Positions 1 to 64,000 of a DNA stretch of 64,000 nucleotides are shown here, piece after piece. The notes beneath the pieces were generated by a model that ran no database searches, was not told where the DNA came from, and worked only from the letters and a program-made list of their open reading frames with translations. A program made the translations under genes and the position numbers. Each line of letters starts with the position of its first letter. Positions within the stretch are counted from its first letter, which is position 1. This stretch comes from Candidatus Uhrbacteria bacterium (GTDB lineage Bacteria > Patescibacteriota > Patescibacteriia > UBA9934 > UBA10169): assembly GCA_016187485.1 (NCBI GenBank), contig JACPJO010000005.1, positions 7,499 to 71,498 of the forward strand, written 5' to 3'.

Positions 1-141
1 GCGCTCCGCACCCTGCACATGCGTATGTCCCGTCCTCGTGGTGATTGATAAACTCGCCTGTAAACGGAGCTTCGGTGCCTTTCTCGCGCAGCACGCGATA
101 CTGCTCCGGAGTCAGTTTTTTCTTCCAATCGTGGTTGATCA
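1..141 (-). CDS. msrB: Peptide methionine sulfoxide reductase MsrB, N-terminal part (5' partial at window edge)
   Basis: Reverse-strand translation from the ATG at 139-141 reads MINHDWKKKLTPEQYRVLREKGTEAPFTGEFINHHEDGTYACAGCGA. This is the MsrB N-terminal signature, including the CxxC region. The gene continues off the window. Confidence 0.6.
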
Positions 142-213
142 TAGTGGCCTCTTATCCATAGTATTCTTCGCGCGTCGCTTTTTGTTGCTCTGCATGGTAT
201 AACCTTCGTCGCT

Positions 214-1677
214 ATGGCACAAGGCAACACGGTTCTGCGGTTCGAAGACGTCTCTTTTGGCTACAAACAAGACGAACTCATTTTGGATGAGGCGAGTTTT
301 TCTGTGCGCGAAGACACCAAGATCACGCTCATGGGACAAAATGGCGCAGGGAAGAGTACGATCTTCAAACTCATTACATCTGAATTGAAGCCGACGCACG
401 GAAACATCCATGTGCCGGCCGGGGTAAGCATTGCCACAGGCAAGCAAGTCATGGCACGCGAGCATCTCACAGAGACGCTTCGCGTATACTTTGCGCATGC
501 TTTTGCGGAGGTGCCGCGTAATTTGGACAAGCGCATTGCGGATGTTCTTGAGGTGGTGAACCTCTCGGCACCGCTTGAGAAGATTGTTGGCGAATTTTCC
601 GGCGGGCAGCAAGCGCGACTGCTTCTTGCCTACGCGTTGATTCAGGAGCCGGACATTCTATTGTTGGATGAACCAACAAATAATCTTGACCGCGACGGCA
701 TCGATCATCTGACGACGTTTCTTATCATGTATCCAAAAACAGTTTTGGTTATTTCGCACGACGCGGATTTCTTAAACAGTTTTACCGAAGGCGTGCTGCA
801 CCTTGATGTCTACACAGGGAAGGTCGAGAAGTACGATGGAAATTACACAGATGTTGTGGAAGAGATCGCGGTACGCATCGAACGCGATCGGGCAAAAAAC
901 GCGCAGCTTCTAAAGACGATTCAAGATCGCAAGGACAAAGTAAACTTTTTTGCGCACAAAGGAGGGAAGATGCGCAAGCTTGCGAGCAAGTTAAAAGATC
1001 AAGTCGAAGAAGCGGAAGAAAACATGGTGGATGTGCGGCGTGATGACCGGACCATCAATGACTTTGTGATTCCCGCACAGCCGTGGCCGGAACCCGTGGC
1101 GCATCTGCGCTCGGTGAAGGTGATTTTAGACCACGAAGCGCACCAGGTGGAAGTGGATTTCACGTTTCGTCGCGGCGATCACGTGCTGATCTCTGGCCCA
1201 AATGGGATAGGGAAAAGCACGCTTTTGCGAACACTTGCCGAAGGGAAGGATGATCGCGCAACGATTGCCGATGGAGTGAAGGCGGGGTATTACCGACAGG
1301 ATTTCTCTGGGCTCAATTTCAATGAAACGGCGTATGCATCGCTTGCGTCCATGATGGAAGAACCAGACAATGAGACGATACGACGCACAGGCGCGCAGTT
1401 TTTATTGAGCGGCGACGCGCTTGCAACGACGGTTGGCGCGCTTTCAGAAGGGCAAAAGGGGCTTCTGTGTTTTGCGCGGTTCGTTCTGCAAGAGCCCGGG
1501 CTTCTTATCTTCGATGAGCCGACAAACCACATCAACTTTCGCCACCTGCCCGTGATTGCGCGAGCACTCGATGCCTACGAAGGTTGCCTCCTTGTTGTAA
1601 GCCACGCAGAAGAATTCGTCCGTCAAATCCGTTTTGACCAAACCCTCGACCTCTCGACGCTTATAAAAAACGCATGA
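214..1677 (+). CDS. ABC-F family ATPase (EttA/Uup-like), two tandem ABC domains and no transmembrane domain
   Basis: Two Walker A motifs (GQNGAGKST, GPNGIGKSTLL), two ABC signature motifs (LSGGQQARL, LSEGQKGLL) and two Walker B motifs (LLLDEPTNNLD, LIFDEPTNHI). An inter-domain linker is rich in K/R/E. Confidence 0.85.
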   Translation: MAQGNTVLRFEDVSFGYKQDELILDEASFSVREDTKITLMGQNGAGKSTIFKLITSELKPTHGNIHVPAGVSIATGKQVMAREHLTETLRVYFAHAFAEVPRNLDKRIADVLEVVNLSAPLEKIVGEFSGGQQARLLLAYALIQEPDILLLDEPTNNLDRDGIDHLTTFLIMYPKTVLVISHDADFLNSFTEGVLHLDVYTGKVEKYDGNYTDVVEEIAVRIERDRAKNAQLLKTIQDRKDKVNFFAHKGGKMRKLASKLKDQVEEAEENMVDVRRDDRTINDFVIPAQPWPEPVAHLRSVKVILDHEAHQVEVDFTFRRGDHVLISGPNGIGKSTLLRTLAEGKDDRATIADGVKAGYYRQDFSGLNFNETAYASLASMMEEPDNETIRRTGAQFLLSGDALATTVGALSEGQKGLLCFARFVLQEPGLLIFDEPTNHINFRHLPVIARALDAYEGCLLVVSHAEEFVRQIRFDQTLDLSTLIKNA

Positions 1678-1769
1678 GGATGAACGATAGTTTACGGACA
1701 TCTCTATTTCCGCCTGGGGATAATGTCGTGTAGATTTCCACGTCGTTTTTCTGTTATGATGCCTTCAGT

Positions 1770-2558
1770 ATGAAATACCTTGTCATCGTCTTTGACATCT
1801 TTTTTGCGAGCATGGCCACAAGCGTGTTTGCCGCCAAAGCGCCACAGCCAAATGATGATCGAAATAACCTCTTGCGTTACATTCGATACGAATGCACAGT
1901 TGAATGTATGGGAAGTAAGGACACGAAAAAAACGTATGACGAGCTTACCGCGTGTACAGATGAGTGCATCGGAAAGCCAAAGGAATGGATCCGAGATTCC
2001 GCCAAGCAGCAACGAGGCTTTTGTACAGACTCTCAGAGCACGGAGGAAGAATTAAGTTCAGTTTCTTATTGTCGAGTCGTGGCAAGCAAGCGCGACCTTG
2101 TGGAATATCAACTTAATTTTAACACGTCAAACGGTTGTCCTGTTGGCGCTGACTTCAAAAAAGATAAATGCCGATGTCCTTTTGGAAGTAGGATTGATAA
2201 AGGCCACACTTCCTGTCGTGAGAACAAAGTCGTGAAGGGTGTAAAAGAGGGTTTCCGATTTTTTACGGACTTATTTAAGCCTGATAAAGACAAAGAAGGA
2301 GAAGAAAACACCGCGCCAGTACCTACAACATCGACTCCGCCGACAGAACAGCCACCCGTACAGCCGGTGCAAAAGAACACCCAGCCTGAACCAGCTCAAG
2401 CGATTCCGAATCCGTTCGAAGGCGCCAGCACATTCACCTACGAAGATTGCATCCAGACAGCAACACCAGACGTTCTTGCAAATTATGCGGACCGCGCAGG
2501 CATCTCACGCGGCGCCATGCCCACTGCAGAACAACTCTGCGCACGGTTGAAGAAATAA
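1770..2558 (+). CDS. Secreted Cys-rich protein with Pro/Thr/Gln-rich C-terminal region (hypothetical)
   Basis: N-terminal signal peptide (MKYLVIVFDIFFASMATSVFA). Many cysteines are arranged in pairs, and a low-complexity PTTSTPPTEQPPVQPVQ segment follows. Confidence 0.5.
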   Translation: MKYLVIVFDIFFASMATSVFAAKAPQPNDDRNNLLRYIRYECTVECMGSKDTKKTYDELTACTDECIGKPKEWIRDSAKQQRGFCTDSQSTEEELSSVSYCRVVASKRDLVEYQLNFNTSNGCPVGADFKKDKCRCPFGSRIDKGHTSCRENKVVKGVKEGFRFFTDLFKPDKDKEGEENTAPVPTTSTPPTEQPPVQPVQKNTQPEPAQAIPNPFEGASTFTYEDCIQTATPDVLANYADRAGISRGAMPTAEQLCARLKK

Positions 2559-2573
2559 AAACGAGAAGTCTGA

Positions 2574-2906
2574 TCAGGAAGACTCAGATAAATACTTACG
2601 GGCTTTAACGAATACCTTACGTTCAAGAGCCGTCAACGGGTCAATGCGCAACTCCCGAGCTATCAAAAAGAGAATATTGAAAACATCGGCGAGCTCGTCT
2701 TCAAGATGCTGCTCTGGAGAGCAAGTTTCTTCCCCCAGCTTTTTCATGCGGGACTTACCTTGACTTGAAAGCAGAGCCTCGGCTAATTCTCCCATCTCCT
2801 CCATCAGCTTGAGCAAAAGATACTCGCGATCCATCACGATCCCGTGTTTTTTCTTATAGCGTTCCGCGTTGGCCTCAATGAGACGCTGGACTTCTTGAAA
2901 TTCCAT
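2574..2906 (-). CDS. MazG-like nucleoside triphosphate pyrophosphohydrolase (small single-domain type)
   Basis: EEMGELAEALL and ELADVFNILFLIARELRIDP motifs are typical of MazG / NTP-PPase all-alpha proteins. Confidence 0.7.
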   Translation of the reverse strand: MEFQEVQRLIEANAERYKKKHGIVMDREYLLLKLMEEMGELAEALLSSQGKSRMKKLGEETCSPEQHLEDELADVFNILFLIARELRIDPLTALERKVFVKARKYLSESS

Positions 2907-3048
2907 AAGTTATTTCTTGACCATATCTTACTTGACCCATTTGCGCTCCATGTTATCATACCCGCGCCCTTCACAGGCATACCTTCCGGGGTAGTCTCCG
3001 ACCCTACGGGTCGTAGACCCGGAGGGCTCAGCGGCATGAGTCACTCGT

Positions 3049-3306
3049 ATGTTCTTTGTCTATCTGATACAAAGTGAAAGCGACCAAAGGTATTACATTG
3101 GGCAGACGCAAGATCTCACTGCCCGACTAGAGGAGCATAATAACGGAGAAGTCCCCTCGACATGTAATAGAGTCCCCTTTCGCTTGATCGGATACGAGAC
3201 CTACAAGACACGATCAAAAGCGCGCTGGCGTGAATACTCGTTGAAAAAGAGTGCTCACAGACGGAAGCAATTCATCGAACATGTAAGTAAAAATATTCCG
3301 GGGTAG
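3049..3306 (+). CDS. Stand-alone GIY-YIG nuclease domain protein (UPF0213/YhbQ-like, 85 aa)
   Basis: VYLIQSESDQRYYIGQTQDLTARLEEHN matches the GIY-YIG core (GIY...YIG...R...E..N). Its stop codon (TAG 3304-3306) lies inside the first 10 nt of the tRNA-Asn gene. Confidence 0.7.
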   Translation: MFFVYLIQSESDQRYYIGQTQDLTARLEEHNNGEVPSTCNRVPFRLIGYETYKTRSKARWREYSLKKSAHRRKQFIEHVSKNIPG

Positions 3307-3637
3307 CTCAGCGGCAGAGCAGTGGACTGTGACCAGGATCAAGCGATCCAAATAGCAGCTTCCTGCGGAGACGCAGGAATGAAAAGAGGGTGAACTGCTG
3401 GAAGCCGTCGCGTAAGACCAGCTAAGCTGGCCGAGCACGGTAATCAGCAGCCAAGCCCGCCGCATAGCTGAGGCAATGCAGGCGGGAAGGTTCAGAGACT
3501 ATCCGCAAGGAGTACTCCGACGATGTCGGAGGAAGCGCCCTCCGTCCTTCGGGACGATGATATAGTCCACCCCTTAAGGAAACTTAAGGATACGTGTAAT
3601 CCATTGGTCGTGGGTTCGATCCCCACCCCCGGAGCCA
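3297..3637 (+). tRNA. tRNA-Asn(GUU) interrupted by a group I intron in the anticodon loop (exon 1 3297-3330, exon 2 3597-3637 including encoded CCA)
   Basis: Joining the exons gives UCCGGGGUAGCUCAGCGGCAGAGCAGUGGACUGUUAAUCCAUUGGUCGUGGGUUCGAUCCCCACCCCCGGAGCCA. This is a canonical cloverleaf with a 7-bp acceptor stem, D-arm GCUC/GAGC, anticodon stem GUGGA/UCCAU, loop CUGUUAA and T-arm GUGGG-UUCGAUC-CCCAC. The anticodon arm GGACUGUUAAUCC is near-identical to E. coli tRNA-Asn. Confidence 0.8.
3331..3596 (+). ncRNA. Group I self-splicing intron (266 nt, no internal ORF) inserted between anticodon positions 35 and 36 of tRNA-Asn
   Basis: Conserved group I core elements are present. P-like CUGCUGG (about 3396-3402) pairs with Q AAUCAGCAGCC (3442-3452). 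R is GGUUCAGAGACUA (3489-3501) and S is GAUGAUAUAGUCCAC (3555-3569), giving P7 AGACUA/UAGUCC. P2 is the hairpin CUUCCUGCG-GAGA-CGCAGGAA, and P9 is the hairpin CCUUAAG-GAAA-CUUAAGG. The 5' exon ends in U (3330) and the intron ends in G (3596). A candidate P1 pairs exon CUGU with intron GCAG (3355-3358). Confidence 0.75.
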
Positions 3638-3890
3638 CTAAATCCACTCAGTGCAAACTGGGTGGTTTTAGTTTGTTCGTGCCTTGCAAATAGTGCGGAA
3701 AAGCCATCTTTTGGTACACACTGAAACTCCCCGTCAGCAAAAATGAGTTCGGAAAACGCCTGCGTGACGATTTCTCGTTTTTCACTATTGGAGTGGACCC
3801 TGTACACTCCACTATTCTTCTGTTTCGATATTTAGCGTTTTGAAAACTGCTTCTATTTCTGATTCAGAATGTTGTGGTGTGTTTGGCATA

Positions 3891-4073
3891 CTATTTCGTC
3901 TCAATCGAATCCAAGAACTTATCAAACTCCTCCTTCGGAATCCGATAACCCTTGCCGAGTCTGTGTGCCTTGAGCTTTCCGGCCTCGATGTAACGGTAAA
4001 TGGTCATTTCGCTGACTCGTAGCTTCTCTGCCAGCTCAGAGACAAGATAGAAGTCTGGTATTTGGGTTGCCAT
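3891..4073 (-). CDS. Excisionase/MerR-like helix-turn-helix DNA-binding protein (60 aa)
   Basis: LVSELAEKLRVSEMTIYRYIEAGKLKAHRLGKGYRIPKEEF matches the Xis/helix-turn-helix_17 family pattern. It lies next to a tRNA and an R-M system. Confidence 0.6.
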   Translation of the reverse strand: MATQIPDFYLVSELAEKLRVSEMTIYRYIEAGKLKAHRLGKGYRIPKEEFDKFLDSIETK

Positions 4074-4076
4074 ACG

Positions 4077-5996
4077 TTAGAACAGCACGAGTGACTCCCC
4101 AAAAATCTGTGTGAGCTCCCATTTGCGAGTCGTATCAACGGCACGGTGTAGACCGATGAAACGAATATCTTTTTGACCCTCAAGAGCCTTGATGGTTGAT
4201 TCTTTCAAATCTGCATCAAGACAAACGAGTGCGGAACGGTCTCCGTCCGTAACTTTCCAAACCGCATTGTCTGCAAACTGGTCGAGCTTCTCTTTGTTCA
4301 TCGTGAGAGTGAAGCCCTGCTTGATGAGCATTTCGTATTGCAAGTCTGTCTCTTTGTTTTTTGGGTCAAAGAGTAGTTGCTGTTTTGCTCGCGCAAGATG
4401 TTCTTGAAATGCTTCAACGTTCTCTTCATCCGATTTTTCTGGGTCCGGTTGGTATGTGTTTTCAGGGAAGATGCTTGTTGTGAGCTTGAAGACCTTGAAT
4501 CCAGTATCAACGTCAGGCTTCTCAGAATGAATCCGTTCACCCGCGCGTTTTACACGCTCGATAGTGATATCGGATATTTTTTTATACCCAGCTTTGAATG
4601 CCTCGCTTTTTTCGTCGGTTGCTTCTGGAATCTGAACCATTACGGATTTTCTATTTCCACCGTCTTCTTGGTTGAGATCCATTACTGCATGTCCTGTAGT
4701 TCCAGAACCGGCAAAAAAATCAACGATAATGTCCTCATTTTTTGTGATGGTTTTCAGTATGACTTTGATGAGCTCAAGTGATTTTGGCGATGGGAACAGT
4801 TTGGCTTTAGTCTCAAATAAATCATTGAATACTGCTTGTCCTTTTTCAGTAAAATACTTCTTATCGTTCAAGATGCTTTTGAGCATTTTCTCAGCCCCGC
4901 TGGCATATGATTTGCGGTATATCTTCCATTGGCCATTTACTTGCTTTGCTAACAAAAACTCCGTTTCATTCTCGCTTTTTTCTTTTCCCCAAGCCCAACA
5001 CCCGTTGAAGCCGTCGTCCCAATCTGGATACACCGCAATGCCTTCCGGTGTTTTTCTCAAACTAATCTCTCCCGACTTATCGTCAACGAAAAATGGATAA
5101 TGAAGGTTCGGACGATTATGCTTACCAAACTCTCTATGTGTGTTACGGAGTTCGAGAAGACGATATTTTCCACCGTCGTCTTCCTCAGAGTATTCCGCTG
5201 CTATTTGCTCAGCATCTTTCTCAATCGCGAAATAGCCCTTAGGGAGCTGTGTTTTCGAATAACACAATACGTACTCATGATTTGTAGCAAAATATTTATC
5301 TTGCGAACGACCTTTTGGATTGCAGAGAACAGTTAGCTGTGCGACAAAGTTTTCTTCACCAAAAATCTCATCCATTAGTTTTCGAAGGTGGTGTATTTCG
5401 TTATCGTCAATAGAAATAAACACGGCTCCTTCATCTTTCAACATCATCTGCGCCAACAAGAGACGTGGCATCATCATATTGAGCCAGTTGGTGTGGTAGC
5501 GGCCGGCGCTCTCGGTGTTTGTGTCCATCTTTACACCGTCACGGAAGAGGCCGTTTTTCTCCCAGTATGCCTGCTTGCCCTCGGAGTAATCATCTGAATA
5601 GACAGAGTCATGACCCGTGTTGTAGGGAGGGTCAATGTAGATACACTTCACTTTGTTGTAGTACGCCTTCGAAAGAAGTTTTAGAACCTCCAGATTCTCC
5701 CCCTCAATAATCACGTTTTGTGTTTTATCAAAATCAACGCTGCGCTCCACGTCGGGCGCAAGGCGAGCTTTGCTCGGGGTGAAGGCATGCTTCTTAGCGT
5801 GCATCTTGCCCGGCCAGCGGAACTCAAACTTTTCGCCAAGGGAAACGTCAAAGTTGTGTGCGAGAGCATGTACCTCCTCTACATTCAGCTTTCCCTCATC
5901 GGTAAACAAATCAGGATAGAGCCGCTTTATTGCCTCAAGGCGCTCGAGGCGGTGGTCAGGGCTCTGTAATGCTGGGTTTTGTGGTTCGTGCGTCAT
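4077..5996 (-). CDS. mod: Type III restriction-modification methyltransferase (Mod), beta-class N6-adenine/N4-cytosine MTase
   Basis: Motif IV is DPPY (IYIDPPYNTG), located N-terminal to motif I (IIVDFFAGSGTTGHAV). This beta-class order is typical of Mod proteins. The protein is 639 aa and the gene is immediately downstream of res. Confidence 0.85.
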   Translation of the reverse strand: MTHEPQNPALQSPDHRLERLEAIKRLYPDLFTDEGKLNVEEVHALAHNFDVSLGEKFEFRWPGKMHAKKHAFTPSKARLAPDVERSVDFDKTQNVIIEGENLEVLKLLSKAYYNKVKCIYIDPPYNTGHDSVYSDDYSEGKQAYWEKNGLFRDGVKMDTNTESAGRYHTNWLNMMMPRLLLAQMMLKDEGAVFISIDDNEIHHLRKLMDEIFGEENFVAQLTVLCNPKGRSQDKYFATNHEYVLCYSKTQLPKGYFAIEKDAEQIAAEYSEEDDGGKYRLLELRNTHREFGKHNRPNLHYPFFVDDKSGEISLRKTPEGIAVYPDWDDGFNGCWAWGKEKSENETEFLLAKQVNGQWKIYRKSYASGAEKMLKSILNDKKYFTEKGQAVFNDLFETKAKLFPSPKSLELIKVILKTITKNEDIIVDFFAGSGTTGHAVMDLNQEDGGNRKSVMVQIPEATDEKSEAFKAGYKKISDITIERVKRAGERIHSEKPDVDTGFKVFKLTTSIFPENTYQPDPEKSDEENVEAFQEHLARAKQQLLFDPKNKETDLQYEMLIKQGFTLTMNKEKLDQFADNAVWKVTDGDRSALVCLDADLKESTIKALEGQKDIRFIGLHRAVDTTRKWELTQIFGESLVLF

Positions 5997-6006
5997 ATAG
6001 GCGTAT

Positions 6007-8703
6007 TTAGGCGGTCACAAGGCGTTCTGCTTTTCGTTCTGGGCGTTTGCCTTCATCCGCAATCGGTGGGAAGGCATCGGTCATGTAGTATTCCTCCAGG
6101 CCAATGGCTTTGAAATGAGCTATGGCACATCTTATTTTGGCTCGTTCCTCATCGTCGAGAACCGGTTGATTTTCTTGGAAGCCCTTAGTCTCAACGACGA
6201 AGTGGTAGGTGGTAGCCTCCCCCTCATCAATCGACCGCTTTTCTATGACCAGCGCCCAATCGGGGTTGTAGGGTCCAACGGGGGTTGGGATTTTGTACCA
6301 GTCTGGGAGTTTGATAAAACACCGGACCCGATTCTCTCCATCAATGTCTTGCGCGAAGCGTTTCTCGATGGAGCTGTTGTAGACAACGTGGTCGTACACG
6401 CCTCCGCTCACCTTGATTGCGTCCTGGTACGTCTCGAATGCCTCTTTGAACTCATCCTTGCCGTAACGGTCGCTCTTTGGTTCGTAGCGCACACAACGCA
6501 CCATGGCGTGCTTGATGATACTCTTCATGGCTACGGATGCTTTGGAGAGAAACGCGACCGGATTTTGAGCTACTTTCTTTTGGTCGCGTACACCGTGAAG
6601 AATCTCTTCAATCGCTCCCATGGAGAGCCATGTCTCTTCTGCGAGCTCAGCGACGAGGTCGACTTTCGGAGCAGAGGCAACAGCGATATCTTTTATCTCT
6701 TCGCCTTTGTAGTCGTCGCTAAACGTGATGCCGTTTTGAGTATTTTGTTGCATGGAAGTAATGCGCGTGAGCGTGGCCTGCACGCGCGGGGGAGGAACAG
6801 AAAGACCATTGAGGGTTTTTACACAATCGTTCACGATGGTTTGTTCATCGAAATGAACGGTGTATTTGGTTTTGCGAGAAATAACCTCCCAGAGCCGGTC
6901 GAAATCTGAACTCTCAAAGACGGCTTTGTTGCGCTTCACTTTAGTGAGCGCTCGACGGGCATCTGTTAGTACCATCTCTTGCGCCTTATCTCCGTATTCA
7001 TCTGCGAGCTCATTTTGATATTGCGAAACAAACTCGGCGTAGCTTTGGTTGGGAATAACGGTCAGCAAGTTAACCGGAATACCACTCTCCATTTTCTCCG
7101 GGTCGCGTACACGGCTGCCGGTCTGGTCTACGCAAATACGAAGTCCGCGTCCAATCTCTTGACGCTTCTGAATCACGCTCTCTGTTTCGTTGAGGGTGCA
7201 TATGTTGAAGACGTTCGGGTTATCCCAACCAACTCCGAGTGCGGAGTGGGAGAACAAAAACTCGAGTGGTTCATCAACCGAAAGGAGTCTCTCTTTGTCG
7301 CGCATGATGAGGTCGAAAACGTCATCATTCTTTTGCATCGCGGCAACGCTGTCGGTCCATTCGCCCTTGCCGGTCTTGGCGAAGTATCCACCGTGCACAG
7401 CGTTCGTGTCACTCGGAAGTTTACCGTATTTTTTCTTATATTCCTCTGAGTAGCATTCGTTGAACAAACGACGAATCAAACCCTCCTCGTCAACGTAGTT
7501 AGCAACGCGGTCAATGAAAAAGAGTGACAACACTTTGACGCCAATCTCTGCCAACTGTTCCTTCTTTTTGAAATGTTGAGCAATCGTGAGCCGGATTTGT
7601 TCGCGGAAGATTGCCTCCTTGTCTTGCCCGTGACCGGCACCTTGCGCGAGCTCGGTTCCATTGGTGAATCGAATGCGGGCTACCTCATCACCCATATCCT
7701 TCCAGACGCGGTCGACAACCCAACCTTCGTAGGCGGGATTTTTGGTCTTCTTGCCGAGGTCATCATCCTTCGTCACTTTGATGGTCTTTTGTTTGAAACC
7801 TCCCCCAGCCAAACGAACCATAACGCCGATTTTTGCATGTGGCTGTTTACCAGCAGTAAAATCAACATCATGCACAACGATGTTTGTGGTGCTCTCTTTG
7901 TTTTCTTCATGGACAGACAGGACTTCTACCTGCTTCACGAGCCGCTTGTTGTACGCATCAAACGGCGTCAGCTGGTGGACGAGGTTCTTCACCACTTTGT
8001 GCGTGGCTGAGTAGCGCAACTTGAGGAGCGGATTGAGTCCCTCAAGACGCTTCACCATGTTGGGGGAGTCCATGCCCTCCTGTGGTTCGTCCATGATAAT
8101 AACCGGCTGAACCTGGCGAATGAGTTCAATAAGTTTTTCGCCGCCATTGCTATCGCGTTCCTGGTTGATGATACGGTCATCCGTATTGAACGCCTGCACG
8201 TTCATGACCATGATTTGCAAATCGGCAGACTGTGCGTAACCGCGAATCATTGTTGGCTTTTTGCTGTCGTAGGCAAAGGCACGGTGGTTGACGCCGTAGA
8301 TAGTTTTGAAATGGTCAGCGGCAATCTCAAGGGTCTTGAGTACACCCTCTTTCACCGCGATTGAGGGTACAAGAATAATAAACTTCGAAAGGCCGTAGGA
8401 TTTGTTGAGTTCAAAAATCGTGCGCAGGTAGACATATGTTTTACCTGTACCTGTTTCCATCTCAACGGAAAAATCGAGCTCATCAATCGGTCGGGCATCG
8501 AGAATGTTGTTGAGTTTTGCTACACGGTCGCGATTCTCTCGCACAGCTTCTGGTGCGATGCGAAGGTCATTGGCACAAACGCCGGCAAAGAGCCGGTCTT
8601 CCGCGCGAACGTAGGGCGCTCCAACAAACAGTTGAACCACCGAAGCGATAGCATCAAGCTGGTACTGGAGGTTGGCTTCAAAGTGGAGCTTTAGCATATT
8701 CAT
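6007..8703 (-). CDS. res: Type III restriction enzyme Res subunit (SF2 helicase plus endonuclease)
   Basis: Helicase motif I is METGTGKTYV and motif II is DEAD-like IIMDEPQ. The protein is 898 aa and co-oriented with, and adjacent to, mod. Confidence 0.85.
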   Translation of the reverse strand: MNMLKLHFEANLQYQLDAIASVVQLFVGAPYVRAEDRLFAGVCANDLRIAPEAVRENRDRVAKLNNILDARPIDELDFSVEMETGTGKTYVYLRTIFELNKSYGLSKFIILVPSIAVKEGVLKTLEIAADHFKTIYGVNHRAFAYDSKKPTMIRGYAQSADLQIMVMNVQAFNTDDRIINQERDSNGGEKLIELIRQVQPVIIMDEPQEGMDSPNMVKRLEGLNPLLKLRYSATHKVVKNLVHQLTPFDAYNKRLVKQVEVLSVHEENKESTTNIVVHDVDFTAGKQPHAKIGVMVRLAGGGFKQKTIKVTKDDDLGKKTKNPAYEGWVVDRVWKDMGDEVARIRFTNGTELAQGAGHGQDKEAIFREQIRLTIAQHFKKKEQLAEIGVKVLSLFFIDRVANYVDEEGLIRRLFNECYSEEYKKKYGKLPSDTNAVHGGYFAKTGKGEWTDSVAAMQKNDDVFDLIMRDKERLLSVDEPLEFLFSHSALGVGWDNPNVFNICTLNETESVIQKRQEIGRGLRICVDQTGSRVRDPEKMESGIPVNLLTVIPNQSYAEFVSQYQNELADEYGDKAQEMVLTDARRALTKVKRNKAVFESSDFDRLWEVISRKTKYTVHFDEQTIVNDCVKTLNGLSVPPPRVQATLTRITSMQQNTQNGITFSDDYKGEEIKDIAVASAPKVDLVAELAEETWLSMGAIEEILHGVRDQKKVAQNPVAFLSKASVAMKSIIKHAMVRCVRYEPKSDRYGKDEFKEAFETYQDAIKVSGGVYDHVVYNSSIEKRFAQDIDGENRVRCFIKLPDWYKIPTPVGPYNPDWALVIEKRSIDEGEATTYHFVVETKGFQENQPVLDDEERAKIRCAIAHFKAIGLEEYYMTDAFPPIADEGKRPERKAERLVTA

Positions 8704-8794
8704 TCTCGCAGGATTTTATAGTTGCAAGTATTCTATCATCTCTTAACAATGCTTAACAATAGAAAAGCCCCCGTACGGAGGGGCTTGCTGTGGA

Positions 8795-9064
8795 CTAAGC
8801 GATATTCTCGTTCATCCACTTGGTAACTTCCTGAGATACGTTGAACGTAGACCAGTTGGACTTCACTTGAATGACCACCAGTCCATCATCCTTATCCATA
8901 ACCGTCTTGAGGTCGTTAGCGACCTGCACAGCGGCTACATCTGTCTTGATGAGCCAAAGTGACTCAAGTGGTTTTGCCCACGTGCCGTAACTCTTAATCT
9001 TCTCGACCAACTTTTTGTAATCACGATTTGGCTGTCCCAAATCGTAGGAAACCAGATAAACCAT
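8795..9064 (-). CDS. Small hypothetical protein (89 aa) with alpha+beta character; faint Cas2/VapD-like resemblance at the N-terminus
   Basis: MVYLVSYDLGQPNRDYKKLVEKIKSYG starts with a beta-strand YDL/YDV motif followed by a helix, as in Cas2-fold proteins. No Cas1 gene or CRISPR array is present, so the resemblance is left open. Confidence 0.4.
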   Translation of the reverse strand: MVYLVSYDLGQPNRDYKKLVEKIKSYGTWAKPLESLWLIKTDVAAVQVANDLKTVMDKDDGLVVIQVKSNWSTFNVSQEVTKWMNENIA

Positions 9065-9328
9065 AGCTCTAACGATAAGTGATTAGATGCTACCCTGGTT
9101 CGTCGCCACGTGATATTATGAAAGGGCCGTACCCCTAAGCATTGACCTGCCACGGGCGACGAACTGTTGGAGATAGCGCATGGGTAATCCCCGATGCGCT
9201 ATTATTTTCTCACGCTCGTTTCTTGCTGTCAACTTTGGTTACAGACTAATCTTCCGTTCAATATTTGAAGGGGTTTTAACTTGGGGATAAAGTTGACAAA
9301 ACCGCTCGAATGTACTATATTTCTTTAT

Positions 9329-9625
9329 ATGAATATCGGCGAAAATATCAAACTCATTCGTCGTACAAAGGGCATGACACAGGAGCAGTTAGCCAATGCC
9401 TTGGGGTATACGAAGTCTTTCCTTTCACTTGTTGAAAGTGGGGACCGGACACTCTCTTCAGAAGATATTGCACGCATTGCCGTTGCGCTTGGTGTTAGTG
9501 TTGAAGATATGCAATCACGGGTTGTTGTTCAGTTTCGCTCGGATTCTATTTCTTCGTCAGACCAGAAAAAAGTCGAAGAGGATTTTATAAAGTTTGCTCG
9601 AAATCTCAAAAACAGCCGTAACTAA
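9329..9625 (+). CDS. XRE-family helix-turn-helix transcriptional regulator
   Basis: NIGENIKLIRRTKGMTQEQLANALGYTKSFLSLVESGDR is a classic Cro/C1-type HTH. The start is taken at ATG 9329; the ORF track extends to 9281. Confidence 0.8.
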   Translation: MNIGENIKLIRRTKGMTQEQLANALGYTKSFLSLVESGDRTLSSEDIARIAVALGVSVEDMQSRVVVQFRSDSISSSDQKKVEEDFIKFARNLKNSRN

Positions 9626-9629
9626 TCCT

Positions 9630-10112
9630 ATGGAGGGCCTGACTGAAAAAATCAGAGTCATTCTTGAAAAACTGGCAATCACACAGCCTCCTATTGATAT
9701 TGAAAAAGTGGCGGCTTACTTTGGAATCAATCTAGTTCCGTATGATAACTTCCCAGACAATGTTTCTGGCATGATTGTGCGCGACCAAAATGGAGACAAC
9801 GAAAATATCTATATTGGGTTTAACTCAAAACAAGCTAAGGTGAGACAACGCTTCACCGTAGCCCACGAGCTCGGTCATTTTCTTAGTGGTCATGACGACC
9901 TAAAAATCGTTGAAGATACCTTTGATAAGGATACGGTAAAAGAAAGAGAGGCAAACAGCCTGGCCGCCGAGTTATTGATGCCCAAAGATTTTCTTGTTGC
10001 TGACATGAAGCTCGGGAAATACGATATTCCGTCCTTGGCTAGCCGATACGGGGTGAGTGAGCAAGCTATGTCGATTTGTCTACTTAAATCCGGGCTCCTC
10101 TCCAAAGTTTAG
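9630..10112 (+). CDS. ImmA/IrrE-family zinc metallopeptidase (DUF955)
   Basis: HELGHFLSGH contains the HExxH motif, with a downstream ANSLAAELLMP helix. The gene directly follows the XRE gene; alternative start at 9594. Confidence 0.75.
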   Translation: MEGLTEKIRVILEKLAITQPPIDIEKVAAYFGINLVPYDNFPDNVSGMIVRDQNGDNENIYIGFNSKQAKVRQRFTVAHELGHFLSGHDDLKIVEDTFDKDTVKEREANSLAAELLMPKDFLVADMKLGKYDIPSLASRYGVSEQAMSICLLKSGLLSKV

Positions 10113-10242
10113 TTTTTGGTAGGCTACACATTCGTTGCTAGCTCACGAAACTTCCAAGAAACTTCTATTTTCTCCATGCTCACCCTGACCTGGCGGTAAA
10201 TCGGCTCCAGTTCGGTAAAAATGTAGAGTTCGGAGCCAGATA

Positions 10243-10280
10243 ACACACCTTGCGTTGCAAGGTGTGTTTTCTTTTTAGCG
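10243..10280 (+). terminator. Rho-independent terminator after the XRE-ImmA pair
   Basis: ACACACCTTGC-GT-TGCAAGGTGTGT is a perfect 11-bp stem followed by TTTTCTTTTT. Confidence 0.55.
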
Positions 10281-10319
10281 CATCTCGAATATACTTGTAA
10301 AAAACCATCCATTAGATTT

Positions 10320-10709
10320 ATGAACTACAAAGGCGTAATAATTGAAGAAAGTTTAGAAAATAAAGATATTCTCAAAGATGTCAAAATCTTAGAGACGAAA
10401 GTCGAGGAAGTTGTAGAAGAACATAAAACTCCTTGGATAAAACAATGGACTTTACACACTGTTGAAATTTCAGAAAATCAAGTTGCTAGTGTCGCGGAAA
10501 AAATCAGCAAAGCATTGGATTCAAAACATAACTGGTATGCGGATTTGAAAAATGAAACTCATCATTACATTATTTTCCGCGACAAAGTTTTTTACATAGA
10601 CCGAAAAAGTAAGGAACAATATGATGAAGCGAAACACTATGGCATTTCGCTCGGCATACCAGAATATCAAGTTGATTTTGCTCCTGACGATAAAGTTTGG
10701 GAAAGATAA
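10320..10709 (+). CDS. Hypothetical protein (129 aa) in a low-GC islet
   Basis: Clean ORF with strongly AT-rich codon usage unlike the flanking genes. It overlaps the start of the downstream hydrolase gene (10697), which suggests an operon. Confidence 0.5.
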   Translation: MNYKGVIIEESLENKDILKDVKILETKVEEVVEEHKTPWIKQWTLHTVEISENQVASVAEKISKALDSKHNWYADLKNETHHYIIFRDKVFYIDRKSKEQYDEAKHYGISLGIPEYQVDFAPDDKVWER

Positions 10710-11338
10710 TTATGGCTACAAAAAGTAAGATCCAAGTGCTATTAGTTCATGGCGGAATGACCTTCAAAAATGAGAAGGACTATTTACATTACCTAAAAAC
10801 CAAAAAAGTAACGACAAAGAAAAAGATTTCTTGGACGGGAGATTATTTAGAAAAAAGTTTAGGTAAAAGGTTTGAGATAATTTCGCCACGAATGCCTTTG
10901 CAGGATTTTGCGAAGTACAGAGATTGGAAGATATTTTTTGAGAGATATTTATCTCTTATCAAAAATAAATATATTTTGATCGGTTCGTCTTTGGGTGGAG
11001 TTTTCCTTGCAAAATATCTTTCTGAAAATAAACTTCGCAAAAAGGCCTTGTCGGTATATTTGGTTTGTCCGCCTTTCGACAATACATTGCCAGACGAAGA
11101 TTTGGTCGGTGGCTTCACGCTTGGTAGTGATTTGTCGTTGATTGAGAAGAACTGCAAAAATCTTCATTTACTATTTTCAAAAGACGACGATGTTGTGCCC
11201 GCCTCTCATGCCGATAAATACAAGCAGAAATTGAAAAACGCCCATGTTGTGATTTACAAGAGCAAGGGCGGGCATTTCAACATCATCAAATTTCCTGAAA
11301 TAGTTAAGATGATTTTTGCAGATATTAAAAGAAATTAG
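10697..11338 (+). CDS. Alpha/beta-fold serine hydrolase (YdeN/RBBP9-like esterase)
   Basis: Nucleophile elbow GSSLGG, plus a downstream acidic residue and His (KDDDVVP...GGHFNI) consistent with a Ser-Asp-His triad. Low GC. Confidence 0.6.
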   Translation: MGKIIMATKSKIQVLLVHGGMTFKNEKDYLHYLKTKKVTTKKKISWTGDYLEKSLGKRFEIISPRMPLQDFAKYRDWKIFFERYLSLIKNKYILIGSSLGGVFLAKYLSENKLRKKALSVYLVCPPFDNTLPDEDLVGGFTLGSDLSLIEKNCKNLHLLFSKDDDVVPASHADKYKQKLKNAHVVIYKSKGGHFNIIKFPEIVKMIFADIKRN

Positions 11339-11602
11339 CCGCCGATTTTTGCAAAAAAGAAAGCCGAAGCCCGCGCGGATTCCTCCCCAGACCCCTCCTC
11401 CGCGCGGGCGAGTCCGTCGCCCCGCCTCCTTTGCCCCAGAAAAATAGTGGCGGGGCGCATCGCTTCAGATTTCGCTTCTTAGATTTGTGTATCAGATTCG
11501 GCAAAATGATTTCAAAAGTTTGCGAAGGTTTTAATTCGGGAGCCACATAGAACCGACGTGTTCAAACGCGTCGGTTTTATGTTTGTGATAGACTATTTTC
11601 GT

Positions 11603-12226
11603 ATGACCTACAAAGCCATTTTCTTCGACGCAGACGGCGTTCTCATCAAAAACAAGTTCCTCTTCACAGAACAACTCAAACAGGACTTCGGTATTGAAAT
11701 TGAAAAGATGCTTCCGTTCTTCAAGGGCGTATTTCGACAATGTACCGTCGGTAAAGCGGATCTCAAAGATGAACTCACGAAGGTCATCGGCGAGTGGGGC
11801 TGGAACGGTACAGTCGACGAGCTGATGGAATACTGGTTCACCAAAGGTACTCAGATAGATCAGGAAGTGCTGGAATATGTGAAGTCTATTCGAGGGCGTG
11901 ACATCCGCTGTTACATGGCTACAGATCAAGAGAAATATCGCGGTGAGCACCTGGAGAAACTTCTTGGAAATGATCAGGTCTTCAAACGGGTCTTCTATTC
12001 AGCTCAAATCGGTTGTTCCAAGAAGGAACCTGCATTCTGGGATCATGTCTTTGAAACGGTCAACATGGCATCACGACCACCATTTCAAGAACTGATTGAA
12101 CGCTCACAAATGCTTTTTATAGACGATGATCAACCGAAAATAGATGCTGTAGCCTCGTTCGGATTGGATACGCATCTGTACACCGATCTCGAGTCACTCA
12201 AGCAATGGTTGAACCAATATGTATAA
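11603..12226 (+). CDS. HAD-superfamily hydrolase
   Basis: HAD motif I is FFDADGVLI directly after the chosen start. The ORF track starts at 11558, but the DxD motif placement favours the ATG at 11603. Confidence 0.7.
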   Translation: MTYKAIFFDADGVLIKNKFLFTEQLKQDFGIEIEKMLPFFKGVFRQCTVGKADLKDELTKVIGEWGWNGTVDELMEYWFTKGTQIDQEVLEYVKSIRGRDIRCYMATDQEKYRGEHLEKLLGNDQVFKRVFYSAQIGCSKKEPAFWDHVFETVNMASRPPFQELIERSQMLFIDDDQPKIDAVASFGLDTHLYTDLESLKQWLNQYV

Positions 12227-12680
12227 CCATGCACCAGAGGATTATAAATGTCCCATCTGTCTTGCAATCAAAGGTATCGAAAGCGACGACACCTGGATTA
12301 TTCAAGATGACATCTTTTACCGCGATGATCTTGTAACCGGATTTATCAGCTCAAAATTCATCAAAGGCAATGAAGGGCACCCGGTGCTGGTTCCAAACGA
12401 GCATTACGAAAACCTCTATGATCTCTCGGAGATTGTCGGACATCGCATTTTCGACGTCTCTAAGCGCATCGCGACGGCGCTCAAGAAAATTCGTGGAGCC
12501 GATGGTATAACGATCCATCAAAGCAATGAGCCGGCGGGTGATCAACACGCGTTTCACTATCACCTTCACGTCGTCCCTCGATTCAACGGCGACCACTTCC
12601 ATGAAGAGCTTTGGAAAGCCTCCCGATCTCAACCAGAGGAGCGAACCGCGTTTGCTAAGACATTACGAGATCTCCTGTGA
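12219..12680 (+). CDS. HIT-family (histidine triad) nucleotide hydrolase/transferase
   Basis: Histidine triad HYHLHVVPR. It overlaps the HAD gene by 8 nt, suggesting an operon. Confidence 0.8.
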   Translation: MYNHAPEDYKCPICLAIKGIESDDTWIIQDDIFYRDDLVTGFISSKFIKGNEGHPVLVPNEHYENLYDLSEIVGHRIFDVSKRIATALKKIRGADGITIHQSNEPAGDQHAFHYHLHVVPRFNGDHFHEELWKASRSQPEERTAFAKTLRDLL

Positions 12681-13013
12681 GTCCTCTCCCTCCTGACTTC
12701 AAAGACCGACCGCGCATAGAGCGCTGGTGGATAAATCTGCAGGTGCTATTTCACCGTCGATCGGTGAAAGTTACCTGTTGCGAAACGTTTCGTACAGGTC
12801 CATACGCCTGCAAAGGCTGCGCCACGCTTTATGATTGTCATTCGACGAGTCTCTGGTACCGCTTCCTCGCTCGTCGCGCCAAACGCCGCTCGCCACTGGT
12901 GAAGATGTTATAATTCCACACTCCATTAGCTCTAATTCGTGAGAATAAGCGAATAGTAAAAGGCTCATGGCCCCGACAAGGGTGGGTGGGTGGATCTGAT
13001 CCCAATTCACATT

Positions 13014-13477
13014 TCATGCTACAGCCGTAATAGTGTACACCGTCTTCGACCCTCTTATCTGAAGTACGACACTCTCGCCGGCGCGCTTGCCGAGAAGAGC
13101 TTGGCCAAGAGGGGAGAGATGGGAAATCCGGCCGCGTTCGGGGGCAGTTTCCTGCGAACCGAGAATTTCGTAGATCCATTTCTTTCGATTCTCTTCGAGC
13201 GTGACTTTGGATCCGATCCGCACACAGCCGTTCTCGTCTGGCCCCGATGCGATTGGGATAGCGCGCTTCAACTTCTCCTCGAGCATCAACAGGCGCTCGT
13301 TGATGCCACGCAGTTTCGCCTTAGCCATCTGGTAGCCGACGTTTTCCGAAAAGTCGCCCATCTCTGCCAACCGCTGTGTTTCCGCAACTGCCGCTGGCCG
13401 GTCTGTCTTTTTGAGGCGGAGGATGATCTTTCTCATCCGCTCGATCTCCTTTGGTGTTACGTAATCATCCTCCATTT
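13014..13477 (-). CDS. greA: Transcription elongation factor GreA
   Basis: GDFSENVGYQMAKAKL (GreA coiled-coil signature) and a C-terminal FKBP-like domain. The start is trimmed to the MEDDYVTPKE methionine, giving about 154 aa. Confidence 0.8.
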
Positions 13478-13632
13478 TCAAAGCTTGTCGAAGCTTTTCC
13501 CCTCGTCTTGTAGGTACGCGCATATGTCCGGAAGTATAGCAGGCATCAGCTTTCCTCATTAAATAGCTTGTCCAACACTAAGTGTCGGACAGTTCGTTTT
13601 TAGAGCACGGAATGTGCTATAGTGACACCATT

Positions 13633-13863
13633 ATGGTGCACAAGGTGCCAGCGGATCTACGGAAAGCTCTCCTCTCAACACCTGCGTCAAGAGCCGTCTG
13701 GGAAGACATTACGCCGCTTGCGCGCAACGAGTGGACTTGCTGGGTGACGTCTGGAAAAAAAGAAGAGACACGGACTATCCGCATCAAGAAGGCACTCTCA
13801 AAACTCAAAAGCGGCATGCGCCGACCTTGTTGCTGGGCCGGCTGCCCTCACCGCTCCAAGTAG
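13633..13863 (+). CDS. YdeI/OmpD-associated (OmdA) family small protein
   Basis: NEWTCWVTSGKKEETRTIRIKKALSKL matches the OmdA domain pattern. The start is uncertain, with alternatives at 13582 and 13612. Confidence 0.45.
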   Translation: MVHKVPADLRKALLSTPASRAVWEDITPLARNEWTCWVTSGKKEETRTIRIKKALSKLKSGMRRPCCWAGCPHRSK

Positions 13864-13937
13864 TCTATGCAAAAAATTATCTCCCATCTTTGGTTCGATT
13901 TCGATATTGCAGCGCTCAAACAGGCGCACGACGGCGT

Positions 13938-14237
13938 ATGATCAAAGACTTTGCGGCGTTTTTGCGAGAGTTCAACATTGTGTCGCTCGCGATCGGGTTT
14001 GTCATGGGAACCGCATCGACCTCGCTTGTTGGGTCGTTCGTCAAAGATATTCTGATGCCGATTGTGGAACCGTTGATGTCGGCGCGATCGTGGGAGACGG
14101 CCGTGCTTCATCTCGGCCCGATTAATATCGCTTACGGGGAGTTTCTCGCCGAGCTGATCAATTTTCTCATCCTCGCGCTTATCATTTTTGTCGTCGTGAA
14201 AAAGCTCTTGAAGATTGAGGTAGAGAGGAAGAAGTAG
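13938..14237 (+). CDS. mscL: Large-conductance mechanosensitive channel MscL
   Basis: MIKDFAAFLREFNIVSLAIGFVMGTA...FVKDILMPIV is the MscL signature. The start ATG at 13938 lies within a longer track ORF. Confidence 0.85.
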   Translation: MIKDFAAFLREFNIVSLAIGFVMGTASTSLVGSFVKDILMPIVEPLMSARSWETAVLHLGPINIAYGEFLAELINFLILALIIFVVVKKLLKIEVERKK

Positions 14238-14240
14238 GGT

Positions 14241-14792
14241 ATGCCTCGAACCAATAACATCGTGCGCGACGCGGGAATTGTAGCGATGAGTGTTTTGGTT
14301 GCCGTAGTACTGGCTCAAACAGGCACGCTAGAGGCTCTTCTTACAAGCACGCAAGGACGGATCATGCTTGGGAGCTTTCTTGCTGGCCTCTTTTTTGTTT
14401 CCATCTTCACTGTGGCTCCTGCATCCGTCATGCTTGTGGAGATGGCGCTTGCGAACTCGGTGTGGGAAGTTGCGCTCTTCGGGGGCTTAGGGTCGCTTGT
14501 GGGAGACCTTGTCATCTTCCGATTTATGAAAGACAGCGTGTCGTCGGATGTCCGCTGGCTTTTACGAAAGACAGGGCGTGAAAAAGTTTTGGCGCTTTTC
14601 GGCATCAAGCATGTGCGTTGGCTCATCCCGTTTCTCGGCGCTCTCGTCGTTATCTCTCCGTTTCCCGATGAGATCGGTCTTGCCATGATGGGACTCTCCA
14701 ACATGAAGACGCGATGGTTTGTACCGATCACCTTTGCGCTCGACTTTTTCGGCATCCTTCTTATTGGACTTGTTGCAAAGCACGTGTGGTAA
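14241..14792 (+). CDS. Integral membrane protein, hypothetical
   Basis: Multiple hydrophobic helices (about 5-6 predicted TM segments). No recognizable motif. Confidence 0.45.
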   Translation: MPRTNNIVRDAGIVAMSVLVAVVLAQTGTLEALLTSTQGRIMLGSFLAGLFFVSIFTVAPASVMLVEMALANSVWEVALFGGLGSLVGDLVIFRFMKDSVSSDVRWLLRKTGREKVLALFGIKHVRWLIPFLGALVVISPFPDEIGLAMMGLSNMKTRWFVPITFALDFFGILLIGLVAKHVW

Positions 14793-14878
14793 GTTAGGGC
14801 TCAACGAAGTCACGGACACTTGCTTTTTTCATGGTTTGCGCGCAGAATGCCCAGATTCTCAATAACAAAGACTGTCCT

Positions 14879-15349
14879 ATGAGGAATTATCAAAGCAGGC
14901 CTCGCCCGCAAGGTGCAGGAGGGTGGGGAGGGCCGAAGAAGTTTGGCGGGGCAAGACCGTTTGGCGCCAAGAAACCGTGGGATCGTGGGGGAAGCGACCA
15001 CCGCCACGAGGACCGTCCAATGTTTCAAGCCACGTGCAACGCATGTGGGGAAGCATGCCAAGTGCCGTTTAAGCCAGTTAATGGCCGTCCGGTGTTTTGT
15101 CGCAATTGTTTTAAAAAGGATGGGGATGAAAAGCCTGCACGAGACTTTTCTCCTCGGGAGTTTTCGCCTCGGCAGGAGCGCCAGGTGGAACGCCCACGCA
15201 CAGACCACTCTGGGGAGGCGCTCAAAGCCATTAATGCAAAGCTCGATGCCATCATGGACACACTTGCCGCAATGACTATTCCGTCAGCCGAGGTGCCTGT
15301 GGTGCCAAAGAAGACGACGAAGAAGCGCGCGACGAAGAAGAAGGTGTGA
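14879..15349 (+). CDS. Zinc-ribbon protein with Gly/Arg-rich N-terminus and Lys-rich C-terminal tail (putative nucleic-acid binding)
   Basis: CNACGEACQVPFKPVNGRPVFCRNCF forms a CxxC...CxxC ribbon. The C-terminal tail is KKTTKKRATKKKV. Start chosen at MRNYQSRP. Confidence 0.45.
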   Translation: MRNYQSRPRPQGAGGWGGPKKFGGARPFGAKKPWDRGGSDHRHEDRPMFQATCNACGEACQVPFKPVNGRPVFCRNCFKKDGDEKPARDFSPREFSPRQERQVERPRTDHSGEALKAINAKLDAIMDTLAAMTIPSAEVPVVPKKTTKKRATKKKV

Positions 15350-15891
15350 AGCGTATCTTTTTTGCCATCCCACTTACCGTAGAGATTCAGCAGAGACTTT
15401 CCCTGGTGCAGGGCGACATCCGGCGCCAGCTTCAACACAGCCGTGTCGCATGGGTTTCTCCCTGCGACATGCACATCACACTTCACTTTTTGGGTGAGGT
15501 CTCCGTGGCCTCCATTCTAAAACTTGTCCAGGAGGTGAGAAAACTCTCACTGCCGGACGCTTTTTCTCTGTCATGCGGAGATGTAGATGCTTTTCCTTCC
15601 AAAAAAAATCCCGAGACAATTATCGTGCGTACGCACACGCATACGGCTTTATCTGCCCTGCGCCAGCGCCTCGGGACAGTTATTGTTTCACAGGGACTCA
15701 CCATGAGTGAACGTGCGTTTCATCCGCACGTGACACTCGGCCGTGTACGTTCCTCTGGGGAAGTTCTTCAACCCGAGCAGGTCAGCCCGCTCTCTGCGCA
15801 GATTCTTATTGGCGGATTTACCCTTTTTGAAAGCAAACTTACGCCAGATGGCCCGGTGTATAGCGCTTTGGAGCATTTTCCTATCGGGTAA
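15346..15891 (+). CDS. thpR: RNA 2',3'-cyclic phosphodiesterase ThpR/LigT (2H phosphoesterase)
   Basis: Two H-x-T/S-x motifs (HITLHFLGE and HPHVTLGRV) are diagnostic of the 2H family. Confidence 0.75.
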   Translation: MKRIFFAIPLTVEIQQRLSLVQGDIRRQLQHSRVAWVSPCDMHITLHFLGEVSVASILKLVQEVRKLSLPDAFSLSCGDVDAFPSKKNPETIIVRTHTHTALSALRQRLGTVIVSQGLTMSERAFHPHVTLGRVRSSGEVLQPEQVSPLSAQILIGGFTLFESKLTPDGPVYSALEHFPIG

Positions 15892-17098
15892 ATCGGCGAC
15901 GGGGTTTTCGGAACGGGGCGGGATAGCGTGACGACGTGCGAGAGGGCTGTGTCTGGACGGACCGTTCGACTGTCTCGCCCGAAGGGGTTTTCACAAGGAG
16001 AGTTTTTCGAATGAGCCGCTCAATATTTCCAATATCGCGGCGCTGTTCAGGGGCGGCAAAAGATATGGCTTTCCCAGATTTTCCGGCGCGTCCCGTGCGG
16101 CCGATACGATGCACGTAATCTTCCGAATGGTCCGGCAGATCGAAGTTCACGACGAGTTCAATATCTTTCACATCAATTCCGCGCGCGGCGATGTCGGTAG
16201 CGACCAAGATACGATATTTGCCGTTCGAAAACCCTCGTAGAGCATCCTGCCGCTGGGCCTGCGAACGGTTCGAGTGAATCTCGGCAACCGAGTGATGCAT
16301 GTTTTTAATAGACTTGGCAATCTTCTTTGCGCCGTGTTTCGTGCGGCTGAACACAAGCACGGTTCCTTTGTGTTCGGCAAGGAGGCGTTCAAGCAGCGCA
16401 GTCTTTTCTGTTTTGGGTACAATGTACACTTCCTGGTCTACTTTTTCTGCGGCAGTTCCCGATGGAGCTACCTCCACGCGCAAGGGCTGCTTCATGTATT
16501 GGCGCGCGATGGAAGCAATCTCTTCGGGCATGGTGGCAGAGAACAGCATGGTCTGCCGCTCTTTTGGTACGAGCGCAAGAATACGTTTGAGCTGCGGGGC
16601 GAAGCCCATATCGAGCATCCTATCTGCCTCGTCAAGCACCAGGACGCCCACGGTTGAAAGGGAAGTGCTCTTTTGTTCCAGGTGGTCGAGCAAGCGTCCT
16701 GGAGTGGCGACAATAATATGCGGGCGGGCCTTGAGCTGCTTCAATTGTGGCCCCATGGATGTCCCGCCAATAAGTACGGCGGTGCGCAGTCCCAACGGCC
16801 CGCCTACTTTGTGTAGTGTCTCCTCTACTTGGACTGCCAATTCGCGTGTGGGGAGAAGCACCAATCCCATTTTCCCTTTTGCCGAGATTTGCTGAATCAT
16901 GGGGAGGGAGAAGGCAAGAGTTTTTCCTGTGCCTGTCTGTGCAATACCAATCACATCTTCGCCGGTGGTGGCAACGGGGATTGCTTTAAACTGAATGGGT
17001 GTCGGATGCTGGAAGCCCAGCCGTTCAATTTGCTCCAACAATTTCGGGGCAATGCCGAGGCCAAAAAAGGATTCGCCTGCCAGTTCTTCGCGTGTCAT
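15881..17098 (-). CDS. DEAD-box ATP-dependent RNA helicase
   Basis: Q-motif region, AQTGTGKT (motif I), DEADRMLDMGF (motif II), SAT (motif III) and HRIGRTGRAG (motif VI). Confidence 0.9.
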   Translation of the reverse strand: MTREELAGESFFGLGIAPKLLEQIERLGFQHPTPIQFKAIPVATTGEDVIGIAQTGTGKTLAFSLPMIQQISAKGKMGLVLLPTRELAVQVEETLHKVGGPLGLRTAVLIGGTSMGPQLKQLKARPHIIVATPGRLLDHLEQKSTSLSTVGVLVLDEADRMLDMGFAPQLKRILALVPKERQTMLFSATMPEEIASIARQYMKQPLRVEVAPSGTAAEKVDQEVYIVPKTEKTALLERLLAEHKGTVLVFSRTKHGAKKIAKSIKNMHHSVAEIHSNRSQAQRQDALRGFSNGKYRILVATDIAARGIDVKDIELVVNFDLPDHSEDYVHRIGRTGRAGKSGKAISFAAPEQRRDIGNIERLIRKTLLVKTPSGETVERSVQTQPSRTSSRYPAPFRKPRRRFTR

Positions 17099-17287
17099 AA
17101 GTGTTTCGCACAGAGGCTATCACAGTTTCTCCTCTCTGTATAGCAGAGAACCCCGCATGCGCGGGGTTCTGGCTACTCATCACTTTTTTCCTCGCCACCT
17201 CCGTTCTTATCGTCGCCTGCATCCGGTTCTTTGTCTGCCTCGGGAGGATTCTGCCACTGACTGTTTTGGAATGTCATATGAAAGGAG

Positions 17288-18454
17288 TTATTCGAGCGTC
17301 TCGAACGTTTTCTCGCCGGACACGGTGAGGTTGCCGCTTGCGTCCGCGCTTCCCACAACAAAGTGGTACGCCTTATCCGGCTGGAGACCGGTCACTTCCA
17401 CGTTGTGATAGAAGGAGAGCTCGGCTGAACGTTGTGCTGGAGCGCCACTTGTATCCACCGGAGAGGCGAGGCTGGCCCACACGCGGCTGTCGGATGCCTC
17501 GTTCGTTACCCAGATGATATGCGCGGAGGTGGCTGTCTTTGCGCTTACCGCCACGTAGACAATCTCCGGTCCGGTGGTGTCTTCCACGGGGGCCGGTCGT
17601 GTGTGGAATCGGTCTTCGCGCGTGCCAACATTTCCTGTCGCGTCAGCGCTCCCCATCACCACGTAGTATTGCGTGTCGGGCTCAAGCCCGGTCAACTCTA
17701 ATTGGTGAACGAACGCCAGCTCCACTTTCTGTACTGCTGGTGCCGCTTTTATGTCCACTGGGCTTGTTTTACTCACCCACACGCGACTGTCGGATGCCTC
17801 ATTTGTTACCCAGAACAAACGAGCCGATGTTGCCGTCCTTGCGTTGATCGCGGCATAGACGATGTTGGGAGCCGTCACATCTTTTACAGGCTCGCTCACC
17901 TTTGTGTGGAATGTCATGTTCTCTGTGTTGGATACATTGCCTGCGCGATCACGCGCTCCCACAAAGAACGAATAGGTGGTGTCAGGTGCCAGATTCGTGA
18001 GTTCTACCTGATGGCTCATGGACCATCCGTCGGCGGTCTTTACACGTATTGGGGATGTTGGATCGTTCGCCGCGCGGTAACTTACTGACCCGCGTGACAG
18101 TTCGTTTGTCTGCCAGCGAATGACGGCTGTCGAAACGTCGGCCTCGGCGACAACGTTGCTTATAACAGGCGCTGTCTTATCCTCCCGTTTCTCTCGATCG
18201 TCATCGTCGTCATTCAAACGATGCAGTATTTTTGCAATACCCGGCGGCAAACCTTTACCGTTTTCGAGCCGCTTCTGCACGCCTCGCGGAAGGACACCAT
18301 CCCTGAAGGGGACATCCCCATTCGCCTCCGCCCGTATCTCTACGGAAGCTTTGACCTCATCCTTCTCCCTCGTCTGGTCGTCACCGTGCGCAAACCCGCT
18401 TGTGGGGGGGAGAAGGAGTGCTGCGGCCAGAATACTTAGATAGATGTTTTTCAT
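17288..18454 (-). CDS. Secreted protein with three tandem ~95-aa beta-sandwich (FN3-like) repeats
   Basis: Signal peptide MKNIYLSILAAALLLPPTSGFA. The repeated units are RVWVSKTSPVD...ELTGLEPDTQYYVVMGSADATGN, ...ELTNLAPDTTYSFFVGARDRAGN and ...EVTGLQPDKAYHFVVGSADASGN. Confidence 0.6.
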   Translation of the reverse strand: MKNIYLSILAAALLLPPTSGFAHGDDQTREKDEVKASVEIRAEANGDVPFRDGVLPRGVQKRLENGKGLPPGIAKILHRLNDDDDDREKREDKTAPVISNVVAEADVSTAVIRWQTNELSRGSVSYRAANDPTSPIRVKTADGWSMSHQVELTNLAPDTTYSFFVGARDRAGNVSNTENMTFHTKVSEPVKDVTAPNIVYAAINARTATSARLFWVTNEASDSRVWVSKTSPVDIKAAPAVQKVELAFVHQLELTGLEPDTQYYVVMGSADATGNVGTREDRFHTRPAPVEDTTGPEIVYVAVSAKTATSAHIIWVTNEASDSRVWASLASPVDTSGAPAQRSAELSFYHNVEVTGLQPDKAYHFVVGSADASGNLTVSGEKTFETLE

Positions 18455-18530
18455 AGGGCAAATGAAACACTAGGGAATTAGTTCGACCTTTCCCTATACG
18501 ACGCCCTATGCGGAATTTTCTTACGCCCCC

Positions 18531-20057
18531 TTACAACCGATTAATAGCCTTTTTGAAGATTTCGGCGAGAGCGTGGATTTCCTCTATTGTTTCTGTTCCC
18601 GGACTTATGCGGATGAACGGGTTTGTGTCTTGTTCTGCGTGGAGAGCGGTCAAGTACACGCGTGTCGTGTTGAACCCAAAACTTGTTCCCGCAATGAGTG
18701 GCACATGCGCGCGCTTGGCCTCTTCTATAGCGAGACGAAGGAATTTCTTATACTGCTCAACAGTTTGTTGGCCAGGTTTCCACACGAGAACAAAGAAAGC
18801 TCCCTTGAAGGGCCGTGTTCCCATCCATGCATATGCAGGGTGTGCGGGGAGTCCAGGATATACAACGTGCGAGAGGGGGGAGTTCGTCTGTGTCTCGAGA
18901 TGCTTATCAAGAGTGTGCGCCAGCATCTCTGCATTGCGGCTGATACGCCCTAGTCGTTTTACGAGGAGTCCCTTGTTTGGCTCCGCAAGCGCTCGCGCCG
19001 AGGCGTCGGGGAGATTTGTGCCGAGGTGGACGCGCGCGGAAAAAAGTCCAGATACGTATGGCCCCACGCTCCAGATGATGCCGCCGGTAACGCGATCAAA
19101 ACCGAATTGATAAAACTTGTTGAGGCTTTCCACGACGATCAAGCGGAGGTTTGTGAAGAGAACCGGGAAGTCTTGCAATGGTTGATACATCACGCCCGCC
19201 GCGCTGTTGTCGAGCACGATAAAAGTTGGACGTTTGACAGCCTTTGCTAAGCGAGGGATGAGGGCAGAAAAGTCTGGCGCGGCAACGCGTTCGGTGTTGC
19301 AAATCGTGTCCAGGAAAATGGCTGCCGGAGCGTGCTCTTCGACGGCTCTTAGGACGGCATCCGTGTCCATCTCGTCCACAAAGTGCATAAGGCCGCTGAA
19401 CGTCTTTCGGAGAATACCTTTATTTTCAAAATAGCTTTCCCGCCCCACAAGTACGGGAGAGGTTATGGCGCCTGTCTGCACGAGGTAATTTACTACGGTG
19501 GTAAAAGCCGCCATTCCGCTTGAGGTCGCGTAGGCATGCGGCGTGAGGTGGAGCGGGGCTTCGATATACTCCTTCACGAACCGCTCCTCATAACCGGCTG
19601 CGTCAAGATTTTGATCGCGCTTGTAGTCGTTGATCGTGCCGGTGATTTTCCCCGTTTGCATTCCTGCCTCGGAGAAGAGCGCGTGCATGAACGAAGGGGA
19701 TTGCCAATCGGCGGAGCACAAAAGAGCGCCCCGCAAACCCGCCAACGCACGAAGCTCGTGCATCGTACGGCATTTTTTCTGTATCAACGAGGAAGTATCC
19801 TGCCCATCGTGTTTTCTCCGAAGTTCACGCCGAAGGCCACTCTCAATTTCCTGGTAACGTTTTTCGTACCCCTTACCGGTTTCAAAGAGCAGAGGCCGTA
19901 TGTGATCCTGCACAAACTCCGGATGCCGGCGAAGGTCTTTCAAAAACTTCTCCAGCGACTGTTTGCCGGAGCGGGCCAAAAAGAGTAACTCCTCGAAATC
20001 TTGGGCCAGGTCGACGCGAGTTTCCGCTATCATAAGGGTTCCGTGATTGTACACCAT
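18531..20057 (-). CDS. PLP-dependent enzyme of the Cys/Met-metabolism (cystathionine gamma-synthase/lyase) family, with ~150-aa N-terminal extension
   Basis: The C-terminal two-thirds show VVESLNKFYQFGFDRVTGG, which is the family PLP-lysine region (cf. ESLTKY..GHSD..GG), and a RISPGTETIEEI terminal motif. Confidence 0.55.
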   Translation of the reverse strand: MVYNHGTLMIAETRVDLAQDFEELLFLARSGKQSLEKFLKDLRRHPEFVQDHIRPLLFETGKGYEKRYQEIESGLRRELRRKHDGQDTSSLIQKKCRTMHELRALAGLRGALLCSADWQSPSFMHALFSEAGMQTGKITGTINDYKRDQNLDAAGYEERFVKEYIEAPLHLTPHAYATSSGMAAFTTVVNYLVQTGAITSPVLVGRESYFENKGILRKTFSGLMHFVDEMDTDAVLRAVEEHAPAAIFLDTICNTERVAAPDFSALIPRLAKAVKRPTFIVLDNSAAGVMYQPLQDFPVLFTNLRLIVVESLNKFYQFGFDRVTGGIIWSVGPYVSGLFSARVHLGTNLPDASARALAEPNKGLLVKRLGRISRNAEMLAHTLDKHLETQTNSPLSHVVYPGLPAHPAYAWMGTRPFKGAFFVLVWKPGQQTVEQYKKFLRLAIEEAKRAHVPLIAGTSFGFNTTRVYLTALHAEQDTNPFIRISPGTETIEEIHALAEIFKKAINRL

Positions 20058-20073
20058 CTGTTATGATTCCCTC

Positions 20074-20961
20074 ATGTTTTTAGACCTATTTCAAAAAAAT
20101 CCCCGTGTTTTCACTCTCGCGGGAAAGCCAGGCGGAAAGACGCTTCTTGTGACGGCGGGAATGGATGGAGATGAGTATGCGGGGATGGAAGCTGCACGCC
20201 GTCTCGTGCAGGAATTTTACTCGGGAGGTTTTTCCGGCCGTCTCGTTGTTATCCCTATCATGAATAGGGCAGGATTCTGGGCCGAGTGCAGCCACAATCC
20301 AGAGGATGACAAGTTTCCGAAGTTCATGTTTCCGGGCCGGGCAAACGGCACACCAACCGAGCGGCTCATCCATTGGCTTGTAGATGGTCCCCTCAAGCAG
20401 GCGGACGTGTGGTATGACATGCACGGCGCGGCGCTTACCGAGGGGCTTCGGCCGTTCGTGTGGCTCCATCGTACGGGAGAGCGGGATGTCGATGTGCTGG
20501 CGCAACAGTTTATCCGGCACGTGAGGGCGGAGGTAGTGATGTTTGAGGAAACGGTGTGGCCATGCAAAGCGAAGACGCTGGCGCGGCAGGGCAAGATGTA
20601 TGTCGTGGCGGAGTCAGGGAGTCGCACAAGCAATGGAGAGGACGACGTGGCGCGCCATCTTGATTGGGCGCACACGATGATGGGGACGCTTGGGATGATC
20701 GAAGCACCATCGGCAGAAAAGACAGAGAAGGTCGTGTTACGCTCCTGCGTCATGTATCACGCTCCTTGTGACGGAAGATGGCTTCCCCGACAGGGGGTGA
20801 CACACGTTTCTCGCGGAAGTATTCTTGGACATCATTCCCCTCTGGACGGATCTCGCACCTCTCCCGTGTGTGCACTCTCTGATGGCGTACCTCTGTGGTG
20901 GAAAGAGACGCCGGCGATGCGCAAAGGCGATATCCTCTTTGCTATAGGGAAAAGTGCTTGA
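20074..20961 (+). CDS. Succinylglutamate desuccinylase/aspartoacylase (AstE/AspA) family zinc hydrolase
   Basis: VTAGMDGDEYAGMEA matches the family G-x-HG/DG-D/NE-x-x-G zinc-binding motif. The gene is divergent from the PLP enzyme gene. Alternative start at 20047. Confidence 0.55.
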   Translation: MFLDLFQKNPRVFTLAGKPGGKTLLVTAGMDGDEYAGMEAARRLVQEFYSGGFSGRLVVIPIMNRAGFWAECSHNPEDDKFPKFMFPGRANGTPTERLIHWLVDGPLKQADVWYDMHGAALTEGLRPFVWLHRTGERDVDVLAQQFIRHVRAEVVMFEETVWPCKAKTLARQGKMYVVAESGSRTSNGEDDVARHLDWAHTMMGTLGMIEAPSAEKTEKVVLRSCVMYHAPCDGRWLPRQGVTHVSRGSILGHHSPLDGSRTSPVCALSDGVPLWWKETPAMRKGDILFAIGKSA

Positions 20962-21178
20962 AGATGGGTTATACTATTTTTCTATGACACACAGAATGTT
21001 TTTTCACGTGAGCGAAGCGGTCTTTGCGCTCGTGGCGCTTCTGCACCTTTTGCGGCTTGTGTATGGTTGGAGCGCGCAGATTGGTGGGTGGCAAGTGCCA
21101 ATGTGGGCAAGCGTTGTGGCCCTTGTGGCCGCAGGCTTCTTAGCGCTCTCTGCCCGCAATCTTGGACGGAGGCCATAG
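20954..21178 (+). CDS. Small two-helix membrane protein (hypothetical)
   Basis: Hydrophobic stretches AVFALVALLHLL and MWASVVALVAAGFLAL. The true start may be the internal Met (MTHRMFF). Confidence 0.35.
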   Translation: MLEDGLYYFSMTHRMFFHVSEAVFALVALLHLLRLVYGWSAQIGGWQVPMWASVVALVAAGFLALSARNLGRRP

Positions 21179-21258
21179 GGTTGCAGGGAAAGAGGGAGAA
21201 AGGTAGGATCACTCGGGGCGGGAGACCCACCACACAAGGAGACAGAACGGGGGCATTT

Positions 21259-21648
21259 ATGCGACGATTGCGTTCGCCCGATGCCTACGCCACGGTGTGG
21301 GCTATCTTGGAACGGCGCGGGTTCTGCGTGCCGAAGCAACCGGCGCCCAAGAGCCGCGTCTTCGGGGACGTTGGGCTTGATGGCTACGACTTCATGCTCA
21401 TTGTGAGCGAGGTCGAAAGCACGCTTGGCATCCACGTGGACACGGATTGGCTTCTTGACCGTCCGCCCCGCGTGGAGGTTGCCGCGTACCTCAAGCGGCT
21501 GCACTTGGAGAACGTGGCCATCAACGGCTACGATGCTTCCAACCCGAAGGCTCTGCGGAATCTTGTGATGGGGCATATGACGCTCGCAAGCTTCGTGGCA
21601 ACCATCCGGGACGCCGTGGAGCGACCCGCCGTGATTCACATTAAGTGA
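21259..21648 (+). CDS. Hypothetical protein with acyl/peptidyl carrier protein-like helix bundle motif lacking the usual Ser
   Basis: DVGLDGYDFMLIVSEVESTLGIHVDTDWLL parallels the ACP motif D-L-G-x-D-S-L-D-x-V-E-L-V...E-F-G-I, but with Gly in place of the phosphopantetheinyl Ser. The ATG at 21259 lies inside a longer track ORF. The antisense ORF looks artefactual. Confidence 0.35.
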   Translation: MRRLRSPDAYATVWAILERRGFCVPKQPAPKSRVFGDVGLDGYDFMLIVSEVESTLGIHVDTDWLLDRPPRVEVAAYLKRLHLENVAINGYDASNPKALRNLVMGHMTLASFVATIRDAVERPAVIHIK

Positions 21649-21708
21649 TCTTCTTCGCTCCGCGCTCCCTCGGAGCGTTTCTCTTTTTTATGGGCGGGAG
21701 CTATACTT

Positions 21709-22626
21709 TTGGCGTATGCGCACACGTTTTGCCTTTGTCCTCTGTCTTATCCTCCTGCTTGTTGTGCTTTACGTTTTTGCAGGGACCCGACTGTGAGCAT
21801 TTGTTACCGATCCAATGCGGATTTTCTCCGGCGAGATATAGGGGAGGGGGGGCGTTTTTATTTTGTGGGAACAGAGGAGGCGCCGGGAGTCCGCGCGGCT
21901 TTTGGTCCCATTGTGCGTGAGGAGTACGAGGGAGATAACGAACCAATGATCGAGGAAGGTCCATTTCGTCCTATTTCATGGAGGACGCATATGCATGCGA
22001 GGGTTCCTGCCGGGTGGCGAAAAGGGCGCATCGCTCCCATTATCCGCCGGCACGGTTTTGTGGATGTGCAAGAAGTGGGAGACTGCCGTGACCGATATTG
22101 GAGTGCGCAGGCGAAGCGCCATGAGCGAGCGTGGATGAAAGAGCAGAGGGAATGGCAGATGGTCGAGCCGACCCTTGAAGAGTTTATTGCCGGCATGCGT
22201 GCGACGGATAAAGATATACTTTTCAAAGCGATGTTTATTGATTCGCTTCGGCGGATCGCACGTGGACATGGGGGTTTGCTTCACCTTCGGGCGCTCCGGC
22301 GCGCAGACGGGCCCCTTGAGGTTGGGCTTGCGACGGTGGATGTTCCCGAATGCCGCCTCTCCTTCCACCACATTGCCTTCACGCTTCCAAGCGCACGCGC
22401 ATCTTCAGCGGGCACCGGGCTTATTATGGAGTGGTTTGACCGCGCAATGGCCCAGAAACTCCACGCTCTTCACTTCGGTGTTTTCTGGGCGCCTGGTTCG
22501 CCAAAAGATTGGAAAGGATTTTCTCGATTCAAGGCACAGTTCGGTGTGCAGATGATGGATTTACCGCATCCACTCGTGCGTTGGGCGGGGCGCATGCGAG
22601 AAAACATTCAACGTTTGTATGTCTGA
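21709..22626 (+). CDS. FemAB-like/GNAT-fold (Acetyltransf_6-like) protein, paralog 1 (tentative)
   Basis: Paralogous to the next ORF over about 250 aa (e.g. YFVGTEEAPG / YQFVGRPGAYG, and LEVGLATVDVPE / LEAGLGVFDVPE). The pattern G-x-G-L-x-x-W-F...L-x-F-D-F-G resembles FemAB/BioF2-like GNATs. The N-terminal 28 aa look non-proteinaceous, and a GTG at 21793 is an alternative start. Confidence 0.4.
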   Translation: MAYAHTFCLCPLSYPPACCALRFCRDPTVSICYRSNADFLRRDIGEGGRFYFVGTEEAPGVRAAFGPIVREEYEGDNEPMIEEGPFRPISWRTHMHARVPAGWRKGRIAPIIRRHGFVDVQEVGDCRDRYWSAQAKRHERAWMKEQREWQMVEPTLEEFIAGMRATDKDILFKAMFIDSLRRIARGHGGLLHLRALRRADGPLEVGLATVDVPECRLSFHHIAFTLPSARASSAGTGLIMEWFDRAMAQKLHALHFGVFWAPGSPKDWKGFSRFKAQFGVQMMDLPHPLVRWAGRMRENIQRLYV

Positions 22627-23488
22627 CCACCTATGGTACGAGGGGGAGTTGGGAAAAACTATTTGTGTGGGGGCGGCGCTTCCAGATGGTTATAGGCGAT
22701 ATACACAGAGCGAGGCATACATACGGCGGGAGTGTACCGCGAAAAAGCATTATCAATTTGTCGGACGGCCGGGGGCTTATGGAGCTCGGTGGCGGTACGG
22801 GCCTGTGGCATTTGAAAAATATGTCGCGGATGAGGAACCGTACATAGAACGGCGAGGCTGGCCGCGCAAAATCATTTGGCAGAGAATATGTTCCAACGAG
22901 CAGCCAAGCGGGTGGAAGCTATCAGAAACGTGGACAGTTCCTCGACTCACGGGGTTTGTCGAACTTGATTCTGGGGACATGACGAGAACATGGAGCGCGC
23001 ACGCCCGCCGGCATCTCAAAACTTTTCACGCGGCCAGTACCTGGCGTCTTGAGCCGGTCACGTACGCAGAGTTTCTTCATTCGTATCGCAAAACGGATAA
23101 GCCGTACTTCATCAAGCGTCTTTTCACACACGTGCTTCGCGAGAAGATTCAAGCGCACGGCGTGCACGTGCGCCTGTTCGGAGCTCGACTTGACCGTCCA
23201 GGTGCTCCGCTTGAGGCAGGGCTCGGTGTCTTTGATGTTCCAGAGATCGGGCAATCCGTGCACCTCCTTTCGTTCATCCATCCGCGGGCGAAAATGGATT
23301 CCGTCGGTTTTGGCCTCATGGAGCGCTGGTTTTTAGAATCTCTCAACAAATCCATGAAGTTCTTGGACTTCGACACGTTTTGGGCCCCAAAAGATCCTGT
23401 CATGTGGCGCGGGTTTTCAGCCTTTAAGTCCCAGTTCGGGACACGGTTCATCCTCCACCCCCCTGCCCTTACTCGCTGGTCCTTCTAG
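22619..23488 (+). CDS. FemAB-like/GNAT-fold protein, paralog 2 (tentative)
   Basis: ATGTCTGA start/stop overlap with paralog 1, implying translational coupling. The family pattern GFGLMERWFLESLNKSMKFLDFDTFW is present. Confidence 0.4.
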   Translation: MSDHLWYEGELGKTICVGAALPDGYRRYTQSEAYIRRECTAKKHYQFVGRPGAYGARWRYGPVAFEKYVADEEPYIERRGWPRKIIWQRICSNEQPSGWKLSETWTVPRLTGFVELDSGDMTRTWSAHARRHLKTFHAASTWRLEPVTYAEFLHSYRKTDKPYFIKRLFTHVLREKIQAHGVHVRLFGARLDRPGAPLEAGLGVFDVPEIGQSVHLLSFIHPRAKMDSVGFGLMERWFLESLNKSMKFLDFDTFWAPKDPVMWRGFSAFKSQFGTRFILHPPALTRWSF

Positions 23489-23638
23489 GGGTCAGACCCC
23501 GGCGGGCTTGCAATTTTTAGGGATTTGTGATACTCTCCTTCCAAGTCTGTGACAGTTCCCTTGGCTAGCAAGTGCGTAACTTGAGTTAAGTGCGAGCAGG
23601 AAAGGTCGTGCACGGGCATTATTCAGTGAAATTTTCTT

Positions 23639-23908
23639 ATGGAACAAAACAAGTTGTTCGTGGGAAACCTCCCGTACCAAGCCACCGATGAATCGCTCAA
23701 GGCGCACTTCTCGCAAGCTGGTAACGTGCTTGAGGCCACCATCCTTACGGACCGCGAAACAGGACGTTCTCGCGGATTCGGATTCGTTGTCATGGAAACA
23801 GATGCGGCGGCTCAAAAGGCCATCCAAATGTTTGACCAGCAAGACTTCGATGGACGCCAGCTGCGTGTGAACGTGGCTCGTCCGAAGGAAGAGCGCGCCC
23901 GCTTCTAA
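23639..23908 (+). CDS. RRM-type RNA-binding protein
   Basis: RNP-2 is LFVGNL and RNP-1 is RGFGFVVM. Confidence 0.85.
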   Translation: MEQNKLFVGNLPYQATDESLKAHFSQAGNVLEATILTDRETGRSRGFGFVVMETDAAAQKAIQMFDQQDFDGRQLRVNVARPKEERARF

Positions 23909-23949
23909 GCGTGTGCACACAAAAAAGAGGCTTCTGCCTCTTTTTTGTT

Positions 23950-24342
23950 TTATGGCGTAAGAGTTTCTTCTATACTCTCAATCAAAATGACAGGGGAGAG
24001 AGTGATAACGGCTTTTACTCCACGCACGATGTCTCCGCTTGTGAGCGTAACCAGCGCGCTTGTTTGTCCGGGGGCGGGGGCCGAAAGGGCCACCGTGCAT
24101 GTGGCCGCGTTTGTGTAGACGGTTGGATTATTCCATGCGGGGTCTGCAGAGAGTTGTATGAACACCTCATCCAGACATCCAAAAAGCGCGGTGCGTGTTT
24201 CAAGTGCTTGCCGCTGTTCATAAGAGCCCGCGATGCTCTCGATCCCTGTTTGGCTCAAGAGCACGAGGGCGGCAACACTCACCATACCCATGATGAGGAG
24301 CGGGAGAATAAGCACGATGCCTTTGGGGGACTGAGATTTCAT
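23950..24342 (-). CDS. Pseudopilin-like protein (type IV pilus minor component, tentative)
   Basis: N-terminal hydrophobic helix (IVLILPLLIMGMVSVAALVLL), with size and context within the pilus operon. Confidence 0.4.
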   Translation of the reverse strand: MKSQSPKGIVLILPLLIMGMVSVAALVLLSQTGIESIAGSYEQRQALETRTALFGCLDEVFIQLSADPAWNNPTVYTNAATCTVALSAPAPGQTSALVTLTSGDIVRGVKAVITLSPVILIESIEETLTP

Positions 24343-24947
24343 AAAACAATGAGAGAGGGCGGGAGAGCGATCGCCGTTTGAGAATCGAACGAGGCACTGC
24401 GCGTTGTCGCGTTAGGTGCCAACATGAAGGCCTCCAGGTAAATATTTACGCCACGAAGAACAGCAAGCGAGTCGTATACGGGATCAAATCGAAATTTTGT
24501 CACGTTAATCGTGTTGGCGCTTACCCACACAGAAGGAGCTGCATCTATCTGAATTTGCAGTCGGTTGATCGCGTGTGTACTTCCGCCAAACGTGACGGTT
24601 GTCGACGCCAAGCGTATGGTGACCGTCTCTAGCGCGGGGTTTTGGTACACGAGTACTCCGTTGTCGTTCCCGAATGTTGACGATGTGGCCAACAGCGTCG
24701 GCGCTTCCGTCAACTGGGTGTGAAGATGCGAGAGTATGAGAGCCGCGGTCTGCTCCATAGTGGCGCGCGAGCGGTACGCCTCTGCCGCGTGGGTGATCGT
24801 TAAAAAAACTTTTACACCCGCCGGCACGATGATCATGAATGCGGCAATGTAGAGCACGACTTCAAGCAGAGTGAGACCTTTGGGAGCACGCATATTAATC
24901 TGGGATAAACGGATCGCTTGTGAGCGTGGACCCATCACCAAAGACAA
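24339..24947 (-). CDS. Prepilin-type N-terminal domain protein (minor pilin)
   Basis: GLTLLEVVLYIAAFMII is a prepilin cleavage/methylation-type N-terminus. Confidence 0.5.
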   Translation of the reverse strand: MSLVMGPRSQAIRLSQINMRAPKGLTLLEVVLYIAAFMIIVPAGVKVFLTITHAAEAYRSRATMEQTAALILSHLHTQLTEAPTLLATSSTFGNDNGVLVYQNPALETVTIRLASTTVTFGGSTHAINRLQIQIDAAPSVWVSANTINVTKFRFDPVYDSLAVLRGVNIYLEAFMLAPNATTRSASFDSQTAIALPPSLIVL

Positions 24948-25797
24948 GCGTAAGTGTTACTACCGTTCCCTCCATGTTATCGGCAAACTGTGCTTTATTC
25001 ATTTCATCCCTATCGCTTGGGGAAAGCGTGTAGTCGGCAATATTGAGGGTCGTTCCTGTCAGTTGCGGCCCAGGTGGCGTTCCCGGCCCCGTGTCTGACC
25101 AAACTTTCACCGATTCGATAAATACTTGACTTATGGTGCTTGCGTTTGTCCATGTGAAGATTATTTTATCAATGACGACGTCTGCGCCTCCGGTATTTTC
25201 GATCTCGATTTCACGCAACTGCTTTCCTCCAAACCACTCCGCCTCACTCACATCCAAAATGACCGAGCTTGATTGTTCATTGAGAAAACAGGGGTTTGTC
25301 GGCGTTTGATAGCGCGTGCGAATGGCAGAGTGAGAGACTGTCTGTACGCGTCCAGCGGTGTCGGTCCAGTTGGTCGTTGCCTCGACATCCTTGCTGTCCG
25401 GATCCACCGTCCCGCCAGTGGGAACCACTAAACAGTTGCTATCGCGCTCAACTTCGGTGACGCTCACGCTTCGAGAAAATCCCCCGGGGAGACTCTCTGG
25501 TCCGCCCGCGGCGACACTCCACGAAGTGCCATTCCACACAACGATGCCGGGGTTGGTGATGGGGAGATCATCAAACCGAATCGTCTTCATAGCCTCGATT
25601 CCCTCCATTGTTCTCCACAGCGCTTCTTGTGCAATGAGGGCCGACCCGGTTTCTTGGTTGACTGTTACGGCAAGTCCGGCGGCTGCCCCAAAAAAAGTGA
25701 TGAGTATCGCTGCCGCAAGGACAGCTTCGAGGAGGATGGACCCACGTTCATTGTACTGCCATGCCGGTTTCGGAAATAGAAATGACATACGTCGCAT
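24895..25797 (-). CDS. Minor pilin-like protein (PilX/PilW-like, tentative)
   Basis: N-terminal GSILLEAVLAAAILITFFG helix followed by a large beta-rich domain. Confidence 0.45.
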   Translation of the reverse strand: MRRMSFLFPKPAWQYNERGSILLEAVLAAAILITFFGAAAGLAVTVNQETGSALIAQEALWRTMEGIEAMKTIRFDDLPITNPGIVVWNGTSWSVAAGGPESLPGGFSRSVSVTEVERDSNCLVVPTGGTVDPDSKDVEATTNWTDTAGRVQTVSHSAIRTRYQTPTNPCFLNEQSSSVILDVSEAEWFGGKQLREIEIENTGGADVVIDKIIFTWTNASTISQVFIESVKVWSDTGPGTPPGPQLTGTTLNIADYTLSPSDRDEMNKAQFADNMEGTVVTLTLVFGDGSTLTSDPFIPD

Positions 25798-26233
25798 CTT
25801 TATAGTCTATCGCAATGGAGCCATATTGACTTGTTTCTCCGTCAAACAGTCCGAAGGCAATTTCATGATCATTCCCGCTAGAAGGGCCTCCGCCGCTCAG
25901 GGTGACGGAGGAGAAGTGTGCATCTTTCTCGAAAGGCGACACAATATCTTTTGTTGTGTCGCGTAGGGCATAGCTTGTTCCGGCGAAGAGCACCACCTCT
26001 GTTGCCGATCGTGTCACTTCGTTGTAGGGGAGATACACACCCCACGGAAGGCCACTCATGCCGTCTCGCGCACGGCGAGCGGAAGTGCGCAACAAACTTT
26101 CCACGCGCAGAGCTGGCTCATCGCTGTCCGTAGCAAACAGGGAAGGAAGCGCCGCTGTTGCGGCAGTGACCAGGAGCGCAAACAGACCGATGACGAGAAT
26201 AAGTTCCAACAGCGTGAAGCCCCGGCGCATCAT
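25748..26233 (-). CDS. Prepilin-type N-terminal cleavage/methylation domain protein (pseudopilin)
   Basis: RGFTLLELILVIGLFALLV is a canonical G-F-T-L-x-E prepilin signal. Confidence 0.6.
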   Translation of the reverse strand: MMRRGFTLLELILVIGLFALLVTAATAALPSLFATDSDEPALRVESLLRTSARRARDGMSGLPWGVYLPYNEVTRSATEVVLFAGTSYALRDTTKDIVSPFEKDAHFSSVTLSGGGPSSGNDHEIAFGLFDGETSQYGSIAIDYKDATYVISISETGMAVQ

Positions 26234-27354
26234 ATGGAGCCAACAACTTGATAGATGGGAGAGATAATGGAGTAAGCAAGAATGCCGACGAAGACACCAA
26301 TACTCAAGATCATCACGGGCTCGATAAGCGAGGAGATATTCCGCACGGAATCGTCTACCTCCTGTTCGTAAAATTGCGCGAGGTAGTCGAGCATCTCTGG
26401 CAATGTTCCCGTTTCTTCCCCAACGCGCACTAACCGAATAGCCATCGGTGGCACGAGATGCGGCATACTTTCAAGAATGTCGGTGAGGGTTTTTCCGCGC
26501 GACACCCCCGCCTGCGCGCTCTCAAATAGTCTGCGGAAGTAAAAGTTCTTCAACACAGATCGCGTAATGGTGAGCGCGTCGTTGATCGGCATACCGCTTG
26601 CGAGAAGCGTGCCCATAAGTCGCGTAAAACGGGCCAGGTTGATATTGCGCGAGAGGTGCCGGATAACCGGCATATGCAAAATGATCCAGTGTGTGATGGG
26701 GCGGAGATGCCGGATGCGCGGAACGACAAGAAAGAGAAGGACAAGCAAGAACAGGCCGGCAAGCACGTAGAGCGGATAGGTCTTTACAAAGCCAAGCGTC
26801 CACAGAATGGCGCGTGTGGTGAAGGGAAGCTCGACTTTAAGCGTCTGAAAGAGAGGAATGATTTTAGGAAGGACGAACAGAAAGATGAATCCACCGATTA
26901 CGATAGCGCCCGCGAGCACAATCATGGGGTAGAGCATGGCGCCGCGCACTTTTTGTTGGAGTTCATGCTGTTTTTGCAGCTGCGTGGCAAGGTGGTTGAG
27001 GTTTGCTTGAAGAGTTCCCGACGATTCACCCGCGCGGATCAAGTTAATGTAGACCGCCGAAAAGACATGGGGGAACTGCTCCATCCCGTCGGCGAGTGTG
27101 CGCCCACTTTTTACGGCGTCTTCCAGTTCGTTGAGGATGGCTTTGAGTGGTCCGGATGACTGCTGAACAAGAATATTGAGCGCTTCATCGATGGCAACCC
27201 CAGAGCGCAGAAGTACCGCAAGATACTTCGTAAGCAACATGCGCTCGGTGTGTGAAAGACGCACAAACAGACGCGAACGCAAAGATACTTTTCGCCGCCC
27301 CGTAGATTTCTTCTGTACTGCCCTTTTTGGTTTCTCCTCCTTTTTCTTTGCCAT
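26230..27354 (-). CDS. pilC: Type IV pilus assembly / T2SS platform protein PilC (GspF family)
   Basis: Polytopic membrane protein with GspF-type domains. Positioned between pilB and the pseudopilins. Confidence 0.8.
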   Translation of the reverse strand: MAKKKEEKPKRAVQKKSTGRRKVSLRSRLFVRLSHTERMLLTKYLAVLLRSGVAIDEALNILVQQSSGPLKAILNELEDAVKSGRTLADGMEQFPHVFSAVYINLIRAGESSGTLQANLNHLATQLQKQHELQQKVRGAMLYPMIVLAGAIVIGGFIFLFVLPKIIPLFQTLKVELPFTTRAILWTLGFVKTYPLYVLAGLFLLVLLFLVVPRIRHLRPITHWIILHMPVIRHLSRNINLARFTRLMGTLLASGMPINDALTITRSVLKNFYFRRLFESAQAGVSRGKTLTDILESMPHLVPPMAIRLVRVGEETGTLPEMLDYLAQFYEQEVDDSVRNISSLIEPVMILSIGVFVGILAYSIISPIYQVVGSI

Positions 27355-27356
27355 AG

Positions 27357-28688
27357 CTACTCTTGCATGACGCGAATAAATTCCTCCACAGTTGTATCGA
27401 GAGAAACAATTTTACGAATGCCGTCCTCTTCAATTGTTGTCATACCCTCCGCGAGTGCCTGCCTTTTAATTTCCGCACTGCTTGCGCGCCCGATGATAAG
27501 TTTTTGGATTGCTTCAGAATTTTCCAGCACCTCATAAATACCGAGCCGCCCCCTGTACCCGCTTTGTCCACAAGCGGAGCATCCTTTTGCCTCGGCCACG
27601 GTAACGGAACTTTTCTTTTCAAATAACTTTTCAATGACATTCTCTGCCAGAATTTGTCCGGCTTCCTTCTTTGAAAAAGATTTCTGCCCACGACAGTCAG
27701 GACATGTGCGGCGTACCAAACGCTGTGCGATAGAACAGTTCAATGTGGAAGCGACAAGAAAAGGCTCGACTCCCATATCAATAAGGCGGGGGATCGTTGT
27801 GGCGGAATCATTTGTGTGGAGAGTGGAGAGGAGCTTGTGACCGGTCATGGAGGCATTAACGGCGATTTTTGCTGTTTCTTGGTCGCGGATCTCTCCTACC
27901 ATGATGATGTCGGGGTCTTGGCGCAGCAAGGAACGGAGGCCTGTGGCAAACGTGAGCTTGGCCACTTGGTCCACTTGGCTCTGGTTTACTCCCTTGATTT
28001 CGAACTCCACGGGGTCTTCAATAGTGGAGATGTTTACCTCTCGCTTGTTTAGAATTTCCAAGATGGCGTAGATCGTTGTTGTTTTTCCCGATCCGGTTGG
28101 TCCGGTAGCAAGAATCATACCCCACGGGCGTTTGATAGCGCGCTGCACGCGGGCGAGGTCGTTTGGCGCAAGTCCGAGCTGCTCCAGAGAAAGTTTGTGC
28201 GATTGGCTGGAGAGAAGCCGCAGAACGGCTTTCTCGCCCTGGGTGGTGGGAATGATGGAAGCGCGCACATCCACTGTCTCCTCGCCTACGGAAAATTTAA
28301 ACCGTCCATCCTGCGGAGCATGATGCTCGTCGGTGCGCATGCGCGTGAGAATTTTAAGGCGTGCAATGAGCTGGACGTGCACGGGCAGGGGAATCGTAAA
28401 ATCATCACGGAGAATTCCATCCACACGAAGCCGCAGAAGCCCCTGCTTTTCATCTGGTTCAATATGAATATCTGAGGCGCGGAGTCCATACGCATATGCC
28501 GAAAGCGTTTCAAACAAGCGGACAACAGCATCTTCGGCCCGGGCCGACTTTGCGGACTCAATGAGACTTTCAACGTTCGCACGGCCCGGCGTTTTTCCCG
28601 CAGGAGAAACTTTTACCGCCGAGACGATTTTGTCTTTAGCTTTGACGATTGTTTTTCGGGTAGGCATATTTTTCCACAGGGCACGCAC
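27357..28688 (-). CDS. pilB: Type IV pilus assembly ATPase PilB (GspE family)
   Basis: Walker A is GPTGSGKTT. The tetracysteine motif is CPDC...CSAC. Asp box and His box are present. Confidence 0.9.
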   Translation of the reverse strand: MRALWKNMPTRKTIVKAKDKIVSAVKVSPAGKTPGRANVESLIESAKSARAEDAVVRLFETLSAYAYGLRASDIHIEPDEKQGLLRLRVDGILRDDFTIPLPVHVQLIARLKILTRMRTDEHHAPQDGRFKFSVGEETVDVRASIIPTTQGEKAVLRLLSSQSHKLSLEQLGLAPNDLARVQRAIKRPWGMILATGPTGSGKTTTIYAILEILNKREVNISTIEDPVEFEIKGVNQSQVDQVAKLTFATGLRSLLRQDPDIIMVGEIRDQETAKIAVNASMTGHKLLSTLHTNDSATTIPRLIDMGVEPFLVASTLNCSIAQRLVRRTCPDCRGQKSFSKKEAGQILAENVIEKLFEKKSSVTVAEAKGCSACGQSGYRGRLGIYEVLENSEAIQKLIIGRASSAEIKRQALAEGMTTIEEDGIRKIVSLDTTVEEFIRVMQE

Positions 28689-28748
28689 CTGTGTACGCAG
28701 ATTTTGCTATAGTATACATGATTTCTTAATTTTTATCTTTCTCATTTT

Positions 28749-29219
28749 ATGCAACAAAGAGGTTTTACCCTTGTTGAGCTCCTCATTGTGATCGCGGTCA
28801 TTGCGATCATCGCGGCGGGAGTGTTCGTCGCTTTGGATCCGGCACAGCGGTTTCAAGAAGCGCGCGATTCGCAACGCTGGAGTGATGTGAGCGCCCTTAT
28901 TTCGGCCGTAAAGACGGATCAAGTGGACAACGGCGGCGCATATCTTGCCTCCATTGCGGCACTGACGGCAGGAAATTATCATGTGATTGGGACAAACGCT
29001 GCCGGATGTAATGCGGGATGTACAGCACAAACGACACAGGCAGCTTGTGTGGACCTTACGGGCCTTGCAACGGAGGGCTACTTGGGGAGTGTTCCAACCG
29101 ATCCGAGCGGTGGCACGGCGGCGTTTACGGATTACTACCTTATGCGCAACGCAGCGGGTGTGGTGACCGTCGGTGCATGTGACCCGGAGGCAGCTGCAGA
29201 TATTAGTATTGCCAGATAG
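28749..29219 (+). CDS. Type IV major pilin (PilA-like)
   Basis: [23 protein letters not shown] prepilin leader and hydrophobic helix. A Cys pair lies in the C-terminal region. Confidence 0.8.
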
Positions 29220-29224
29220 GATTC

Positions 29225-29253
29225 TTGACACAAGAACCGTGTCGTGGTTTAAT
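29225..29253 (+). promoter_or_regulatory. Sigma-70-like promoter upstream of rpmG
   Basis: TTGACA (29225-29230), a 17-bp spacer, then TTTAAT (29248-29253). This lies 10 nt upstream of the rpmG ATG. Confidence 0.45.
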
Positions 29254-29263
29254 TTGCCACGAT

Positions 29264-29434
29264 ATGTCACAAGAAAACCTCATCAAACTTGTGTCCCAGG
29301 GGGACAACACCGGGGCGGGGAAAGGGCACGTCATCTTCTCGCGGAAAAACAAAAAGACGCTCAAGGAACGCCTCGAGCTCTCGAAGTTCAACCCGCTTGT
29401 CCGCAAACACACGGTTTATAAAGAGTCCAAATAA
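29264..29434 (+). CDS. rpmG: 50S ribosomal protein L33
   Basis: [34 protein letters not shown] matches the L33 C-terminal signature (KNK...RLELKKY.P..RKHT.HKE.K). The start ATG at 29264 lies inside the longer track ORF. Confidence 0.75.
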
Positions 29435-29477
29435 TTTCACACTCCGCCTTTCGTGAAGGGCGGGGTGTTCTATTTTT

Positions 29478-30128
29478 ATGACACGTCTTCTCTCTCTTCT
29501 TGCCATTCTTCTTCTTCTGGGCGCCGGTTGCGCCCCTTCAACCACGACGATCGATACGAGCGTGGACGTAGCGGACCCGGACGACTTACCCGAAAGCGAT
29601 GCCGCGTGGACGGCACACAACAGCATCATCACGGATGGGGTAGATGAAGCGCTTGTGGGAACGTGGGTGCTTGCAGAGCAAAAAGTTGCCGGTGTCACGA
29701 ATCCGTTTGCCGGGCATTATCTGACATTTTCTGCCGACAAAACTCTTTCCCACGACTATAGCACCGAGCGAACGGAGCGTTTGCCGAGCTGCACCGTTGG
29801 AGGAATGGTCGCCGGCACGTTTTTCAGCGAACTGGAAGTGGATCTCGACGTCGTCGGGGACACAGGAGATATTGACCCGTCTTCCGGTGCCGTGAGCACG
29901 CTCTTGTACGTGACGCGTGATCGTCAAAATCCGGAAGTCGAGTGTCCGGGGTCGGATGTCGTCGTACAGTCAAACACGCCCACGCTCCCGCTTGGCACAG
30001 GCCCGCTCCGTACGGGTTCGATGGGGAGCGGCGTTCGCTACACCTACGAAATGGATGATGATTGGCAGACGCTTGTTGTAACGCTCGATCAGCCCTCCGC
30101 CATCTACACTTATAAGAGGATTCAATGA
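29478..30128 (+). CDS. Putative lipoprotein (hypothetical)
   Basis: Signal peptide MTRLLSLLAILLLLGAGC with a Cys at the predicted cleavage site. Confidence 0.45.
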   Translation: MTRLLSLLAILLLLGAGCAPSTTTIDTSVDVADPDDLPESDAAWTAHNSIITDGVDEALVGTWVLAEQKVAGVTNPFAGHYLTFSADKTLSHDYSTERTERLPSCTVGGMVAGTFFSELEVDLDVVGDTGDIDPSSGAVSTLLYVTRDRQNPEVECPGSDVVVQSNTPTLPLGTGPLRTGSMGSGVRYTYEMDDDWQTLVVTLDQPSAIYTYKRIQ

Positions 30129-31114
30129 TTTTCCTTCCCCCTGCGCCGCTCGAAAATACAACGTACTGCTTCCTCGAGCGGTACGTTTTCAATAAGGAGA
30201 TCGCTTAGGGGAAGAGCGCCAAGCATTTTTTCCACGCGGCTGCGGACCTCCTTATGAGGGATGTGAAACACGGCTCGTTGCGGGTGGAACTCTACCAACT
30301 TTCCGAAGCCTTCGAGTACCGCTTTCGTGTGCGGATGTTCCAGGACGACGGTCACTTCTTTGTAGTCAATCACGCTTCCCACAAGCGTTTCGAGCGATCC
30401 ATCATAAAAGAGAACACCCTTATCAATCACGATGGCGCGCCGGCAGAGCGCCTCTACGTCTGCCATCGTATGGGAGGTGAGAACGATGGTGGTTTTCTTT
30501 TCACGATTCCATGTGTGCAAGAAGTCCCGGATAGACTGTTGGGAGACGACATCGAGCCCGATGGTCGGCTCGTCCAGAAAGAGGACACGCGGATTATGCA
30601 GGAGTGAGTTGAGCAACTCGCACTTCATGCGTTCGCCAAGTGAGAGTTTGCGTACTGGAATTTCCAGCACGTCTTCAATGCGCAAGAACTCGGAAAGCTC
30701 CGACACGCGTTTACGATACGTCTGATCGGGGATCTCATAGATTTCCTTATTGAGAAGGAAACTGTCTTTTGCAGGCAGGTCCCACCACAGCTGATTTTTC
30801 TGTCCCATGACGATGGAGAATTGCCGACGGAAGGCATCCTTACGCTCCCACGGAACGAAGCCCATGACGGTTGCGCTCCCCGATGTGGGCCAGAGGATTC
30901 CCGAGAGCATCTTGAGCGTTGTTGTTTTCCCTGCGCCGTTTGGGCCGAGGAATCCCACGACCTCTCCTTCCTCGATGGAGAACGTGAGATCTTGCACTGC
31001 GGGAACTTCCAGAGACTCCCGATGGACGAGTGATCGAAGCGTTCCCAAAAACCCCGCCTGTTTTTTATACGAGCGATAGGTCTTGGAGAGAGAATGGAGT
31101 TCGATGATGGGCAT
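30122..31114 (-). CDS. ABC transporter ATP-binding protein (ABC-2 exporter type)
   Basis: Walker A is GPNGAGKTT, the signature motif is LSLGERMK, and Walker B is LFLDEPTIGLD. Confidence 0.9.
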   Translation of the reverse strand: MPIIELHSLSKTYRSYKKQAGFLGTLRSLVHRESLEVPAVQDLTFSIEEGEVVGFLGPNGAGKTTTLKMLSGILWPTSGSATVMGFVPWERKDAFRRQFSIVMGQKNQLWWDLPAKDSFLLNKEIYEIPDQTYRKRVSELSEFLRIEDVLEIPVRKLSLGERMKCELLNSLLHNPRVLFLDEPTIGLDVVSQQSIRDFLHTWNREKKTTIVLTSHTMADVEALCRRAIVIDKGVLFYDGSLETLVGSVIDYKEVTVVLEHPHTKAVLEGFGKLVEFHPQRAVFHIPHKEVRSRVEKMLGALPLSDLLIENVPLEEAVRCIFERRRGKENH

Positions 31115-31133
31115 AGGGGAAAGGTTTGAAAGG

Positions 31134-31931
31134 TTAGGAACTGGCGGAAGTATAGTGCCGCACGGCTTTGTTCCAGACCATGACGGAGGCAGAGAACCAT
31201 AGCAGGGTCAGCCCGATGGCGACTCCCACGAGGATCGGAGATAGTTCTCCAAGAAGGGCGCGAACGGGGAAAGCGACAATCAAGAAAATCGGAATGACAA
31301 AAAGTAAGACGGAGCGAAGCAGGGAGGGGAAAAATTCTGGCGGGATGCGCGCGCTTGCCAGAAAGTGGCGATACAAAAACCACGTGGCATAACCGGACTC
31401 CATCCAGAAGCCCAGAGCAGCGCTCATCAGGTTGAAGGCAAACGCGATCACGATGCCACAAAGGAACAACACGCCTCCCGCAAGCCATCCCTCCCAGGAA
31501 GGTTGCACGGAGAGGGAAGAGAGAGCGTACCATACCATCCATCCAACAACGGGGAGGGTCGTCACGTCAAAGAGATCGAACATATGGAACGCGGCCCAAA
31601 ACAGAGGCGAGAGGGGCTTTGTAAGAATGGTATCGAGCGCCCCAGCATGGATCAGCTCGTGCACGTGGGAGAGGCCGCGCCAAAAAAGCTGAACGATGAC
31701 ATCAATCGCGTTCATGATGGCGAAGAAGAGCAGAAGCTCGCCTTTCCCGAATCCGCCTATACTTTGTGTGTGTGTGAAGAGAGCGACGGTGAAGGCAAAG
31801 AAAATCCCCATGCGCAGAAGTTTTCCGACAAAGAAGGTCAACATATCCAACCGTGAGCTTGATTGGTGAGCCATGTGCAAAACGCTCCAGGTTTTCCAGA
31901 TGCGAAAATATCTACCGACCATAAGCTTCAT
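31134..31931 (-). CDS. ABC-2 family transporter permease
   Basis: Six hydrophobic helices. Co-oriented with the ABC ATPase. Confidence 0.6.
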   Translation of the reverse strand: MKLMVGRYFRIWKTWSVLHMAHQSSSRLDMLTFFVGKLLRMGIFFAFTVALFTHTQSIGGFGKGELLLFFAIMNAIDVIVQLFWRGLSHVHELIHAGALDTILTKPLSPLFWAAFHMFDLFDVTTLPVVGWMVWYALSSLSVQPSWEGWLAGGVLFLCGIVIAFAFNLMSAALGFWMESGYATWFLYRHFLASARIPPEFFPSLLRSVLLFVIPIFLIVAFPVRALLGELSPILVGVAIGLTLLWFSASVMVWNKAVRHYTSASS

Positions 31932-32709
31932 AAGAACGGACGCCAGCGCGCCAGGATAGCGAAAGGGTGGTAAAGATGAGTGCGACCCAAAACCATTGAG
32001 TCAAAAGAATAGAGAGAATTTCTGGCCATGTGGAGTAATTTCCGAGATATGCTTGGATGGGGGTGTAAAGAATGTAGGCGAACGGTGTGTGCGTCAGGAT
32101 CGCGCGCGCGGACTCTGGAAAAAGCATGAAAGGAGTGTAGATACCACTCAAGAAGTACATGCCGACATACATAAGCCAACGTGGACCAAAAGAGCGGTGT
32201 GTCCAAAACGCGACCGTGCCTACCCCCATGTCGAGCAGAACGGCAATAAGAAGGCCGCCGACAAGAAGAAGGATGAAGAGGAGTAAAGACGTGGTGTTTG
32301 CCGGTGGTAAAAGCTCGATGTAGGGAAAACCAACGACAAGAATGCCGATAATGAAAAGGCCAATGACAGCATTGATAGACCGGAGGGCTAAAGAGCGGCT
32401 AAACCAAAATCCGAAATAGCGGATTGGGCGCAAGAGATAATTTACAAGCCCTCCATCGCTGATTTCGTCGGCGATGGTGTGCATGACTTGGGCGTGGATG
32501 ATAAGCGGAGCAAGAAGGGCGTTTAAGATGATGGTTGTCAACAGAGTCGGTAACGATACGGCGTTTTTAGGAAATGCTTGGAAGAAAAAGAGGAGAGAGC
32601 CGAAAATAATAAGGTCTTGGATTAATGCGAGAACAAAAGGGAGACGATACACAAGTCGCGCGGAAAGAGCTAACGAGAACGTGGTTGTGTATTTCCGGAG
32701 CCATTTCAT
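31912..32709 (-). CDS. ABC-2 family transporter permease (second subunit)
   Basis: Polytopic membrane protein of the same size (265 aa) as its neighbour. Overlaps it by 20 nt. Confidence 0.6.
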   Translation of the reverse strand: MKWLRKYTTTFSLALSARLVYRLPFVLALIQDLIIFGSLLFFFQAFPKNAVSLPTLLTTIILNALLAPLIIHAQVMHTIADEISDGGLVNYLLRPIRYFGFWFSRSLALRSINAVIGLFIIGILVVGFPYIELLPPANTTSLLLFILLLVGGLLIAVLLDMGVGTVAFWTHRSFGPRWLMYVGMYFLSGIYTPFMLFPESARAILTHTPFAYILYTPIQAYLGNYSTWPEILSILLTQWFWVALIFTTLSLSWRAGVRSYEAYGR

Positions 32710-32738
32710 AGAAATGATGGAGCGATTATACTACGGAC

Positions 32739-33614
32739 ATGGAAAAACTGCTTTCCTGGTATAAAAAACACGGCCGGAAGTTGCCCTGGCGCCGCACGCG
32801 AGACCCGTACAAGATTCTCGTTTCGGAAGTTATGCTTCAGCAGACGCAGGTGCCGCGCGTCCTTTTATACTACGAAAAATGGCTCACGCAGTTTCCGTCG
32901 TGGAGATCTCTAGCGCAAGCAACGAACGCCCAAGTCATCCGCGCGTGGTCGGGGCTTGGGTATAATCGCCGTGCCCTTATGCTTCGCGACGTGGCAAAAA
33001 CTGTTGTGGGGCAGGGAGTGCCGAAGTCGGAGACGGATTGGCAGAAACTCAAAGGGATTGGGCCGTACACGGCGGCAGCGCTTGCGGTGTTCTCTTTGCG
33101 CACGAGGGCTCTGCCGATTGATGTGAACGTTCGCCGCGTTCTCGGGCGTGTGTTTTTTGGCAAGCCTTACCCAACACCCAAAATAGATCGGCTAATTTGT
33201 GAGAATAAGAGAATAGTTTTTGGACGAGCGCATCAGTTCTACGACGTTCCGCAAGCGTTATTTGATCTTTCCACAATGATCTGTAAGAAGAAACCGCTGT
33301 GCGAGATTTGTCCGTTGCGTACGGAGTGCAAAACGGCGCCAAGATTTCTCTCCGGAGGAGTAAAAACGCCAAAACGTTCTCTTAAGAAATCCCGCGAGCG
33401 TATTCGCATCGGTAAAAAATATCCTGACCGCATTTACCGGGGGCGTATTCTTAAACTGGCGGCCCACATTCGTGGGGTGGGCCTGCGCCATGTGGGTTCT
33501 GTGGTTGATCCGGCCTACACACCACGCGATGCCGCATGGATGACGGCTATGATCGAGCGTCTCATCGCCGATAAACTTGTTGTACGCCGCCGCGGTCGCT
33601 TATTCGTGGAATAA
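32739..33614 (+). CDS. HhH-GPD DNA glycosylase (MutY/Nth-type adenine glycosylase)
   Basis: LPWRRTRDPYKILVSEVMLQQTQV (HhH-GPD start) and CKKKPLCEICPLRTEC ([4Fe-4S] cluster loop). There is no NUDIX-like C-terminal domain. Confidence 0.8.
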   Translation: MEKLLSWYKKHGRKLPWRRTRDPYKILVSEVMLQQTQVPRVLLYYEKWLTQFPSWRSLAQATNAQVIRAWSGLGYNRRALMLRDVAKTVVGQGVPKSETDWQKLKGIGPYTAAALAVFSLRTRALPIDVNVRRVLGRVFFGKPYPTPKIDRLICENKRIVFGRAHQFYDVPQALFDLSTMICKKKPLCEICPLRTECKTAPRFLSGGVKTPKRSLKKSRERIRIGKKYPDRIYRGRILKLAAHIRGVGLRHVGSVVDPAYTPRDAAWMTAMIERLIADKLVVRRRGRLFVE

Positions 33615-33633
33615 CTGCTACAATTTTCCCACT

Positions 33634-34515
33634 ATGTCATCTCCTATCTTTACACGCAATGCGTTTTTGCATTTGCTTGCGTTCATCAGTTTTTATTGGG
33701 CTGTCGTGGGGCTTATCACGCTCTACTTCCAAATTGTCAACGCGCTCTTTCCGGACCCGCTTATCTATCAAGACATGACATTTGGCGCCATGCGGTGGGG
33801 GATTTCTTCGGTGGTTATTGCGTTCCCTGTTTTTGTCGTGACGATGCGGTTCATTCGGAGCCAGGGCATTATTCGACCGCATTTCCCCATATACTTCACG
33901 CTTTTTGTGACGGGTGTCACGGCCATGATTGATTTAGCTACGCTTGTATATCACCTCACCGGTGGGGATCTCACAACGCGGTTTATTTTGAAAGCACTGG
34001 CTGTGCTCGTGGTTGCCGGTTCCGTGTTTGCTTACGAATGGTGGCACTTGAAACATGACGCGCTTCACCCGTCCAAACGCGCACGCTTCATGTTTATCCT
34101 CGTCTATATTTTACTCGCGCTTTCTGTGGTTGACGCATTTTGGGTGATTGGTTTACCAAACGTGCGGCGGTCACAGTCGCTTGATGAACGGCGCGTAAAC
34201 GATCTTCGCTCTTTGCAATGGGAGGTGCTTTCTCTCTACCAACGGGATGGCGAACTTCCTGAAACGCTTGATATGCTTGTGCGCGATCCGGGCACCAGTG
34301 CTGCCTATGAGTATCGGCCACTCGACCTTGCGTCATTTGAGCTTTGTGCAACTTTTGATCGCGCTTCTACAGGAAAAGAATCGCCGCCTTATATGGGCCG
34401 ACCCATTGCGGAAACATCAGACATTTTTACCCATGGGGCCGGATACACGTGCTTTGCGCGCACGGTTGAAGCCGATCCGGCTGTAGCCAATGAAAAAATC
34501 TATCGGCTGAGGTAG
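33634..34515 (+). CDS. Membrane protein with 5-6 TM helices and a soluble C-terminal domain (hypothetical)
   Basis: Hydrophobic segments through about residue 170, then a polar C-terminus. Start chosen after the mutY stop; the track ORF begins at 33577. Confidence 0.4.
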   Translation: MSSPIFTRNAFLHLLAFISFYWAVVGLITLYFQIVNALFPDPLIYQDMTFGAMRWGISSVVIAFPVFVVTMRFIRSQGIIRPHFPIYFTLFVTGVTAMIDLATLVYHLTGGDLTTRFILKALAVLVVAGSVFAYEWWHLKHDALHPSKRARFMFILVYILLALSVVDAFWVIGLPNVRRSQSLDERRVNDLRSLQWEVLSLYQRDGELPETLDMLVRDPGTSAAYEYRPLDLASFELCATFDRASTGKESPPYMGRPIAETSDIFTHGAGYTCFARTVEADPAVANEKIYRLR

Positions 34516-34536
34516 GGGGAGAATAAGAGAGGTATA

Positions 34537-34567
34537 AAAGTCGAAAGCGACCCCGTGGGGTCGCTAG
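34537..34567 (-). terminator. Rho-independent terminator of the 519-aa GC-rich gene; copy 1 of a 31-nt element repeated in inverted orientation at 46746-46776
   Basis: On the minus strand the transcript reads AGCGACCCC-ACG-GGGGTCGCT followed by UUCGACUUUUAU. It is identical over 31 nt to the hairpin after the 45233..46723 gene. Confidence 0.6.
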
Positions 34568-34614
34568 GTCCTCCTTCGCCTTGATGGGCTACGGAGGATG
34601 GAGAGAAGGAACGT

Positions 34615-36174
34615 TCAGTCGTTGGGATCCGTGAGCTTGCGCACCCGCATAGCGTGGGTGTCGAACGTGCAGGGCGCGTCCGCGAGCGGGTAGAAGCGCC
34701 AGCAGTCGCGCGCGACGGGCGGCGTATCGCGCGGGGGGAAGCCCGGCACGAGCACGTCGGTCCGCGCGGCGAGGAGCTGGCGGTCGATCTGGTCCTGGGG
34801 CCACTCGAGTTCGTAGCGGAGCGTCTGTCCGCTCTGCACGACCGTGGCCGTGTAGAGCTCTCGGTGCTTCGTGCGGCTGAAGCCATCGTAGGTGGGCTTC
34901 ACGAACTGCCAGCCGCACTCGATGACGCGCGACTGCAGGGCCTCGTAGAACCATGCCTGGCGCACGATGCTCTCGCGCGGCACGGTCTTGGTGCCCTCGT
35001 CTTCGCGCCCCTTCTGTGGCCTCACGGACTTGACGTAGCCGGTGCCCCCTTCCTCCATCTCGGCGGCCAGGATGTGGCGGTACAGGTAGGGGGCGTTCTC
35101 CGGCGTGAGGCGCCGGAGGAGGTTGCCGAGCAGCTGCTCGCACTCCCGTCCCCACGTGTTCCTGTGCATGTCGAGCAGCAGGTGGGTGGCGATCGTGTAG
35201 GACGAGTCGCACGCGGGCAGCGCGCGCAGGATGTCGTAGCGCACGCCGATCGGGAGGGCGCGGAGGCTCTCCGTGTCGACGTGCTTCGCCGTCATGTTCG
35301 GCTGCGACAGCGCACTCGTCGTCGCCTCGATCATGGGCAGGGCCCAGTCGAAGCCGACCCGGGCGAGCGCCATGAGCTCCTTGATGCCCTTGTTGTAGAA
35401 CGCGTTGTGGGGCGGAGGTGGCGGGTTGCCGGCCTGGAGGTGCGCCGCGAATGCCGTAGCGAGCCACCACCGGTGAACGAACGCCAGCGGAGCCCGCCGT
35501 GCGCACTCCGTGACCATCTTGCGGAAGTCGTTCACGTCCTCGAAGCAGGGCCAGAGGGAGGCGGCCCATCCATCGGAGGAGTCGAGGAACTTCCCGGCGA
35601 ACGAGCCATCCGTGTTCGTCGTGATGAGCTCCCACACGATCTCGCGCATCATCTGCTTGCCGTCCCGGTGGGTCAGGATCACGTCCGTGAGCCACGTCGG
35701 GTCGTGGGAGCGGCGGAGGATGTGCGTCCGCGCCGTCTCCACGCGCTCCTCGATCGGGAGCCAGGCGAAGAGGATCGGCAGCTCCTGCACGATCTCCGTC
35801 ATCTGGGTCCACGACGTGTCCGTCGTGAGAACCCGTGCGAGTGCCGCACGGTCTGCCTCGGGCAGGATCGTTCCGAGGTGCTCCAGACTCTGCAGGACCC
35901 AGCAGAGCCCGTGGGCCTGCGTGATGTCCTCGGGGAGGTTGCACTCGCGGTCGCGCTCGATCGCGGTCAGGATGTCCGCCAGCTTGAGCGTCCCCGTCTC
36001 GTCGCGAACCGTGAGGTCGGGGTGCAGCATGAAGCGCGCCTGGCGCGTCTTCTGTGCCTTCTTCTCCTTGATGGCCTTGTCGCGGGCCTGCTGGTACTCG
36101 AGGAAGCTGAACCCGCGATTTTCGAGATCCTTCCGGATTTCCTGCATCTCCTCACTGTTGAGCTCGATGTCCAT
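34615..36174 (-). CDS. Large hypothetical protein (519 aa) encoded in a GC-rich (foreign-looking) block
   Basis: Long ORF with balanced, protein-like composition. The overlapping long ORFs in other frames are Arg/Pro/Ala-rich high-GC artefacts. I recognise no catalytic motif. Confidence 0.55.
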   Translation of the reverse strand: MDIELNSEEMQEIRKDLENRGFSFLEYQQARDKAIKEKKAQKTRQARFMLHPDLTVRDETGTLKLADILTAIERDRECNLPEDITQAHGLCWVLQSLEHLGTILPEADRAALARVLTTDTSWTQMTEIVQELPILFAWLPIEERVETARTHILRRSHDPTWLTDVILTHRDGKQMMREIVWELITTNTDGSFAGKFLDSSDGWAASLWPCFEDVNDFRKMVTECARRAPLAFVHRWWLATAFAAHLQAGNPPPPPHNAFYNKGIKELMALARVGFDWALPMIEATTSALSQPNMTAKHVDTESLRALPIGVRYDILRALPACDSSYTIATHLLLDMHRNTWGRECEQLLGNLLRRLTPENAPYLYRHILAAEMEEGGTGYVKSVRPQKGREDEGTKTVPRESIVRQAWFYEALQSRVIECGWQFVKPTYDGFSRTKHRELYTATVVQSGQTLRYELEWPQDQIDRQLLAARTDVLVPGFPPRDTPPVARDCWRFYPLADAPCTFDTHAMRVRKLTDPND

Positions 36175-36196
36175 GGTCGGTCTGCCTTTCTGGTGC

Positions 36197-36252
36197 GAAA
36201 TGCACCTTTCAAGGCAGGGCCACCATCGGCCCTACCTTGAAAGGTGCATTTC
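36197..36252. promoter_or_regulatory. 56-nt near-perfect palindrome (25-bp arms, 1 mismatch, 6-nt spacer) upstream of the 519-aa gene
   Basis: GAAATGCACCTTTCAAGGCAGGGCC-ACCATC-GGCCCTACCTTGAAAGGTGCATTTC. No U-tract follows on either strand, so this is not a terminator. It lies in the divergent region between gene 34615..36174 and xth. Confidence 0.5.
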
Positions 36253-36443
36253 ACGCCTTCAGGGGGCCGACGTCCTACAATTTTACGGTGGACGTTGGAA
36301 GTAGGATCTAACTACATAACATGGGAATGTCCTGTTTTCTCCTCGGCTTGCTTGCCGAATGGAGGTGACAGAATACCAAAAAACGGTCGAAATGTCAATA
36401 CATAATGGAAGACTCCGTCCGTGATACAATTTCTGCAATATCT

Positions 36444-37247
36444 ATGCCAAAGCGCACGCGCACGATTATCTCTTGGAATGTCAACGGTATTCGCTCGGTC
36501 TTGCGGCAGGGTCTTTCGGATTTTATAAAAAAACACCATCCCGACATTCTCTGCCTACAAGAAACGAAGGCTGAGCAAGGCCAAGCCGTCGTAGATTTGC
36601 CGGACTATGAGGAGTATTGGAATAGTGCAAAGAAGAGAAAGGGATATTCTGGCACCGCGATTTTCTCCAAGCAAAAACCTCTCTCGGTTTCTTTTGATTT
36701 ACCTGTCAAAGGCGGGGTGCTTACGGACGAGTATGGGGACGCTAATGGGGAAGGGCGCGTGATCACGGCCGATTACGGAGACTTTTTTCTGGTCAACGTG
36801 TATACACCAAATGCAAAGCCGGACTTGGGACGTCTGGCGTACCGACATAAAGTTTGGGACCCGGCGTTTCTGAAATATCTTAAAGCCCTTGAAAAGAAAA
36901 AACCCGTGATTGCCACAGGCGATTTCAATGTGGCGCACGAGGAGATAGACATTGCGCGACCGAAAGAGAATGTGAAAAACGCCGGCTTTACTCCCGAAGA
37001 GCGCAAAGGGTTTGAGCGCATAGTGGAGGCGGGGTTCGTGGACACGTTCCGTCTGCTCCACCCAAACGAAAAAGATCGTTACACGTGGTGGGCGCGCTGG
37101 AGCAATGCCCGTGCGCGCAATGTCGGTTGGCGCATTGATTATGTTATCGTCTCGCCGGCGCTCAAGAGAAAAATTAAACGCGCGTTTATTCTTGACCATG
37201 TTATGGGCTCCGATCATTGCCCTGTGGGGGTTGATTTGCTAGGGTAG
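36444..37247 (+). CDS. xth: Exodeoxyribonuclease III (Xth, AP endonuclease)
   Basis: ISWNVNGIRS, LCLQETK, DFNVAHEEIDI, NVGWRIDYVIVS and SDHCPVGVDL are the catalytic motifs of the ExoIII family. Confidence 0.85.
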   Translation: MPKRTRTIISWNVNGIRSVLRQGLSDFIKKHHPDILCLQETKAEQGQAVVDLPDYEEYWNSAKKRKGYSGTAIFSKQKPLSVSFDLPVKGGVLTDEYGDANGEGRVITADYGDFFLVNVYTPNAKPDLGRLAYRHKVWDPAFLKYLKALEKKKPVIATGDFNVAHEEIDIARPKENVKNAGFTPEERKGFERIVEAGFVDTFRLLHPNEKDRYTWWARWSNARARNVGWRIDYVIVSPALKRKIKRAFILDHVMGSDHCPVGVDLLG

Positions 37248-37253
37248 CTCCGT

Positions 37254-38756
37254 ATGAACATCACTATCGTCAAAGGCAGACTGGAGGAACAAAAGGCCGA
37301 CCTTCTTGTGGTAAATGAATTCTCTGGTGTGGAGAAAACCGGCGGAGCGACGGGATCTGTTAATAAAGCGCTTGGGGGGCTTTTGGAGAAACTCATGAAG
37401 GAGGAGCAGTTTAATGGCGGACAGAGGGAGACGCTTCTAGTGCGGACGGGGGGTGTTATTCCCGGCTCACGGGTTCTTCTTGTTGGACTCGGTGAACGAA
37501 AAGATTTTTCTCTAGAAACCGTACGCGAGGTGAGCGCTGCTGCGTACAACACAGCGAAGAAACTTGGGGCGCGCCGCGTCGTCTCGATTCTTCACGGCGC
37601 AGGAGCAGGGAAGTTGTCGGCGCTTCTGTGTGCAAAGGCACAGACCGAAGGCGTACGGCTTGCCGAATATGAATTTGTTAAACGGAAAAAGGCACCAGAG
37701 AAAAAGACGCCGAAAGTAGAGTCCTGGACTATCGTCTCTTCGGATGCTGCTCATGTGCGTGCGGGGGCAAGGGGGGTGGGCGAAGGCGAACTTTCTGCCG
37801 AGGGAACGATCTTTGCGCGCGACCTTGTGAATGAGCCAGCGGGACAGATGACGCCAAGACATTTGGCGCTCGCGGCGCAAAACATCGCAAAGGTGAGCAA
37901 AGGAGCCGTTCGTATAAAAGTTTTTGAAGCAGGGCAGATCGAAAAGATGGGTATGGGGGGGGTTGCCGGCGTTGGTCAAGGATCTGTTCATCCGCCATAT
38001 TTTGTCCACCTTATCTACAAGCCACGCGGGGCAAAGAAAACGGTTGCGGTGGTGGGGAAGGGCATCACGTTTGACTCCGGTGGTCTTTCTCTCAAACCGG
38101 CCGACTACATGATGACGATGAAGTGCGACATGGCCGGTGCCGCGGCGGTGCTTGGGTTGTTCTCGGTGCTTACGCGGGTTGCTCCAAAGGTTACAGTGCA
38201 CGGGATTTTTGGCGCCTGTGAAAATATGCCGTCGGGAAACGCCATTCGACCGGGCGATGTACTCAAAGCGCTCAATGGAAAGACGATGGAGGTGTTGAAT
38301 ACGGATGCCGAGGGACGTTTGACGCTGGCCGACAGTCTTTCGTATGCGTCCAAATTGAAGCCCGACGCTCTTGTGGACCTTGCCACACTTACGGGTGCGT
38401 GCATGGCGGCACTTGGTGAAGAGATAACAGGGGTGATGGGGAACGACCACAAGTTGACAGGAGCAATATTGCAAGCGGCTGCCGCGGCTGGCGAAAAGAT
38501 GTGGGAGCTGCCACTTGAGAAGAGATACAAAGATCTCATCAAATCTGAAATTGCCGACGTAAAAAATATCGGGGGGAAATACGGCGGCGCCATTACCGCG
38601 GGTCTCTTCCTGCAAGAATTTGTTGACGCGGAAATTCCCTGGGTTCATCTAGACATTGCCGGTCCCGCGTTTGCCGAGCGGCCGGTAAATGCGTACACCC
38701 GTTATGGCGGCACCGGAGCCGGTGTAACAACACTCATCGAGTTCTTGAAAAAGTAG
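37254..38756 (+). CDS. pepA: Leucyl aminopeptidase (M17 family, PepA)
   Basis: NTDAEGRL signature. Metal-binding residues lie in VGKGITFDSGG and DMAGAAAV. Confidence 0.85.
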   Translation: MNITIVKGRLEEQKADLLVVNEFSGVEKTGGATGSVNKALGGLLEKLMKEEQFNGGQRETLLVRTGGVIPGSRVLLVGLGERKDFSLETVREVSAAAYNTAKKLGARRVVSILHGAGAGKLSALLCAKAQTEGVRLAEYEFVKRKKAPEKKTPKVESWTIVSSDAAHVRAGARGVGEGELSAEGTIFARDLVNEPAGQMTPRHLALAAQNIAKVSKGAVRIKVFEAGQIEKMGMGGVAGVGQGSVHPPYFVHLIYKPRGAKKTVAVVGKGITFDSGGLSLKPADYMMTMKCDMAGAAAVLGLFSVLTRVAPKVTVHGIFGACENMPSGNAIRPGDVLKALNGKTMEVLNTDAEGRLTLADSLSYASKLKPDALVDLATLTGACMAALGEEITGVMGNDHKLTGAILQAAAAAGEKMWELPLEKRYKDLIKSEIADVKNIGGKYGGAITAGLFLQEFVDAEIPWVHLDIAGPAFAERPVNAYTRYGGTGAGVTTLIEFLKK

Positions 38757-38803
38757 GCTCGGGCGTGTAACCGCTACGTCCACCTTATCTTCCTCGCTCG
38801 AGT

Positions 38804-39366
38804 CTATTTTCCAAGCGTTTGCTCACCCGGCTTCCAATCTACGGGACAGCGTTCGCCGGTTTGCAGCGCCGCAAGAACACGCAGGACCTCATCTACGGAT
38901 CGTCCGACGTCGAGATCGTTGTATGCGGCGTAGCGCAAGACTCCTTCGGGATCAATGATGAAGGTGCCACGAAGCGTGATGCCCTTACTGTGCACAAGAA
39001 CACCGTACGCGTCGCTCATCTCTTGCGTCATGTCCGAGAGCATGGGGAATTTGAGAGGCCCGATTTCTTTGAGCCACTGCTTGTGCGAATGCACGCTGTC
39101 GGTTGAGCAGCTGTACACGATTGTATTGAGCTTTTGAAAATCCGCAAAGCGCGTGGAGAACTGTGTGATCTCCGTGGGACAAATGAATGTGAAATCGAGC
39201 GGGTAGAAGAAAAGGACAACCCATTCACCACGGTGGCTTTTCAGGGGATAGGTGCGGAAGGTAACTCCGTCCGTATCTACTCCCTCTAGGGTAAAGTCTG
39301 GCGCCTGCTCTCCCACTTGCGCGTGTGCGCAGCAAAGGAAATCTTCGGTATTTTGGTCTATCATAG
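38804..39366 (-). CDS. Peroxiredoxin (AhpC/TSA family, 2-Cys type)
   Basis: FTFICPTE peroxidatic-Cys motif. The start is trimmed to MIDQNTEDF (188 aa); the track ORF extends to 39601. Confidence 0.85.
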
Positions 39367-39410
39367 GTAAACAGCATAGCAAAAAATAAGGCAATTTGGT
39401 AGAGTGACGC

Positions 39411-40433
39411 ATGACTATGCAGGGACGCGGAAGAATTTTTCTTGGGATTTTAGCGGTTTTTGCCGTCGTGCTTTTTATTGCAGAATATCGAGCGCGAACC
39501 GCAGGGCCTCGTATCGAGCCGTTTGCGCAAAGCGAAGGGTGGGGTATCCCGCGTGAGGAAGTGTATGACTCCGGCCTCTCGTCCTCGTCCATTCCGGCCA
39601 TTGACGCCCCCGCGTTTATTTCCCCAAGCGAAGCGGATATATTTTTGTATGATGAAGGCGAGGGTGTCTCCCTATCCCTGGGCGGCGAGACACAATTCTA
39701 TCCTTTCCAGATTCTTGTGTGGCACATGGTTGTGAACGACATGATTGCCGGTGTGCCCATTGTTGTTACCTACGATCCTCTTGTGGGAAGCGCGATGGTC
39801 TACGATCGCCGTGTGGAGGGCCGCACCCTCTTGTTTTCGGTGAGTGGAAAATTATGGAACTCAAACGTTCTCTTGCTTGATCGCGAGACGGGAAGCCTTT
39901 GGCCGCAAACAACAGGACGGGCGGTGAATGGGGAATTCCTTGATCGCGATCTTGCACCGATAGGATCGGAAATCGTCACCTGGAAAAAGTGGAAGGCACA
40001 ACGCACAACAGGACGCGTGCTCTCTAAAAACACCGGGGCTGTGCGTGACTATACGCGTAATCCTTATCTTGGCTACGAAGAAAATCGTTTAGTGTATTTC
40101 CCGCTTTCCCGTCGTGACATTCGTCTCCACCCAAAGGAACTCGTCTTTGGGTATACAGGACCGGAAGGCGAGACGAAAGCGTACCCGCGCGAGTATTTGG
40201 TGGAAGAGGGAAGTATCACCGACACGGTTCTCGGGCGCAAAGTTGTCATGACGTTTAACGAGAACACAGGTGTGCTTCGTGCGAGGGGAGAAGATGTGGC
40301 GGGCGTGGCAAGCGATGTATTTCTCCGTCCTATGTATTGGTTCGCATGGGCGGCGATCCATCCAGACACAGAGCTCTATGACCCGCTCGGAGAAAAACAG
40401 AAAGTGGAAAGTGAACAGCAAGAAGGAGAGTAG
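39411..40433 (+). CDS. Membrane-anchored/secreted protein, possibly DUF3179 family (hypothetical)
   Basis: N-terminal signal anchor (IFLGILAVFAVVLFI) and a conserved-looking core with WNSNVLLLDRETGSLWPQ. Family assignment is from memory only. Confidence 0.4.
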   Translation: MTMQGRGRIFLGILAVFAVVLFIAEYRARTAGPRIEPFAQSEGWGIPREEVYDSGLSSSSIPAIDAPAFISPSEADIFLYDEGEGVSLSLGGETQFYPFQILVWHMVVNDMIAGVPIVVTYDPLVGSAMVYDRRVEGRTLLFSVSGKLWNSNVLLLDRETGSLWPQTTGRAVNGEFLDRDLAPIGSEIVTWKKWKAQRTTGRVLSKNTGAVRDYTRNPYLGYEENRLVYFPLSRRDIRLHPKELVFGYTGPEGETKAYPREYLVEEGSITDTVLGRKVVMTFNENTGVLRARGEDVAGVASDVFLRPMYWFAWAAIHPDTELYDPLGEKQKVESEQQEGE

Positions 40434-40435
40434 CT

Positions 40436-41116
40436 ATGGGAACGCTCTTTGTCGTGGCGACGCCCATTGGGAACCTCCAGGATATTTCTGCGCGGGCGCG
40501 TGAGATTCTCGCGTCGGCCGATCTTGTGCTGTGCGAGGATACGCGCGTGACGGCAAAACTTCTTTCTGTGTACGACATCCACGTACGCACTGCCGCCCTG
40601 CATCAACATTCCACAGATGCGAAACACCAAGCGTATATCCGGCTGCTTGCCGAAGGAAAGACGCTCGCGCTTGTAAGCGACGCGGGAACACCAGCGATTT
40701 CCGACCCCGGCGGGAGGTTTGTAGAGGATGTTCTTCGCGCTCTTGGGGATGAAGCAAAGATCATTCCTATCCCCGGGCCGTCCGCAGTTACGGCAGTGTT
40801 AAGTGTCTCTGGATTTCCTGCAGACACCTTCACGTTTCTCGGTTTTCCCCCGCAGAAAAAGGGCCGAGAAGCTTTTTTCCGTTCGCTTGTTCACATCGAA
40901 CATACGGTAGTGTTTTACGAATCTATCCACCGTATTGTGAAGGCGCTCGCGTCTCTTTCGGCTCTTCTGCCGGAGCGCCAGATGGTGCTCTGCCGGGAGC
41001 TTACAAAACTGCACGAACATATCTATCGCGGGACGCCGGCGCAAGTGACAGACGCTCTTTTGGGTGATAGCATCAAAGGTGAGTGTGTGATCGTGCTTGC
41101 GCCCGCACGGTTTTAA
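40436..41116 (+). CDS. rsmI: 16S rRNA (cytidine1402-2'-O)-methyltransferase RsmI
   Basis: LFVVATPIGNLQDISARAREILASADLVLCEDTRVTAKLL is the tetrapyrrole-methylase-fold RsmI N-terminus. Confidence 0.85.
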   Translation: MGTLFVVATPIGNLQDISARAREILASADLVLCEDTRVTAKLLSVYDIHVRTAALHQHSTDAKHQAYIRLLAEGKTLALVSDAGTPAISDPGGRFVEDVLRALGDEAKIIPIPGPSAVTAVLSVSGFPADTFTFLGFPPQKKGREAFFRSLVHIEHTVVFYESIHRIVKALASLSALLPERQMVLCRELTKLHEHIYRGTPAQVTDALLGDSIKGECVIVLAPARF

Positions 41117-41117
41117 T

Positions 41118-42575
41118 ATGTCTCGTTTTTATCTCACGACAACTCTCCCCTACGTAAATGCCGATCCGCACATCGGATTCGCTCTTGAGATTGTGCAGGC
41201 GGATGTTGTGGCGCGCCTCCATCGCCAAAAGGGAGAGGAAGTTATTTTCAACACGGGCACAGACGAACATGGCCAGAAGATTTATCAAAAGGCTCTCGAA
41301 CAGGGGAAAGAGCCGCAGGCGTACTGTAATGAATATGCCGCAAAATTTGATCGGCTGAAGACGGCGCTTAACCTCTCCTACACGCATTTTATTCGTACGA
41401 CATCGCCAGACCATGTCGCGGCGGCACAGGAATTTTGGAGGCGTTGCGATGCGCACGGCGACATCTACAAAAAAAATTATCAGACAAAGTATTGCGTCGG
41501 GTGCGAATTGGAGAAACAAGACTCGGAGTTGACCGATGGCCGTTGCCCCGTTCATCCGAACCTTGCGCTTGAGCTGCGCGAGGAGGAAAATTATTTTTTC
41601 CGTTTTTCCAACTACCAGAAACCCCTCCTGGATCTCTATACGGCACATCCGGATTTTGTCGTGCCGGACTATCGGCTGACCGAAATCAAAAATTTCGTCG
41701 AGGCTGGGTTGCAGGATTTCAGCATCTCGCGACTAAAAGAGAAAATGCCGTGGGGAGTAAGCGTGCCGGGTGATGAAGCGCACGTGATGTATGTCTGGTT
41801 TGATGCGCTCATTAACTATATCTCTACGCTTGGCTGGCCCAAGGAGGGAAGTGATTTTGAAACCTTCTGGCCTGGGGTGCAGGTGGCGGGGAAGGACAAC
41901 CTTCGCCAACAGTCGGCAATGTGGCAGGCTATGTTGCTGTCGGCGGGGTTACCTCCATCCGAACAAATTTTCATACATGGTTTTATTACCGCGGATGGGG
42001 CGAAGATGAGTAAGTCGCTTGGAAATGTGGTGGATCCGTTTGCGATGGTCGAGCGTTATGGCACAGACGCCCTGCGGTACTATCTTCTGCGCGAGATTGT
42101 TTATGGGGCAGACGGGGATTTTTCGCTTTCACGGTTTGACGAACGATACAACGGTGATCTTGCGGATGAGCTTGGCAACTTGCTCCATCGTGTGCTCACC
42201 ATGACAGAGAAGTACGCAGAGGGGATTGCGCCTGCTCCCTCCGCTCAGGGAAAACAAGTTTCCGTGGACCGCGCCTATTTTGAGGAGCTCACTGACCAGT
42301 ATCGTTTCAGCGAAGCTCTCTCTCTGGTGTGGGATGTGGTGCGTATCGCCAATCAAGATATTGAGAACGCGAAACCGTGGGCGATGGCGAAAGAGGGGCG
42401 TTTCGATGAGGTGAAAGACGAGCTTGCGCACCTTTTGCATCTTCTCCGACAAATTGCTGACATGTTGGCTTCCTATTTGCCGGAGACGGCCGAACGAATG
42501 AAGCGCGCACTTGCCGAGCCCGGAAAACCAATAATGAAAGGGGAGCCGCTCTTCCCTAAAATGGAAACTCTATGA
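41118..42575 (+). CDS. metG: Methionyl-tRNA synthetase
   Basis: HIGH-type motif (PHIGFA), KMSKS motif (KMSKSLGNVVDP) and a zinc-knuckle CVGCELE...CPVHP. Confidence 0.9.
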   Translation: MSRFYLTTTLPYVNADPHIGFALEIVQADVVARLHRQKGEEVIFNTGTDEHGQKIYQKALEQGKEPQAYCNEYAAKFDRLKTALNLSYTHFIRTTSPDHVAAAQEFWRRCDAHGDIYKKNYQTKYCVGCELEKQDSELTDGRCPVHPNLALELREEENYFFRFSNYQKPLLDLYTAHPDFVVPDYRLTEIKNFVEAGLQDFSISRLKEKMPWGVSVPGDEAHVMYVWFDALINYISTLGWPKEGSDFETFWPGVQVAGKDNLRQQSAMWQAMLLSAGLPPSEQIFIHGFITADGAKMSKSLGNVVDPFAMVERYGTDALRYYLLREIVYGADGDFSLSRFDERYNGDLADELGNLLHRVLTMTEKYAEGIAPAPSAQGKQVSVDRAYFEELTDQYRFSEALSLVWDVVRIANQDIENAKPWAMAKEGRFDEVKDELAHLLHLLRQIADMLASYLPETAERMKRALAEPGKPIMKGEPLFPKMETL

Positions 42576-43060
42576 CCTTTTCTCTCATGGACCTTATTCT
42601 TCTTGTCGTGCTCGGTCTCTTCACACTTGCCGGGCTCTACTTTGGGCTCTTCCATACGCTTGGAAGTCTCGTGGGCGCCGTCTTCTCCATCTTTGCTACC
42701 GGCTATGCCATGCCCTACGTGAGCAGTTGGCTTTCTGCGTGGATTCCGCTCTCGCCCCCGTTTACGGTTGTGCTGTTTGTCGTGCTTTTCCTTATCATCA
42801 GCCGATTGGTGGGATTTGTTTTCTGGATTCTCGATGAGACGCTTGGCATTGTGACGCGTCTCCCGTTTCTCTCTTCGGTTAATCATCTTTTGGGCGGCGT
42901 GTTTGGTTTTGTGGAAGGTGTTATTGCGCTTGGCGTGCTCATCTATGTGATCAACACGTACATCCCTTCGGGAGCGTTCCTCTCGGCCATAGCGGCTTCG
43001 CCAATTGCCGGATGGATTGTCGCCCTCACCGGCTGGCTGACCCCGTTGTTACCGTTTTAA
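42572..43060 (+). CDS. CvpA-family membrane protein (tentative)
   Basis: Four hydrophobic helices with the N-terminal pattern MDLILLVVLGLFTLAGLYFGLF. 162 aa. Confidence 0.45.
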   Translation: MTFSLMDLILLVVLGLFTLAGLYFGLFHTLGSLVGAVFSIFATGYAMPYVSSWLSAWIPLSPPFTVVLFVVLFLIISRLVGFVFWILDETLGIVTRLPFLSSVNHLLGGVFGFVEGVIALGVLIYVINTYIPSGAFLSAIAASPIAGWIVALTGWLTPLLPF

Positions 43061-43099
43061 CAACGAGGCAGTCTGCTGGCAGGACTCCGAGCATCATCT

Positions 43100-43984
43100 A
43101 TGACTCTTTTCGATTCCCACTGCCACGTCCATTTTCGTGCTTATAAGGAGGACAGGGATGCTGTTATTAAGCGTGCAACCGAAGAGGGCGTTTTCATGCT
43201 TACCGTGGGGACGCAGGCGGATACGTCGCGTGAAGCGGTGCGTGTGGCTAACGCGCATGAAGGTGTGTGGGCGACGGTGGGGCTTCACCCCAATCACACG
43301 ACGGCACAAGAGTTTGTAGACGAGAGTGAGGAGGACACCATAGCGAAAGTCAAAACGCGCACAGAAGTTTTTGACGCGGAAATGTATCGTCCGCTTGCGC
43401 AAGATCCAAAGTGCGTGGCGATTGGGGAGTGCGGACTCGACTTTTATCGCATCCCCGAACATCTTGATCGAACGGACGTCATACGAACGCAAGAAGAGAT
43501 GCTGCGGCGGCAGTTTGATTTGGCGACCGAACTTGGGAAGCCCGTGGTCATCCATTGCCGCGACGCGCACAAAGAACAGGCAGATATAATTGAAGAGTAT
43601 GTCAAAAAGGGAAAGCTGGGTGCGCGGGGTGTGATCCATTGTTTTACGGGTACGAAGGAAGATGCCCTTCGGTATCTTGCGCTTGGGTTTTATATTTCGT
43701 TTTCGGGGGTCGTGACGTTTCCGCCACGTAAAGAGGGGTCTGACCCCTCCGGGGGTCAGACCCCTCTTGCGCCGCTTGCGCTTGTGGCGCGTGATATTCC
43801 GGAGAATCGAATTCTCATCGAAACTGACGCCCCCTATTTAGCGCCTATTCCCATGCGGGGTAAGCGCAATGAGCCGGCGTATGTGCGTCATACAGCAGAA
43901 TTTTTGGCAAAGTTGCGTGGAGTGACTTTGGAGGAGTTTGCAAAGGTGACAACAGAGAACACGAGGAGAGTATTTGGCATTTGA
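43100..43984 (+). CDS. tatD: TatD-family metal-dependent DNase/hydrolase, carrying an in-frame palindromic insertion
   Basis: N-terminal FDSHCHVHF and internal IETDAPYLAP motifs. A 38-nt perfect palindrome (43731-43768) encodes an extra KEGSDPSGGQTPL loop. Confidence 0.85.
   Translation: MTLFDSHCHVHFRAYKEDRDAVIKRATEEGVFMLTVGTQADTSREAVRVANAHEGVWATVGLHPNHTTAQEFVDESEEDTIAKVKTRTEVFDAEMYRPLAQDPKCVAIGECGLDFYRIPEHLDRTDVIRTQEEMLRRQFDLATELGKPVVIHCRDAHKEQADIIEEYVKKGKLGARGVIHCFTGTKEDALRYLALGFYISFSGVVTFPPRKEGSDPSGGQTPLAPLALVARDIPENRILIETDAPYLAPIPMRGKRNEPAYVRHTAEFLAKLRGVTLEEFAKVTTENTRRVFGI
43731..43768. repeat. Perfect 38-nt palindrome made of two GGGGTC(T/A)GACCCC units, inserted in-frame in tatD
   Basis: AAGAGGGGTCTGACCCC-TCCG-GGGGTCAGACCCCTCTT. 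The same 13-mer GGGGTCAGACCCC recurs at 23488-23500, and a related GGGTC-N3-GACCC motif occurs at 3004-3021. Confidence 0.7.
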
Positions 43985-44030
43985 AATTCGAAAGCCAGGC
44001 ACGAGGCCTGGCTAGGAAGAAAAGAACGAA

Positions 44031-45104
44031 CTAGAGCTTGTGGCCGAGGCGGCGCATGGTGGCGTGGATGTCGCTCACCACGAGCACGGCGTCGGCACGC
44101 GTGAGGTGCCACACGCGCTCGCCGTCCCAGTGGCGAAGTGGTCGCCGGATTGCCGAATCCTCGTTGAGTAGATCGGTGTAGAGTGCGCGCAGTCGGGGCT
44201 CGGACTTCTCTCCCTCGAATCGCTTGATGCGCAGTTTGAGGCGCCGAGCGAGCTCCGCCGACATCTCCTCGCGACTCTTCCGTGCCGCGACGAGCCGGAG
44301 GCTCGTATACACGCCGTCGTCTCGTCCCTGCTCCCACGCTGCGATGAGCTCCGGTTCCGGACTCACGCGGATGTAGTTGGCGGGGAGCGTGCGCGGCGGC
44401 GGTTGGGCGGCCTCGGTGCGCGGTGTGGCCTCTGCCGAAGGCGGTTCTGCCGCCTGCCGCTGCGCCTGCTCAATGTCCGCCGCCGTGACACCGCTTCCCG
44501 CCTGCACGACTTGTGCGCGCAGGCGCTCTTCGCGAATGCGCGCCCGGGAGCTTTCCGCCGCCGCCGTCTCTTCCGCCGTCTTCACGAGCTCCATCTTCTG
44601 CGTTCTAGCGTAGGCGGTGAAGCCATCGCGCACAGAGGAGTTCCAGAAGGCGCTGTCGTCGGGCCAGTCGGGCGCATCGTTGGGGGACGTGTAGCCGAGT
44701 TGTCGCGCCATCGCGATCACCTCGTCGTACTGATCGTCTCCCTCGGGCGCGATCTGCATCGGCTCGTCGGGGTTGCGGGAGGAACTGTGTCGGTACTTGT
44801 CGAGCGCCTTGAGTCCGTAGTAGATCGCCTCGCGCAGACTCTCGTCCACGCCGACCTTTTCGAGCAAGGTCTTCCATTGCTCGAGCGCGCCAGGCTTCTC
44901 CACGCTCTTCGTGAAGGTCCCCCGAGGGAGGAACCTCACGGCGCCCTCGACGAACGGGGCGAATTCGTAGCTGCCGTCCTTCTCTCGGTCTACGTAGTTG
45001 TTCCCCCCCTCCATCTGACGTGCGTCGGCGAAGGGGAGGGCGACGAGGTCCAGGTACTCCTGAGGATTCAGTTCAGAAAGGCTGATAGCCATGGGGTACT
45101 CCAC
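44031..45104 (-). CDS. Hypothetical protein (357 aa) in a GC-rich foreign block
   Basis: Long ORF with normal composition, a central Ala/Glu/Gln/Pro-rich linker and a charged C-terminal domain. Divergent from the 45233 gene. Confidence 0.5.
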   Translation of the reverse strand: MEYPMAISLSELNPQEYLDLVALPFADARQMEGGNNYVDREKDGSYEFAPFVEGAVRFLPRGTFTKSVEKPGALEQWKTLLEKVGVDESLREAIYYGLKALDKYRHSSSRNPDEPMQIAPEGDDQYDEVIAMARQLGYTSPNDAPDWPDDSAFWNSSVRDGFTAYARTQKMELVKTAEETAAAESSRARIREERLRAQVVQAGSGVTAADIEQAQRQAAEPPSAEATPRTEAAQPPPRTLPANYIRVSPEPELIAAWEQGRDDGVYTSLRLVAARKSREEMSAELARRLKLRIKRFEGEKSEPRLRALYTDLLNEDSAIRRPLRHWDGERVWHLTRADAVLVVSDIHATMRRLGHKL

Positions 45105-45158
45105 TTCGTATAGGTTAGGAAAAGGCCGAAACGCCTCAACTTAGCAAAAAAACCTGTC

Positions 45159-45178
45159 GCTGTCAATGCGTTGACAGC
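45159..45178. promoter_or_regulatory. Palindromic operator candidate overlapping a TTGACA -35 box between divergent GC-rich genes
   Basis: GCTGTCAA-TGCG-TTGACAGC is a perfect 8-bp inverted repeat. A CTGTCG/CTGTCA direct repeat lies immediately upstream. Confidence 0.45.
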
Positions 45179-45232
45179 AGCAGACTTTTCTGCTAGGTTA
45201 AGCCCTTAGTTTGCGGCGATCCTGCCGCGAGC

Positions 45233-46723
45233 TTGGGCCGTCCAAAGACGGACGGCAAGTTCCTTGCAAGATGTTGGGCAATCCCGCCCTGTGTACGGCG
45301 CCGTGTGGCGCAGAAAGTGAGAGAGGCCATGCCTCGTCCCCGTAAGGCTCTGCCTGCAGAGCTCCGGCCCGCCATTCCGGGCAAACCGGTCAATCTTCTT
45401 CCCGACAAGTACCGCCGGAACCCCCTCCAGTTCGCCCGCGAGGAGATCGACATCGCGCGCAACAAGGGGGAAGTGCCCGACAACGATGCCGCTTTCCAGA
45501 CCCAGATCATCGAGGAGGACGAACGGCGGTGGCGGTCGCGCGAGCTGCCCGCCATCGCGGGGTACGTGAACCGGATGTACGCGCGCGGAACGTTCGTGGA
45601 CCCCGACGACTTCATGATCGTCTGGGGGCTCTGGAACCAGCACACCCACAGCTTCCGGCTCTCGCACGGCGACCCGGCGGTCACGAACGTTCTCACTGCC
45701 CACAACCAGGGCATGGCCCGCCCCATCACCGATGCGTTCCGCCCCATCCACGAGAAGGCGGTTCCGGTCCCGTTGGCGCTCCTCGCCTTCGAGAAGCGGG
45801 AGATGGGCGAGGACGTCCCGGCGGGCGTCGAGACGTCGGTGTACGTCTACGTCTGCATGCCGGCCAATCTCGAGGCATCGGTGAAAGACGGAAACTTCAC
45901 CGACGACGTGAGCGTGGGCGACACCCAGGTCTACACCACGGATCGCCAGGCAGTGCACCGCCGGAAGGAGGGCAATTTCCTCTTCCGGCCGAACAGCGTG
46001 TCCAAGCACCCCCGCAAGCGCTTCGTCGCCTTCCATCCCGTCACGAAGAAGCCGATCTACCTCGCTGTGATCCCGCAGCGCTTCCTGCGCCGTGGCAAAG
46101 AGGGCGAGGAAGGCTTCCAGCCCGGGCAGCCCTGCCCGGTGGACATGGACGAGTTCGCGGACGGCTACCAGGCCCAGGTCATGGACGAAGGTGCGGTGGC
46201 CACGGACGAGCCGGCGGAAGAGGAAGTCAAGAAGATCCTCGACCGCATCGCGCACGGAGGTGCCGGCGGGCGCAAGGCCAGCAGGCAGGGCGAGTTCGAC
46301 TTCGACGGCCGCGTCTGGAACGCGCTCTCGATCCTCGGCATCAAGGAGGGTGAAGCGCCGACGGCAGAGAGCATCGGGAAGGCGCGCAGGCGCTACAGTC
46401 CGAGGCTCTTCGATGCTCGAAGCGCCATGGGCCTCCACAGCGCCCTCGTCCTGCTCGGCATGCCCGAGAGCGATCGCACCGCGTACATGAAGGACAAGCA
46501 CTTCGAGATCTTCAAAGCCGCGGTCGGTGTGGCCGAGGGGATGCTGCCGAAGGCCGAGCCGGTGGAGGAGACGGAAGGCGACAAGCCCGCCGACTCGCCA
46601 CCCGCAACAAGCGAAGCGTCCAGCGCGACGACCTCGCCCGCCGACACGACGGACGACCCCGCCATGTCCCAGCCCGCCGCGACCCGCAAGGCCCCGCGCG
46701 TGGAACCCGGCACCGACGACTGA
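45233..46723 (+). CDS. Large hypothetical protein (up to 496 aa) in a GC-rich foreign block, with acidic Ser/Thr/Pro-rich C-terminal tail
   Basis: Long ORF whose overlapping antisense ORFs show high-GC artefact composition. The true start is possibly the Met at about 45329 (MPRPRKAL). Stop TGA at 46721-46723. Confidence 0.5.
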   Translation: MGRPKTDGKFLARCWAIPPCVRRRVAQKVREAMPRPRKALPAELRPAIPGKPVNLLPDKYRRNPLQFAREEIDIARNKGEVPDNDAAFQTQIIEEDERRWRSRELPAIAGYVNRMYARGTFVDPDDFMIVWGLWNQHTHSFRLSHGDPAVTNVLTAHNQGMARPITDAFRPIHEKAVPVPLALLAFEKREMGEDVPAGVETSVYVYVCMPANLEASVKDGNFTDDVSVGDTQVYTTDRQAVHRRKEGNFLFRPNSVSKHPRKRFVAFHPVTKKPIYLAVIPQRFLRRGKEGEEGFQPGQPCPVDMDEFADGYQAQVMDEGAVATDEPAEEEVKKILDRIAHGGAGGRKASRQGEFDFDGRVWNALSILGIKEGEAPTAESIGKARRRYSPRLFDARSAMGLHSALVLLGMPESDRTAYMKDKHFEIFKAAVGVAEGMLPKAEPVEETEGDKPADSPPATSEASSATTSPADTTDDPAMSQPAATRKAPRVEPGTDD

Positions 46724-46745
46724 CAGACCAATTCGTTCTTTCTCT

Positions 46746-46776
46746 CTAGCGACCCCACGGGGTCGCTTTCGACTTT
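46746..46776 (+). terminator. Rho-independent terminator; copy 2 (inverted) of the 31-nt element at 34537-34567
   Basis: AGCGACCCC-ACG-GGGGTCGCT followed by TTCGACTTTTTTG. Starts 23 nt after the stop of gene 45233..46723. Confidence 0.65.
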
Positions 46777-47000
46777 TTTGTATCTTTCCTTTATTCCCCC
46801 TCGAAGGTATGTAAGGATAATCTAAGGCGTGTCGCAAGGACGGGGCCCCCATAACCCCGCAGCCCAGCTCAGCTGGGCGCAGCGAGTCATCGAGCGAGGA
46901 GGATGGGGTGGACGTAGCGGTTACACGCCGTCTTGTTACCTGTTCAAAACTTCCCTTGACCTTTAGTGTCTTTCCCTATATACTTTCGGCGCTTTTCGAT

Positions 47001-48066
<1,066 letters not shown>

Positions 48067-48104
48067 GACGTTTCCTTCTGCTCCGATGCCGGAGCAGGGC
48101 TGAG

Positions 48105-48674
48105 ATGTTCTTCTCTCTTTATTCTATGTCTGTCGAACCACAAACGATTGCTCAAACGGTTGAAGCCGCCACAGCCGCTGGCCCCATTGAGGCCTTCGGT
48201 CTTAATGTGAAGATTTTCTTTGCACAACTCGTGAACTTTCTTCTCGTGCTTGTGGTGCTTTGGCGATTTGTCTATCGGCCGGTGGTGGCAATGCTTGAAG
48301 CGCGCGAGGAGAAGATCAAAAAAAGTGTGGAGCATGCAGAAGAGATTGAACGGAAACTGAAGGAAACGGAGCGCGCGCGCGAGGAAGCGTTGGCGCAAAC
48401 ACGTCTGGAGGCGACACGGTTGATTGAAGAGGCTCAAGCGAAGGCGGAAGAGAAGCAACAGGAAGTCTTAGCCAAAACACGTAAGGAGGCCGAGAAGATT
48501 GTCTACGCCAGTCGCGCACACATTGCCGAGGAGCGTGAAAAAATGTTCGCCGATGTGCGTGGGGAAGTTGCGGGGCTTGTCGTGGCGGCCGCCGAGAAAA
48601 TTCTTGCGAGTTCGGTTGATAAGAAGCGTTCGGAAGCAATGACCGAAGAAGTAATGAAGGAGGCTGGACTATGA
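48105..48674 (+). CDS. atpF: F0F1 ATP synthase subunit b
   Basis: Single N-terminal TM helix followed by a long charged coiled coil (LEAREEKIKKSVEHAEEIERKLKETERAREEA). Confidence 0.75.
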   Translation: MFFSLYSMSVEPQTIAQTVEAATAAGPIEAFGLNVKIFFAQLVNFLLVLVVLWRFVYRPVVAMLEAREEKIKKSVEHAEEIERKLKETERAREEALAQTRLEATRLIEEAQAKAEEKQQEVLAKTRKEAEKIVYASRAHIAEEREKMFADVRGEVAGLVVAAAEKILASSVDKKRSEAMTEEVMKEAGL

Positions 48675-49060
48675 AAAAGCCTGCGGTCTATTGGGCACGG
48701 CTTCTCTACACCCTTGCCTCGCAGAAAACAGGCGAGGAGTTGACGGAGGCACTGCGCGTGTTCGTGCAGCATTTGGAGCGTCACAACGCGCGTTCCCGTT
48801 GGCGCGAGATTGCTCGAGCCTTCGAAGATGTGTGGCGGAAGGAACATGGAGCGGCCACTGTAGAGCTGTCGAGTGTGGAAGAGCCTGATCGCCACTGGCG
48901 GGACCGCCTGGCGAAAACTTTCCCCGGCGCGGAAATTCGCCTGACAAGAGACTCGGAACTTCTCGGTGGCGCTGTCCTCCAGATTGATGACAGACGCATA
49001 GACATGACGGATCGTGCGAAACTCAAAGCTCTTACCAACTTCCTTACGGCAAACGTATGA
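48671..49060 (+). CDS. atpH: F0F1 ATP synthase subunit delta (short form, 129 aa)
   Basis: Position between atpF and atpA, plus the C-terminal pattern [25 protein letters not shown] typical of delta/OSCP. Confidence 0.65.
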
Positions 49061-50568
49061 CGACCAAAACAAAAAAAGAAGACATCATTTCCTCTCTGCG
49101 CGAGCAGATCGAGCAATTTGAACATACGGCGAAGACGGAGCACGTCGGTACGGTCGTGTCGGTGGCTGATGGTACGGCACGACTTTCCGGATTATCGAAT
49201 GTTGCGGCGTCGGAGATGCTGACGTTTGAGGACGGTACCGTGGGTGTGGCACTCAACCTTGAAGAGGATACCGTGGGCGCTATCATTTTTGGCGAGACGA
49301 GAGCCATTCACGAAGGGGACTCCGTGAAGGCTGCGGGGCGTATTCTCTCCATTCCTGTTTCCGATGCCGTGGTGGGTCGCGTGATCAATCCACTTGGGGA
49401 ACCGGTAGACGGAAAGGGGGCCATGAAGGCAACTGATTTCATGCCCATTGAGCGCATCGCGCCGGGCGTTATGACGCGTGAACCCGTGGGCGTGCCCATG
49501 CAGACAGGTTTGAAAGCGATTGATGCGCTTATCCCGATCGGCCGCGGTCAGCGCGAACTTATTATTGGAGACCGACAGACGGGAAAGACCGCTATTGCCA
49601 TCGATGCCATCATCAACCAGAGGGGGCAGAACATGAAGTGTATTTACGTAGCGATCGGACAGAAAGAATCCAAGATTGCGAAACTTGTGGCGAGGCTCGA
49701 GGAAGCAGGGGCTATGGAATACACCACGATTGTCATTGCCGGTGCTTCTGACCCTGCGGCCATGAGCTACATTGCGCCCTATGCCGGGTGCGCGATCGGT
49801 GAGTATTTCATGAAAAAAGGCGAGGACGCGCTCATCATCTATGATGATCTCTCCAAGCACGCGTGGGCGTTCCGCGAGATTTCTCTCTTGCTCCGCCGTC
49901 CGCCGGGACGCGAAGCCTATCCGGGCGACGTGTTCTACCTCCACTCGCGCTTGCTTGAGCGCGCCGCTCGCCTTAACAAAGAAAATGGCGGCGGGTCCCT
50001 CACGGCCCTTCCGATTATTGAAACGCAATCGGGCGATGTCTCTGCGTACATTCCCACAAACGTCATTTCCATAACAGATGGGCAGATCTATCTTGAAACC
50101 GACTTGTTCTACAAGGGTATCCGTCCCGCGCTGAACGTCGGCCTTTCCGTGTCGCGTGTCGGTGGCGCAGCGCAAACAAAGGCTATGAAAAAAGTTGCCG
50201 GACGTCTTCGTCTCGAGCTTGCCCAGTTCCGCGAATTGGAAGCTTTTGCGCAGTTTGCCTCTGATTTGGATGAGGGAACGCGCAAGCAAATTGAACGTGG
50301 TCGCCGTCTCACGGAGGTGCTTAAGCAGAAACAGTACTCACCCATGCCGTTTGAAGAACAGGTTTCGGTCATTTACGCCGTGACAAACGGGTACCTCGAC
50401 GACGTAGCCGTGGAAAAGGTAGGAGACTTTGAGCAAGGGCTTCTTGGGTATCTGCGCGCAAACAAAGAGGATCTGTTGAAGCTTATTCAGAAGGAAAAAG
50501 CTATTACGGAAGAAGTGGAGGCAGGGCTTAAAACGGTGATGAATGAGTTTGCGAGCATGAAAAAGTAG
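49057..50568 (+). CDS. atpA: F0F1 ATP synthase subunit alpha
   Basis: P-loop GDRQTGKT, plus the alpha-specific [10 protein letters not shown] and the [39 protein letters not shown] block. Confidence 0.95.
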
Positions 50569-50573
50569 TTCGT

Positions 50574-52908
<2,335 letters not shown>

Positions 52909-52910
52909 CT

Positions 52911-53336
52911 ATGGCAGCAAAGCTTCACATAAAATTAGTCACGCCGGAGCGCTTGCTTTTGGAAAAAGAGGCGGACCAGGTGACGCTTATGACCGAGCAA
53001 GGCGAGATTACCATCCTTCCCGGACATATTCCGCTTGTTGCAAATTTGCGAGCTGGGGAAGTGCGTGTTGTGGAAGGAGGCCGAACGGAATATTTAGTAA
53101 CATCAACGGGATTTGTTGAGGTTCGGGAAAATGGGACAGTGACGTTACTGGCGGACACGGCGGAGCGCGAGGAAGAGTTGGATATACAAAAAATCGGGGA
53201 AGCACGCACGCGGGCTCAAGAAACGCTTTCGGGAGTACGTAAACTTGAAGACGTGGATTACGCTCACGCTGTTGCCGCCCTTGAGCGCGAACTCGCCCGC
53301 GAGCGCGTGGCAATGAAACGTAAGCACCGAAAATAA
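52911..53336 (+). CDS. atpC: F0F1 ATP synthase subunit epsilon
   Basis: KLHIKLVTPERLLLEKEADQVTLMTEQGEITILPGHIPLVANL is the epsilon beta-sandwich signature. Confidence 0.85.
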   Translation: MAAKLHIKLVTPERLLLEKEADQVTLMTEQGEITILPGHIPLVANLRAGEVRVVEGGRTEYLVTSTGFVEVRENGTVTLLADTAEREEELDIQKIGEARTRAQETLSGVRKLEDVDYAHAVAALERELARERVAMKRKHRK

Positions 53337-53343
53337 ATACAAA

Positions 53344-53367
53344 CTCTCTTAGTGGTCACTAAGAGAG
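53344..53367. terminator. Hairpin immediately after atpC (first of two related stem-loops)
   Basis: CTCTCTTAGTG-GT-CACTAAGAGAG, a perfect 11-bp stem. The flanks are U-rich on the minus side and A-rich on the plus side. A second hairpin lies at 53432-53459. Confidence 0.4.
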
Positions 53368-53498
53368 AAATTAATGGGGTGATGTCAAAATTTCTCTCAT
53401 TTTACAGTCGTCCAGTATCTCTGGACCAACTTTCTCACTAAGTGATCTCTTAGTGAGAAAAGTCTGGGGCGGACCAGGTACCGATTTCTCTTGCTCCT

Positions 53499-56375
53499 TT
53501 GCTACAATACGTCCCTATGGCTGATCTCCTGGAAGGGCTCAACGAGGCGCAAAGAAAGGCGGTGACTCATAAGGACGGACCTTTGCTTATAATTGCGGGA
53601 GCTGGCACGGGGAAAACTACGGTGATTGTCCGGCGATTTGCCTGGTTGGTGGAGCAGGGTCTCGCGCCTTCTTCAGGAATTCTCACGCTTACTTTCACGG
53701 AAAAAGCGGTGCGGGAGCTCGAGGAGCGCGTAGACCAACTTTTACCGCTCGGACACCTCGATCTCCACATCCACACATTTCATGGCTTTTGTGAATGGGT
53801 ACTGCGCAAGTTTGGTATAGAAATCGGGCTTGCCCCGGATTTTGAGGTGCTTACGGAAGTGGACGCGTGGCTTTTTGCCCGTCGTAATATGCGCTCCCTT
53901 CCGCTTGACCGTTATCGCCCCACAGGGAAGGAAACAAAGTTTCTCCGGCATATTCTCACGCACATCTCCCGGGCGCGAGATGAAGGAGTGACCGCTGAAG
54001 CGTACGAAGCTTGTGCCACAAAGAGTGAGGAGCACGCGACAACAGAGGCGGAAAGAGCCGAGTCCTCCCGGATTCGGGAATTAGCAAAAGTCTACCGCGC
54101 CTACGAAGACCTACTTCATGCACATCACGCGTTGGACTTTGCAGGGCTGATTGCCGCTACGCTCAGGCTTCTTGAAACACGAGCGGATATTCTAGAGGCT
54201 GTTCGGTCGCAGTTCCCGTATCTTCTTGTAGATGAATTTCAAGACACGAATGCGGTACAGTACAAGCTTGTAAAACTTCTGGCACAGCCGCACAACTGCG
54301 TGACGGTAGTTGGTGATGACGACCAGTCGATTTATCGTTTTCGCGGAGCCTCTGTGGAAAATATCCTCGCCTTCAATCGTGAGTATCCGGAGGCAGAGCG
54401 CGTTGTGCTCACAGAAAATTATCGGTCGCGCCAGAATATTCTCGATGCGGCCTATCGTTTTATTCAGCACAACAATCCTCATCGCTTGGAATCAGAGACG
54501 GGGCTCACGAAGAAACTTTCTGCGGTGCGCGGCAGCGGGGGAGAGGTCGTGCACTGGCAAGGAGCGACACTTTCAGAAGAGGCAAGAACGGTTGTGGATG
54601 AAATTCTCCGCTTGAAGGCCGCTGGCTCCATTGAGCGATGGAGCGACGTGGGAATTCTTGCGCGGGCCAACGATCACGCAGTCCCGTTTGCGGCCGAACT
54701 TGAGTCTCGGGGCATTCCTTTTCGTTTTTTTGCGATGCAGGGGCTTTATCAAAAAAGCGTTATCTTAGATGTGCTTGCGTGGATGCGCGTTGTCGTCTCG
54801 CCTTTTCGGAGCGCGGAAGCTTATCGTGTGCTGCGGCATTCTTTTTGGGACATTCCTACGGAGGATTTAGCACGCGTGTGTTTTGAAGCGGAGCGTCAAG
54901 GACGTAATCTGTTTGAGACCATGCAAAGAGGGGCAACAGAGCTCACGCTCCGTGGGCGCGCAGCATCGGAGCAGATTGTTTCGGTGCGAAACGAACTTGC
55001 AGAACTTGCACGAACGAAGCGGATAAAAGAATTGTTCATCTATATTCTTCACAAAGGGGGCATCATCGCAGAAGTGGAGAAAGAAGAAGAGGCGCAAAAG
55101 CGTCAGACGTATAGCTATCTGACGCAGATGTTTGAGCGTGTCAAACGTTTTGATAGGCAAAGTGACGAGGGAACCATCCAGGAGTTCCTCATGGAATTTG
55201 ATGAAGAACGGCAAGCGGGGGAAGCAGGAGCGCTTGCTGGGGATGTTGAAGAAGGGCCGGATGTCGTGCGTCTTCTCACGGTTCACAGTGCGAAAGGGCT
55301 TGAGTTCCACACCGTCTTTGTGGTGAATGTGGTAGATGCCCGTTTTCCCACGCGAGAACGCGAAAGCGGAATCCCTCTCCCCCCAGAGCTTCTTTCCCCA
55401 TCTTGGTATGCGGACGATGCGCATGCAGAGGAAGAACGGCGTCTCTTTTACGTTGCCTGCACACGTGCTAAAGATCGCCTCTATATTACTTCTGCCCTTG
55501 ACTACGGCGGCGCACGGAAGAAGAAGCCCTCAAGGTTTATTGAGGAAATGAATATCCCGACGGATCTTATAGGTGCCGGAGACCAGGGAGTTTTTGCTTT
55601 CGGAGAAGCGCAAACCCCGCCAAATGTAACGACGACGATGACGATCCCAAAGTACCTGAGTTTTACACAGCTGGCAGCATTCGAGCGCTGCCCTCTGCAG
55701 TATAAATTTGCGCATCTCCTTCGCATACCTGTTCTTGGCAATGCGCACATCTCGTACGGAAAGTCCGTACACAAAGCTCTCGAAAATTTTACAAGAGAAT
55801 GGATGAAGAACAACGCTTTGCCGCCTGTTGAACTTCTGCTTTCTCTCTATCGCGAGTGCTGGATTGATGAGTGGTATCGAGACGACGACATGCGCAACGC
55901 CTTTCGCGCAAAGGGAGAACACGCCCTGCGCACGCTCTTTGACGAATGGTGCATCTCCCCTCCGGAGCCGTTTGCGGTCGAGCAGCCGTTCACACTTGCG
56001 TTTGGCGGAGGTATACTACGAGGGCAAATAGATCGTGTGGACAGGGGAGCGGACGGGCTTTACATTACAGATTATAAAACGGGCACACCAAAGACGGCGG
56101 ATGCTCTCCCCAGAGAAGATCGCGCGCAGTTGTATCTCTACCAGTGGGCGGCGGAAGAGCTTTGGCACGAACCGATCGCGCGGCTCTCCTATCGCTATAT
56201 GGAGGATGGTTCCCATGTTGACTTTTTGGGGGGTCAAGATGATTTGGACCGCGTACGCGAACGTCTTCGACAGACGTATAAAGACATCCAGTCTTCTCGT
56301 TTTTCCCCCAAACCTAACCCCATCACGTGCGCGTTTTGCGACTTTGCGTCTATCTGCGAATATCGTGCAAGCTAG
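53499..56375 (+). CDS. UvrD/PcrA-type SF1 helicase fused to a C-terminal PD-(D/E)xK (RecB/Cas4-like) nuclease domain with Fe-S cysteines
   Basis: IIAGAGTGKT (motif I), VDEFQDTN (motif II) and the VVGDDDQSIYRFRGA block. The C-terminus has DRVDRGADGLYITDYKTGTPK and CAFCDFASICEYR. Confidence 0.85.
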   Translation: MLQYVPMADLLEGLNEAQRKAVTHKDGPLLIIAGAGTGKTTVIVRRFAWLVEQGLAPSSGILTLTFTEKAVRELEERVDQLLPLGHLDLHIHTFHGFCEWVLRKFGIEIGLAPDFEVLTEVDAWLFARRNMRSLPLDRYRPTGKETKFLRHILTHISRARDEGVTAEAYEACATKSEEHATTEAERAESSRIRELAKVYRAYEDLLHAHHALDFAGLIAATLRLLETRADILEAVRSQFPYLLVDEFQDTNAVQYKLVKLLAQPHNCVTVVGDDDQSIYRFRGASVENILAFNREYPEAERVVLTENYRSRQNILDAAYRFIQHNNPHRLESETGLTKKLSAVRGSGGEVVHWQGATLSEEARTVVDEILRLKAAGSIERWSDVGILARANDHAVPFAAELESRGIPFRFFAMQGLYQKSVILDVLAWMRVVVSPFRSAEAYRVLRHSFWDIPTEDLARVCFEAERQGRNLFETMQRGATELTLRGRAASEQIVSVRNELAELARTKRIKELFIYILHKGGIIAEVEKEEEAQKRQTYSYLTQMFERVKRFDRQSDEGTIQEFLMEFDEERQAGEAGALAGDVEEGPDVVRLLTVHSAKGLEFHTVFVVNVVDARFPTRERESGIPLPPELLSPSWYADDAHAEEERRLFYVACTRAKDRLYITSALDYGGARKKKPSRFIEEMNIPTDLIGAGDQGVFAFGEAQTPPNVTTTMTIPKYLSFTQLAAFERCPLQYKFAHLLRIPVLGNAHISYGKSVHKALENFTREWMKNNALPPVELLLSLYRECWIDEWYRDDDMRNAFRAKGEHALRTLFDEWCISPPEPFAVEQPFTLAFGGGILRGQIDRVDRGADGLYITDYKTGTPKTADALPREDRAQLYLYQWAAEELWHEPIARLSYRYMEDGSHVDFLGGQDDLDRVRERLRQTYKDIQSSRFSPKPNPITCAFCDFASICEYRAS

Positions 56376-56377
56376 TT

Positions 56378-56683
56378 ATGCTCTCCCTCTCAAACCTTCT
56401 TACGCCTGCCCTCCGTCGCGCAGGGATTGAGCGCGCCGTTCTCGCTGCACAGGTTGTTTCTGCCACGGAAGAGTGGCTCACGGTCATGCTCCCGGAAGCA
56501 ACACGTAATTCCGCGAAAGCGATCTCCGTGTACGATGAGACGATCCATATTGCGTGCACCAATCGCGCCGTGGGCCAATTTTTAGAGGGGAGGTACAAAC
56601 TTTTAGAAGCTCACGTAGTGCGCGCTGTCCCTAAAATGAGCGTGCGCGCATTGCGCACACGGATTGTCGCTTTTCTCCCATGA
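56378..56683 (+). CDS. DUF721/DciA-like protein (tentative)
   Basis: LLTPALRRAGIERAVLAAQVVSATEEWL...ISVYDETIHIACTNRAVGQFL resembles DUF721. Start ATG at 56378, after the helicase stop. Confidence 0.45.
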   Translation: MLSLSNLLTPALRRAGIERAVLAAQVVSATEEWLTVMLPEATRNSAKAISVYDETIHIACTNRAVGQFLEGRYKLLEAHVVRAVPKMSVRALRTRIVAFLP

Positions 56684-57069
56684 CAACACACTTTTTCTTT
56701 CTCTTGACCGGCATAAGTACCGCGCTTTTGTGGATGGTGTGGATTCTTCTTCTTTGGCGGACGAATCCGGTGTTTGCGACGTGGACGGACCTTATCCTGG
56801 TCTTTGCAATTTTTTGGGTTGCCGTTACGGGAACGCTTGCTATCATTTCGCTCTGGGTTCGTGTACGTCTTCGTCCTTCGGTGCTCCTTATCCACCACGT
56901 AGGTATTTCGTTTCGTCAATCTGTGTTGATCGGGGGGCTTCTTACTGTTTCGCTGGTTCTCTTGGCCCACCAGCTTCTTGTCGTTTGGAGCGTTCTTGGC
57001 CTCCTTGTGCTTATCGGACTCATTGAGTGGTTCTTCCAACGCCGGCGTTTAGGGCAGCAAAAAACTTGA
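56680..57069 (+). CDS. Small membrane protein (hypothetical, ~3 TM helices)
   Basis: Hydrophobic helices (FFLLTGISTALLWMVWILLLW, LILVFAIFWVAVTGTLAII and LLTVSLVLLAHQLLVVWSVLGLLVLIGL). Confidence 0.4.
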   Translation: MTTHFFFLLTGISTALLWMVWILLLWRTNPVFATWTDLILVFAIFWVAVTGTLAIISLWVRVRLRPSVLLIHHVGISFRQSVLIGGLLTVSLVLLAHQLLVVWSVLGLLVLIGLIEWFFQRRRLGQQKT

Positions 57070-57134
57070 ACACCAAAACTGTTCAGGTTTTGCCTTGAGC
57101 TTGTAGCGGGCATGCGCTACCATAGACCGCGCGT

Positions 57135-58187
57135 ATGCTCAATCAATTTTTCGGTCGGTTCTCCCACGATCTTGGTATCGATCTCGGGACGTCTAATACT
57201 CGCGTTTTTGTGCGTGAGAAGGGGATTGTGATTGACGAACCTTCTGTCGTGGCCGTCAATACGCGAACGAATCAAATTTTGGCCGTAGGACGAGATGCGG
57301 AGGACATGCTTGGGAAGACGCCTCCACATGTGCAAACAACACGCCCGCTGCAGAAGGGACTTATTTCGGACTTTGAGGTGACGGAAAAAATGCTCAAATT
57401 TTTTATTGACCGCGTGCACAAGGAATCATTTACGCTTATTCCTCGTCCGCGCGTGGTGATGAGTGTGCCGCTTGATATTACGGAAGTGGAGCGCAAAGCA
57501 GTGGAAGATGCCGCAGCCTCTGCCGGAGCTCGTGAGGTGCATTTGGTGGAGTGCCCTATTGTCTCTGCGCTTGGCGCGCGTCTTCCGATTTCCGAATCTG
57601 TGGGGACGATGCTTGTGGACATCGGTGGCGGCAAGACGGAGATTTCCGTGCTGTCCCTTGCCGGTATTGTGACCTGGAAGTCTATCCCTGTGGCTGGTGA
57701 GGAGATGAACAAAAATATTACGCACTACGCACGGGATGTTTTCAGCATGATGCTTGGCGAACGTGTTGCGGAGCGCATTAAAATGAGAATCGGCAGTGCT
57801 ATCGAGCTCGAGGAACCGCTTGAGATGGAAATGCGCGGGCGCGATATGATTACAGGGCTTCCTAAAGAGATTATCGTGACGGACGGGCAAATCCGTGAGG
57901 CACTGGCCCGTTCTGTACAAACTATCCTGGAGCAAATCAAAGCCGCCCTTGAGGTCACGCCGCCGGAACTTGTGGCTGATATTTATGAGCGCGGAATTGT
58001 TCTGTGCGGTGGCGGCTCACTCCTGCGCGGGCTTGATCGTCTGATTTCCCGCTCCGCCTCGATTCCTGTGCGTGTCGCGGAAGATCCTCTCACCACGGCA
58101 GTGCGCGGCGCCGGGCGTCTCCTTGAACAGGATGCTCTTCTTGCCGATGTGACGTTGCCCTCTGCAAGCGCTTCGTCTATCGTCTAG
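57135..58187 (+). CDS. mreB: Rod shape-determining protein MreB (actin homologue)
   Basis: DLGIDLGTSNTRVFV phosphate-1 motif, VDIGGGKTEISV phosphate-2 and the GIVLCGGGSLLRGLD adenosine motif. Confidence 0.95.
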   Translation: MLNQFFGRFSHDLGIDLGTSNTRVFVREKGIVIDEPSVVAVNTRTNQILAVGRDAEDMLGKTPPHVQTTRPLQKGLISDFEVTEKMLKFFIDRVHKESFTLIPRPRVVMSVPLDITEVERKAVEDAAASAGAREVHLVECPIVSALGARLPISESVGTMLVDIGGGKTEISVLSLAGIVTWKSIPVAGEEMNKNITHYARDVFSMMLGERVAERIKMRIGSAIELEEPLEMEMRGRDMITGLPKEIIVTDGQIREALARSVQTILEQIKAALEVTPPELVADIYERGIVLCGGGSLLRGLDRLISRSASIPVRVAEDPLTTAVRGAGRLLEQDALLADVTLPSASASSIV

Positions 58188-58189
58188 CT

Positions 58190-58951
58190 ATGCCCTGGAG
58201 GAAAGAAGGACAACGGTGGAAGGGGATAGGGCCGTTTGCCCTGTTTTTTCTGGTCGTCCTTTTTCTTCTTGGCTGGAACCCTCTTCATACCGCGTGGTCG
58301 GCCCTTCAGCGCATAGGCGTGTCGATCTTGCGCTTAGGATCCTTTGCAGATGAAACATCGCGGGTAGAATCCCAACTCCAATCCTGTGCCGAAGATCTCG
58401 CGGAACTGCGCAGCCGTGTACCGCGCGAAGAAGAGCGCGCGCTTTTTACAAGTGAGACAGTTGTGGGGGGGTGGGGAAGCGTGCTTGGGTCTGTTATTGC
58501 GCGTTCCCTCATGGATGGCCGCTCCATTATTCTGGTAAACCGTGGAGAGGCCGATGGCGTGCAAGACGGCGCGGCGGTTGTTGCGGGTGACCGTATTCTT
58601 ATCGGTACCGTCGAGGATGTTCGCGCACATACGTCCGTCGTGCGTCTCGTCTCGGACCATCGCAGCCGTATTTCTTCAAAGACCGTCACTTCACAACTTG
58701 CGGGAGTGAGCGAGGGTGCACGCGGATCCTTACTCAATCTCACCTTCATTCCAAAAGAAGTTCCTCTTGCACTCGACGATCTTATTCTTACCGCTGGTCT
58801 TGAAGGAACAATCCCCGCCGACCTTGTTATTGGAACGATTACGGATATGACACAAGATGACACGGCCGCCTTCGGATCCGCATCTATTGAACCGCTGCTC
58901 GACTCACGTCTCATCTCGCTTGTGCGTATCTTCATTCCCCCGGCTTTATGA
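58190..58951 (+). CDS. mreC: Rod shape-determining protein MreC
   Basis: N-terminal TM helix, a coiled coil, then a beta-rich domain with GDRILIGTVEDV and LILTAGLEGTIPADLVIGTI motifs. Lies between mreB and mreD. Confidence 0.8.
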   Translation: MPWRKEGQRWKGIGPFALFFLVVLFLLGWNPLHTAWSALQRIGVSILRLGSFADETSRVESQLQSCAEDLAELRSRVPREEERALFTSETVVGGWGSVLGSVIARSLMDGRSIILVNRGEADGVQDGAAVVAGDRILIGTVEDVRAHTSVVRLVSDHRSRISSKTVTSQLAGVSEGARGSLLNLTFIPKEVPLALDDLILTAGLEGTIPADLVIGTITDMTQDDTAAFGSASIEPLLDSRLISLVRIFIPPAL

Positions 58952-59448
58952 GTCGCGTACTTATTTACGCGGTTATCTTCCTTGCTCTGCTTTCCTTTGA
59001 GGTTGGGTTTTTAAACACTCTTCCGTGGCCGTGGAGTCTTACCCCGCTCATCCCGATCGTCTCTGTATGGATCTATCATACGTGGCACAGCCCGCTCGGG
59101 ATTTGGTTTCTCCTCGCCTGGGGATTTGCCATGGAGTGGCTTAACCTTTTCCCGTGGTTTTCGCCGCTTGTTGTGAGCGTGGTTATTGGGCTTGGCGTTT
59201 TGCTTTGGGTCGAGCGGCTCTTCAGCCATCGCTCGCTGTGGGGGCTTTTTGCCGTGTCCCTTTTGAGTATGGGTTCTTGGGCACTCGTGGAGGGTCTTTT
59301 CCGCCTTTTTAATGCCTCAACCGTTCCCGATGTCGCGCTCTTTGGTTTTGCAGAAAACATGCTTCTGCGGACACTCATGGCGCTGATGGTTTCTGTCCTT
59401 CTGTTCTTTTTTGAGGAGCGCATCCGCCGTCTGGGTCTACGCCTATGA
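58948..59448 (+). CDS. mreD: Rod shape-determining protein MreD (membrane)
   Basis: Five hydrophobic helices, 166 aa, position after mreC. Confidence 0.6.
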   Translation: MSRVLIYAVIFLALLSFEVGFLNTLPWPWSLTPLIPIVSVWIYHTWHSPLGIWFLLAWGFAMEWLNLFPWFSPLVVSVVIGLGVLLWVERLFSHRSLWGLFAVSLLSMGSWALVEGLFRLFNASTVPDVALFGFAENMLLRTLMALMVSVLLFFFEERIRRLGLRL

Positions 59449-61394
59449 GCGCGCTTTTTCGTTTTGGATCACACGGCGGAGGGGCCGACGTTGTGCGTCA
59501 AGAGGCGTTTGCGCTGTCTCCGGATGTTCTCTGCGATACGCATGGAGCTTCTCTTGCGCCGCGAGCGTTTGGTCTTCGGCAGTACCTATTTGCACTTGTG
59601 CTTGTGGGGGTAGCGTGTGCCGTTTTGCTTGGGCGGGCCGCCTATCTGCAAGTTTTTCGCGGAGCGAGTTTCCGCGTTGTAGCCGAAGAAAACCGCACGC
59701 GACTCATCGTCTTTCCGGCGGAGCGTGGCGTGATTTATTCTGCCGACAAAACACTCCTTGCGCGCAACGAACCTTCCTTCACGCTTTTCGTCACGCCCGA
59801 TGACCTTCCGGAGGACCTTGAGGAGAGGCGTCGAGTGATTGAAGAGGCAGCAGGGATGGTCAGCATTGCGCCACCGGAGATTGAATTTGCTTTGGCAGAG
59901 TTTCCCGACGCGGCAGGCGAGGCCATCCCGGTGACAGGAGAGATTACCTATGAACGAGCGGTTCGCTTTCTTGTGGCCGAGGAGCGCCTCCCCGGCCTTT
60001 CCATGCGCATGGAGACGCGGCGCGCCTATGCGACATCGGCACTTCGGTCGCTTTCGCATGTGCTTGGGTACACGGGTTTCATTTCGCAAGAGGAGTATAC
60101 AACGCGGCGGTCACAGGGGTATCGGCGCGTGGACCGTGTCGGAAAAACAGGGGTGGAAGCGACGTATGAGGAGGCTTTGCACGGAGTGCATGGGGCACGT
60201 GTGGTGGAGGTGGATGCGCGCGGAAATGAGACGCGATTGATTCGTTTTGAGCCCGCACAAAATGGCAGCAACCTTTCTCTCTCGATTGACGCAGGACTTA
60301 CGGGATTTATCGAGAATCGTTTAGAAGAGTTTTTCCGTCGAAGCGGCCTCAATCGCGCGTCGGTGATTGCGCTTGATCCTCGGGACGGCGCGGTGCGAGC
60401 ACTTGTCTCGCTTCCAAGTTATGACAACAACCTTTTCTCGGGGCGCGTCTCGCCGGATATGTATAACGAGCTTTCCCTTGATCCAGACCATCCGCTTTTT
60501 TCTCGCGCGGTATCAGGGGAATTTCCCCCTGGTTCAACATTCAAGCCGACCGTGGCTGCGGTGGCGCTTTATGACGGAGTGATTGACGAGCGCACAAGTT
60601 TTCTTTCCACCGGCGGAGTGCGTATTGGGGAATGGTTTTTCCCGGATTGGAAGGCCGGCGGTCATGGGGTGACAGATGTGCGCAAAGCTCTTGCCGAATC
60701 CGTCAACACATTCTTCTATGCGGTGGGCGGGGGGCTTGGGGAATTTCGTGGACTAGGGATTGAGCGATTGAGGGAAGCGGTACGCGCGTTTGGGTTTGGG
60801 CAGACGCTTCAAGCGGATCTCCCCGGGGAGGCAGAGGGGTTCTTACCAAGCAAAACGTGGAAAGAATCTGCAAAGGGAGAGCGGTGGTATATTGGAGACA
60901 CGTATCACGCGGCCATCGGACAGGGAGACGTTCTTGTGACGCCGCTTCAGATGGCAGTTGCCACAGCGACGATTGCCAACGGCGGGGTGCGTTATGCGCC
61001 GCACGTGGTATCTTCGTTAGAACGCGACGGCGTAGAGACCTCCGTGGAGCCAGCGGTAGTGGAACGCCTTGCGGGATACGAAGAAGCGCTGCGCGTTGTT
61101 CGAGAGGGGATGCGTCAAGCGGTGACAGTAGGGAGCGCCAGAATGCTTGAAAGCTTGCCTGTGGCTGTTGCCGCAAAGACAGGCACGGCACAGACGCCGG
61201 GTGACAAGCCAACGCATGCGTGGTTTACGTCGTTTGGACCCTATGAGGCGCCGGAGCTTGTTGTAACGGTACTTATTGAGGAGGGCGGAGAAGGTTCTGC
61301 TGTTGCAGCCCCTCTTGCCCGCGATATTTACGCCTGGTGGTCCGCCAACCGCGGGTTTTCAAATGATCTTGACGATATTTTCGAGAGACGATAG
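59445..61394 (+). CDS. mrdA: Penicillin-binding protein 2 (class B transpeptidase)
   Basis: SxxK is PGSTFKP, SxN is ESVN and KTG is KTGTAQ. An N-terminal TM anchor is present and the gene sits within the mreBCD cluster. Confidence 0.9.
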   Translation: MSALFRFGSHGGGADVVRQEAFALSPDVLCDTHGASLAPRAFGLRQYLFALVLVGVACAVLLGRAAYLQVFRGASFRVVAEENRTRLIVFPAERGVIYSADKTLLARNEPSFTLFVTPDDLPEDLEERRRVIEEAAGMVSIAPPEIEFALAEFPDAAGEAIPVTGEITYERAVRFLVAEERLPGLSMRMETRRAYATSALRSLSHVLGYTGFISQEEYTTRRSQGYRRVDRVGKTGVEATYEEALHGVHGARVVEVDARGNETRLIRFEPAQNGSNLSLSIDAGLTGFIENRLEEFFRRSGLNRASVIALDPRDGAVRALVSLPSYDNNLFSGRVSPDMYNELSLDPDHPLFSRAVSGEFPPGSTFKPTVAAVALYDGVIDERTSFLSTGGVRIGEWFFPDWKAGGHGVTDVRKALAESVNTFFYAVGGGLGEFRGLGIERLREAVRAFGFGQTLQADLPGEAEGFLPSKTWKESAKGERWYIGDTYHAAIGQGDVLVTPLQMAVATATIANGGVRYAPHVVSSLERDGVETSVEPAVVERLAGYEEALRVVREGMRQAVTVGSARMLESLPVAVAAKTGTAQTPGDKPTHAWFTSFGPYEAPELVVTVLIEEGGEGSAVAAPLARDIYAWWSANRGFSNDLDDIFERR

Positions 61395-61442
61395 ATTATG
61401 GTTATTCTCGTGGACATCCACGAGTCCCTGTTTTAAAAGCCT

Positions 61443-61898
61443 ATGGCCACCTACCTTAGCCAAGAAAAACTTGATGAGATGAAAAAGGAGCTCGAGCATC
61501 GCTCGCGCGTGCAGAGAAAGGAAATTGCCGAGCGTATTGCGTCGGCAAAAGAACTCGGCGATCTTTCCGAGAATTTTGAATACCACGAAGCGAAGGAGCA
61601 GCAGGCGCAGAACGAGTCGCGTGTCGTTCAGCTTCAAGATATGATTCGCGACGTCGTGCTTGTAGAGGAAAAATCTGGCGGAGATCGGATTGGACTCGGC
61701 AGCCGTTTTGTTGTCTCAAGAGAGAAAACCGAAAAGACATTCGAAATTGTTGGGGCGAACGAAGCGAATCCTGTAGAGGGAAAGATCAGTAATGAATCGC
61801 CTATTGGGCACGCGTTTATGGGTAAAAGGGTAGGGGAGAACGTCACCATAGACATCCCCTCCGGAAACGTCTCCTATACCATCGTGAAGATTCTTTAA
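61443..61898 (+). CDS. greA: Transcription elongation factor GreA (second copy)
   Basis: LGDLSENFEYHEAKEQQ signature and C-terminal FKBP-like domain (GKRVGENVTIDIPSGNVSYTIVKI). Confidence 0.85.
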   Translation: MATYLSQEKLDEMKKELEHRSRVQRKEIAERIASAKELGDLSENFEYHEAKEQQAQNESRVVQLQDMIRDVVLVEEKSGGDRIGLGSRFVVSREKTEKTFEIVGANEANPVEGKISNESPIGHAFMGKRVGENVTIDIPSGNVSYTIVKIL

Positions 61899-61920
61899 TA
61901 CCCGCGGGGGCCTCCTCCTT

Positions 61921-62322
61921 ATGGCCGAAACTGTGGTAGTATTTGGAACGTTCGATGGTCTCCATGAGGGGCATCGGGCGTTCTTTCGTGAGGCCAAAGC
62001 GTGCGCCGACCGGCTCGTGGTCGTGGTTGCGCGAGACGTCACTGTCCAGCTCCTCAAGGGCCGGCCGGTACGGTATTCTGAACAAACGCGAATGGAGATG
62101 GTGAGGCGCGAGCCGGCAGTGGATGAGGTGCGGCTCGGAGACGCGGTGCTTGGCTCCTACGCTGTCCTTAAAGAGGTTCACCCGCGTGTCGTAGCCGTTG
62201 GGTACGACCAAGACACTCTTCTGGAAGATCTCACGCGGTGGAAAGAAACGCACATGCCCGACATCCGGCTTGTGAGACTGTCGGCCTATAAACCAGAACA
62301 GTACAAATCTTCTCTTCTATGA
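61921..62322 (+). CDS. Cytidylyltransferase-like nucleotidyltransferase (HIGH family, FMN adenylyltransferase/RfaE domain II-like)
   Basis: VVFGTFDGLHEGH is the (T/H)xGH nucleotidyltransferase motif. 133 aa, single domain. Confidence 0.6.
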   Translation: MAETVVVFGTFDGLHEGHRAFFREAKACADRLVVVVARDVTVQLLKGRPVRYSEQTRMEMVRREPAVDEVRLGDAVLGSYAVLKEVHPRVVAVGYDQDTLLEDLTRWKETHMPDIRLVRLSAYKPEQYKSSLL

Positions 62323-63590
62323 TTGACATTGCTCTTATCCGAAAAGACCCAGCGCGCATCGCGGAGGTCGCACAGCAAAAAGGGGTTGCGGTAGACGTAG
62401 ACCGCCTTCTGCATTTGGATGCGGAGCGCCGTGAGTTGGAAGGCGGAATCGCCGAGTGTAATCGTCTGCGTAAAGAGGCCGCGGCGGAAAAGAACGTGGC
62501 GCGCGGGAAAGAACTTAAGGAGCAGCTTTCACAAAAGGAAAAAGAGTTGAAAGAAATTGAGCCGGAACTCCAAGCGCTTTTACTTTCTATTCCGAATCTT
62601 CCCTCTGATGATACGCCGATTGGTTCGGATGAGTCCGCAAATGTGGTTCTCCGTACGGTGGGAGAGCCCAGGGCGCTCTCGTTTAAACCGAAAGATCATA
62701 TGGAGCTTGGGATATCGCTTGGACTTATTGATACCGCGCGCGCCGCGGATATTTCGGGAACACGTTTTGGTTACCTTTTTGGTGATGCCGTCCTCTTACA
62801 GTTTGCACTTATGAGGTTTGCTTTTGAGACGCTGACGAACCAAAGAGCGCTTGCGGACATCATCGCAAAGGCGGGGCTATCTGTTCTGGCAACACCGTTT
62901 ACTCCCGTTGTGCCGCCCGTGTTTATCAAGCCGGAAGTGTTTCAAAAAATGGGGCGGCTCGAGCCAAAGGAGGAACGGTACTATATTCCTTCAGACAATC
63001 AGTTTTTAATCGGGAGTGCAGAGCATACACTCGGACCTCTGCACATGGATGAAACAATTCCTGTCGAAAAACTTCCTCTTCGTTACGTGGGATACTCGAC
63101 AAGTTTTCGTCGTGAAGCGGGGTCGTATGGAAAGGATACGCACGGCATTTTACGCGTGCACCAATTCGACAAAGTAGAGATGGAATCGTTTACGGCACCC
63201 GGGGATGGACTTGCCGAGCAAGATTTTTTTGTTGCGATTCAAGAGCATCTCGTGACCTCTCTTGGCCTGCCGTACCGCGTCATTCTGTGCTCAACCGGAG
63301 ATCAAGGCACACCGGATGCGCGGCATCTCGATGTAGAGGTATGGATGCCTGGGGAAGGGAAGTACCGTGAGACGCATTCAGCCGACTACATGACGGATTA
63401 CCAAGCGCGACGGCTCGGTACACGCGTAAAGGATGGTGGAGGAATGACGTATGCGCATATGAATGATGCTACGGTTTTTGCTATCGGCCGCATGCTCATC
63501 GCCATCTTGGAGAATGGCCAGCAGGAAGATGGGCGAGTGCGTGTGCCAGACGCGCTTCAGAAATTTGTGGGCAAGGAGGTTATTGGGTAG
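62319..63590 (+). CDS. serS: Seryl-tRNA synthetase
   Basis: N-terminal coiled-coil arm. Class II motif 2 is FRREAGSYGKDTHGILRVHQFDKVE, and motif 3 is GRMLIAILENGQ. Confidence 0.9.
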   Translation: MIDIALIRKDPARIAEVAQQKGVAVDVDRLLHLDAERRELEGGIAECNRLRKEAAAEKNVARGKELKEQLSQKEKELKEIEPELQALLLSIPNLPSDDTPIGSDESANVVLRTVGEPRALSFKPKDHMELGISLGLIDTARAADISGTRFGYLFGDAVLLQFALMRFAFETLTNQRALADIIAKAGLSVLATPFTPVVPPVFIKPEVFQKMGRLEPKEERYYIPSDNQFLIGSAEHTLGPLHMDETIPVEKLPLRYVGYSTSFRREAGSYGKDTHGILRVHQFDKVEMESFTAPGDGLAEQDFFVAIQEHLVTSLGLPYRVILCSTGDQGTPDARHLDVEVWMPGEGKYRETHSADYMTDYQARRLGTRVKDGGGMTYAHMNDATVFAIGRMLIAILENGQQEDGRVRVPDALQKFVGKEVIG

Positions 63591-63593
63591 ACA

Positions 63594-64000
63594 TGCATGC
63601 GTATCGCACATGGATAGAAGTGAGTTCGTCGGCGCTCGCGCACAATGTCCGGGCGCTCTCGTCTTGTTTATCGCCTGATGTCCAGATGATTGCGATTGTA
63701 AAGGCAGATGCCTATGGGCACGGGTTGAGAGAAGTCGCAGGACTGCTTTGGCGGGAAGGGGTGCGCGTGTTTGGAGTGGATTCTCTTGAAGAAGCTCTTG
63801 TTGTGCGCGAATGCCTTCCTCAAGCAACCGTTATCATTTTAGGATTCGTTCCAGACAGCTCTCTTCCTCTTGTTGTCTCCCATCACCTTCACATCGGTAT
63901 GTATGATCTTGAGCAAGTTCGTTTGCTCGAGGAGGCTGCGGCGGGAGCGGAGGAGTCTGTCTCTGTGCATATAAAAATTGAAACGGGGACAGCTCGACAG
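63594..64000 (+). CDS. alr: Alanine racemase, N-terminal part (3' partial at window edge)
   Basis: MHAYRTWIEVSSSALAHNVRALSSCL...IAIVKADAYGHG contains the PLP-lysine motif (V-K-A-x-A-Y-G-H-G). The ORF runs off the window. Confidence 0.8.

Follow-up and report, generated by a model that had tools for sequence, protein, structure and literature searches.

Introduction

Among the systems closest to the one analyzed here are the fungal mitochondrial mORFs with carried gene ends, described in atp6 of Allomyces and in atp6, atp9, cox2, and nad3 of Glomus (PMC3630166). Because an mORF brings a replacement gene end with it, the host gene stays intact. In phage T4, SegB acts in the tRNA gene cluster, and Seg enzymes cause their own gene and flanking markers to be inherited preferentially through break repair (PMC2330249). 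In CPR bacteria, GIY-YIG ORFs occur sparsely in non-intron insertions of rRNA genes, 'outside the context of homing' (PMC11270868), and a group I intron at position 35/36 of tRNA-Asn has already been described for Patescibacteria (PMC13011429).

Here we analyze a 64-kb stretch of Candidatus Uhrbacteria DNA (the window), in which a small GIY-YIG ORF of the Slx1/UPF0213 type lies between two copies of the 5' end of a tRNA-Asn gene. Slx1 nucleases cut flaps, junctions, and stem-loops; to our knowledge, bacterial Slx1/UPF0213 members have no assigned function. In the literature that we searched, nothing ties Slx1/UPF0213 proteins to gene-end duplications, to insertion in tRNA genes, or to a hairpin element, and full-text searches returned no description of this architecture. 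The cassette design that we report, in tRNA and protein genes of CPR and other bacteria, is apparently undescribed.

Results

A GIY-YIG ORF between a dead stub and an intact tRNA-Asn gene

A repeat search of the window revealed two exact matches to the start of the tRNA gene: TTCCGGGGTAG at 2984-2994 is 100% identical to 3296-3306, and GCTCAGCGGCA at 3026-3036 is 100% identical to 3306-3316. Given that G3306 is common to both halves, the repeat amounts to 21 nt (3296-3316); it ends there, with G at 3317 and T at 3037. The original prediction of a duplicated tRNA 5' end is therefore borne out, although at 21 rather than 22 nt. The upstream copy is a dead stub on the plus strand; its first half (2984-2994) comprises leader base -1 and tRNA nt 1-10, and its second half (3026-3036) comprises nt 10-20 and degenerates in the direction of the ORF start. 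As predicted, the two halves are split by a 31-nt insert (2995-3025, plus strand), the GC-rich hairpin TCTCCGACCCTACGGGTCGTAGACCCGGAGG, with arms GACCC, GGGTC, and GACCC between CTCC and GGAG ends.

The 85-aa nuclease ORF (3049-3306, plus strand) follows the stub and lacks an independent stop codon. Its last three sense codons and TAG correspond to tRNA nt -1 to 10, and the TAG (3304-3306) is U8-A9-G10 of the live tRNA; this confirms the earlier claim that the ORF sits between the repeat copies and stops inside the tRNA. The order in the window is thus promoter region, stub nt 1-10, hairpin, stub nt 10-20, ORF, and complete tRNA. Since a complete, regenerated tRNA follows the ORF, the insertion has not destroyed the gene.

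ARAGORN detects no tRNA in the raw window because an intron interrupts the gene; when the exons are joined without 3331-3596, the same program returns a canonical tRNA-Asn(GTT) fold. The tRNA starts at 3297, with 3296 as a single leader base. Exon 1 (3297-3330, plus strand) holds nt 1-35, and exon 2 (3597-3637, plus strand) holds nt 36-73 and the discriminator base, with an encoded CCA at 3635-3637. Between them, at position 35/36 of the anticodon loop, lies a 266-nt group I intron without an ORF (3331-3596, plus strand), which matches Rfam RF00028 over 3338-3589, scoring 74.8 bits where the gathering score is 50. The tRNA fold sets its boundaries, with U ahead of the 5' splice site and G at the intron end. 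In its RF00028 match, its 35/36 site, its short length, and its lack of an ORF, this intron fits the Patescibacteria type (PMC13011429).

A consensus scan of 2700-3900 found a single promoter-like site on the plus strand, TTGACC, 16 nt, TG-TATCAT (2932-2959; 10/12 matches, extended -10). This is probably the native tRNA promoter, which, judging from the sequence, would now drive the stub, the nuclease ORF, and the tRNA. A terminator-like hairpin with a T-run (3644-3675, plus strand) closes the unit, and the whole locus reads as a single unit from promoter to terminator. A possible island lies 3' of the tRNA, with an HTH_17 gene, a type III R-M system, and low GC.

tRNA genes are classic integration sites, and a tRNA target with a possible island beside it might suggest the att duplication left by an integrase. 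Here, however, it is the 5' end that is duplicated, and the window contains the tRNA 3' end only once; the repeats bracket only 258 nt of coding DNA, whose sole ORF is the 85-aa nuclease, and no integrase. Nor is the repeat a product of chance or assembly. A collinear pair of exact 11-mers within 80 nt is expected ~2e-9 times in ~450 nt of upstream DNA, the layout appears in dozens of genomes, and six independent Logan assemblies match the window across this region with 100% identity, which excludes an assembly artefact. We regard this whole group of explanations as refuted.

The ORF encodes a minimal Slx1/UPF0213-type nuclease

The protein scores 51 bits on Pfam PF01541, where the cut-off is 22.6 (E = 1.9e-13), and phmmer matches only two PDB entries, 1zg2 (9e-7) and 1ywl (1e-4). 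The AF2 model has a pLDDT of 93 and an E-E-H-H-E-H-H topology. In a Foldseek search with this model, 1zg2 ranks first and the best-matching folds are UPF0213 and Slx1, with TMq values of 0.62-0.70 for Slx1, 0.53 for UvrC, and 0.44 for I-TevI. Y16, I17, G18, R26, H30, and E62 are invariant among 21 homologues and Y5 nearly so; the catalytic set Y5/Y16/R26/H30/E62 is conserved across them. By sequence and by modeled fold, the protein is a GIY-YIG superfamily member of the minimal Slx1/UPF0213 (YhbQ-type) subfamily.

The catalytic domain covers all 85 aa, and we found no accessory or C-terminal DNA-binding module; the original description of a catalytic-domain-only protein was correct. The dN/dS of 0.04-0.15 indicates strong purifying selection on the ORF. 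Taken together with the invariant catalytic residues and the predicted Slx1-like fold, this ratio argues that the protein is functional. The family is large: a search yielded 5,062 cluster representatives at E <= 1e-3, among them proteins of 337-612 aa in which the GIY domain is N-terminal, in line with cassettes in protein genes. There is no second copy of the ORF within the 64-kb window.

The layout recurs in many genomes with host-specific repeats

We compared 57 usable homologous ORFs on contigs from one genome per species. Exact host-gene repeats of at least 10 nt lie on both sides of 36 of the 57 ORFs, where chance would give ~0.03 per locus; for repeats of at least 13 nt, the count is 25 of the 57 and the expectation ~0.0004. 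A tRNA adjoins 31 of the ORFs, immediately 3' in 20 and immediately 5', in a mirrored layout, in 11. At 9 of the 20 loci with a 3' tRNA the stop codon falls inside the tRNA, and a stop at nt 8-10 is found in the window and at no fewer than 10 loci. The hosts include genes for tRNA-Asn, Arg, Ile, Lys, Gln, Asp, and Pro, together with some protein genes, in which the ORF is fused in frame with the regenerated gene start or overlaps it by ATGA.

The general layout is a dead stub of the host gene with a GC-rich hairpin, an ORF running into the host, and the intact, regenerated host. It is the 5' gene end that is rebuilt at most loci and the 3' end at some non-CPR loci. The recurrence of this layout with repeats specific to each host supports the original prediction of a GIY-YIG cassette that went into the tRNA 5' end and restored it. 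A generic promoter element would not explain the repeat; every locus repeats the 5' part of its own host gene.

The ORFs group according to the gene they occupy, with clusters for Asn, Arg-CCG, Gln, Asp, Ile, Leu, Glu, Pro, and two protein hosts, and the closest relatives of the window ORF lie in intron-less tRNA-Asn and in protein genes. The only similarity between two loci with different hosts, L001 and L084, is a stretch of 82% identity that begins with the first base of the hairpin and ends where the ORF core does, which marks the limits of the unit.

Several loci suggest, from their sequences, that alleles have been replaced at the target. Loci L126 and L151 differ at 9 positions in 3803 nt, and 5 of these fall in the 74-nt tRNA beside the ORF. 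In L058 and L149, the ORF is followed by the tRNA and then by displaced 3' remnants of different tRNA-Arg alleles, and tandem arrays occur in L044, L045, and L051. In the window, unlike in L058 and L149 with their differing alleles, both repeat copies are identical over 21 nt. No occupied/empty polymorphism was seen among 16 population contigs of the species, all of which carry the neighboring MazG-like protein and are 100% identical to the window. We recovered no syntenic relatives; the two orthologues with 56% identity lie in different neighborhoods.

The 31-nt hairpin is a dispersed element linked to the ORF

The hairpin at 2995-3025 occurs once in the window, and the identical 31-mer is present in L005, in L001, and in about 20 metagenome contigs among the matches listed; it is unchanged in a distant tRNA-Asn locus that has no intron. 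We collected 129 hairpin copies from at least 120 metagenome contigs, and three identical sequence types dominate these listed copies. The arms covary with ~95% Watson-Crick pairing, the predicted fold has a z of -2.45, and the covariation fits two alternative pairings of the three arms (X, X', X). No Rfam family was found for the hairpin or the stub at permissive thresholds. Judged by this distribution, the insert is a conserved, widely dispersed REP-like element, which the original prediction had missed; it is a separate palindrome that moves together with the ORF and labels the copy that was displaced.

Three other accounts of the hairpin were rejected, the first of them as a general one. 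If it were a tiny tRNA intron, its removal should restore a full-length tRNA, and this is the case at one locus (L133/L142) of ~120. The distance between its 3' GGAGG and the ATG, 9-25 nt, is too great for this to be the Shine-Dalgarno site of the ORF. Nor is the palindrome a local inverted copy of the tRNA left as a repair scar; the same 31-mer sits in unrelated hosts.

Might the hairpin itself be the mobile unit? The 31-nt element would then be REP/MITE-like, with the GIY-YIG protein as its structure-specific nuclease; hairpin-plus-ORF copies would be autonomous and solo hairpins non-autonomous, with insertion at YRG|G in loops of structured DNA, tRNA genes for example, and survival only of insertions with a gene-restoring partial duplication. 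Consistent with this, dispersed copies have fixed ends (G-Y|CTCC...GGAG-R|G) and prefer YRG|G flanks, and copies also occur nested, in tandem, or in the loops of other palindromes. They are strongly enriched beside GIY-YIG ORFs; among the matches listed, 18 of the 129 have such an ORF directly 5' within 13-114 nt and ~10 more have one nearby. The hairpin is coupled to the ORF start (9-25 nt) and not to the tRNA, where its position varies from nt 10 to nt 35, and hairpin-bearing partial duplications without an ORF exist (L123 and the remnants in L149). The fold of the protein is also that of a nuclease for branched DNA and stem-loops, and by analogy the cutting of stem-loops and junctions by Slx1 fits the physical link between ORF and hairpin.

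Against this reading, a nuclease alone cannot perform strand transfer, the ORF has no second flanking hairpin end, and a regenerated end that starts exactly at the first base of the gene is left unexplained. We saw no duplication at the target beyond a possible single G. Hairpin type tracks ORF clade only weakly (55.2% identity within types against 52.6% between types, permutation p ~0.03), and cassettes outside CPR carry unrelated hairpins. Hairpin-centered transposition seems to us a rather unlikely explanation. Roughly 90 of the 129 listed hairpins (~70%) lie on contigs that lack a GIY-YIG ORF, so the association could in part reflect independent insertion of hairpins into neutral stubs. 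The hairpin may be a substrate of the nuclease, a block on the old copy, or an RNA leader.

The last of these roles leads to another possibility, that an old insertion has been domesticated. The nuclease would now be a host gene, co-transcribed with the tRNA and working in RNA/tRNA metabolism or DNA repair, with stub and hairpin acting in processing, stability, or translational control as a structured 5' leader. The single promoter-to-terminator unit is in keeping with this, as are the retention of ORF and locus over dS ~0.85 with a dN/dS of 0.04 (L007/L011) and the recurrence of prokaryotic Slx1-like GIY-YIG genes as neighbors of, or fusions to, genes for COG4123 and TrmH methyltransferases (PMC1564403). 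Of the two alternative pairings, just one leaves the SD-like GGAGG tail free, and elsewhere hairpins lie directly 5' of Shine-Dalgarno sites; at these ORFs, however, the distance from GGAGG to ATG argues against translational use, and the orientation of the hairpin relative to the ORF varies between loci. A domesticated operon also leaves unexplained the repeated independent insertions in unrelated protein genes, the tandem arrays, the foreign tRNA remnants, and the hairpin-plus-ORF unit common to different hosts. We consider it improbable, and somewhat more so than transposition of the hairpin.

The cassette does not depend on the group I intron

The original prediction raised the possibility of collaborative intron homing, in which the GIY-YIG enzyme would cut intron-less tRNA-Asn alleles and so mobilize the ORF-less intron. 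In the window, the ORF does adjoin such an intron, which starts 25 nt downstream of the ORF stop and ends within 300 nt, a distance at which co-conversion is possible. However, the cassette is present at seven tRNA-Asn(GTT) loci that have no intron (L005, L080, L110, L121, L137, L161, and L166), and the same cassette occupies other tRNAs and protein genes; as noted above, the nearest relatives of the ORF are not intron-associated. Such introns are widespread in Patescibacteria, and their description does not mention the ORF (PMC13011429). The seven intron-less loci leave collaborative homing unsupported and largely refute it; we think it very unlikely to account for the arrangement.

Discussion

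Our analysis leads us to conclude, on balance, that the feature is probably one ~0.3 kb copy of a widespread cassette of hairpin and nuclease, homing-like and copied by recombination, that carries a replacement gene end. Its arrival, and its spread between genomes with the same target gene, would proceed by homologous recombination that the nuclease stimulates. An occupied allele would be the template for repair of a break or branched intermediate in an unoccupied one, with the stub as the homology arm on one side and the live gene on the other, and the outcome would be the copying of hairpin, ORF, and new 5' end into the target. The group I intron would at most hitch-hike in the conversion tract, the cassette being independent of it. 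Given the action of RNase P, tRNA 5' processing would remove the stop codon of the ORF, and this would tie nuclease expression to unprocessed transcripts.

Several considerations weigh against a homing-like process. No occupied/empty polymorphism appeared among the population contigs. The varying orientation of the hairpin relative to the ORF, and the ~70% of listed hairpins on contigs without such an ORF, leave room for some independent insertion of hairpins. Purifying selection and long retention fit a useful, retained gene as well or better. A structure-selective fold of the Slx1 type, with no DNA-binding domain, makes sequence-specific cleavage of a target doubtful. Any putative target site is still present, intact, in the regenerated tRNA. 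Finally, the stub homology in the window, 11 + 11 nt, is too short to serve alone as a RecA arm.

More speculatively, the ORF and the three-arm hairpin could constitute an unrecognized class of nuclease-only mobile element, directed by DNA structure and homology and not by a transposase or integrase, with solo hairpins as its non-autonomous progeny. Such an element would invade the loops of structured and often essential genes (tRNA, rRNA, and the 5' ends of protein genes) and would persist because each insertion rebuilds the gene end. It is a similarly tentative suggestion that this class is widespread in CPR, with analogous hairpin/ORF pairs in Calditrichota, Ignavibacteriota, and Bacteroidales.

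If the cassette model is right, hundreds to thousands of small genes annotated as 'GIY-YIG nuclease family' would be the cargo of a self-healing cassette and not orphan repair genes, and tRNA and other genes would be targeted without being inactivated. In CPR genomes, this would account for pseudo-tRNA fragments, for tRNA calls that are missed, and for breaks in assemblies. The bacterial Slx1/YhbQ family would gain a concrete candidate substrate, the hairpin with the tRNA gene, and a new REP-like element would be linked to a nuclease. The overlap of ORF and tRNA, with the stop at U8-A9-G10, would couple protein expression to tRNA 5' processing in an unusual way.

How does the cassette compare with known systems? 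REP elements with their RAYT transposases, mitochondrial double-hairpin elements, and GC clusters offer a general comparison for the hairpin. Like such elements, it is short, GC-rich, imperfectly palindromic, dispersed, and found in tandem or nested, it has identical copies in many genomes, and it is enriched beside one nuclease gene. Unlike them, its partner is a GIY-YIG protein and not an HUH Y1 enzyme, it has three arms with two alternative pairings, and it sits in tRNA-like DNA loops. The protein resembles Slx1 and the UPF0213 members YhbQ, BH0048, and EF2693 in sequence, in fold, and in being a stand-alone domain.

The insertions in CPR rRNA genes involve the same phylum, the same protein superfamily, and non-intron insertion into structural RNA genes; compared by description, they differ in that PMC11270868 describes no hairpin, stub, or regenerated end. 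The clades of the cassette ORF follow the host gene. Unlike the I-TevI/Seg homing endonucleases, the protein carries no C-terminal DNA-binding module. Like the T-even Seg family (PMC2330249), the cassette is a GIY-YIG gene outside introns and beside tRNA genes. Seg proteins have DNA-binding domains and an I-TevI-type fold, whereas the TM scores of the cassette protein are 0.62-0.70 with Slx1 and 0.44 with I-TevI, and Seg genes are not known to create a host-gene stub or to bring a regenerated end with them. The cassette ORF and hairpin are also absent from the viral contigs of IMG/VR, and we rejected a viral origin.

The likeness to the fungal mitochondrial mORFs (PMC3630166) extends to several features. 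In both, an endonuclease ORF sits in a host gene and brings along a replacement gene end, the displaced native end persists as a pseudo-copy, and ORF and host are often in phase. In the fungal elements the carried end can be a foreign allele, and the differing alleles of L058 and L149 suggest the same at those two loci. The cassette differs in being a mirror image, with the 5' end rebuilt at most loci, and in residing in bacterial chromosomes with mainly tRNA hosts. Its nuclease consists of an 85-aa catalytic core and lacks a DNA-binding domain, its displaced copy is marked by a conserved hairpin, and the ORF borrows its stop from the tRNA. If our reading holds, the mitochondrial strategy of an mORF with a carried gene end extends to bacteria.

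Duplicated tRNA-Asn 5' end and its intron

The window derives from a 303-kb contig of Candidatus Uhrbacteria (CPR/Patescibacteria). A repeat search within it found two exact repeat halves: one, TTCCGGGGTAG, pairs 2984-2994 with 3296-3306, and the other, GCTCAGCGGCA, pairs 3026-3036 with 3306-3316. As G3306 is common to both halves, the tRNA sequence repeated is 21 nt long (3296-3316). The first base of tRNA-Asn is 3297. In the upstream copy, a dead stub, the halves are separated by a 31-nt insert (2995-3025) with no second copy in the window. A split repeat of this kind is expected by chance at ~2e-9, and the region is 100% identical in six independent assemblies of the same organism, showing that the layout is not an assembly artefact. 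These data confirm the duplicated tRNA 5' end claimed in the original prediction. Three independent Logan assemblies of this organism (L179, L180, L186) break off precisely where the hairpin formed by the insert ends on its 3' side, window position 3026; the palindrome appears to break short-read assemblies.

ARAGORN called no tRNA anywhere in the raw 64 kb; in-silico removal of 3331-3596 yields a canonical tRNA-Asn(GTT) with encoded CCA. Rfam places a group I intron at 3338-3589 (74.8 bits), in the anticodon loop between nt 35 and 36. The same site was recently described, with experimental validation, in the Asn and Asp tRNAs of Patescibacteria (PMC13011429), so the intron is a known kind of feature; GIY-YIG is nowhere mentioned in that paper. 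The suggestion that the nuclease takes part in collaborative intron homing is not supported, since seven other tRNA-Asn cassettes have no intron, and the conclusion that the cassette is unrelated to the intron is well supported. A 56-aa ORF in public gene calls (3523-3693), covering tRNA exon 2 and the terminator, is almost certainly spurious.

Directly 3' of tRNA-Asn, 3891-8703 holds an ORF of HTH_17 (excisionase/AlpA-like) type together with a type III restriction-modification pair, made up of an N6_N4 methylase and a res-like helicase; GC here drops to 0.41-0.46 (GC profile over 4-12 kb). This region may be a genomic island; the tRNA-Asn 3' end has no second copy in the window. GC reaches 0.63-0.64 in two 2-kb stretches, 34001-36000 and 44001-46000, over a background of ~0.53, and neither has an Rfam match at the gathering threshold.

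The nuclease and its transcription unit

The ORF between the repeats (3049-3306, forward strand) encodes 85 aa, with 100% identity to a protein of the same organism that NCBI names 'GIY-YIG nuclease family protein', and is occupied throughout by the GIY-YIG catalytic domain (Pfam E = 1.9e-13); a DNA-binding domain is absent. Its only sequence relatives of solved structure are the UPF0213 proteins 1zg2 and 1ywl. The AF2 model, confident at pLDDT 93, is nearest to 1zg2 and the Slx1 nuclease domain (TM 0.62-0.70), with I-TevI much further away (0.44); the predicted fold is of the structure-selective nuclease type. The ORF gives dN/dS values of 0.04-0.15, and its catalytic residues do not vary among the homologues aligned. 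Earlier work noted that Slx1-like genes of prokaryotes tend to accompany genes for COG4123 and TrmH methyltransferases (PMC1564403), an observation that leaves room for a link to RNA.

The ORF stop, TAG at 3304-3306, is U8-A9-G10 of the tRNA. A well-matching sigma-70-like promoter at 2932-2959 immediately precedes the upstream tRNA fragment, and tRNA-Asn is followed by a terminator-like hairpin; the region therefore reads as a single putative unit, in the order promoter, tRNA stub with hairpin, nuclease ORF, intron-bearing tRNA, terminator. No recognisable Shine-Dalgarno lies within 5-10 nt of the start codon at the ORF starts read (the window and loci L005-L169), which suggests weak or unconventional translation initiation.

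The cassette recurs at other tRNA and protein genes

A protein-guided scan, with one genome per species, gave 57 loci. At many of them ARAGORN calls a tRNA on the ORF's own strand, only a few bases from where the ORF ends; the tRNAs are Asn, Arg-CCG, Ile-TAT, Lys, Gln, Asp and Pro. The ORFs at these loci often have no stop of their own and use the tRNA TAG (nt 8-10) or a D-loop TAA/TAG, and a second copy of the adjoining tRNA's 5' part lies just upstream of the ORF, matching exactly over 13-75 nt. Exact flanking repeats of at least 10 nt accompany 36 of the 57 usable ORFs, and repeats of at least 13 nt accompany 25. The tRNA lies directly 3' of the ORF in 20/57 and directly 5' in 11/57; this mirrored layout (intact tRNA, then ORF, then 3' remnant) is found mostly in Calditrichota and Ignavibacteriota, and also in some CPR.

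Protein genes also host the cassette, at their 5' end. Here the hairpin truncates an upstream copy of the N-terminal coding region, and the ORF enters the regenerated gene start in frame or overlaps it by ATGA or a few codons. Consistent with this location, some database representatives are 337-612 aa long and have the GIY-YIG domain at the N-terminus; tandem two-domain proteins occur too. The proposal of a mobile cassette regenerating the tRNA 5' end is supported and extends to other tRNA and protein hosts, and it is well supported that the cassette, on insertion, preserves the host gene by providing a new gene end.

The hairpin is a dispersed element

Almost all loci carry a GC-rich palindromic insert in the upstream dead copy. 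At L005, an intron-less tRNA-Asn locus whose ORF protein is only 60% identical, the insert is base for base the window's 31-mer and interrupts the tRNA at the same point. Variants in other hosts follow the design CCTCC-GRCYC-NNN-GRGYC-NN(N)-GRCYC-GGAGG; those of Ile, Lys and other Asn lineages lie in the D-loop, those of Arg-CCG in the anticodon loop. Gln, Asp, Glu and Pro loci have different small hairpins, YCCCG...CGGGR, some standing in place of the stub's anticodon arm. No Rfam family matches the hairpin.

Searching metagenomes with a degenerate hairpin pattern, we found at least 129 copies on at least 120 contigs. Among the matches listed, ~18 copies are followed 13-114 nt downstream by an ORF of the same orientation, ~10 have one close by in some other arrangement, and ~90 have no ORF on the contig, making the hairpin a dispersed element in its own right. 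Three dominant sequence types are repeated exactly among these matches; the ends are fixed (G-Y|CTCC...GGAG-R|G) and the flanks favour YRG|G. Sites are often tRNA-like loops or the loops of other palindromes, and copies are also nested in themselves or in tandem. Again among the matches listed, the three 5-mers covary together (~95% Watson-Crick) and the base 5' of the hairpin covaries with position 22 in 106/109, supporting two mutually exclusive foldings, in one of which the GGAGG tail is unpaired. The hairpin may act as RNA or as DNA, either single-stranded or cruciform.

The main rival to the homing-like reading given below has the hairpin itself transposing, with the GIY-YIG protein as its nuclease. 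Two findings temper the claim of a mobile cassette: hairpin orientation varies relative to the ORF, and hairpin type follows ORF clade only weakly. L001 and L084, loci in different hosts, are 82% identical over a stretch that opens with the hairpin's first base and closes where the ORF core ends, and they share nothing outside it, which defines a unit of ~285 bp.

Several arrangements stand apart. Contigs L072, L073, L119 and L130 carry short tandem hairpin arrays with a 41-nt period and a conserved AATTAG motif after each unit. At L012, L017, L019, L027, L028 and L089, one or two units lie directly 5' of the GGAGGTGA Shine-Dalgarno of a secreted-protein gene, which in five of the six is downstream of a GIY-YIG ORF in conserved synteny. 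At L133 910-1010 (the same sequence as L142), following a stub and GIY-YIG ORF, the 31-nt hairpin sits between T-stem and T-loop of the contig's only full-length tRNA-Asn; a 31-32 nt deletion gives a perfect tRNA-Asn again, and this is either a fresh pseudogene or a gene whose hairpin is removed or tolerated.

Signs of mobility

ORF clusters follow the host gene and are not random. Tandem arrays of ORF and remnant occur at three loci (L044, L045, L051). At L058 (939-1100) and L149 (reverse strand, ~1460-1740), the ORF is followed by a live tRNA-Arg(CCG) and one or two displaced 3' remnants, which derive from different tRNA-Arg alleles and each have a hairpin in the anticodon loop; this order suggests that alleles were replaced one after another at a single locus. 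L126 and L151, from near-identical strains, differ at 9 positions in 3803 nt, five of them inside the 74-nt tRNA-Ile adjoining the ORF and including a compensatory acceptor-stem change; in this comparison, which also took in L007, the 5' part of the L126 tRNA-Ile equals the stub. The shared unit, the clustering by host gene, the arrays, the remnants and the strain differences are evidence of present or past mobility of the cassette, and the dN/dS and invariant catalytic residues are evidence of a working protein.

In a second rival reading, domestication has by now turned the unit into a tRNA-operon gene whose leader is structured. One orthologous pair retains the cassette across dS ~0.85, which fits domestication as well as mobility, and no empty allele was found among population contigs of the window's species or the orthologue loci searched. 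The viral contigs searched contain neither hairpin nor ORF.

The favoured mechanism, with moderate confidence, is nuclease-stimulated, homology-templated copying of the cassette, a homing-like process in which the enzyme may cut branched or hairpin DNA as Slx1 does, and so make the break or resolve joint molecules. Three points restrain this reading: the enzyme's lack of a DNA-binding domain together with its structure-selective fold, a regenerated gene that reproduces any sequence target intact, and a stub in the window whose homology is just 11 + 11 nt.

Relation to known systems

We found no description of this architecture in the literature searched by full text, which does not prove its absence elsewhere. 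Non-intron insertions with GIY-YIG ORFs are reported in CPR rRNA genes (PMC11270868) and are possibly further cases of this phenomenon. Endonuclease ORFs that bring a gene end along are already known, and the cassette is a variant of these; there is a real chance that the pairing of hairpin and nuclease is a new kind of element. Fungal mitochondrial mORFs bring a C-terminus of their own to replace the native one, which stays behind (PMC3630166); the proposed copying of the cassette is the mirror image of these elements.

Follow-up and report, generated by a model that had tools for sequence, protein, structure and literature searches.

A putative subgroup IA group I intron between positions 35 and 36 of a tRNA-Asn(GUU) gene from Candidatus Uhrbacteria

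Introduction

The classical group I introns of bacterial tRNA genes interrupt tRNA-Leu(UAA) at 34/35 in cyanobacteria and plastids, tRNA-fMet at 33/34, tRNA-Ile(CAU) in Azoarcus and tRNA-Arg(CCU) at 36/37 in Agrobacterium. Phage introns of subgroup IA, such as T4 td and Twort orf142-I2, have the P7.1 and P7.2 helices between P7 and the 3' strand of P3 and often come with HNH or GIY-YIG endonucleases. These phage introns interrupt protein-coding genes, and their endonuclease ORFs, where present, lie in loops other than that of P1.

A further class of tRNA introns, inserted at 35/36 of tRNA-Asn, has been described as 'Asn.4Ug' (Williams 2020, bioRxiv 10.1101/2020.01.27.920355), and a Patescibacteria intron splices in vitro at 35/36 (Nakagawa et al. 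2026, mSystems; PMC13011429). The tRNA-Asn intron of a member of Saccharimonadia (GCA_016700035.1) self-splices in vitro, and its ωG-to-C mutant is blocked (PMC13011429). It has been speculated in the same paper that the intron senses GTP and thereby gates how much tRNA-Asn is supplied (PMC13011429).

Here we analyse a split tRNA gene in a 64-kb stretch of DNA, referred to as the window. Its host is assigned to Candidatus Uhrbacteria because the exact protein encoded next to the tRNA gene is so labelled by NCBI. Positions 3297-3637 of the + strand very probably constitute a Candidatus Uhrbacteria tRNA-Asn(GUU) gene that a subgroup IA group I intron, 266 nt long and without an ORF, splits at 35/36. 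The intron is an ordinary member of the published Patescibacteria tRNA-Asn 35/36 class, now from Candidatus Uhrbacteria: it is inserted at 35/36, it is homologous to validated members and its host belongs to Patescibacteria. The window copy shares with the Patescibacteria Asn.4Ug class the host tRNA, the insertion point, the phylum, the GCAG(C) guide and the helices including P7.1 and P7.2. ORF-less and HNH-containing forms are both known in the class, whose members ARAGORN and tFind likewise miscall as Thr(UGU) at 33/34. Compared with the validated intron of GCA_016700035.1, the tRNA is identical at 63 of 75 positions and the intron at about 60%. The two differ in host class (Saccharimonadia there, Uhrbacteria here), in P1 (6 bp there, 4 bp with a copy-specific loop hairpin here) and in length, since the window intron has longer P5 and P6 extensions (266 nt against 234 nt).

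The window intron resembles the classical tRNA introns in being small, in belonging to a self-splicing class, in lying in the anticodon loop, in having a 5' exon whose final U is paired to the G of a guide and an intron that ends in ωG, and in having exons held by the anticodon stem. The J6/7-P7 and J8/7-P7 cores (GUUCAGAGACUA and GAUAUAGUCC) are nearly identical as well. However, the classical introns are of subgroup IC3, without P7.1 and P7.2, and occupy other sites in other host tRNAs, whereas in the window the splice site separates the second anticodon base from the third. An initial annotation of this DNA had called the site uncommon. It is indeed rare across bacteria as a whole, yet in Patescibacteria it is the one characteristic of tRNA introns, and the class had already been published, which that annotation missed; the hosts it named as best known (Leu, fMet, Ile and Arg) form a pre-2020 list.

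Exons and identity of the tRNA

The gene is made up of the following parts.

3297-3330, + strand: tRNA-Asn(GUU) 5' exon, tRNA positions 1-35 (ARAGORN on the spliced sequence; the alignment of the intron-less allele stops exactly at 3330)
3331-3596, + strand: group I intron with subgroup IA architecture and no ORF (RF00028, 74.8 bits; structure with covariation)
3597-3637, + strand: tRNA-Asn(GUU) 3' exon, tRNA positions 36-76 (ARAGORN on the spliced sequence; intron-less alleles)

The 5' exon provides the acceptor strand UCCGGGG, the D arm, the anticodon stem strand GUGGA and C32 U33 G34 U35, and ends in ...GGACUGU. The intron starts with GACC and ends with ...ACGUG. The 3' exon (UAAUCC...GGAGCCA) provides U36 A37 A38, the stem strand UCCAU, the variable loop, the T arm and the acceptor strand CCCCGGA, followed by the discriminator G73 and an encoded CCA at 3635-3637. 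In its default mode ARAGORN finds 0 tRNAs in the unspliced 64-kb window, and after removal of 3331-3596 it reports a 75-nt tRNA-Asn(gtt) with a canonical cloverleaf.

The tRNA body has the U1-A72 pair together with G73, as does E. coli tRNA-Asn, and GGACTGTTAATCC is also present in the E. coli tRNA, as the initial annotation had noted for the anticodon arm. Full-length annotated phage matches to the tRNA are all tRNA-Asn and none is Thr. Against E. coli genomes, the spliced tRNA gives only partial BLAST matches, to Lys and His, the sequences being too distant; the isotype comparison therefore uses the intron-less alleles of relatives. A search of 82 fetched loci for intron-less tRNAs suitable for a body comparison yielded 9 tRNAs, of which 0 are tRNA-Thr. 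Two independent metagenome assemblies (L083 and L084) contain the sequence at 100% identity, and so the locus is not an assembly artefact. Cloverleaf, anticodon and identity to the intron-less alleles thus support tRNA-Asn(GUU) as the predicted product.

Position of the splice junction

Three loci with an orthologous GIY-YIG neighbour (L085, L088 and L096) carry an uninterrupted tRNA-Asn(GTT). The window genome has the intron, and the corresponding locus of close relatives lacks it. BLAST alignments of these intron-less alleles to the window break at 3330|3597, and the tRNA-Asn(GTT) genes of L085 and L088 are identical to the 35/36 product at 73 of 75 positions, compared with 71 and 72 for the alternative products. 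Only one of the 13 possible 266-nt deletions, that at 35/36, regenerates GGACTGTTAATCC. The intron's 3' end is thereby placed as follows.

3596, + strand: ωG, the last intron nucleotide, which sets the 3' splice site (junction fixed by the intron-less alleles)

The tRNA-Asn(GUU) host, the insertion at 35/36 and the 266-nt length, with a U closing the 5' exon (U3330) and a G at the end of the intron (G3596), are thus as the initial annotation had them. What it overlooked is a 2-nt ambiguity of the junction, because a tRNA-Thr(UGU) split at 33/34 also gives U and G ends. In that reading the 5' exon would extend to U33 at 3328, and an intron of the same length would occupy 3329-3594, with ωG at 3594. 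ARAGORN in intron mode prefers this tRNA for the window gene and calls many homologues Thr(UGU) too, and the product would be a cloverleaf with the loop CUUGUAA. However, the intron-less alleles of the locus read GTT rather than TGT, and no deletion but that at 35/36 yields them; the U1-A72 pair and G73 make the tRNA body Asn-like. Moreover, a P1 with U33•G cannot form, as the window offers 2 bp and none of the 35 short introns offers more than 3 bp, and the G3594 that would have to serve as ωG is replaced by A in 24 of 79 homologues. The same miscall is on record and was disproved by sequencing of spliced RNA (PMC13011429). None of the three features expected of a tRNA-Thr(UGU) gene split at 33/34, namely a P1 with U33•G, a conserved upstream ωG and intron-less alleles reading UGU, is found, and we regard such a gene as extremely improbable. 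The ARAGORN Thr(UGU) call is the documented 2-nt miscall and is refuted on computational grounds.

Group I fold and subgroup

The Rfam model RF00028 matches 3338-3589 on the + strand at 74.8 bits (gathering score 50; E 3.8e-17), from position 1 to 253 of 253 model positions. This is the sole Rfam match in the 64-kb window. A pattern combining the core with the 3' exon likewise has 1 match in the window, with 0 expected in shuffles. The structural elements of the intron are listed below in 5' to 3' order, all on the + strand.

3327-3330, + strand: 5' strand of P1, C32 U33 G34 U35, with U35 (3330) as the 5' splice-site U (all 4 pairs in 29/29 sequences)
3336-3349, + strand: P1-loop hairpin GGAUC-AAGC-GAUCC (read from the sequence; in the MFE fold; copy-specific)
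3355-3358, + strand: internal guide sequence GCAG, the 3' strand of P1 (GCAGC invariant in 29/29)
3360-3379, + strand: P2 hairpin, UUCCUGCG / CGCAGGAA, with a GAGA (GNRA) loop at 3368-3371 (both sides vary in all 8 pairs)
3386-3392, + strand: 5' strand of P3, GAGGGUG, pairing with 3536-3542 (99.5% of cells paired; 3 compensatory pairs)
3396-3449, + strand: P4-P5 domain (P4 100% paired, 2 covarying pairs; outer two P5 pairs invariant)
3450-3491, + strand: P6 domain (all 6 P6a pairs compensatory, 89.4% paired)
3495-3501, + strand: 5' strand of P7, G-A-GACUA with a bulged A, forming the guanosine-binding helix with 3563-3568 (100% paired)
3502-3511, + strand: P7.1, UCC-GCAA-GGA (100% paired; 2/3 pairs covary)
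3515-3531, + strand: P7.2, CUCCGAC-GAU-GUCGGAG (7/7 pairs covary, 87.8% paired)
3536-3542, + strand: 3' strand of P3, CGCCCUC
3544-3555, + strand: P8 hairpin, GUCC-UUCG-GGAC (all 4 pairs covary, 91.4% paired)
3563-3568, + strand: 3' strand of P7, UAGUCC, inside the conserved GAUGAUAUAGUCC (S element, J8/7-P7)
3572-3589, + strand: P9 hairpin, CCUUAAG-GAAA-CUUAAGG, with a GNRA loop at 3579-3582 (6/7 pairs covary, 84.7% paired)

The fold of P1-P9 with P7.1 and P7.2 comprises 64 pairs, and 91.7% of its 1822 pair cells in 29 sequences are standard, whereas 37-46% are paired in controls with the partners slid by 1-3 columns. Compensatory changes, in which both sides are altered, occur in 40 of the 64 pairs. 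The covariation score of 0.468 compares with 0.07-0.11 for the slid controls and is reached by 0 of 500 shuffles. Covariation is silent on P1 and P7 because these helices never vary, and the search pattern and filters account in part for P7, the G preceding the 3' exon and CUGU being invariant across the 78 homologous loci. In the window copy all helices are fully paired, and every family-invariant core element is intact.

P1 consists of the U3330•G3355 wobble followed by G:C, U:A and C:G. The guide GCAG pairs with C32-U35, with U35 opposite G, in all 78 homologues, forming 4 contiguous pairs in 77 of them and 6 in the validated intron. The spacing from the guide to the P3 motif downstream is 33-35 nt in 77 of the 78 and 45 nt in the remaining one. 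In this search P1 was located relative to the P3 motif; without that anchor, a best-helix search is noisy, above all in long introns. The window P1 has only 4 bp and, unlike in many relatives, the first intron base, a G, cannot pair with the A on the 5' side of the guide. The region 3336-3349 in its loop is an alignment insertion relative to most short introns and coincides with the site of the HNH gene in relatives.

P4 is formed by 3396-3401 and 3444-3449 (UGCUGG/UCAGCA), shifted by one pair from the CUGCUG/CAGCAG of the initial annotation. It is joined by J4/5 (AAG) and J5/4 (UAA) to P5 (3405-3408/3437-3440), above which the sequence and the MFE fold show a P5a hairpin at 3418-3430 (CCAGC-UAA-GCUGG). 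P6 (3450-3451/3490-3491) continues into P6a (3456-3461/3481-3486; CCCGCC/GGCGGG) and a distal stem (3462-3465/3476-3479). P7 (GGACUA/UAGUCC) is built from the R and S elements, as annotated, and forms a pseudoknot with P3. The GNRA caps that the annotation placed on P2 and P9 are confirmed as GAGA and GAAA, respectively. Its assignment to group I is likewise borne out by the RF00028 score, and the threshold score, the P3-P9 core with the P3/P7 pseudoknot, the U•G pair in P1 and the ωG together support a group I intron.

Subgroup IC3, suggested by the R and S core sequences and by the comparison set of the initial annotation, is rejected because covarying P7.1 and P7.2 helices are present. The initial annotation missed these two helices, which point to subgroup IA as opposed to the IC3 of the classical tRNA introns. 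The predicted assignment to subgroup IA is supported by their presence and covariation and by the published classification of relatives, in which 25 of 28 introns at 35/36 were assigned to IA (PMC13011429).

Distribution of the intron and its HNH gene

The same split gene is found in 78 loci of GTDB species representatives, mostly Patescibacteria MAGs. The closest tRNA is that of an Uhrbacteria MAG (L077), and the best intron identity among the GTDB representatives matched by the pattern is about 73-75%. HNH-carrying copies account for 40 of these 78 loci; 4 were reported in the complete-genome survey (PMC13011429). Long relatives carry the HNH ORF in 40 of 44 cases. Unlike the endonuclease ORFs of phage IA introns, it occupies the P1 loop and extends past the guide sequence into P2.

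A homing-endonuclease-containing, mobile intron was considered for the window and rejected, as the window copy has no intron-encoded endonuclease ORF, in line with the initial annotation. A search for an HNH remnant within its 266 nt found none, and the P1-loop hairpin has no similarity to HNH ORFs. The only weak HNH-like similarity elsewhere in the window is at 22542-22748 (E 0.002). The longer members of the family have an HNH homing-endonuclease gene in the P1 loop, and we propose that the window intron is the family's ORF-less end state.

The neighbouring GIY-YIG gene and flanking signals

Three features flank the intron-containing gene.

2932-2959, + strand: promoter-like site TTGACC-16 nt-TATCAT with a TG extension (a 10/12 consensus match only; shuffle expectation 0.8 per region)
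3049-3306, + strand: 85-aa ORF with a GIY-YIG nuclease domain (Pfam GIY-YIG, E 1.9e-13)
3644-3675, + strand: terminator-like element 7 nt past the CCA, made up of the hairpin CCACTCAGTGCAAACTGGGTGG and then TTTTAGTTTG (9-bp stem and T-run; a pattern match)

The GIY-YIG ORF is a neighbour of the intron and lies outside it. Its last four codons are ATT CCG GGG TAG, so that tRNA nucleotides 1-10 lie inside the ORF, with U8-A9-G10 forming the stop codon. The protein is 100% identical to an NCBI entry named 'GIY-YIG nuclease family protein [Candidatus Uhrbacteria bacterium]' and consists of the catalytic domain alone, with no DNA-binding domain. The site at 2932-2959, upstream of both the ORF and the tRNA, may possibly be the start of a GIY-YIG/pre-tRNA co-transcript. 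An island of about 10 kb lies 3' of the tRNA, with a candidate right boundary near 13.6 kb. A search for an island boundary marked by a directly repeated tRNA 3' end found nothing longer than 11 nt.

Among 15 distinct GIY-YIG loci examined, the ORF ends no more than 50 nt upstream of a same-strand tRNA in 8. The tRNA is tRNA-Asn in 7 of these and tRNA-Met in 1, and the 10-nt run into the tRNA, with U8-A9-G10 as the stop codon, is seen in 5 of the 8. The three closest orthologues, with 60-64% identity, stand beside the uninterrupted tRNA-Asn genes of L085, L088 and L096. The same overlap of ORF and tRNA is present there and, next to tRNA-Met, in L092.

A free-standing GIY-YIG nuclease could be imagined to mobilise the adjacent ORF-less intron by cutting intron-less tRNA-Asn at the insertion site, with the intron protecting its own genome, in a form of collaborative homing. 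A GIY-YIG ORF adjoins the interrupted tRNA-Asn not only of the window but also of L004, L016 and L032, all with ORF-less introns, and none of the 44 HNH-containing loci has such a neighbour. A precedent for such a gene is T4 SegB, a GIY-YIG homing nuclease encoded in a tRNA cluster (PMC2330249). However, the orthologues overlap uninterrupted tRNA-Asn, so that the nuclease coexists with its supposed target; a more distant homologue overlaps tRNA-Met; and an 85-aa catalytic domain has no DNA-binding domain. Because of the coexistence with empty sites in L085, L088 and L096, collaborative homing is rejected, and we consider it highly improbable.

The window ORF and SegB are alike in that a GIY-YIG nuclease gene lies among or against tRNA genes (PMC2330249). 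They differ in that the window protein is an 85-aa catalytic domain, a putative nuclease by domain match, whose ORF overlaps the 5' end of the tRNA, and in that ORFs of the window type stand beside both interrupted and uninterrupted tRNA-Asn. The small, catalytic-domain-only GIY-YIG genes of Patescibacteria might form a tRNA-gene-associated cassette, which we think rather unlikely. Alternatively, they could be selfish nuclease genes of the SegB type, with the 5' edge of tRNA genes as their homing site. If ORF and tRNA are co-transcribed, the RNase P cut at tRNA +1 would strip the stop codon from the nuclease mRNA, and nuclease expression would be coupled and limited to unprocessed pre-tRNA.

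Proposed splicing mechanism

In the proposed pathway, covariation demonstrates the folding step, and the other steps are drawn from conserved anatomy and from experiments on a homologue. Transcription of the split tRNA gene, which may take in the upstream GIY-YIG ORF as well, would stop at the hairpin at 3644-3675. The intron would then fold into P1-P9 with the P3/P7 pseudoknot and P7.1/P7.2, and GCAG would pair with C32-U33-G34-U35, placing U35 in the U•G wobble. Exogenous guanosine bound in P7 would attack after U35. The G site would subsequently pass to ωG3596, and U35 would attack after G3596 with its 3'-OH, so that U35 is joined to U36 and the CUGUUAA loop is restored. Because there is no conserved P10, the exons are presumably kept in register by the tRNA anticodon stem. 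RNase P and 3'-end processing enzymes would complete the tRNA.

The intron could instead be a decayed relic or depend on a protein cofactor, which would make the locus a tRNA pseudogene or one that requires a host factor. Loss of the HNH gene, the short P1 of 4 bp with its odd loop hairpin and the adjoining mobile island would fit such a relic. However, the window copy retains all family-invariant core elements and fully paired helices. Its architecture is common to 34 other ORF-less copies, and one ORF-less homologue self-splices in vitro. Furthermore, the exons are identical at 73 of 75 positions to functional-looking intron-less alleles and show no disabling change, and no other tRNA gene was found in the 64 kb. 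A relic or a cofactor-dependent intron is therefore very unlikely.

Implications

Standard tRNA finders miss this gene, as ARAGORN does by default in the window, or call it tRNA-Thr. A gene missed or miscalled in this way makes a Patescibacteria genome seem to be without tRNA-Asn and distorts estimates of completeness. Gene callers run on Logan contigs placed spurious ORFs over the intron. We take the Uhrbacteria to belong to the GTDB class ABY1. Each of the four complete ABY1 genomes in the published supplementary tRNA counts has at least one tRNA-Asn by standard tools (PMC13011429). The distortion of completeness by missed tRNA-Asn has been argued by Nakagawa et al. 2026 (PMC13011429).

The window copy leaves the understanding of group I introns unchanged and adds one more member, this one from Candidatus Uhrbacteria, to a published class. 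The loci collected with it show that HNH-carrying copies are far more numerous in species representatives than in the complete-genome survey. At one orthologous locus they document that the intron is polymorphic for presence or absence, and they further document a decay series from the HNH-carrying to the ORF-less form.

Split tRNA-Asn gene

A tRNA-Asn(GUU) gene with a 266-nt insert had been proposed at 3297-3637, and this layout matches the sequence as follows.

3297-3330, + strand, tRNA-Asn(GUU) 5' exon, sequence UCCGGGGUAGCUCAGCGGCAGAGCAGUGGACUGU
3331-3596, + strand, group I intron, 266 nt, GACC at the start and ACGUG at the end
3597-3637, + strand, tRNA-Asn(GUU) 3' exon, sequence UAAUCCAUUGGUCGUGGGUUCGAUCCCCACCCCCGGAGCCA

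The assignment of the insert to group I is confirmed by Rfam: RF00028 matches 3338-3589 over the full model length with 74.8 bits (E 3.8e-17; gathering score 50) and is the sole Rfam family in the 64 kb. ARAGORN in default mode finds zero tRNAs across the whole window; after deletion of 3331-3596, it calls tRNA-Asn(gtt), 75 nt long and folding as a regular cloverleaf. The anticodon arm GGACUGUUAAUCC is indeed present in E. coli tRNA-Asn. Because window positions 1-4677 are 100% identical in two independent metagenome assemblies (Logan SRR12113425 and SRR12113429; loci L083 and L084), the split-gene structure is not an assembly artefact. In the Logan contigs, gene callers placed 56-aa and 77-aa ORFs at 3523-3693 (+) and 3574-3807 (-), spanning the 3' part of the intron, the tRNA 3' exon and the terminator, and left the adjoining GIY-YIG ORF uncalled. 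These calls are likely spurious and caused by the unrecognised split tRNA.

Position of the splice junctions

The junctions read ACU GU/GACC ... ACG UG/UAAUCC. When both splice sites are moved 2 nt upstream, the 5' exon still ends in U, the intron still ends in G and the loop becomes CUUGUAA. The initial annotation overlooked this 2-nt ambiguity, although its 35/36 junction was correct. The shifted sites would make the gene a tRNA-Thr(UGU) with an intron at 33/34, which is precisely the call of ARAGORN in intron mode and retains the U-ending exon and G-ending intron. However, this reading is highly improbable, and four independent lines, namely empty sites, P1, ωG and the tRNA body, settle the junction in favour of Asn 35/36.

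GIY-YIG orthologues (60-64% identity) in the related loci L085, L088 and L096 each overlap an uninterrupted tRNA-Asn(GTT) by the same 10 nt as in the window. The L085 and L088 tRNAs are identical to the 35/36 product at 73 of 75 positions, compared with 71 and 72 for the two alternatives, and their BLAST alignments to the window break exactly at 3330 and restart at 3597. Deleting 266 nt is possible in 13 ways within ±6 nt, and the 35/36 deletion alone regenerates GGACTGTTAATCC. GCAG (3355-3358) pairs with C32-U33-G34-U35, placing U35 in a U•G wobble. A U•G wobble in P1 is a mark of group I 5' splice sites. A P1 built on U33•G would have no more than 1-3 bp across the 35 short introns, and the window allows 2 bp. 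All 29 ORF-less homologues aligned have GCAGC without variation, and the guide sequence lies 33-35 nt (45 nt in one) upstream of the P3 motif in 78/78 analysable introns. The G required as ωG by the Thr reading is A in 24/79 family members. The tRNA body carries U1-A72 and discriminator G73, as in E. coli tRNA-Asn, and the full-length annotated matches in phage genomes are tRNA-Asn, with none for Thr. The search pattern and filters already required the G before the 3' exon, CUGU at the 5' exon end and the P7 core, so that the invariance of these three in the 78 loci carries no evidential weight. No such circularity affects the guide sequence, the alternative ω position or the empty sites. With the ambiguity settled on these four grounds, the proposed tRNA-Asn(GUU) host and 35/36 insertion point hold.

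Intron fold

Helices were derived from the Rfam alignment and inspection.

3327-3330 / 3355-3358, P1
3360-3379, P2, GAGA loop
3386-3392 / 3536-3542, P3
3396-3401 / 3444-3449, P4
3405-3408 / 3437-3440, P5
3450-3491, P6 and P6a
3495-3501 / 3563-3568, P7, pseudoknot with P3
3502-3511, P7.1
3515-3531, P7.2
3544-3555, P8, UUCG loop
3572-3589, P9, GAAA loop

Standard pairs occupy 91.7% of 1822 pair cells in the 29-sequence alignment, compared with 37-46% in slid controls, in which 3' partners were moved by 1-3 columns. Both sides change in 40 of the 64 pairs, and the covariation score is 0.468 versus 0.07-0.11 in the slid controls, the observed values being reached in 0/500 shuffles. Every pair of P2, P6a, P7.2 and P8 and 6/7 pairs of P9 covary; P1 and P7 show no variation at all. 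The initial description of P7 and of GNRA loops capping P2 and P9 was correct. P4, given as CUGCUG/CAGCAG, is the same helix with its register off by one pair.

Hairpins of the P7.1/P7.2 type between P7 and the P3 3' strand are a hallmark of subgroup IA. The initial annotation did not include the two covarying hairpins at this place. The classical tRNA-Leu, fMet, Ile and Arg introns belong to IC3, whereas the window intron has the IA hallmark.

In the alignment of 29 homologues, the base just 5' of the guide G changes without constraint, so that no conserved P10 is apparent; the exons are presumably aligned by the anticodon stem instead. GUGGACU in the 5' exon (3322-3328) is complementary to AGUCCAC in the P7 3' strand region (3564-3570), and the minimum-free-energy fold of the precursor pairs the two in place of P7. 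This pairing may reflect a competing conformation before splicing, or it may be due to chance.

Distribution of the intron family

Searching the GTDB species representatives with a pattern of the core plus the 3' exon start gave 82 loci, the majority in Patescibacteria MAGs. A complete tRNA-Asn(GUU) is split at the same site in 78; three are truncated or masked, yet have tRNA-Asn 3' exons; and one (L036, Prochlorococcus sp. AG-363-M21 SAG) has a group I core in a non-tRNA context. L036 carries the same core motifs on its reverse strand (7294-7421) with a 3' flank (TAATCCTAGGACGTTTAGCAATGGG...) that is not tRNA, and is a related intron in a different host gene. The best intron identity to the window among the 82 loci is ~73-75%. 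The closest tRNA is that of Uhrbacteria MAG L077 (70 of the first 72 positions), and the exact GIY-YIG protein of the window in NCBI is a Candidatus Uhrbacteria bacterium protein encoded on a 303-kb contig. Otherwise the window carries ordinary chromosomal DNA, with MetRS, SerRS, ATP synthase α/β, PBP2 and pilus ATPase among its genes.

A split tRNA-Asn of the Patescibacteria type also occurs in many MAGs whose records are titled 'uncultured Gammaproteobacteria bacterium' and in two titled 'Bdellovibrionales' (L005, L006, L008, L009, L013, L018, L020, L021, L027, L028, L041, L049, L050, L052, L054, L068, L069 and L078). Of these, L078 and L069 also have an ABC-F neighbour in common with the Uhrbacteria window. 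The taxonomic titles of these records are probably unreliable.

Intron length and HNH genes

Intron length is bimodal: it ranges over 212-378 nt in 34 loci and over 531-630 nt in the other 44. An intact 80-125-aa ORF with a CxxCG...CxNCH motif (Pfam HNH, E 5e-4, slightly below cut-off) occurs in 40/44 long introns, starting 5-35 nt past the 5' splice site and therefore in the P1 loop. Intact HNH ORFs are thus present in 40/78 loci, against the 4 copies that the published survey of complete genomes reported. The ORF ends 13-55 nt past the guide sequence start, running through GCAG into P2, so that coding sequence and ribozyme guide overlap. In long introns (L003-L081, e.g. L074, L005 and L037), ..ATA AC/G CAG CTT, encoding I-T-Q-L, spans the guide sequence. 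Introns of 314-378 nt retain a remnant of the HNH ORF 3' end alone; L063, L045 and L052 keep just this remnant and make up a decay series. The 24-nt P1 loop of the window contains a copy-specific 5-bp hairpin (3336-3349) and no HNH remnant. The initial statement that the intron lacks a homing-endonuclease ORF holds. The length and HNH pattern, together with the empty sites in relatives, suggests the usual cycle of invasion, endonuclease decay and loss.

Elsewhere in the window, 22542-22748 (+) shows weak similarity to intron-encoded HNH proteins (E 0.002, 24-26% over ~66 aa) inside ORFs without a Pfam hit, and may encode an unrelated HNH-motif protein.

Flanking genes

3049-3306, + strand, 85-aa GIY-YIG catalytic-domain ORF, ending ATT CCG GGG TAG

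The TAG stop codon is U8-A9-G10 of the tRNA, the ORF extending 10 nt into the tRNA gene. The overlap is identical in L004, L085, L088 and L096 (tRNA-Asn) and in L092 (tRNA-Met); the ORF stops 3 nt before the tRNA in L032 and 50 nt before it in L016. Overall, it abuts a same-strand tRNA gene in 8/15 distinct loci (7 tRNA-Asn with or without intron, 1 tRNA-Met), and the genes further upstream differ among those loci. Because it coexists with uninterrupted tRNA-Asn, the GIY-YIG protein is ruled out as the homing nuclease for the intron site. No description of the stop-in-tRNA arrangement was found in the literature searched, the nearest precedent being T4 SegB (PMC2330249).

Immediately after the tRNA 3' end, the window carries ~10 kb of low-GC DNA (~3.64-13.6 kb; GC 0.41-0.50 vs ~0.53) that forms an insertion relative to L068 and L077 and also contains hydrolases and a HIT protein.

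3891-4073, HTH_17 excisionase-like ORF
4077-5996, type III Mod
6007-8703, type III Res, forming a restriction-modification pair with Mod
8795-9064, lone Cas2-like ORF
9281-9625, XRE, paired with ImmA/IrrE
9594-10112, ImmA/IrrE

The island was inserted beside the tRNA, because a homologue of window ORF 13582-13863 lies just 90-110 nt past tRNA-Asn in L068 and L077. No integrase or att repeat was found for the island. Large serine-recombinase-like ORFs in L016 (tRNA-oriented 3772-5370, -) and L032 (3294-4679, -) are located at the split tRNA-Asn 3' end or 1.6 kb past it, and homologues of the HTH_17 and Cas2-like ORFs lie ~1.8-2 kb downstream of tRNA-Asn in L024 and L064. In this group, integration seems to have recurred on the 3' side of tRNA-Asn. 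In L088, 24 nt of the tRNA 3' end (AATCCCACCCCCGGAGCCA...) recur as a direct repeat ~150 nt downstream of the intron-less tRNA-Asn, and this repeat looks like an att-type scar of a small insertion.

Proposed splicing mechanism and relation to the published class

Sequence comparison establishes the fold and, within it, P1 with its U35•G wobble; it likewise fixes ωG3596 and the GUU-restoring junction. By analogy with experiments on a homologue and with the chemistry of group I introns in general, P7 would bind an exogenous G that attacks after U3330, ωG would then take the G site with ligation of the exons, and RNase P and 3' processing would finish the tRNA. Pattern matches tentatively suggest that GIY-YIG and pre-tRNA may form one transcript.

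2932-2959, promoter-like site, pattern match only
3644-3675, terminator-like hairpin, pattern match only

Williams 2020 (bioRxiv 10.1101/2020.01.27.920355), as told by Nakagawa et al. 2026 (mSystems, PMC13011429), includes 'Asn.4Ug', sometimes miscalled Thr.2Ug. In vitro self-splicing was demonstrated by Nakagawa et al., who sequenced the ligated tRNA and included an ωG-to-C control; 19/28 such introns were in Patescibacteria, 25/28 were classed IA and four Patescibacteria Asn introns had HNH genes (PMC13011429). GIY-YIG is not mentioned in that paper. The validated construct (GCA_016700035.1), with its sequence taken from the supplement, shares 63/75 tRNA positions and ~60% intron identity with the window, and has the same guide sequence and helices. 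At the sequence level, the window's element shows all the features that define the tRNA-Asn 35/36 class, and catalysis by it is predicted. The feature is real, and resolving the 2-nt ambiguity leaves its initial interpretation correct. Earlier work has described this class, with experimental validation, in the same phylum, and the window locus is one further member.

Follow-up and report, generated by a model that had tools for sequence, protein, structure and literature searches.

The window analyzed here, a 64,000-nt stretch of DNA from Candidatus Uhrbacteria bacterium, holds a GC-rich segment, block I, that is occupied by a minus-strand gene for a 519-aa orphan protein. The gene is convergent with a DUF5671 gene on one side and divergent from xth on the other (DUF5671 > < gene, Xth >). 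Its neighbors, an HhH-GPD glycosylase, DUF5671, exonuclease III (Xth), and leucyl aminopeptidase PepA, are ordinary genes, in line with an earlier note on this DNA that had placed block I among housekeeping genes of ordinary composition. The same note had claimed a sharp jump in GC content, and the jump is real: in 300-nt windows, GC is 0.64-0.70 over positions 34500-36150, versus 0.46-0.54 in both flanks. Overall, block I has a GC of 0.67 as compared to 0.52 for the host, and the rise begins and ends nearly at the boundaries of the coding sequence. Within the 64 kb, the only other GC-rich region of like kind is block II (about 43.9-46.9 kb). The features of both blocks are collected in Table 1.

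Table 1. Genes and signals of blocks I and II in the window. The Shine-Dalgarno site and the palindrome were read from the sequence.
Feature	Position	Strand	Details
Putative terminator module, one copy of the 32-nt exact repeat	34536..34567	-	8-bp GC-rich stem with CACG loop (34546-34565), then UUCGACUUUU
First 3'-UTR hairpin	34569..34598	-	CCUCCG...GGAGG stem plus inner stem; from fold
519-aa orphan CDS	34615..36174	-	NCBI HYW18_02955, 'hypothetical protein', Candidatus Uhrbacteria bacterium
Probable Shine-Dalgarno site GAAAGG	36185..36190	-	10 nt 5' of ATG
Leader hairpin	36192..36257	-	arms 36192-36221 and 36228-36257; 27 consecutive pairs, 6-nt loop
Sigma-70-type promoter-like site	36370..36398	-	TTGACA-17 nt-TATTCT, TG ahead of -10; putative function
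Block II gene 1, orphan of up to 357 aa	44031..45104	-	HYW18_03000, annotated as 302 aa; GC3 0.82
Palindrome CGCTGTCAATGCGTTGACAGCA, block II divergent intergenic region	45158..45179	.	listed as hairpin
Block II gene 2, 464-aa orphan	45329..46723	+	HYW18_03005; GC3 0.88
Inverted second copy of the 32-nt putative terminator module	46746..46777	+	3' of the 464-aa block II gene

Coding Frame and Assembly Integrity

The 519-aa ORF has GC1/GC2/GC3 values of 0.64/0.45/0.93, as compared to a GC3 of 0.53-0.60 (about 0.55) in host genes. This codon periodicity, together with the protein-level alignment of remote homologues at three loci (L007, L009, and L010), establishes the minus-strand ORF as the true coding frame, in agreement with the earlier note. 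The accompanying claim of long ORFs in all six frames was slightly overstated; ORFs of at least 80 aa are present in five of the six frames and not in the sixth. The codon-aligned antisense frame is fully open (a 528-aa ORF) because the codons TTA, CTA, and TCA are missing from the 519-aa gene. An antisense overlapping gene was considered and rejected, as this frame is not conserved and is interrupted by five stops in the L007 homologue and by one in the L009 homologue. Its translation is low-complexity and rich in Arg, Gly, and Pro.

The several open frames could suggest that block I is an artefact, namely a GC-rich stretch that is non-coding or that encodes the antisense 528-aa product, or else a chimeric assembly. 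The strong codon periodicity, the existence of homologues of the 519-aa protein, and the interrupted, low-complexity antisense frame argue against the first two options. With respect to chimerism, 15 Logan contigs, drawn from no fewer than 10 sequencing runs, match the window at 100% identity and connect the two GC blocks with the host genes that lie between. All Logan contigs show one clonal sequence, without differences from the window. A single 12,238-nt contig spans 34538-46775 exactly, and six independent Logan assemblies link the 519-aa gene to Xth at 100% identity, which excludes on the inner side the chimera that the earlier note had wished to see checked. The outer junction, however, falls on the 32-nt repeat, and no k=31 assembly continues through it: the six Logan k=31 contigs with the 519-aa gene all end at 34538-34545, and contigs at the block II copy of the repeat end at 46772-46777. 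The backing for this junction consists of the original assembly and the gene order conserved across it in L009. We regard an artefact as effectively refuted already, with next to no probability remaining.

The 519-aa Protein

No Pfam, NCBIfam, PHROGs, or PADLOC profile matches the 519-aa protein at E <= 0.1, and a word-based search of 5.8 billion proteins returned only the protein itself. PDB sequence searches gave no match, and no fold match was obtained for its structural model. Proteins P0005 and P0006 likewise have no PADLOC or NCBIfam family. A full HMMER search of 1.84 billion representative proteins recovered three remote clusters (E = 7e-26, 3e-17, and 3e-5). The family is known from four genomes only and, at about four clusters in that collection, is new and very rare.

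An AlphaFold2 model built from a seven-sequence alignment is of moderate confidence (pLDDT 65, pTM 0.56). In the model, an N-terminal helical region is followed by alpha-helical repeats (about residues 60-370), a disordered linker (375-399), and a small alpha/beta domain at the C terminus. Overall, an alpha-solenoid is predicted, with the motif most conserved in the family, VRxAWFYxAL..R..ECGW, in the small C-terminal domain. The protein is rich in tryptophan, and inspection by eye revealed no obvious signal peptide or membrane segments. From the modeled fold, we would guess that a binding or scaffold protein is likelier than an enzyme.

A Shared Locus in Distant Relatives

All three relatives are GC3-rich islands in lower-GC contigs that apparently belong to the candidate phyla radiation (CPR). 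In L009, a DUF5671 gene (46% identical, E = 3e-77) is convergent with the homologue, and in L010, xth (65% identical) is divergent from it, both as in the window. The same locus is therefore occupied in three of the four genomes with the family (the window, L009, and L010). The homologues themselves are only 24% (L009) and 33% (L010) identical to the 519-aa protein, so that the gene evolves much faster than its flanking genes (24-33% versus 46-65% identity). The DUF5671/xth context is absent from L007, where an HTH gene and a T4SS-pilin-like gene cluster adjoin the homologue; this context is the same in two different assemblies. A scan of genome contigs seeded with Xth returned 80 CPR loci (56-66% identity), which are more distant, and none carries the family gene or the gene order. 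Among relatives with the window's gene order, no empty DUF5671/xth site was found.

GC3 Excess and Codon Usage

The GC3 of the family gene is 0.93 in the window (neighbors about 0.55), 0.87 in L009 (0.41 in one partial neighboring gene), 0.90 in L010 (0.49, likewise in one partial neighboring gene), and 0.70 in L007 (neighbors 0.25-0.35, about 0.30). By our own arithmetic, the excess on a logit scale is about 2.4 (window), 2.3 (L009), 2.2 (L010), and 1.7 (L007). An excess of about +0.4 over four host backgrounds, at one locus in three of the four genomes, marks the unusual composition as a maintained feature of the gene. In the window, GC1 and GC2 are near host values, and the rise in GC is almost wholly synonymous, reflecting a purge of A/T-ending codons. 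The same purge occurs in the relatives whatever their background GC, and a directional force therefore upholds it in place. In L007 and L009, GC1 and GC2 somewhat exceed those of the neighbors, and in L009 GC remains high for about 180 nt beyond the stop codon. These last features agree equally well with a force acting at the nucleotide level, such as biased gene conversion, and with selection on codons or RNA.

Codons AAG, CAG, TTC, TAC, CAC, and ATC are used at about 100% in the 519-aa gene, and ACG at 77%. This near-exclusive use of G/C-ending codons recurs in the block II genes and in L009 and L010. Where several such codons are available, the 519-aa gene tracks the host in its choice (r = 0.83; CTC>CTG, ACG>ACC, GTG>GTC, CGC>CGG). 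The three GC3-rich genes of the window are discrete outliers rather than the tail of a continuum. GC3 is lower over the first 20 codons in four of six GC-rich genes, namely all three of the window and the L007 homologue. A general codon bias of highly expressed genes was rejected as an explanation, because GC3 is not raised in the ATP-synthase genes of the window (0.50-0.62) or in rpsO and pnp of L007 (0.29 and 0.31).

These data bear directly on the central claim of the earlier note, that block I is foreign, taken here to mean recent transfer from a high-GC donor. A phage, a plasmid, an actinobacterial-type host, or an unsampled mobile pool could be the source, with repeated, independent insertions or allelic replacements at one site in different genomes. 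The sharp compositional boundary is consistent with such an origin, as is the deviant dinucleotide signature that foreign DNA would show: delta* is 0.12-0.20 for the three GC-rich genes (0.198 for block I), as compared to 0.055 +/- 0.016 (maximum 0.092) for host chunks. All three of these genes are orphans, block I resembles an autonomous unit of the moron type that carries a putative promoter and terminator of its own, and the T4SS-pilin-like cluster and HTH gene beside the L007 homologue could be a mobile region. However, the locus is occupied in three genomes between flanking proteins that are 46-65% identical, and at 24-33% identity in the gene itself a donor signature would long have decayed. 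The GC3 excess follows the background of each host, and codon preferences are host-like. The leader, with its hairpin and ribosome-binding region, is homologous between the window and L009 (see below), which implies that the whole unit was inherited.

A search for donors of the phage, plasmid, or Actinobacteria-like kind that the earlier note had envisaged found none. No homologue from a high-GC organism is present among the 1.84 billion representative proteins, and tblastn against phage and plasmid records gave no homologue. A viral contig collection had no match to the family alignment, the three GC-rich proteins, or a terminator 25-mer, and metagenome contigs had none to alignment A2 or the terminator. 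Moreover, there are no integrase or transposase Pfam matches in or beside block I, no direct repeats flank it, and ARAGORN called no tRNA in the window. The odd composition is a kept property rather than the scar of a recent transfer, because the same spot is occupied and the GC excess recurs in distant relatives. The present composition cannot be a leftover donor signature, and we consider transfer from a high-GC donor decidedly unlikely. The 519-aa gene is very probably resident and not recently foreign, and it may have been acquired anciently.

Predicted Promoter, Leader, and 3' End

Upstream of the gene lies a promoter-like site (TTGACA-17 nt-TATTCT) that matches at 10 of 12 positions and has the top score in 32-48.5 kb. 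From this site, the predicted leader is about 185 nt. The six promoters examined (those of the 519-aa gene, the two block II genes, L007, L009, and L010) have a common layout of a perfect TTGACA, a T-run spacer, and TAnnnT.

The leader contains a long hairpin, and the fold of 36175-36290(-) has a dG of -68.8 kcal/mol (z = -10.4). An outer closing helix pairs the stretch directly upstream of the AUG, part of the Shine-Dalgarno sequence included, with sequence 5' of the hairpin. L009 has a homologous hairpin of 30 bp (z = -8.4), and the Shine-Dalgarno region of the window aligns with the L009 leader (GAAGGAG). At the 22 hairpin pairs in shared columns, 13 are identical between the window and L009, eight are compensatory double changes, one is changed on one side, and none is broken. 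The long hairpin was seen at two of the four family loci only. Rfam covariance models gave nothing above threshold; miRNA-precursor models scored 23-38 bits against the 87-107 needed, and these are generic matches to a long hairpin.

Beyond the stop codon, the fold of 34520-34614(-) has a dG of -31.3 kcal/mol (z = -3.7) and contains two hairpins, of which the second, about 50 nt past the stop codon and mostly G-C, is the putative terminator. The earlier note had described a perfect 9-bp stem. A hairpin does follow the gene and its palindrome arms are 9 nt long, but the predicted fold has a stem of 8 bp and a tetraloop, and the U-tract UUCGACUUUU is interrupted. A simple consensus scan did not list the 34546-34565 stem as a terminator, and all that it gave at the block II copy was a weaker stem overlapping this one's counterpart. 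The identity between the terminators of the two blocks, given earlier as 31 nt, is an exact repeat of 32 nt in inverted orientation (34536-34567 versus 46746-46777), with weaker similarity for about 20 nt further. The terminator hairpin motif occurs at two sites in the whole window, with zero expected by chance. In the homologues, GC-rich hairpins likewise lie between the stop codon and the terminator. The 12.2-kb segment between the two inverted 32-nt repeats may be able to invert. A composite transposon or invertible segment bounded by them was rejected as the origin of block I, since the order DUF5671-gene-xth is the ancestral one.

The two block II genes are transcribed divergently, and each arm of the palindrome between them contributes a perfect TTGACA -35 box to one of their back-to-back promoters. 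The 464-aa gene has a promoter style and terminator in common with the 519-aa gene, and its ATG is preceded by CAGAAAG, a motif resembling the Shine-Dalgarno site of the latter. Pfam, PHROGs, PADLOC, and NCBIfam gave nothing usable for the 464- and 357-aa proteins (sub-threshold Nif11 and phrog_5827 for the 357-aa protein), and word-based homologue searches returned only the queries themselves. The three GC-rich genes were considered as paralogues, and this was rejected (BLASTP E >= 0.027 for the 519-aa protein against the 464- and 357-aa proteins).

Cause of the GC3 Excess

The folding of the coding mRNA was compared with that of shuffles preserving both protein and codon usage. The z values of the four family genes are -3.4, -3.7, -1.8, and -5.9, the weak value of -1.8 being that of L010, whereas 17 host control genes in the same test have a mean of -0.2 (sd about 1.0, minimum -1.8). 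The coding mRNA is thus more stably folded than its synonymous shuffles in three of the four family members. This excess structure is absent from the block II genes (z = -0.4 and -1.5) despite their shared GC3 bias.

GC-biased gene conversion, or another local nucleotide bias, would also raise GC3. The locus would be a recombination hot spot at which strains exchange the gene through the conserved flanks, and heteroduplex repair favoring G/C would push sites under weak constraint toward high GC in each lineage. A logit offset that is nearly equal in four genomes is what a fixed bias atop the mutation bias of each host would produce, and the fast evolution of the gene relative to its flanks, the higher GC1 and GC2 in L007 and L009, and the elevated GC in the L009 3' UTR and, partly, in the leaders are in keeping with it. 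However, a fast-evolving protein under such a force should have shifted toward GC-rich amino acids, and the window protein has not (GARP fraction 0.279 versus 0.277 in the host). The GC rise in the window is bounded almost at the CDS edges, and the less GC-rich first codons in four of six genes indicate selection on the mRNA. Reported effects of gene conversion on GC3 in bacteria amount to a few percentage points rather than about 40, and this explanation leaves the excess folding over synonymous shuffles unaccounted for. We consider it unlikely.

In a further alternative, translation is codon-gated, and the three GC3-rich genes form a small regulon of G/C-ending codons that depends on, or is independent of, part of the tRNA pool. 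For example, such genes would have no need for wobble or U34-modified tRNAs, and their translation would continue under stresses in which those tRNAs become depleted, cleaved, or hypomodified. The concept of stress regulons with a biased codon usage is well established. The near-exclusive AAG, CAG, TTC, TAC, CAC, and ATC usage, found also in L009, L010, and block II, and the status of the three genes as discrete outliers fit this proposal, and the common promoter style and terminator suggest that the GC3-rich genes are co-regulated. Nevertheless, the window holds only one, intron-split tRNA, the conserved leader hairpin and excess mRNA structure are left unexplained, and the argument is purely inferential. 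We judge codon gating to be quite improbable.

Our preferred interpretation, to which we give somewhat less than an even chance, is that block I is a resident, lineage-specific, fast-evolving orphan of CPR (Uhrbacteria-type) bacteria and that its high GC3 is preserved in place, probably through selection acting on the structure of the mRNA. Taken by itself, the proposal that the GC3 excess stems from RNA-level selection is slightly more tentative. The gene would be a self-contained unit with a strong sigma-70-type promoter, the leader of about 185 nt, the 519-aa ORF, and two 3' hairpins. The 27-bp leader hairpin and its closing helix would occlude the ribosome-binding region, such that a transcript made from the strong promoter is kept translationally silent by its leader. 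Melting of the hairpin, or its processing by an enzyme such as RNase III, could then release the transcript. The coding sequence would be under selection for extensive base pairing that makes the transcript resistant to nucleases and to Rho.

A broader and more speculative proposal, which we think has a small chance of being correct, is that some CPR bacteria keep a small, discrete class of orphan genes in a separate, 'GC3-saturated' coding regime that has been passed on vertically over very long times. Such genes would have strong native promoters, perfect leader hairpins of 27-30 bp that mask the ribosome-binding site, stacked 3' hairpins, and coding regions that are purged of A/T-ending codons and folded tighter than codon usage requires. 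If true, this regime would be a dedicated way of producing mRNAs that persist for long without being translated, withstand RNases and Rho, and become available on demand, and it might serve dormancy or attachment to host cells. In a bolder version, the transcripts or genes would be adapted for use inside a high-GC partner organism. To our knowledge, a conserved compositional regime specific to individual genes is undescribed in bacteria, and our literature searches turned up no account of GC3-rich orphans in CPR bacteria.

Significance and Relation to Known Systems

Atypical GC content or codon usage is routinely taken as a sign of horizontal transfer, and the 519-aa gene is a clean counter-example. 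If selection on the transcript is the cause, the gene would offer a testable case of an entire coding sequence shaped at the mRNA level, in ultra-small bacterial symbionts whose gene regulation has hardly been explored. If biased gene conversion is the cause, it would be an unusually strong bacterial example.

With respect to the predicted fold of its product, the alpha-solenoid repeat proteins (HEAT/ARM, PPR, PUF, and CID-like) are among the closest known systems. As a locus, block I resembles a genomic islet or phage 'moron' in its compositional contrast, its own promoter and terminator, its orphan product, and its housekeeping neighbors. It differs from these in lacking mobility genes, attachment-site-like repeats, a PHROG or viral homologue, and a candidate donor, and in having the same locus and GC3 excess in distant genomes together with host-like codon preferences.

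Hairpin leaders that gate translation or stability include those of lambda N and E. coli adhE, which are processed by RNase III, and the 5' stabilizer of ompA. The leader of the 519-aa gene shares with them a long, near-perfect helix directly upstream of the Shine-Dalgarno sequence, a closing helix that pairs the ribosome-binding region, and maintenance of the helix by compensatory changes. It belongs to no Rfam family, and its hairpin is present at two of the four loci.

Genes of RcGTA-type gene transfer agents (GTAs) in Alphaproteobacteria are vertically inherited and have a selection-driven codon bias (Kogay and Zhaxybayeva 2022, PMC9765227). The 519-aa gene is similar in its vertical inheritance and in a codon usage that departs from the genome norm probably through selection rather than recent transfer. 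Its product resembles GTA or phage proteins neither in sequence nor in fold, and its bias is much larger (about +0.4 GC3) and is found in single CPR orphan genes.

Results

The earlier note had described a sharp jump in GC content at ~34.5-36.3 kb (block I), and this observation is confirmed. In 300-nt windows, GC is 0.64-0.70 over ~34500-36150, as compared to 0.52-0.54 before and 0.46-0.49 after. Block II (~43.9-46.9 kb), which carries divergent 357-aa and 464-aa orphan genes, is the sole comparable region in the whole 64-kb window. GC by codon position (GC1 0.64, GC2 0.45, GC3 0.93) fixes the coding frame of block I as that of the 519-aa gene. Host genes in the window have similar GC1 and GC2 with GC3 of 0.53-0.60, so nearly all of the GC excess is found at synonymous third positions. 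Long ORFs had been reported in all six frames; five contain ORFs of at least 80 aa, and the sixth does not. Of the antisense frames, the codon-aligned one is open throughout, solely because the gene lacks TTA, CTA, and TCA codons; in homologues it is interrupted by stops.

An assembly artefact was considered and rejected. NCBI lists the protein as HYW18_02955, a "hypothetical protein" encoded on a 303-kb contig of Candidatus Uhrbacteria bacterium. The gene is joined to xth (exonuclease III), with 100% identity to the window, in six Logan assemblies that derive from separate sequencing runs; this removes the suspicion of a chimera on the inner side. One Logan contig of 12,238 nt is identical over its full length to window 34538-46775; block II and the genes on its inner side are found on eight further Logan contigs. 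Every Logan contig examined ends at a 32-nt repeat, where graphs built with k=31 are expected to break. For the outer junction to DUF5671, the evidence is therefore the original assembly, backed by the gene order at the related locus L009, in which DUF5671 is convergent with a homologue of the gene.

The 519-aa protein matches no family in Pfam, PHROGs, PADLOC, or NCBIfam. Scanned in full with HMMER, a set of 1.84 billion representative proteins gave three remote clusters: P0004 (365 aa, E = 7e-26, 36% identity over residues 191-430), P0005 (515 aa, E = 3e-17, 27%), and P0006 (543 aa, E = 3e-5, 27%). In the family alignment, Trp, Gly, and Arg positions are conserved, as is the motif VRxAWFYxAL..R..ECGW, and tryptophan makes up 2.9-4.4% of residues versus 1.0% in host proteins. 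The protein is predicted to be an alpha-solenoid, and its role is probably in binding or as a scaffold. No paralogy was found among the window's three GC-rich genes, and a word-based search returned no homologues of the two block II proteins.

All three relatives were placed on contigs, which allows comparison across four genomes. Each homologue stands out as GC-rich from surroundings of lower GC: 0.57-0.58 in L007 (flanks 0.34-0.45), 0.64-0.66 in L009 (0.39-0.46), and 0.61-0.65 in L010 (0.41-0.46). The corresponding GC3 values are 0.70, 0.87, and 0.90, with neighbouring genes at 0.25-0.35, 0.41, and 0.49. The L009 DUF5671 is 46% identical to that of the window (E = 3e-77), and L010 has xth (65% identical) divergent from the homologue. 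Jointly, these loci give the window order, DUF5671 > < gene, xth >, at only 24% (L009) and 33% (L010) identity to the 519-aa protein. The L007 homologue lies in another context, the same in two independent assemblies; it resembles the candidate phyla radiation (CPR) in gene content, which includes PNPase, S15, and a number of T4SS-pilin-like genes. Neither a family gene nor the DUF5671/xth order was found at 80 more distant CPR xth loci; thus, the family is confined to a narrow lineage.

These data do not bear out the reading of block I as foreign DNA. The syntenic site is occupied in relatives, mobility hallmarks are absent in and around block I, and neither donor-type nor viral homologues were found among the 1.84 billion representative proteins or in viral, phage, and plasmid collections. 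Synonymous sites are saturated many times at the depth separating the relatives. A donor composition could therefore not survive, which means that the GC3 excess must be sustained in situ. Block I is thus very probably a resident, fast-evolving orphan gene rather than a recent arrival, and extreme synonymous GC-richness and a structured mRNA are conserved traits of this gene.

Codon usage was compared with that of the host. A/T-ending codons are purged (AAG, CAG, TTC, TAC, CAC, and ATC at ~100%), and the choice among G/C-ending codons is the host's own, rather unusual one (CTC>CTG, ACG>ACC, GTG>GTC, CGC>CGG; r = 0.83 against 22 host genes). Amino acid composition is also host-like (GARP fraction 0.279 vs 0.277). 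However, the window's GC-rich genes have a deviant dinucleotide signature (delta* 0.12-0.20 vs a host maximum of 0.092), which would count against a native origin, although extreme codon bias would likewise produce it. The three genes are discrete GC3 outliers, and four of six GC-rich genes are lower in GC3 over the first 20 codons. A general trait of highly expressed genes was rejected as an explanation, given GC3 of 0.50-0.62 for the window's ATP-synthase genes; in L007, rpsO is at 0.29 and pnp at 0.31.

Raised GC3 was also observed elsewhere. In L007, home of the most distant homologue, small ORFs without Pfam matches (0.75, 0.47, 0.51) and an HTH_3 gene (0.42) exceed the background of 0.25-0.35, and GC3-elevated genes may be a recurring class in such genomes. 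In several unrelated CPR loci retrieved with Xth, some ORFs lie 0.2-0.3 above the locus median, and ordinary genes of high conservation may account for part of them.

The gene has its own putative transcription signals. Its promoter layout, with perfect TTGACA, a T-run spacer, and TAnnnT, recurs at both block II genes and at the three homologues. The two block II promoters have in common a palindrome whose arms are their -35 boxes, and which, from its sequence, looks like a shared operator. The leader hairpin of the 519-aa gene folds with dG -68.8 kcal/mol (z = -10.4), and an outer helix pairs the region immediately 5' of AUG, including part of the GAAAGG Shine-Dalgarno. The homologous L009 hairpin has 30 bp (z = -8.4). 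Across 22 shared-column pairs, 13 are identical, one is changed on one side, eight are changed on both sides with pairing retained, and none is broken; the RBS-proximal sequence is alignable. L010 and L007 leaders have shorter hairpins only, and no Rfam family covers the leader hairpin.

Downstream, the putative terminator palindrome has 9-nt arms and folds as an 8-bp stem, rather than the 9-bp stem previously described, with a CACG loop, followed by UUCGACUUUU. It is indeed common to block II, where it directly follows the 464-aa gene, with identity over 32 rather than 31 nt and weaker similarity for ~20 nt beyond. The hairpin motif has no further copies within the window. An extra hairpin lies between the stop codon and the terminator (z = -3.7), and the homologue loci also have GC-rich 3' hairpins. 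Between the two 32-nt copies lie housekeeping genes over exactly 12.2 kb, and at either end a GC-rich gene points outward. Recombination between them could invert the segment and leave every gene-terminator pairing unaltered.

Coordinates of features in the window and in related or retrieved loci
Feature	Position	Strand or orientation	Details
519-aa ORF	34615..36174	minus	coding frame of block I
Terminator palindrome	~50 nt 3' of 519-aa stop codon	minus	9-nt arms; 8-bp stem when folded
32-nt repeat	34536-34567; 46746-46777	inverted	100% identical
Sigma-70-like promoter	36398-36370	minus	TTGACA-17-TATTCT; best site in 32-48.5 kb
Leader hairpin	arms 36192-36221, 36228-36257	minus	~185-nt leader; 27 consecutive pairs
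Block II intergenic region	45105-45328	divergent	back-to-back promoters TTGACA-17-TAGGTT, TTGACA-17-TAAGTT
Block II palindrome	45158-45179		CTGTCAATGCGTTGACAG
tRNA gene with group I intron	3297-3637; intron 3338-3589	plus	Rfam RF00028, 74.8 bits, E = 4e-17
40-nt repeat	38762-38801; 46890-46929	inverted	93% complementary
17-bp inverted repeat in TatD CDS	43731-43768	plus	perfect; AAGAGGGGTCTGACCCC / GGGGTCAGACCCCTCTT, 4-nt spacer
AT-rich island	~9300-11500		GC 0.37-0.41 vs ~0.52; GC3 down to 0.29
ORF in AT-rich island	9281-9625		XRE-type HTH-like, by eye
Large genes upstream of island	4077-5996; 6007-8703	minus
L007 raised-GC3 genes	886-1146, 89-724, 14116-14415, 8238-9581	+, -, +, -
L070 raised-GC3 ORFs	1346-2221; 2823-3506
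L071 raised-GC3 ORF	853-1443
L065 raised-GC3 ORF	10423-10926

Other features of the window were recorded. A group I intron lies at or beside the anticodon loop of a tRNA gene (exons TCCGGGGTAGCTCAGCGGCAGAGCAGTGGACTGTG... and ...TCCATTGGTCGTGGGTTCGATCCCCACCCCCGGAGCCA); ARAGORN reports zero tRNAs in the whole window, so this split gene is missed by standard calling. A 40-nt repeat, with the core GGCGTGTAACCGCTACGTCCACC exact in both copies, occurs directly after pepA and directly upstream of the atpB promoter, and may represent a further shared element, terminator-like or REP-like. The inverted repeat in TatD encodes the short segment ...GSDPSGGQTPLAP... and has the appearance of an in-frame insertion of a hairpin element. 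The AT-rich island contains small ORFs, one of them resembling an XRE-type HTH protein. As a candidate for acquired DNA, this island is more conventional than the GC-rich blocks.

Discussion

On a logit scale, the GC3 excess is ~2.4, 2.3, 2.2, and 1.7 in the window, L009, L010, and L007 (arithmetic on the GC3 values), as would be expected of a constant directional force superimposed on the mutation bias of each host. For a locus that evolves fast, GC-biased gene conversion accounts for this offset about as well as RNA-level selection does, and it agrees with the GC that is still high ~180 nt beyond the L009 stop codon and with the elevated GC1 and GC2 in L007 and L009. Codon-gated translation explains the constant offset about equally well. 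However, both leave the RNA features unaccounted for. In a folding test, the mean energy of 150-nt windows was compared with synonymous-codon permutations that hold protein and codon usage constant. The z values are -3.4 (window), -3.7 (L009), -1.8 (L010), and -5.9 (L007), versus a mean of -0.2 (sd ~1.0, minimum -1.8) for 17 host control genes; block II genes give -0.4 and -1.5. The excess structure is distributed along the gene, with no single element concentrating it. In combination with the conservation of the leader helix and with the 3' hairpins, it favours selection for a heavily base-paired transcript. RNA-level selection is a tentative attribution for the high GC3, somewhat short of probable. 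While the leader blocked translation, a transcript of this kind would be resistant to Rho and to single-strand-specific RNases; hairpin processing or melting might then release it.

In the literature searched, GC3-rich orphan genes had not been described for CPR bacteria. The unit resembles a phage "moron" or genomic islet in its atypical composition and its own putative promoter and terminator, but it fails the tests of recent acquisition. The alphaproteobacterial GTA genes are a vertically inherited set with codon bias driven by selection (PMC9765227). In these two respects they are the nearest documented parallel; there is no homology between them and the 519-aa gene, in which the effect is far larger.
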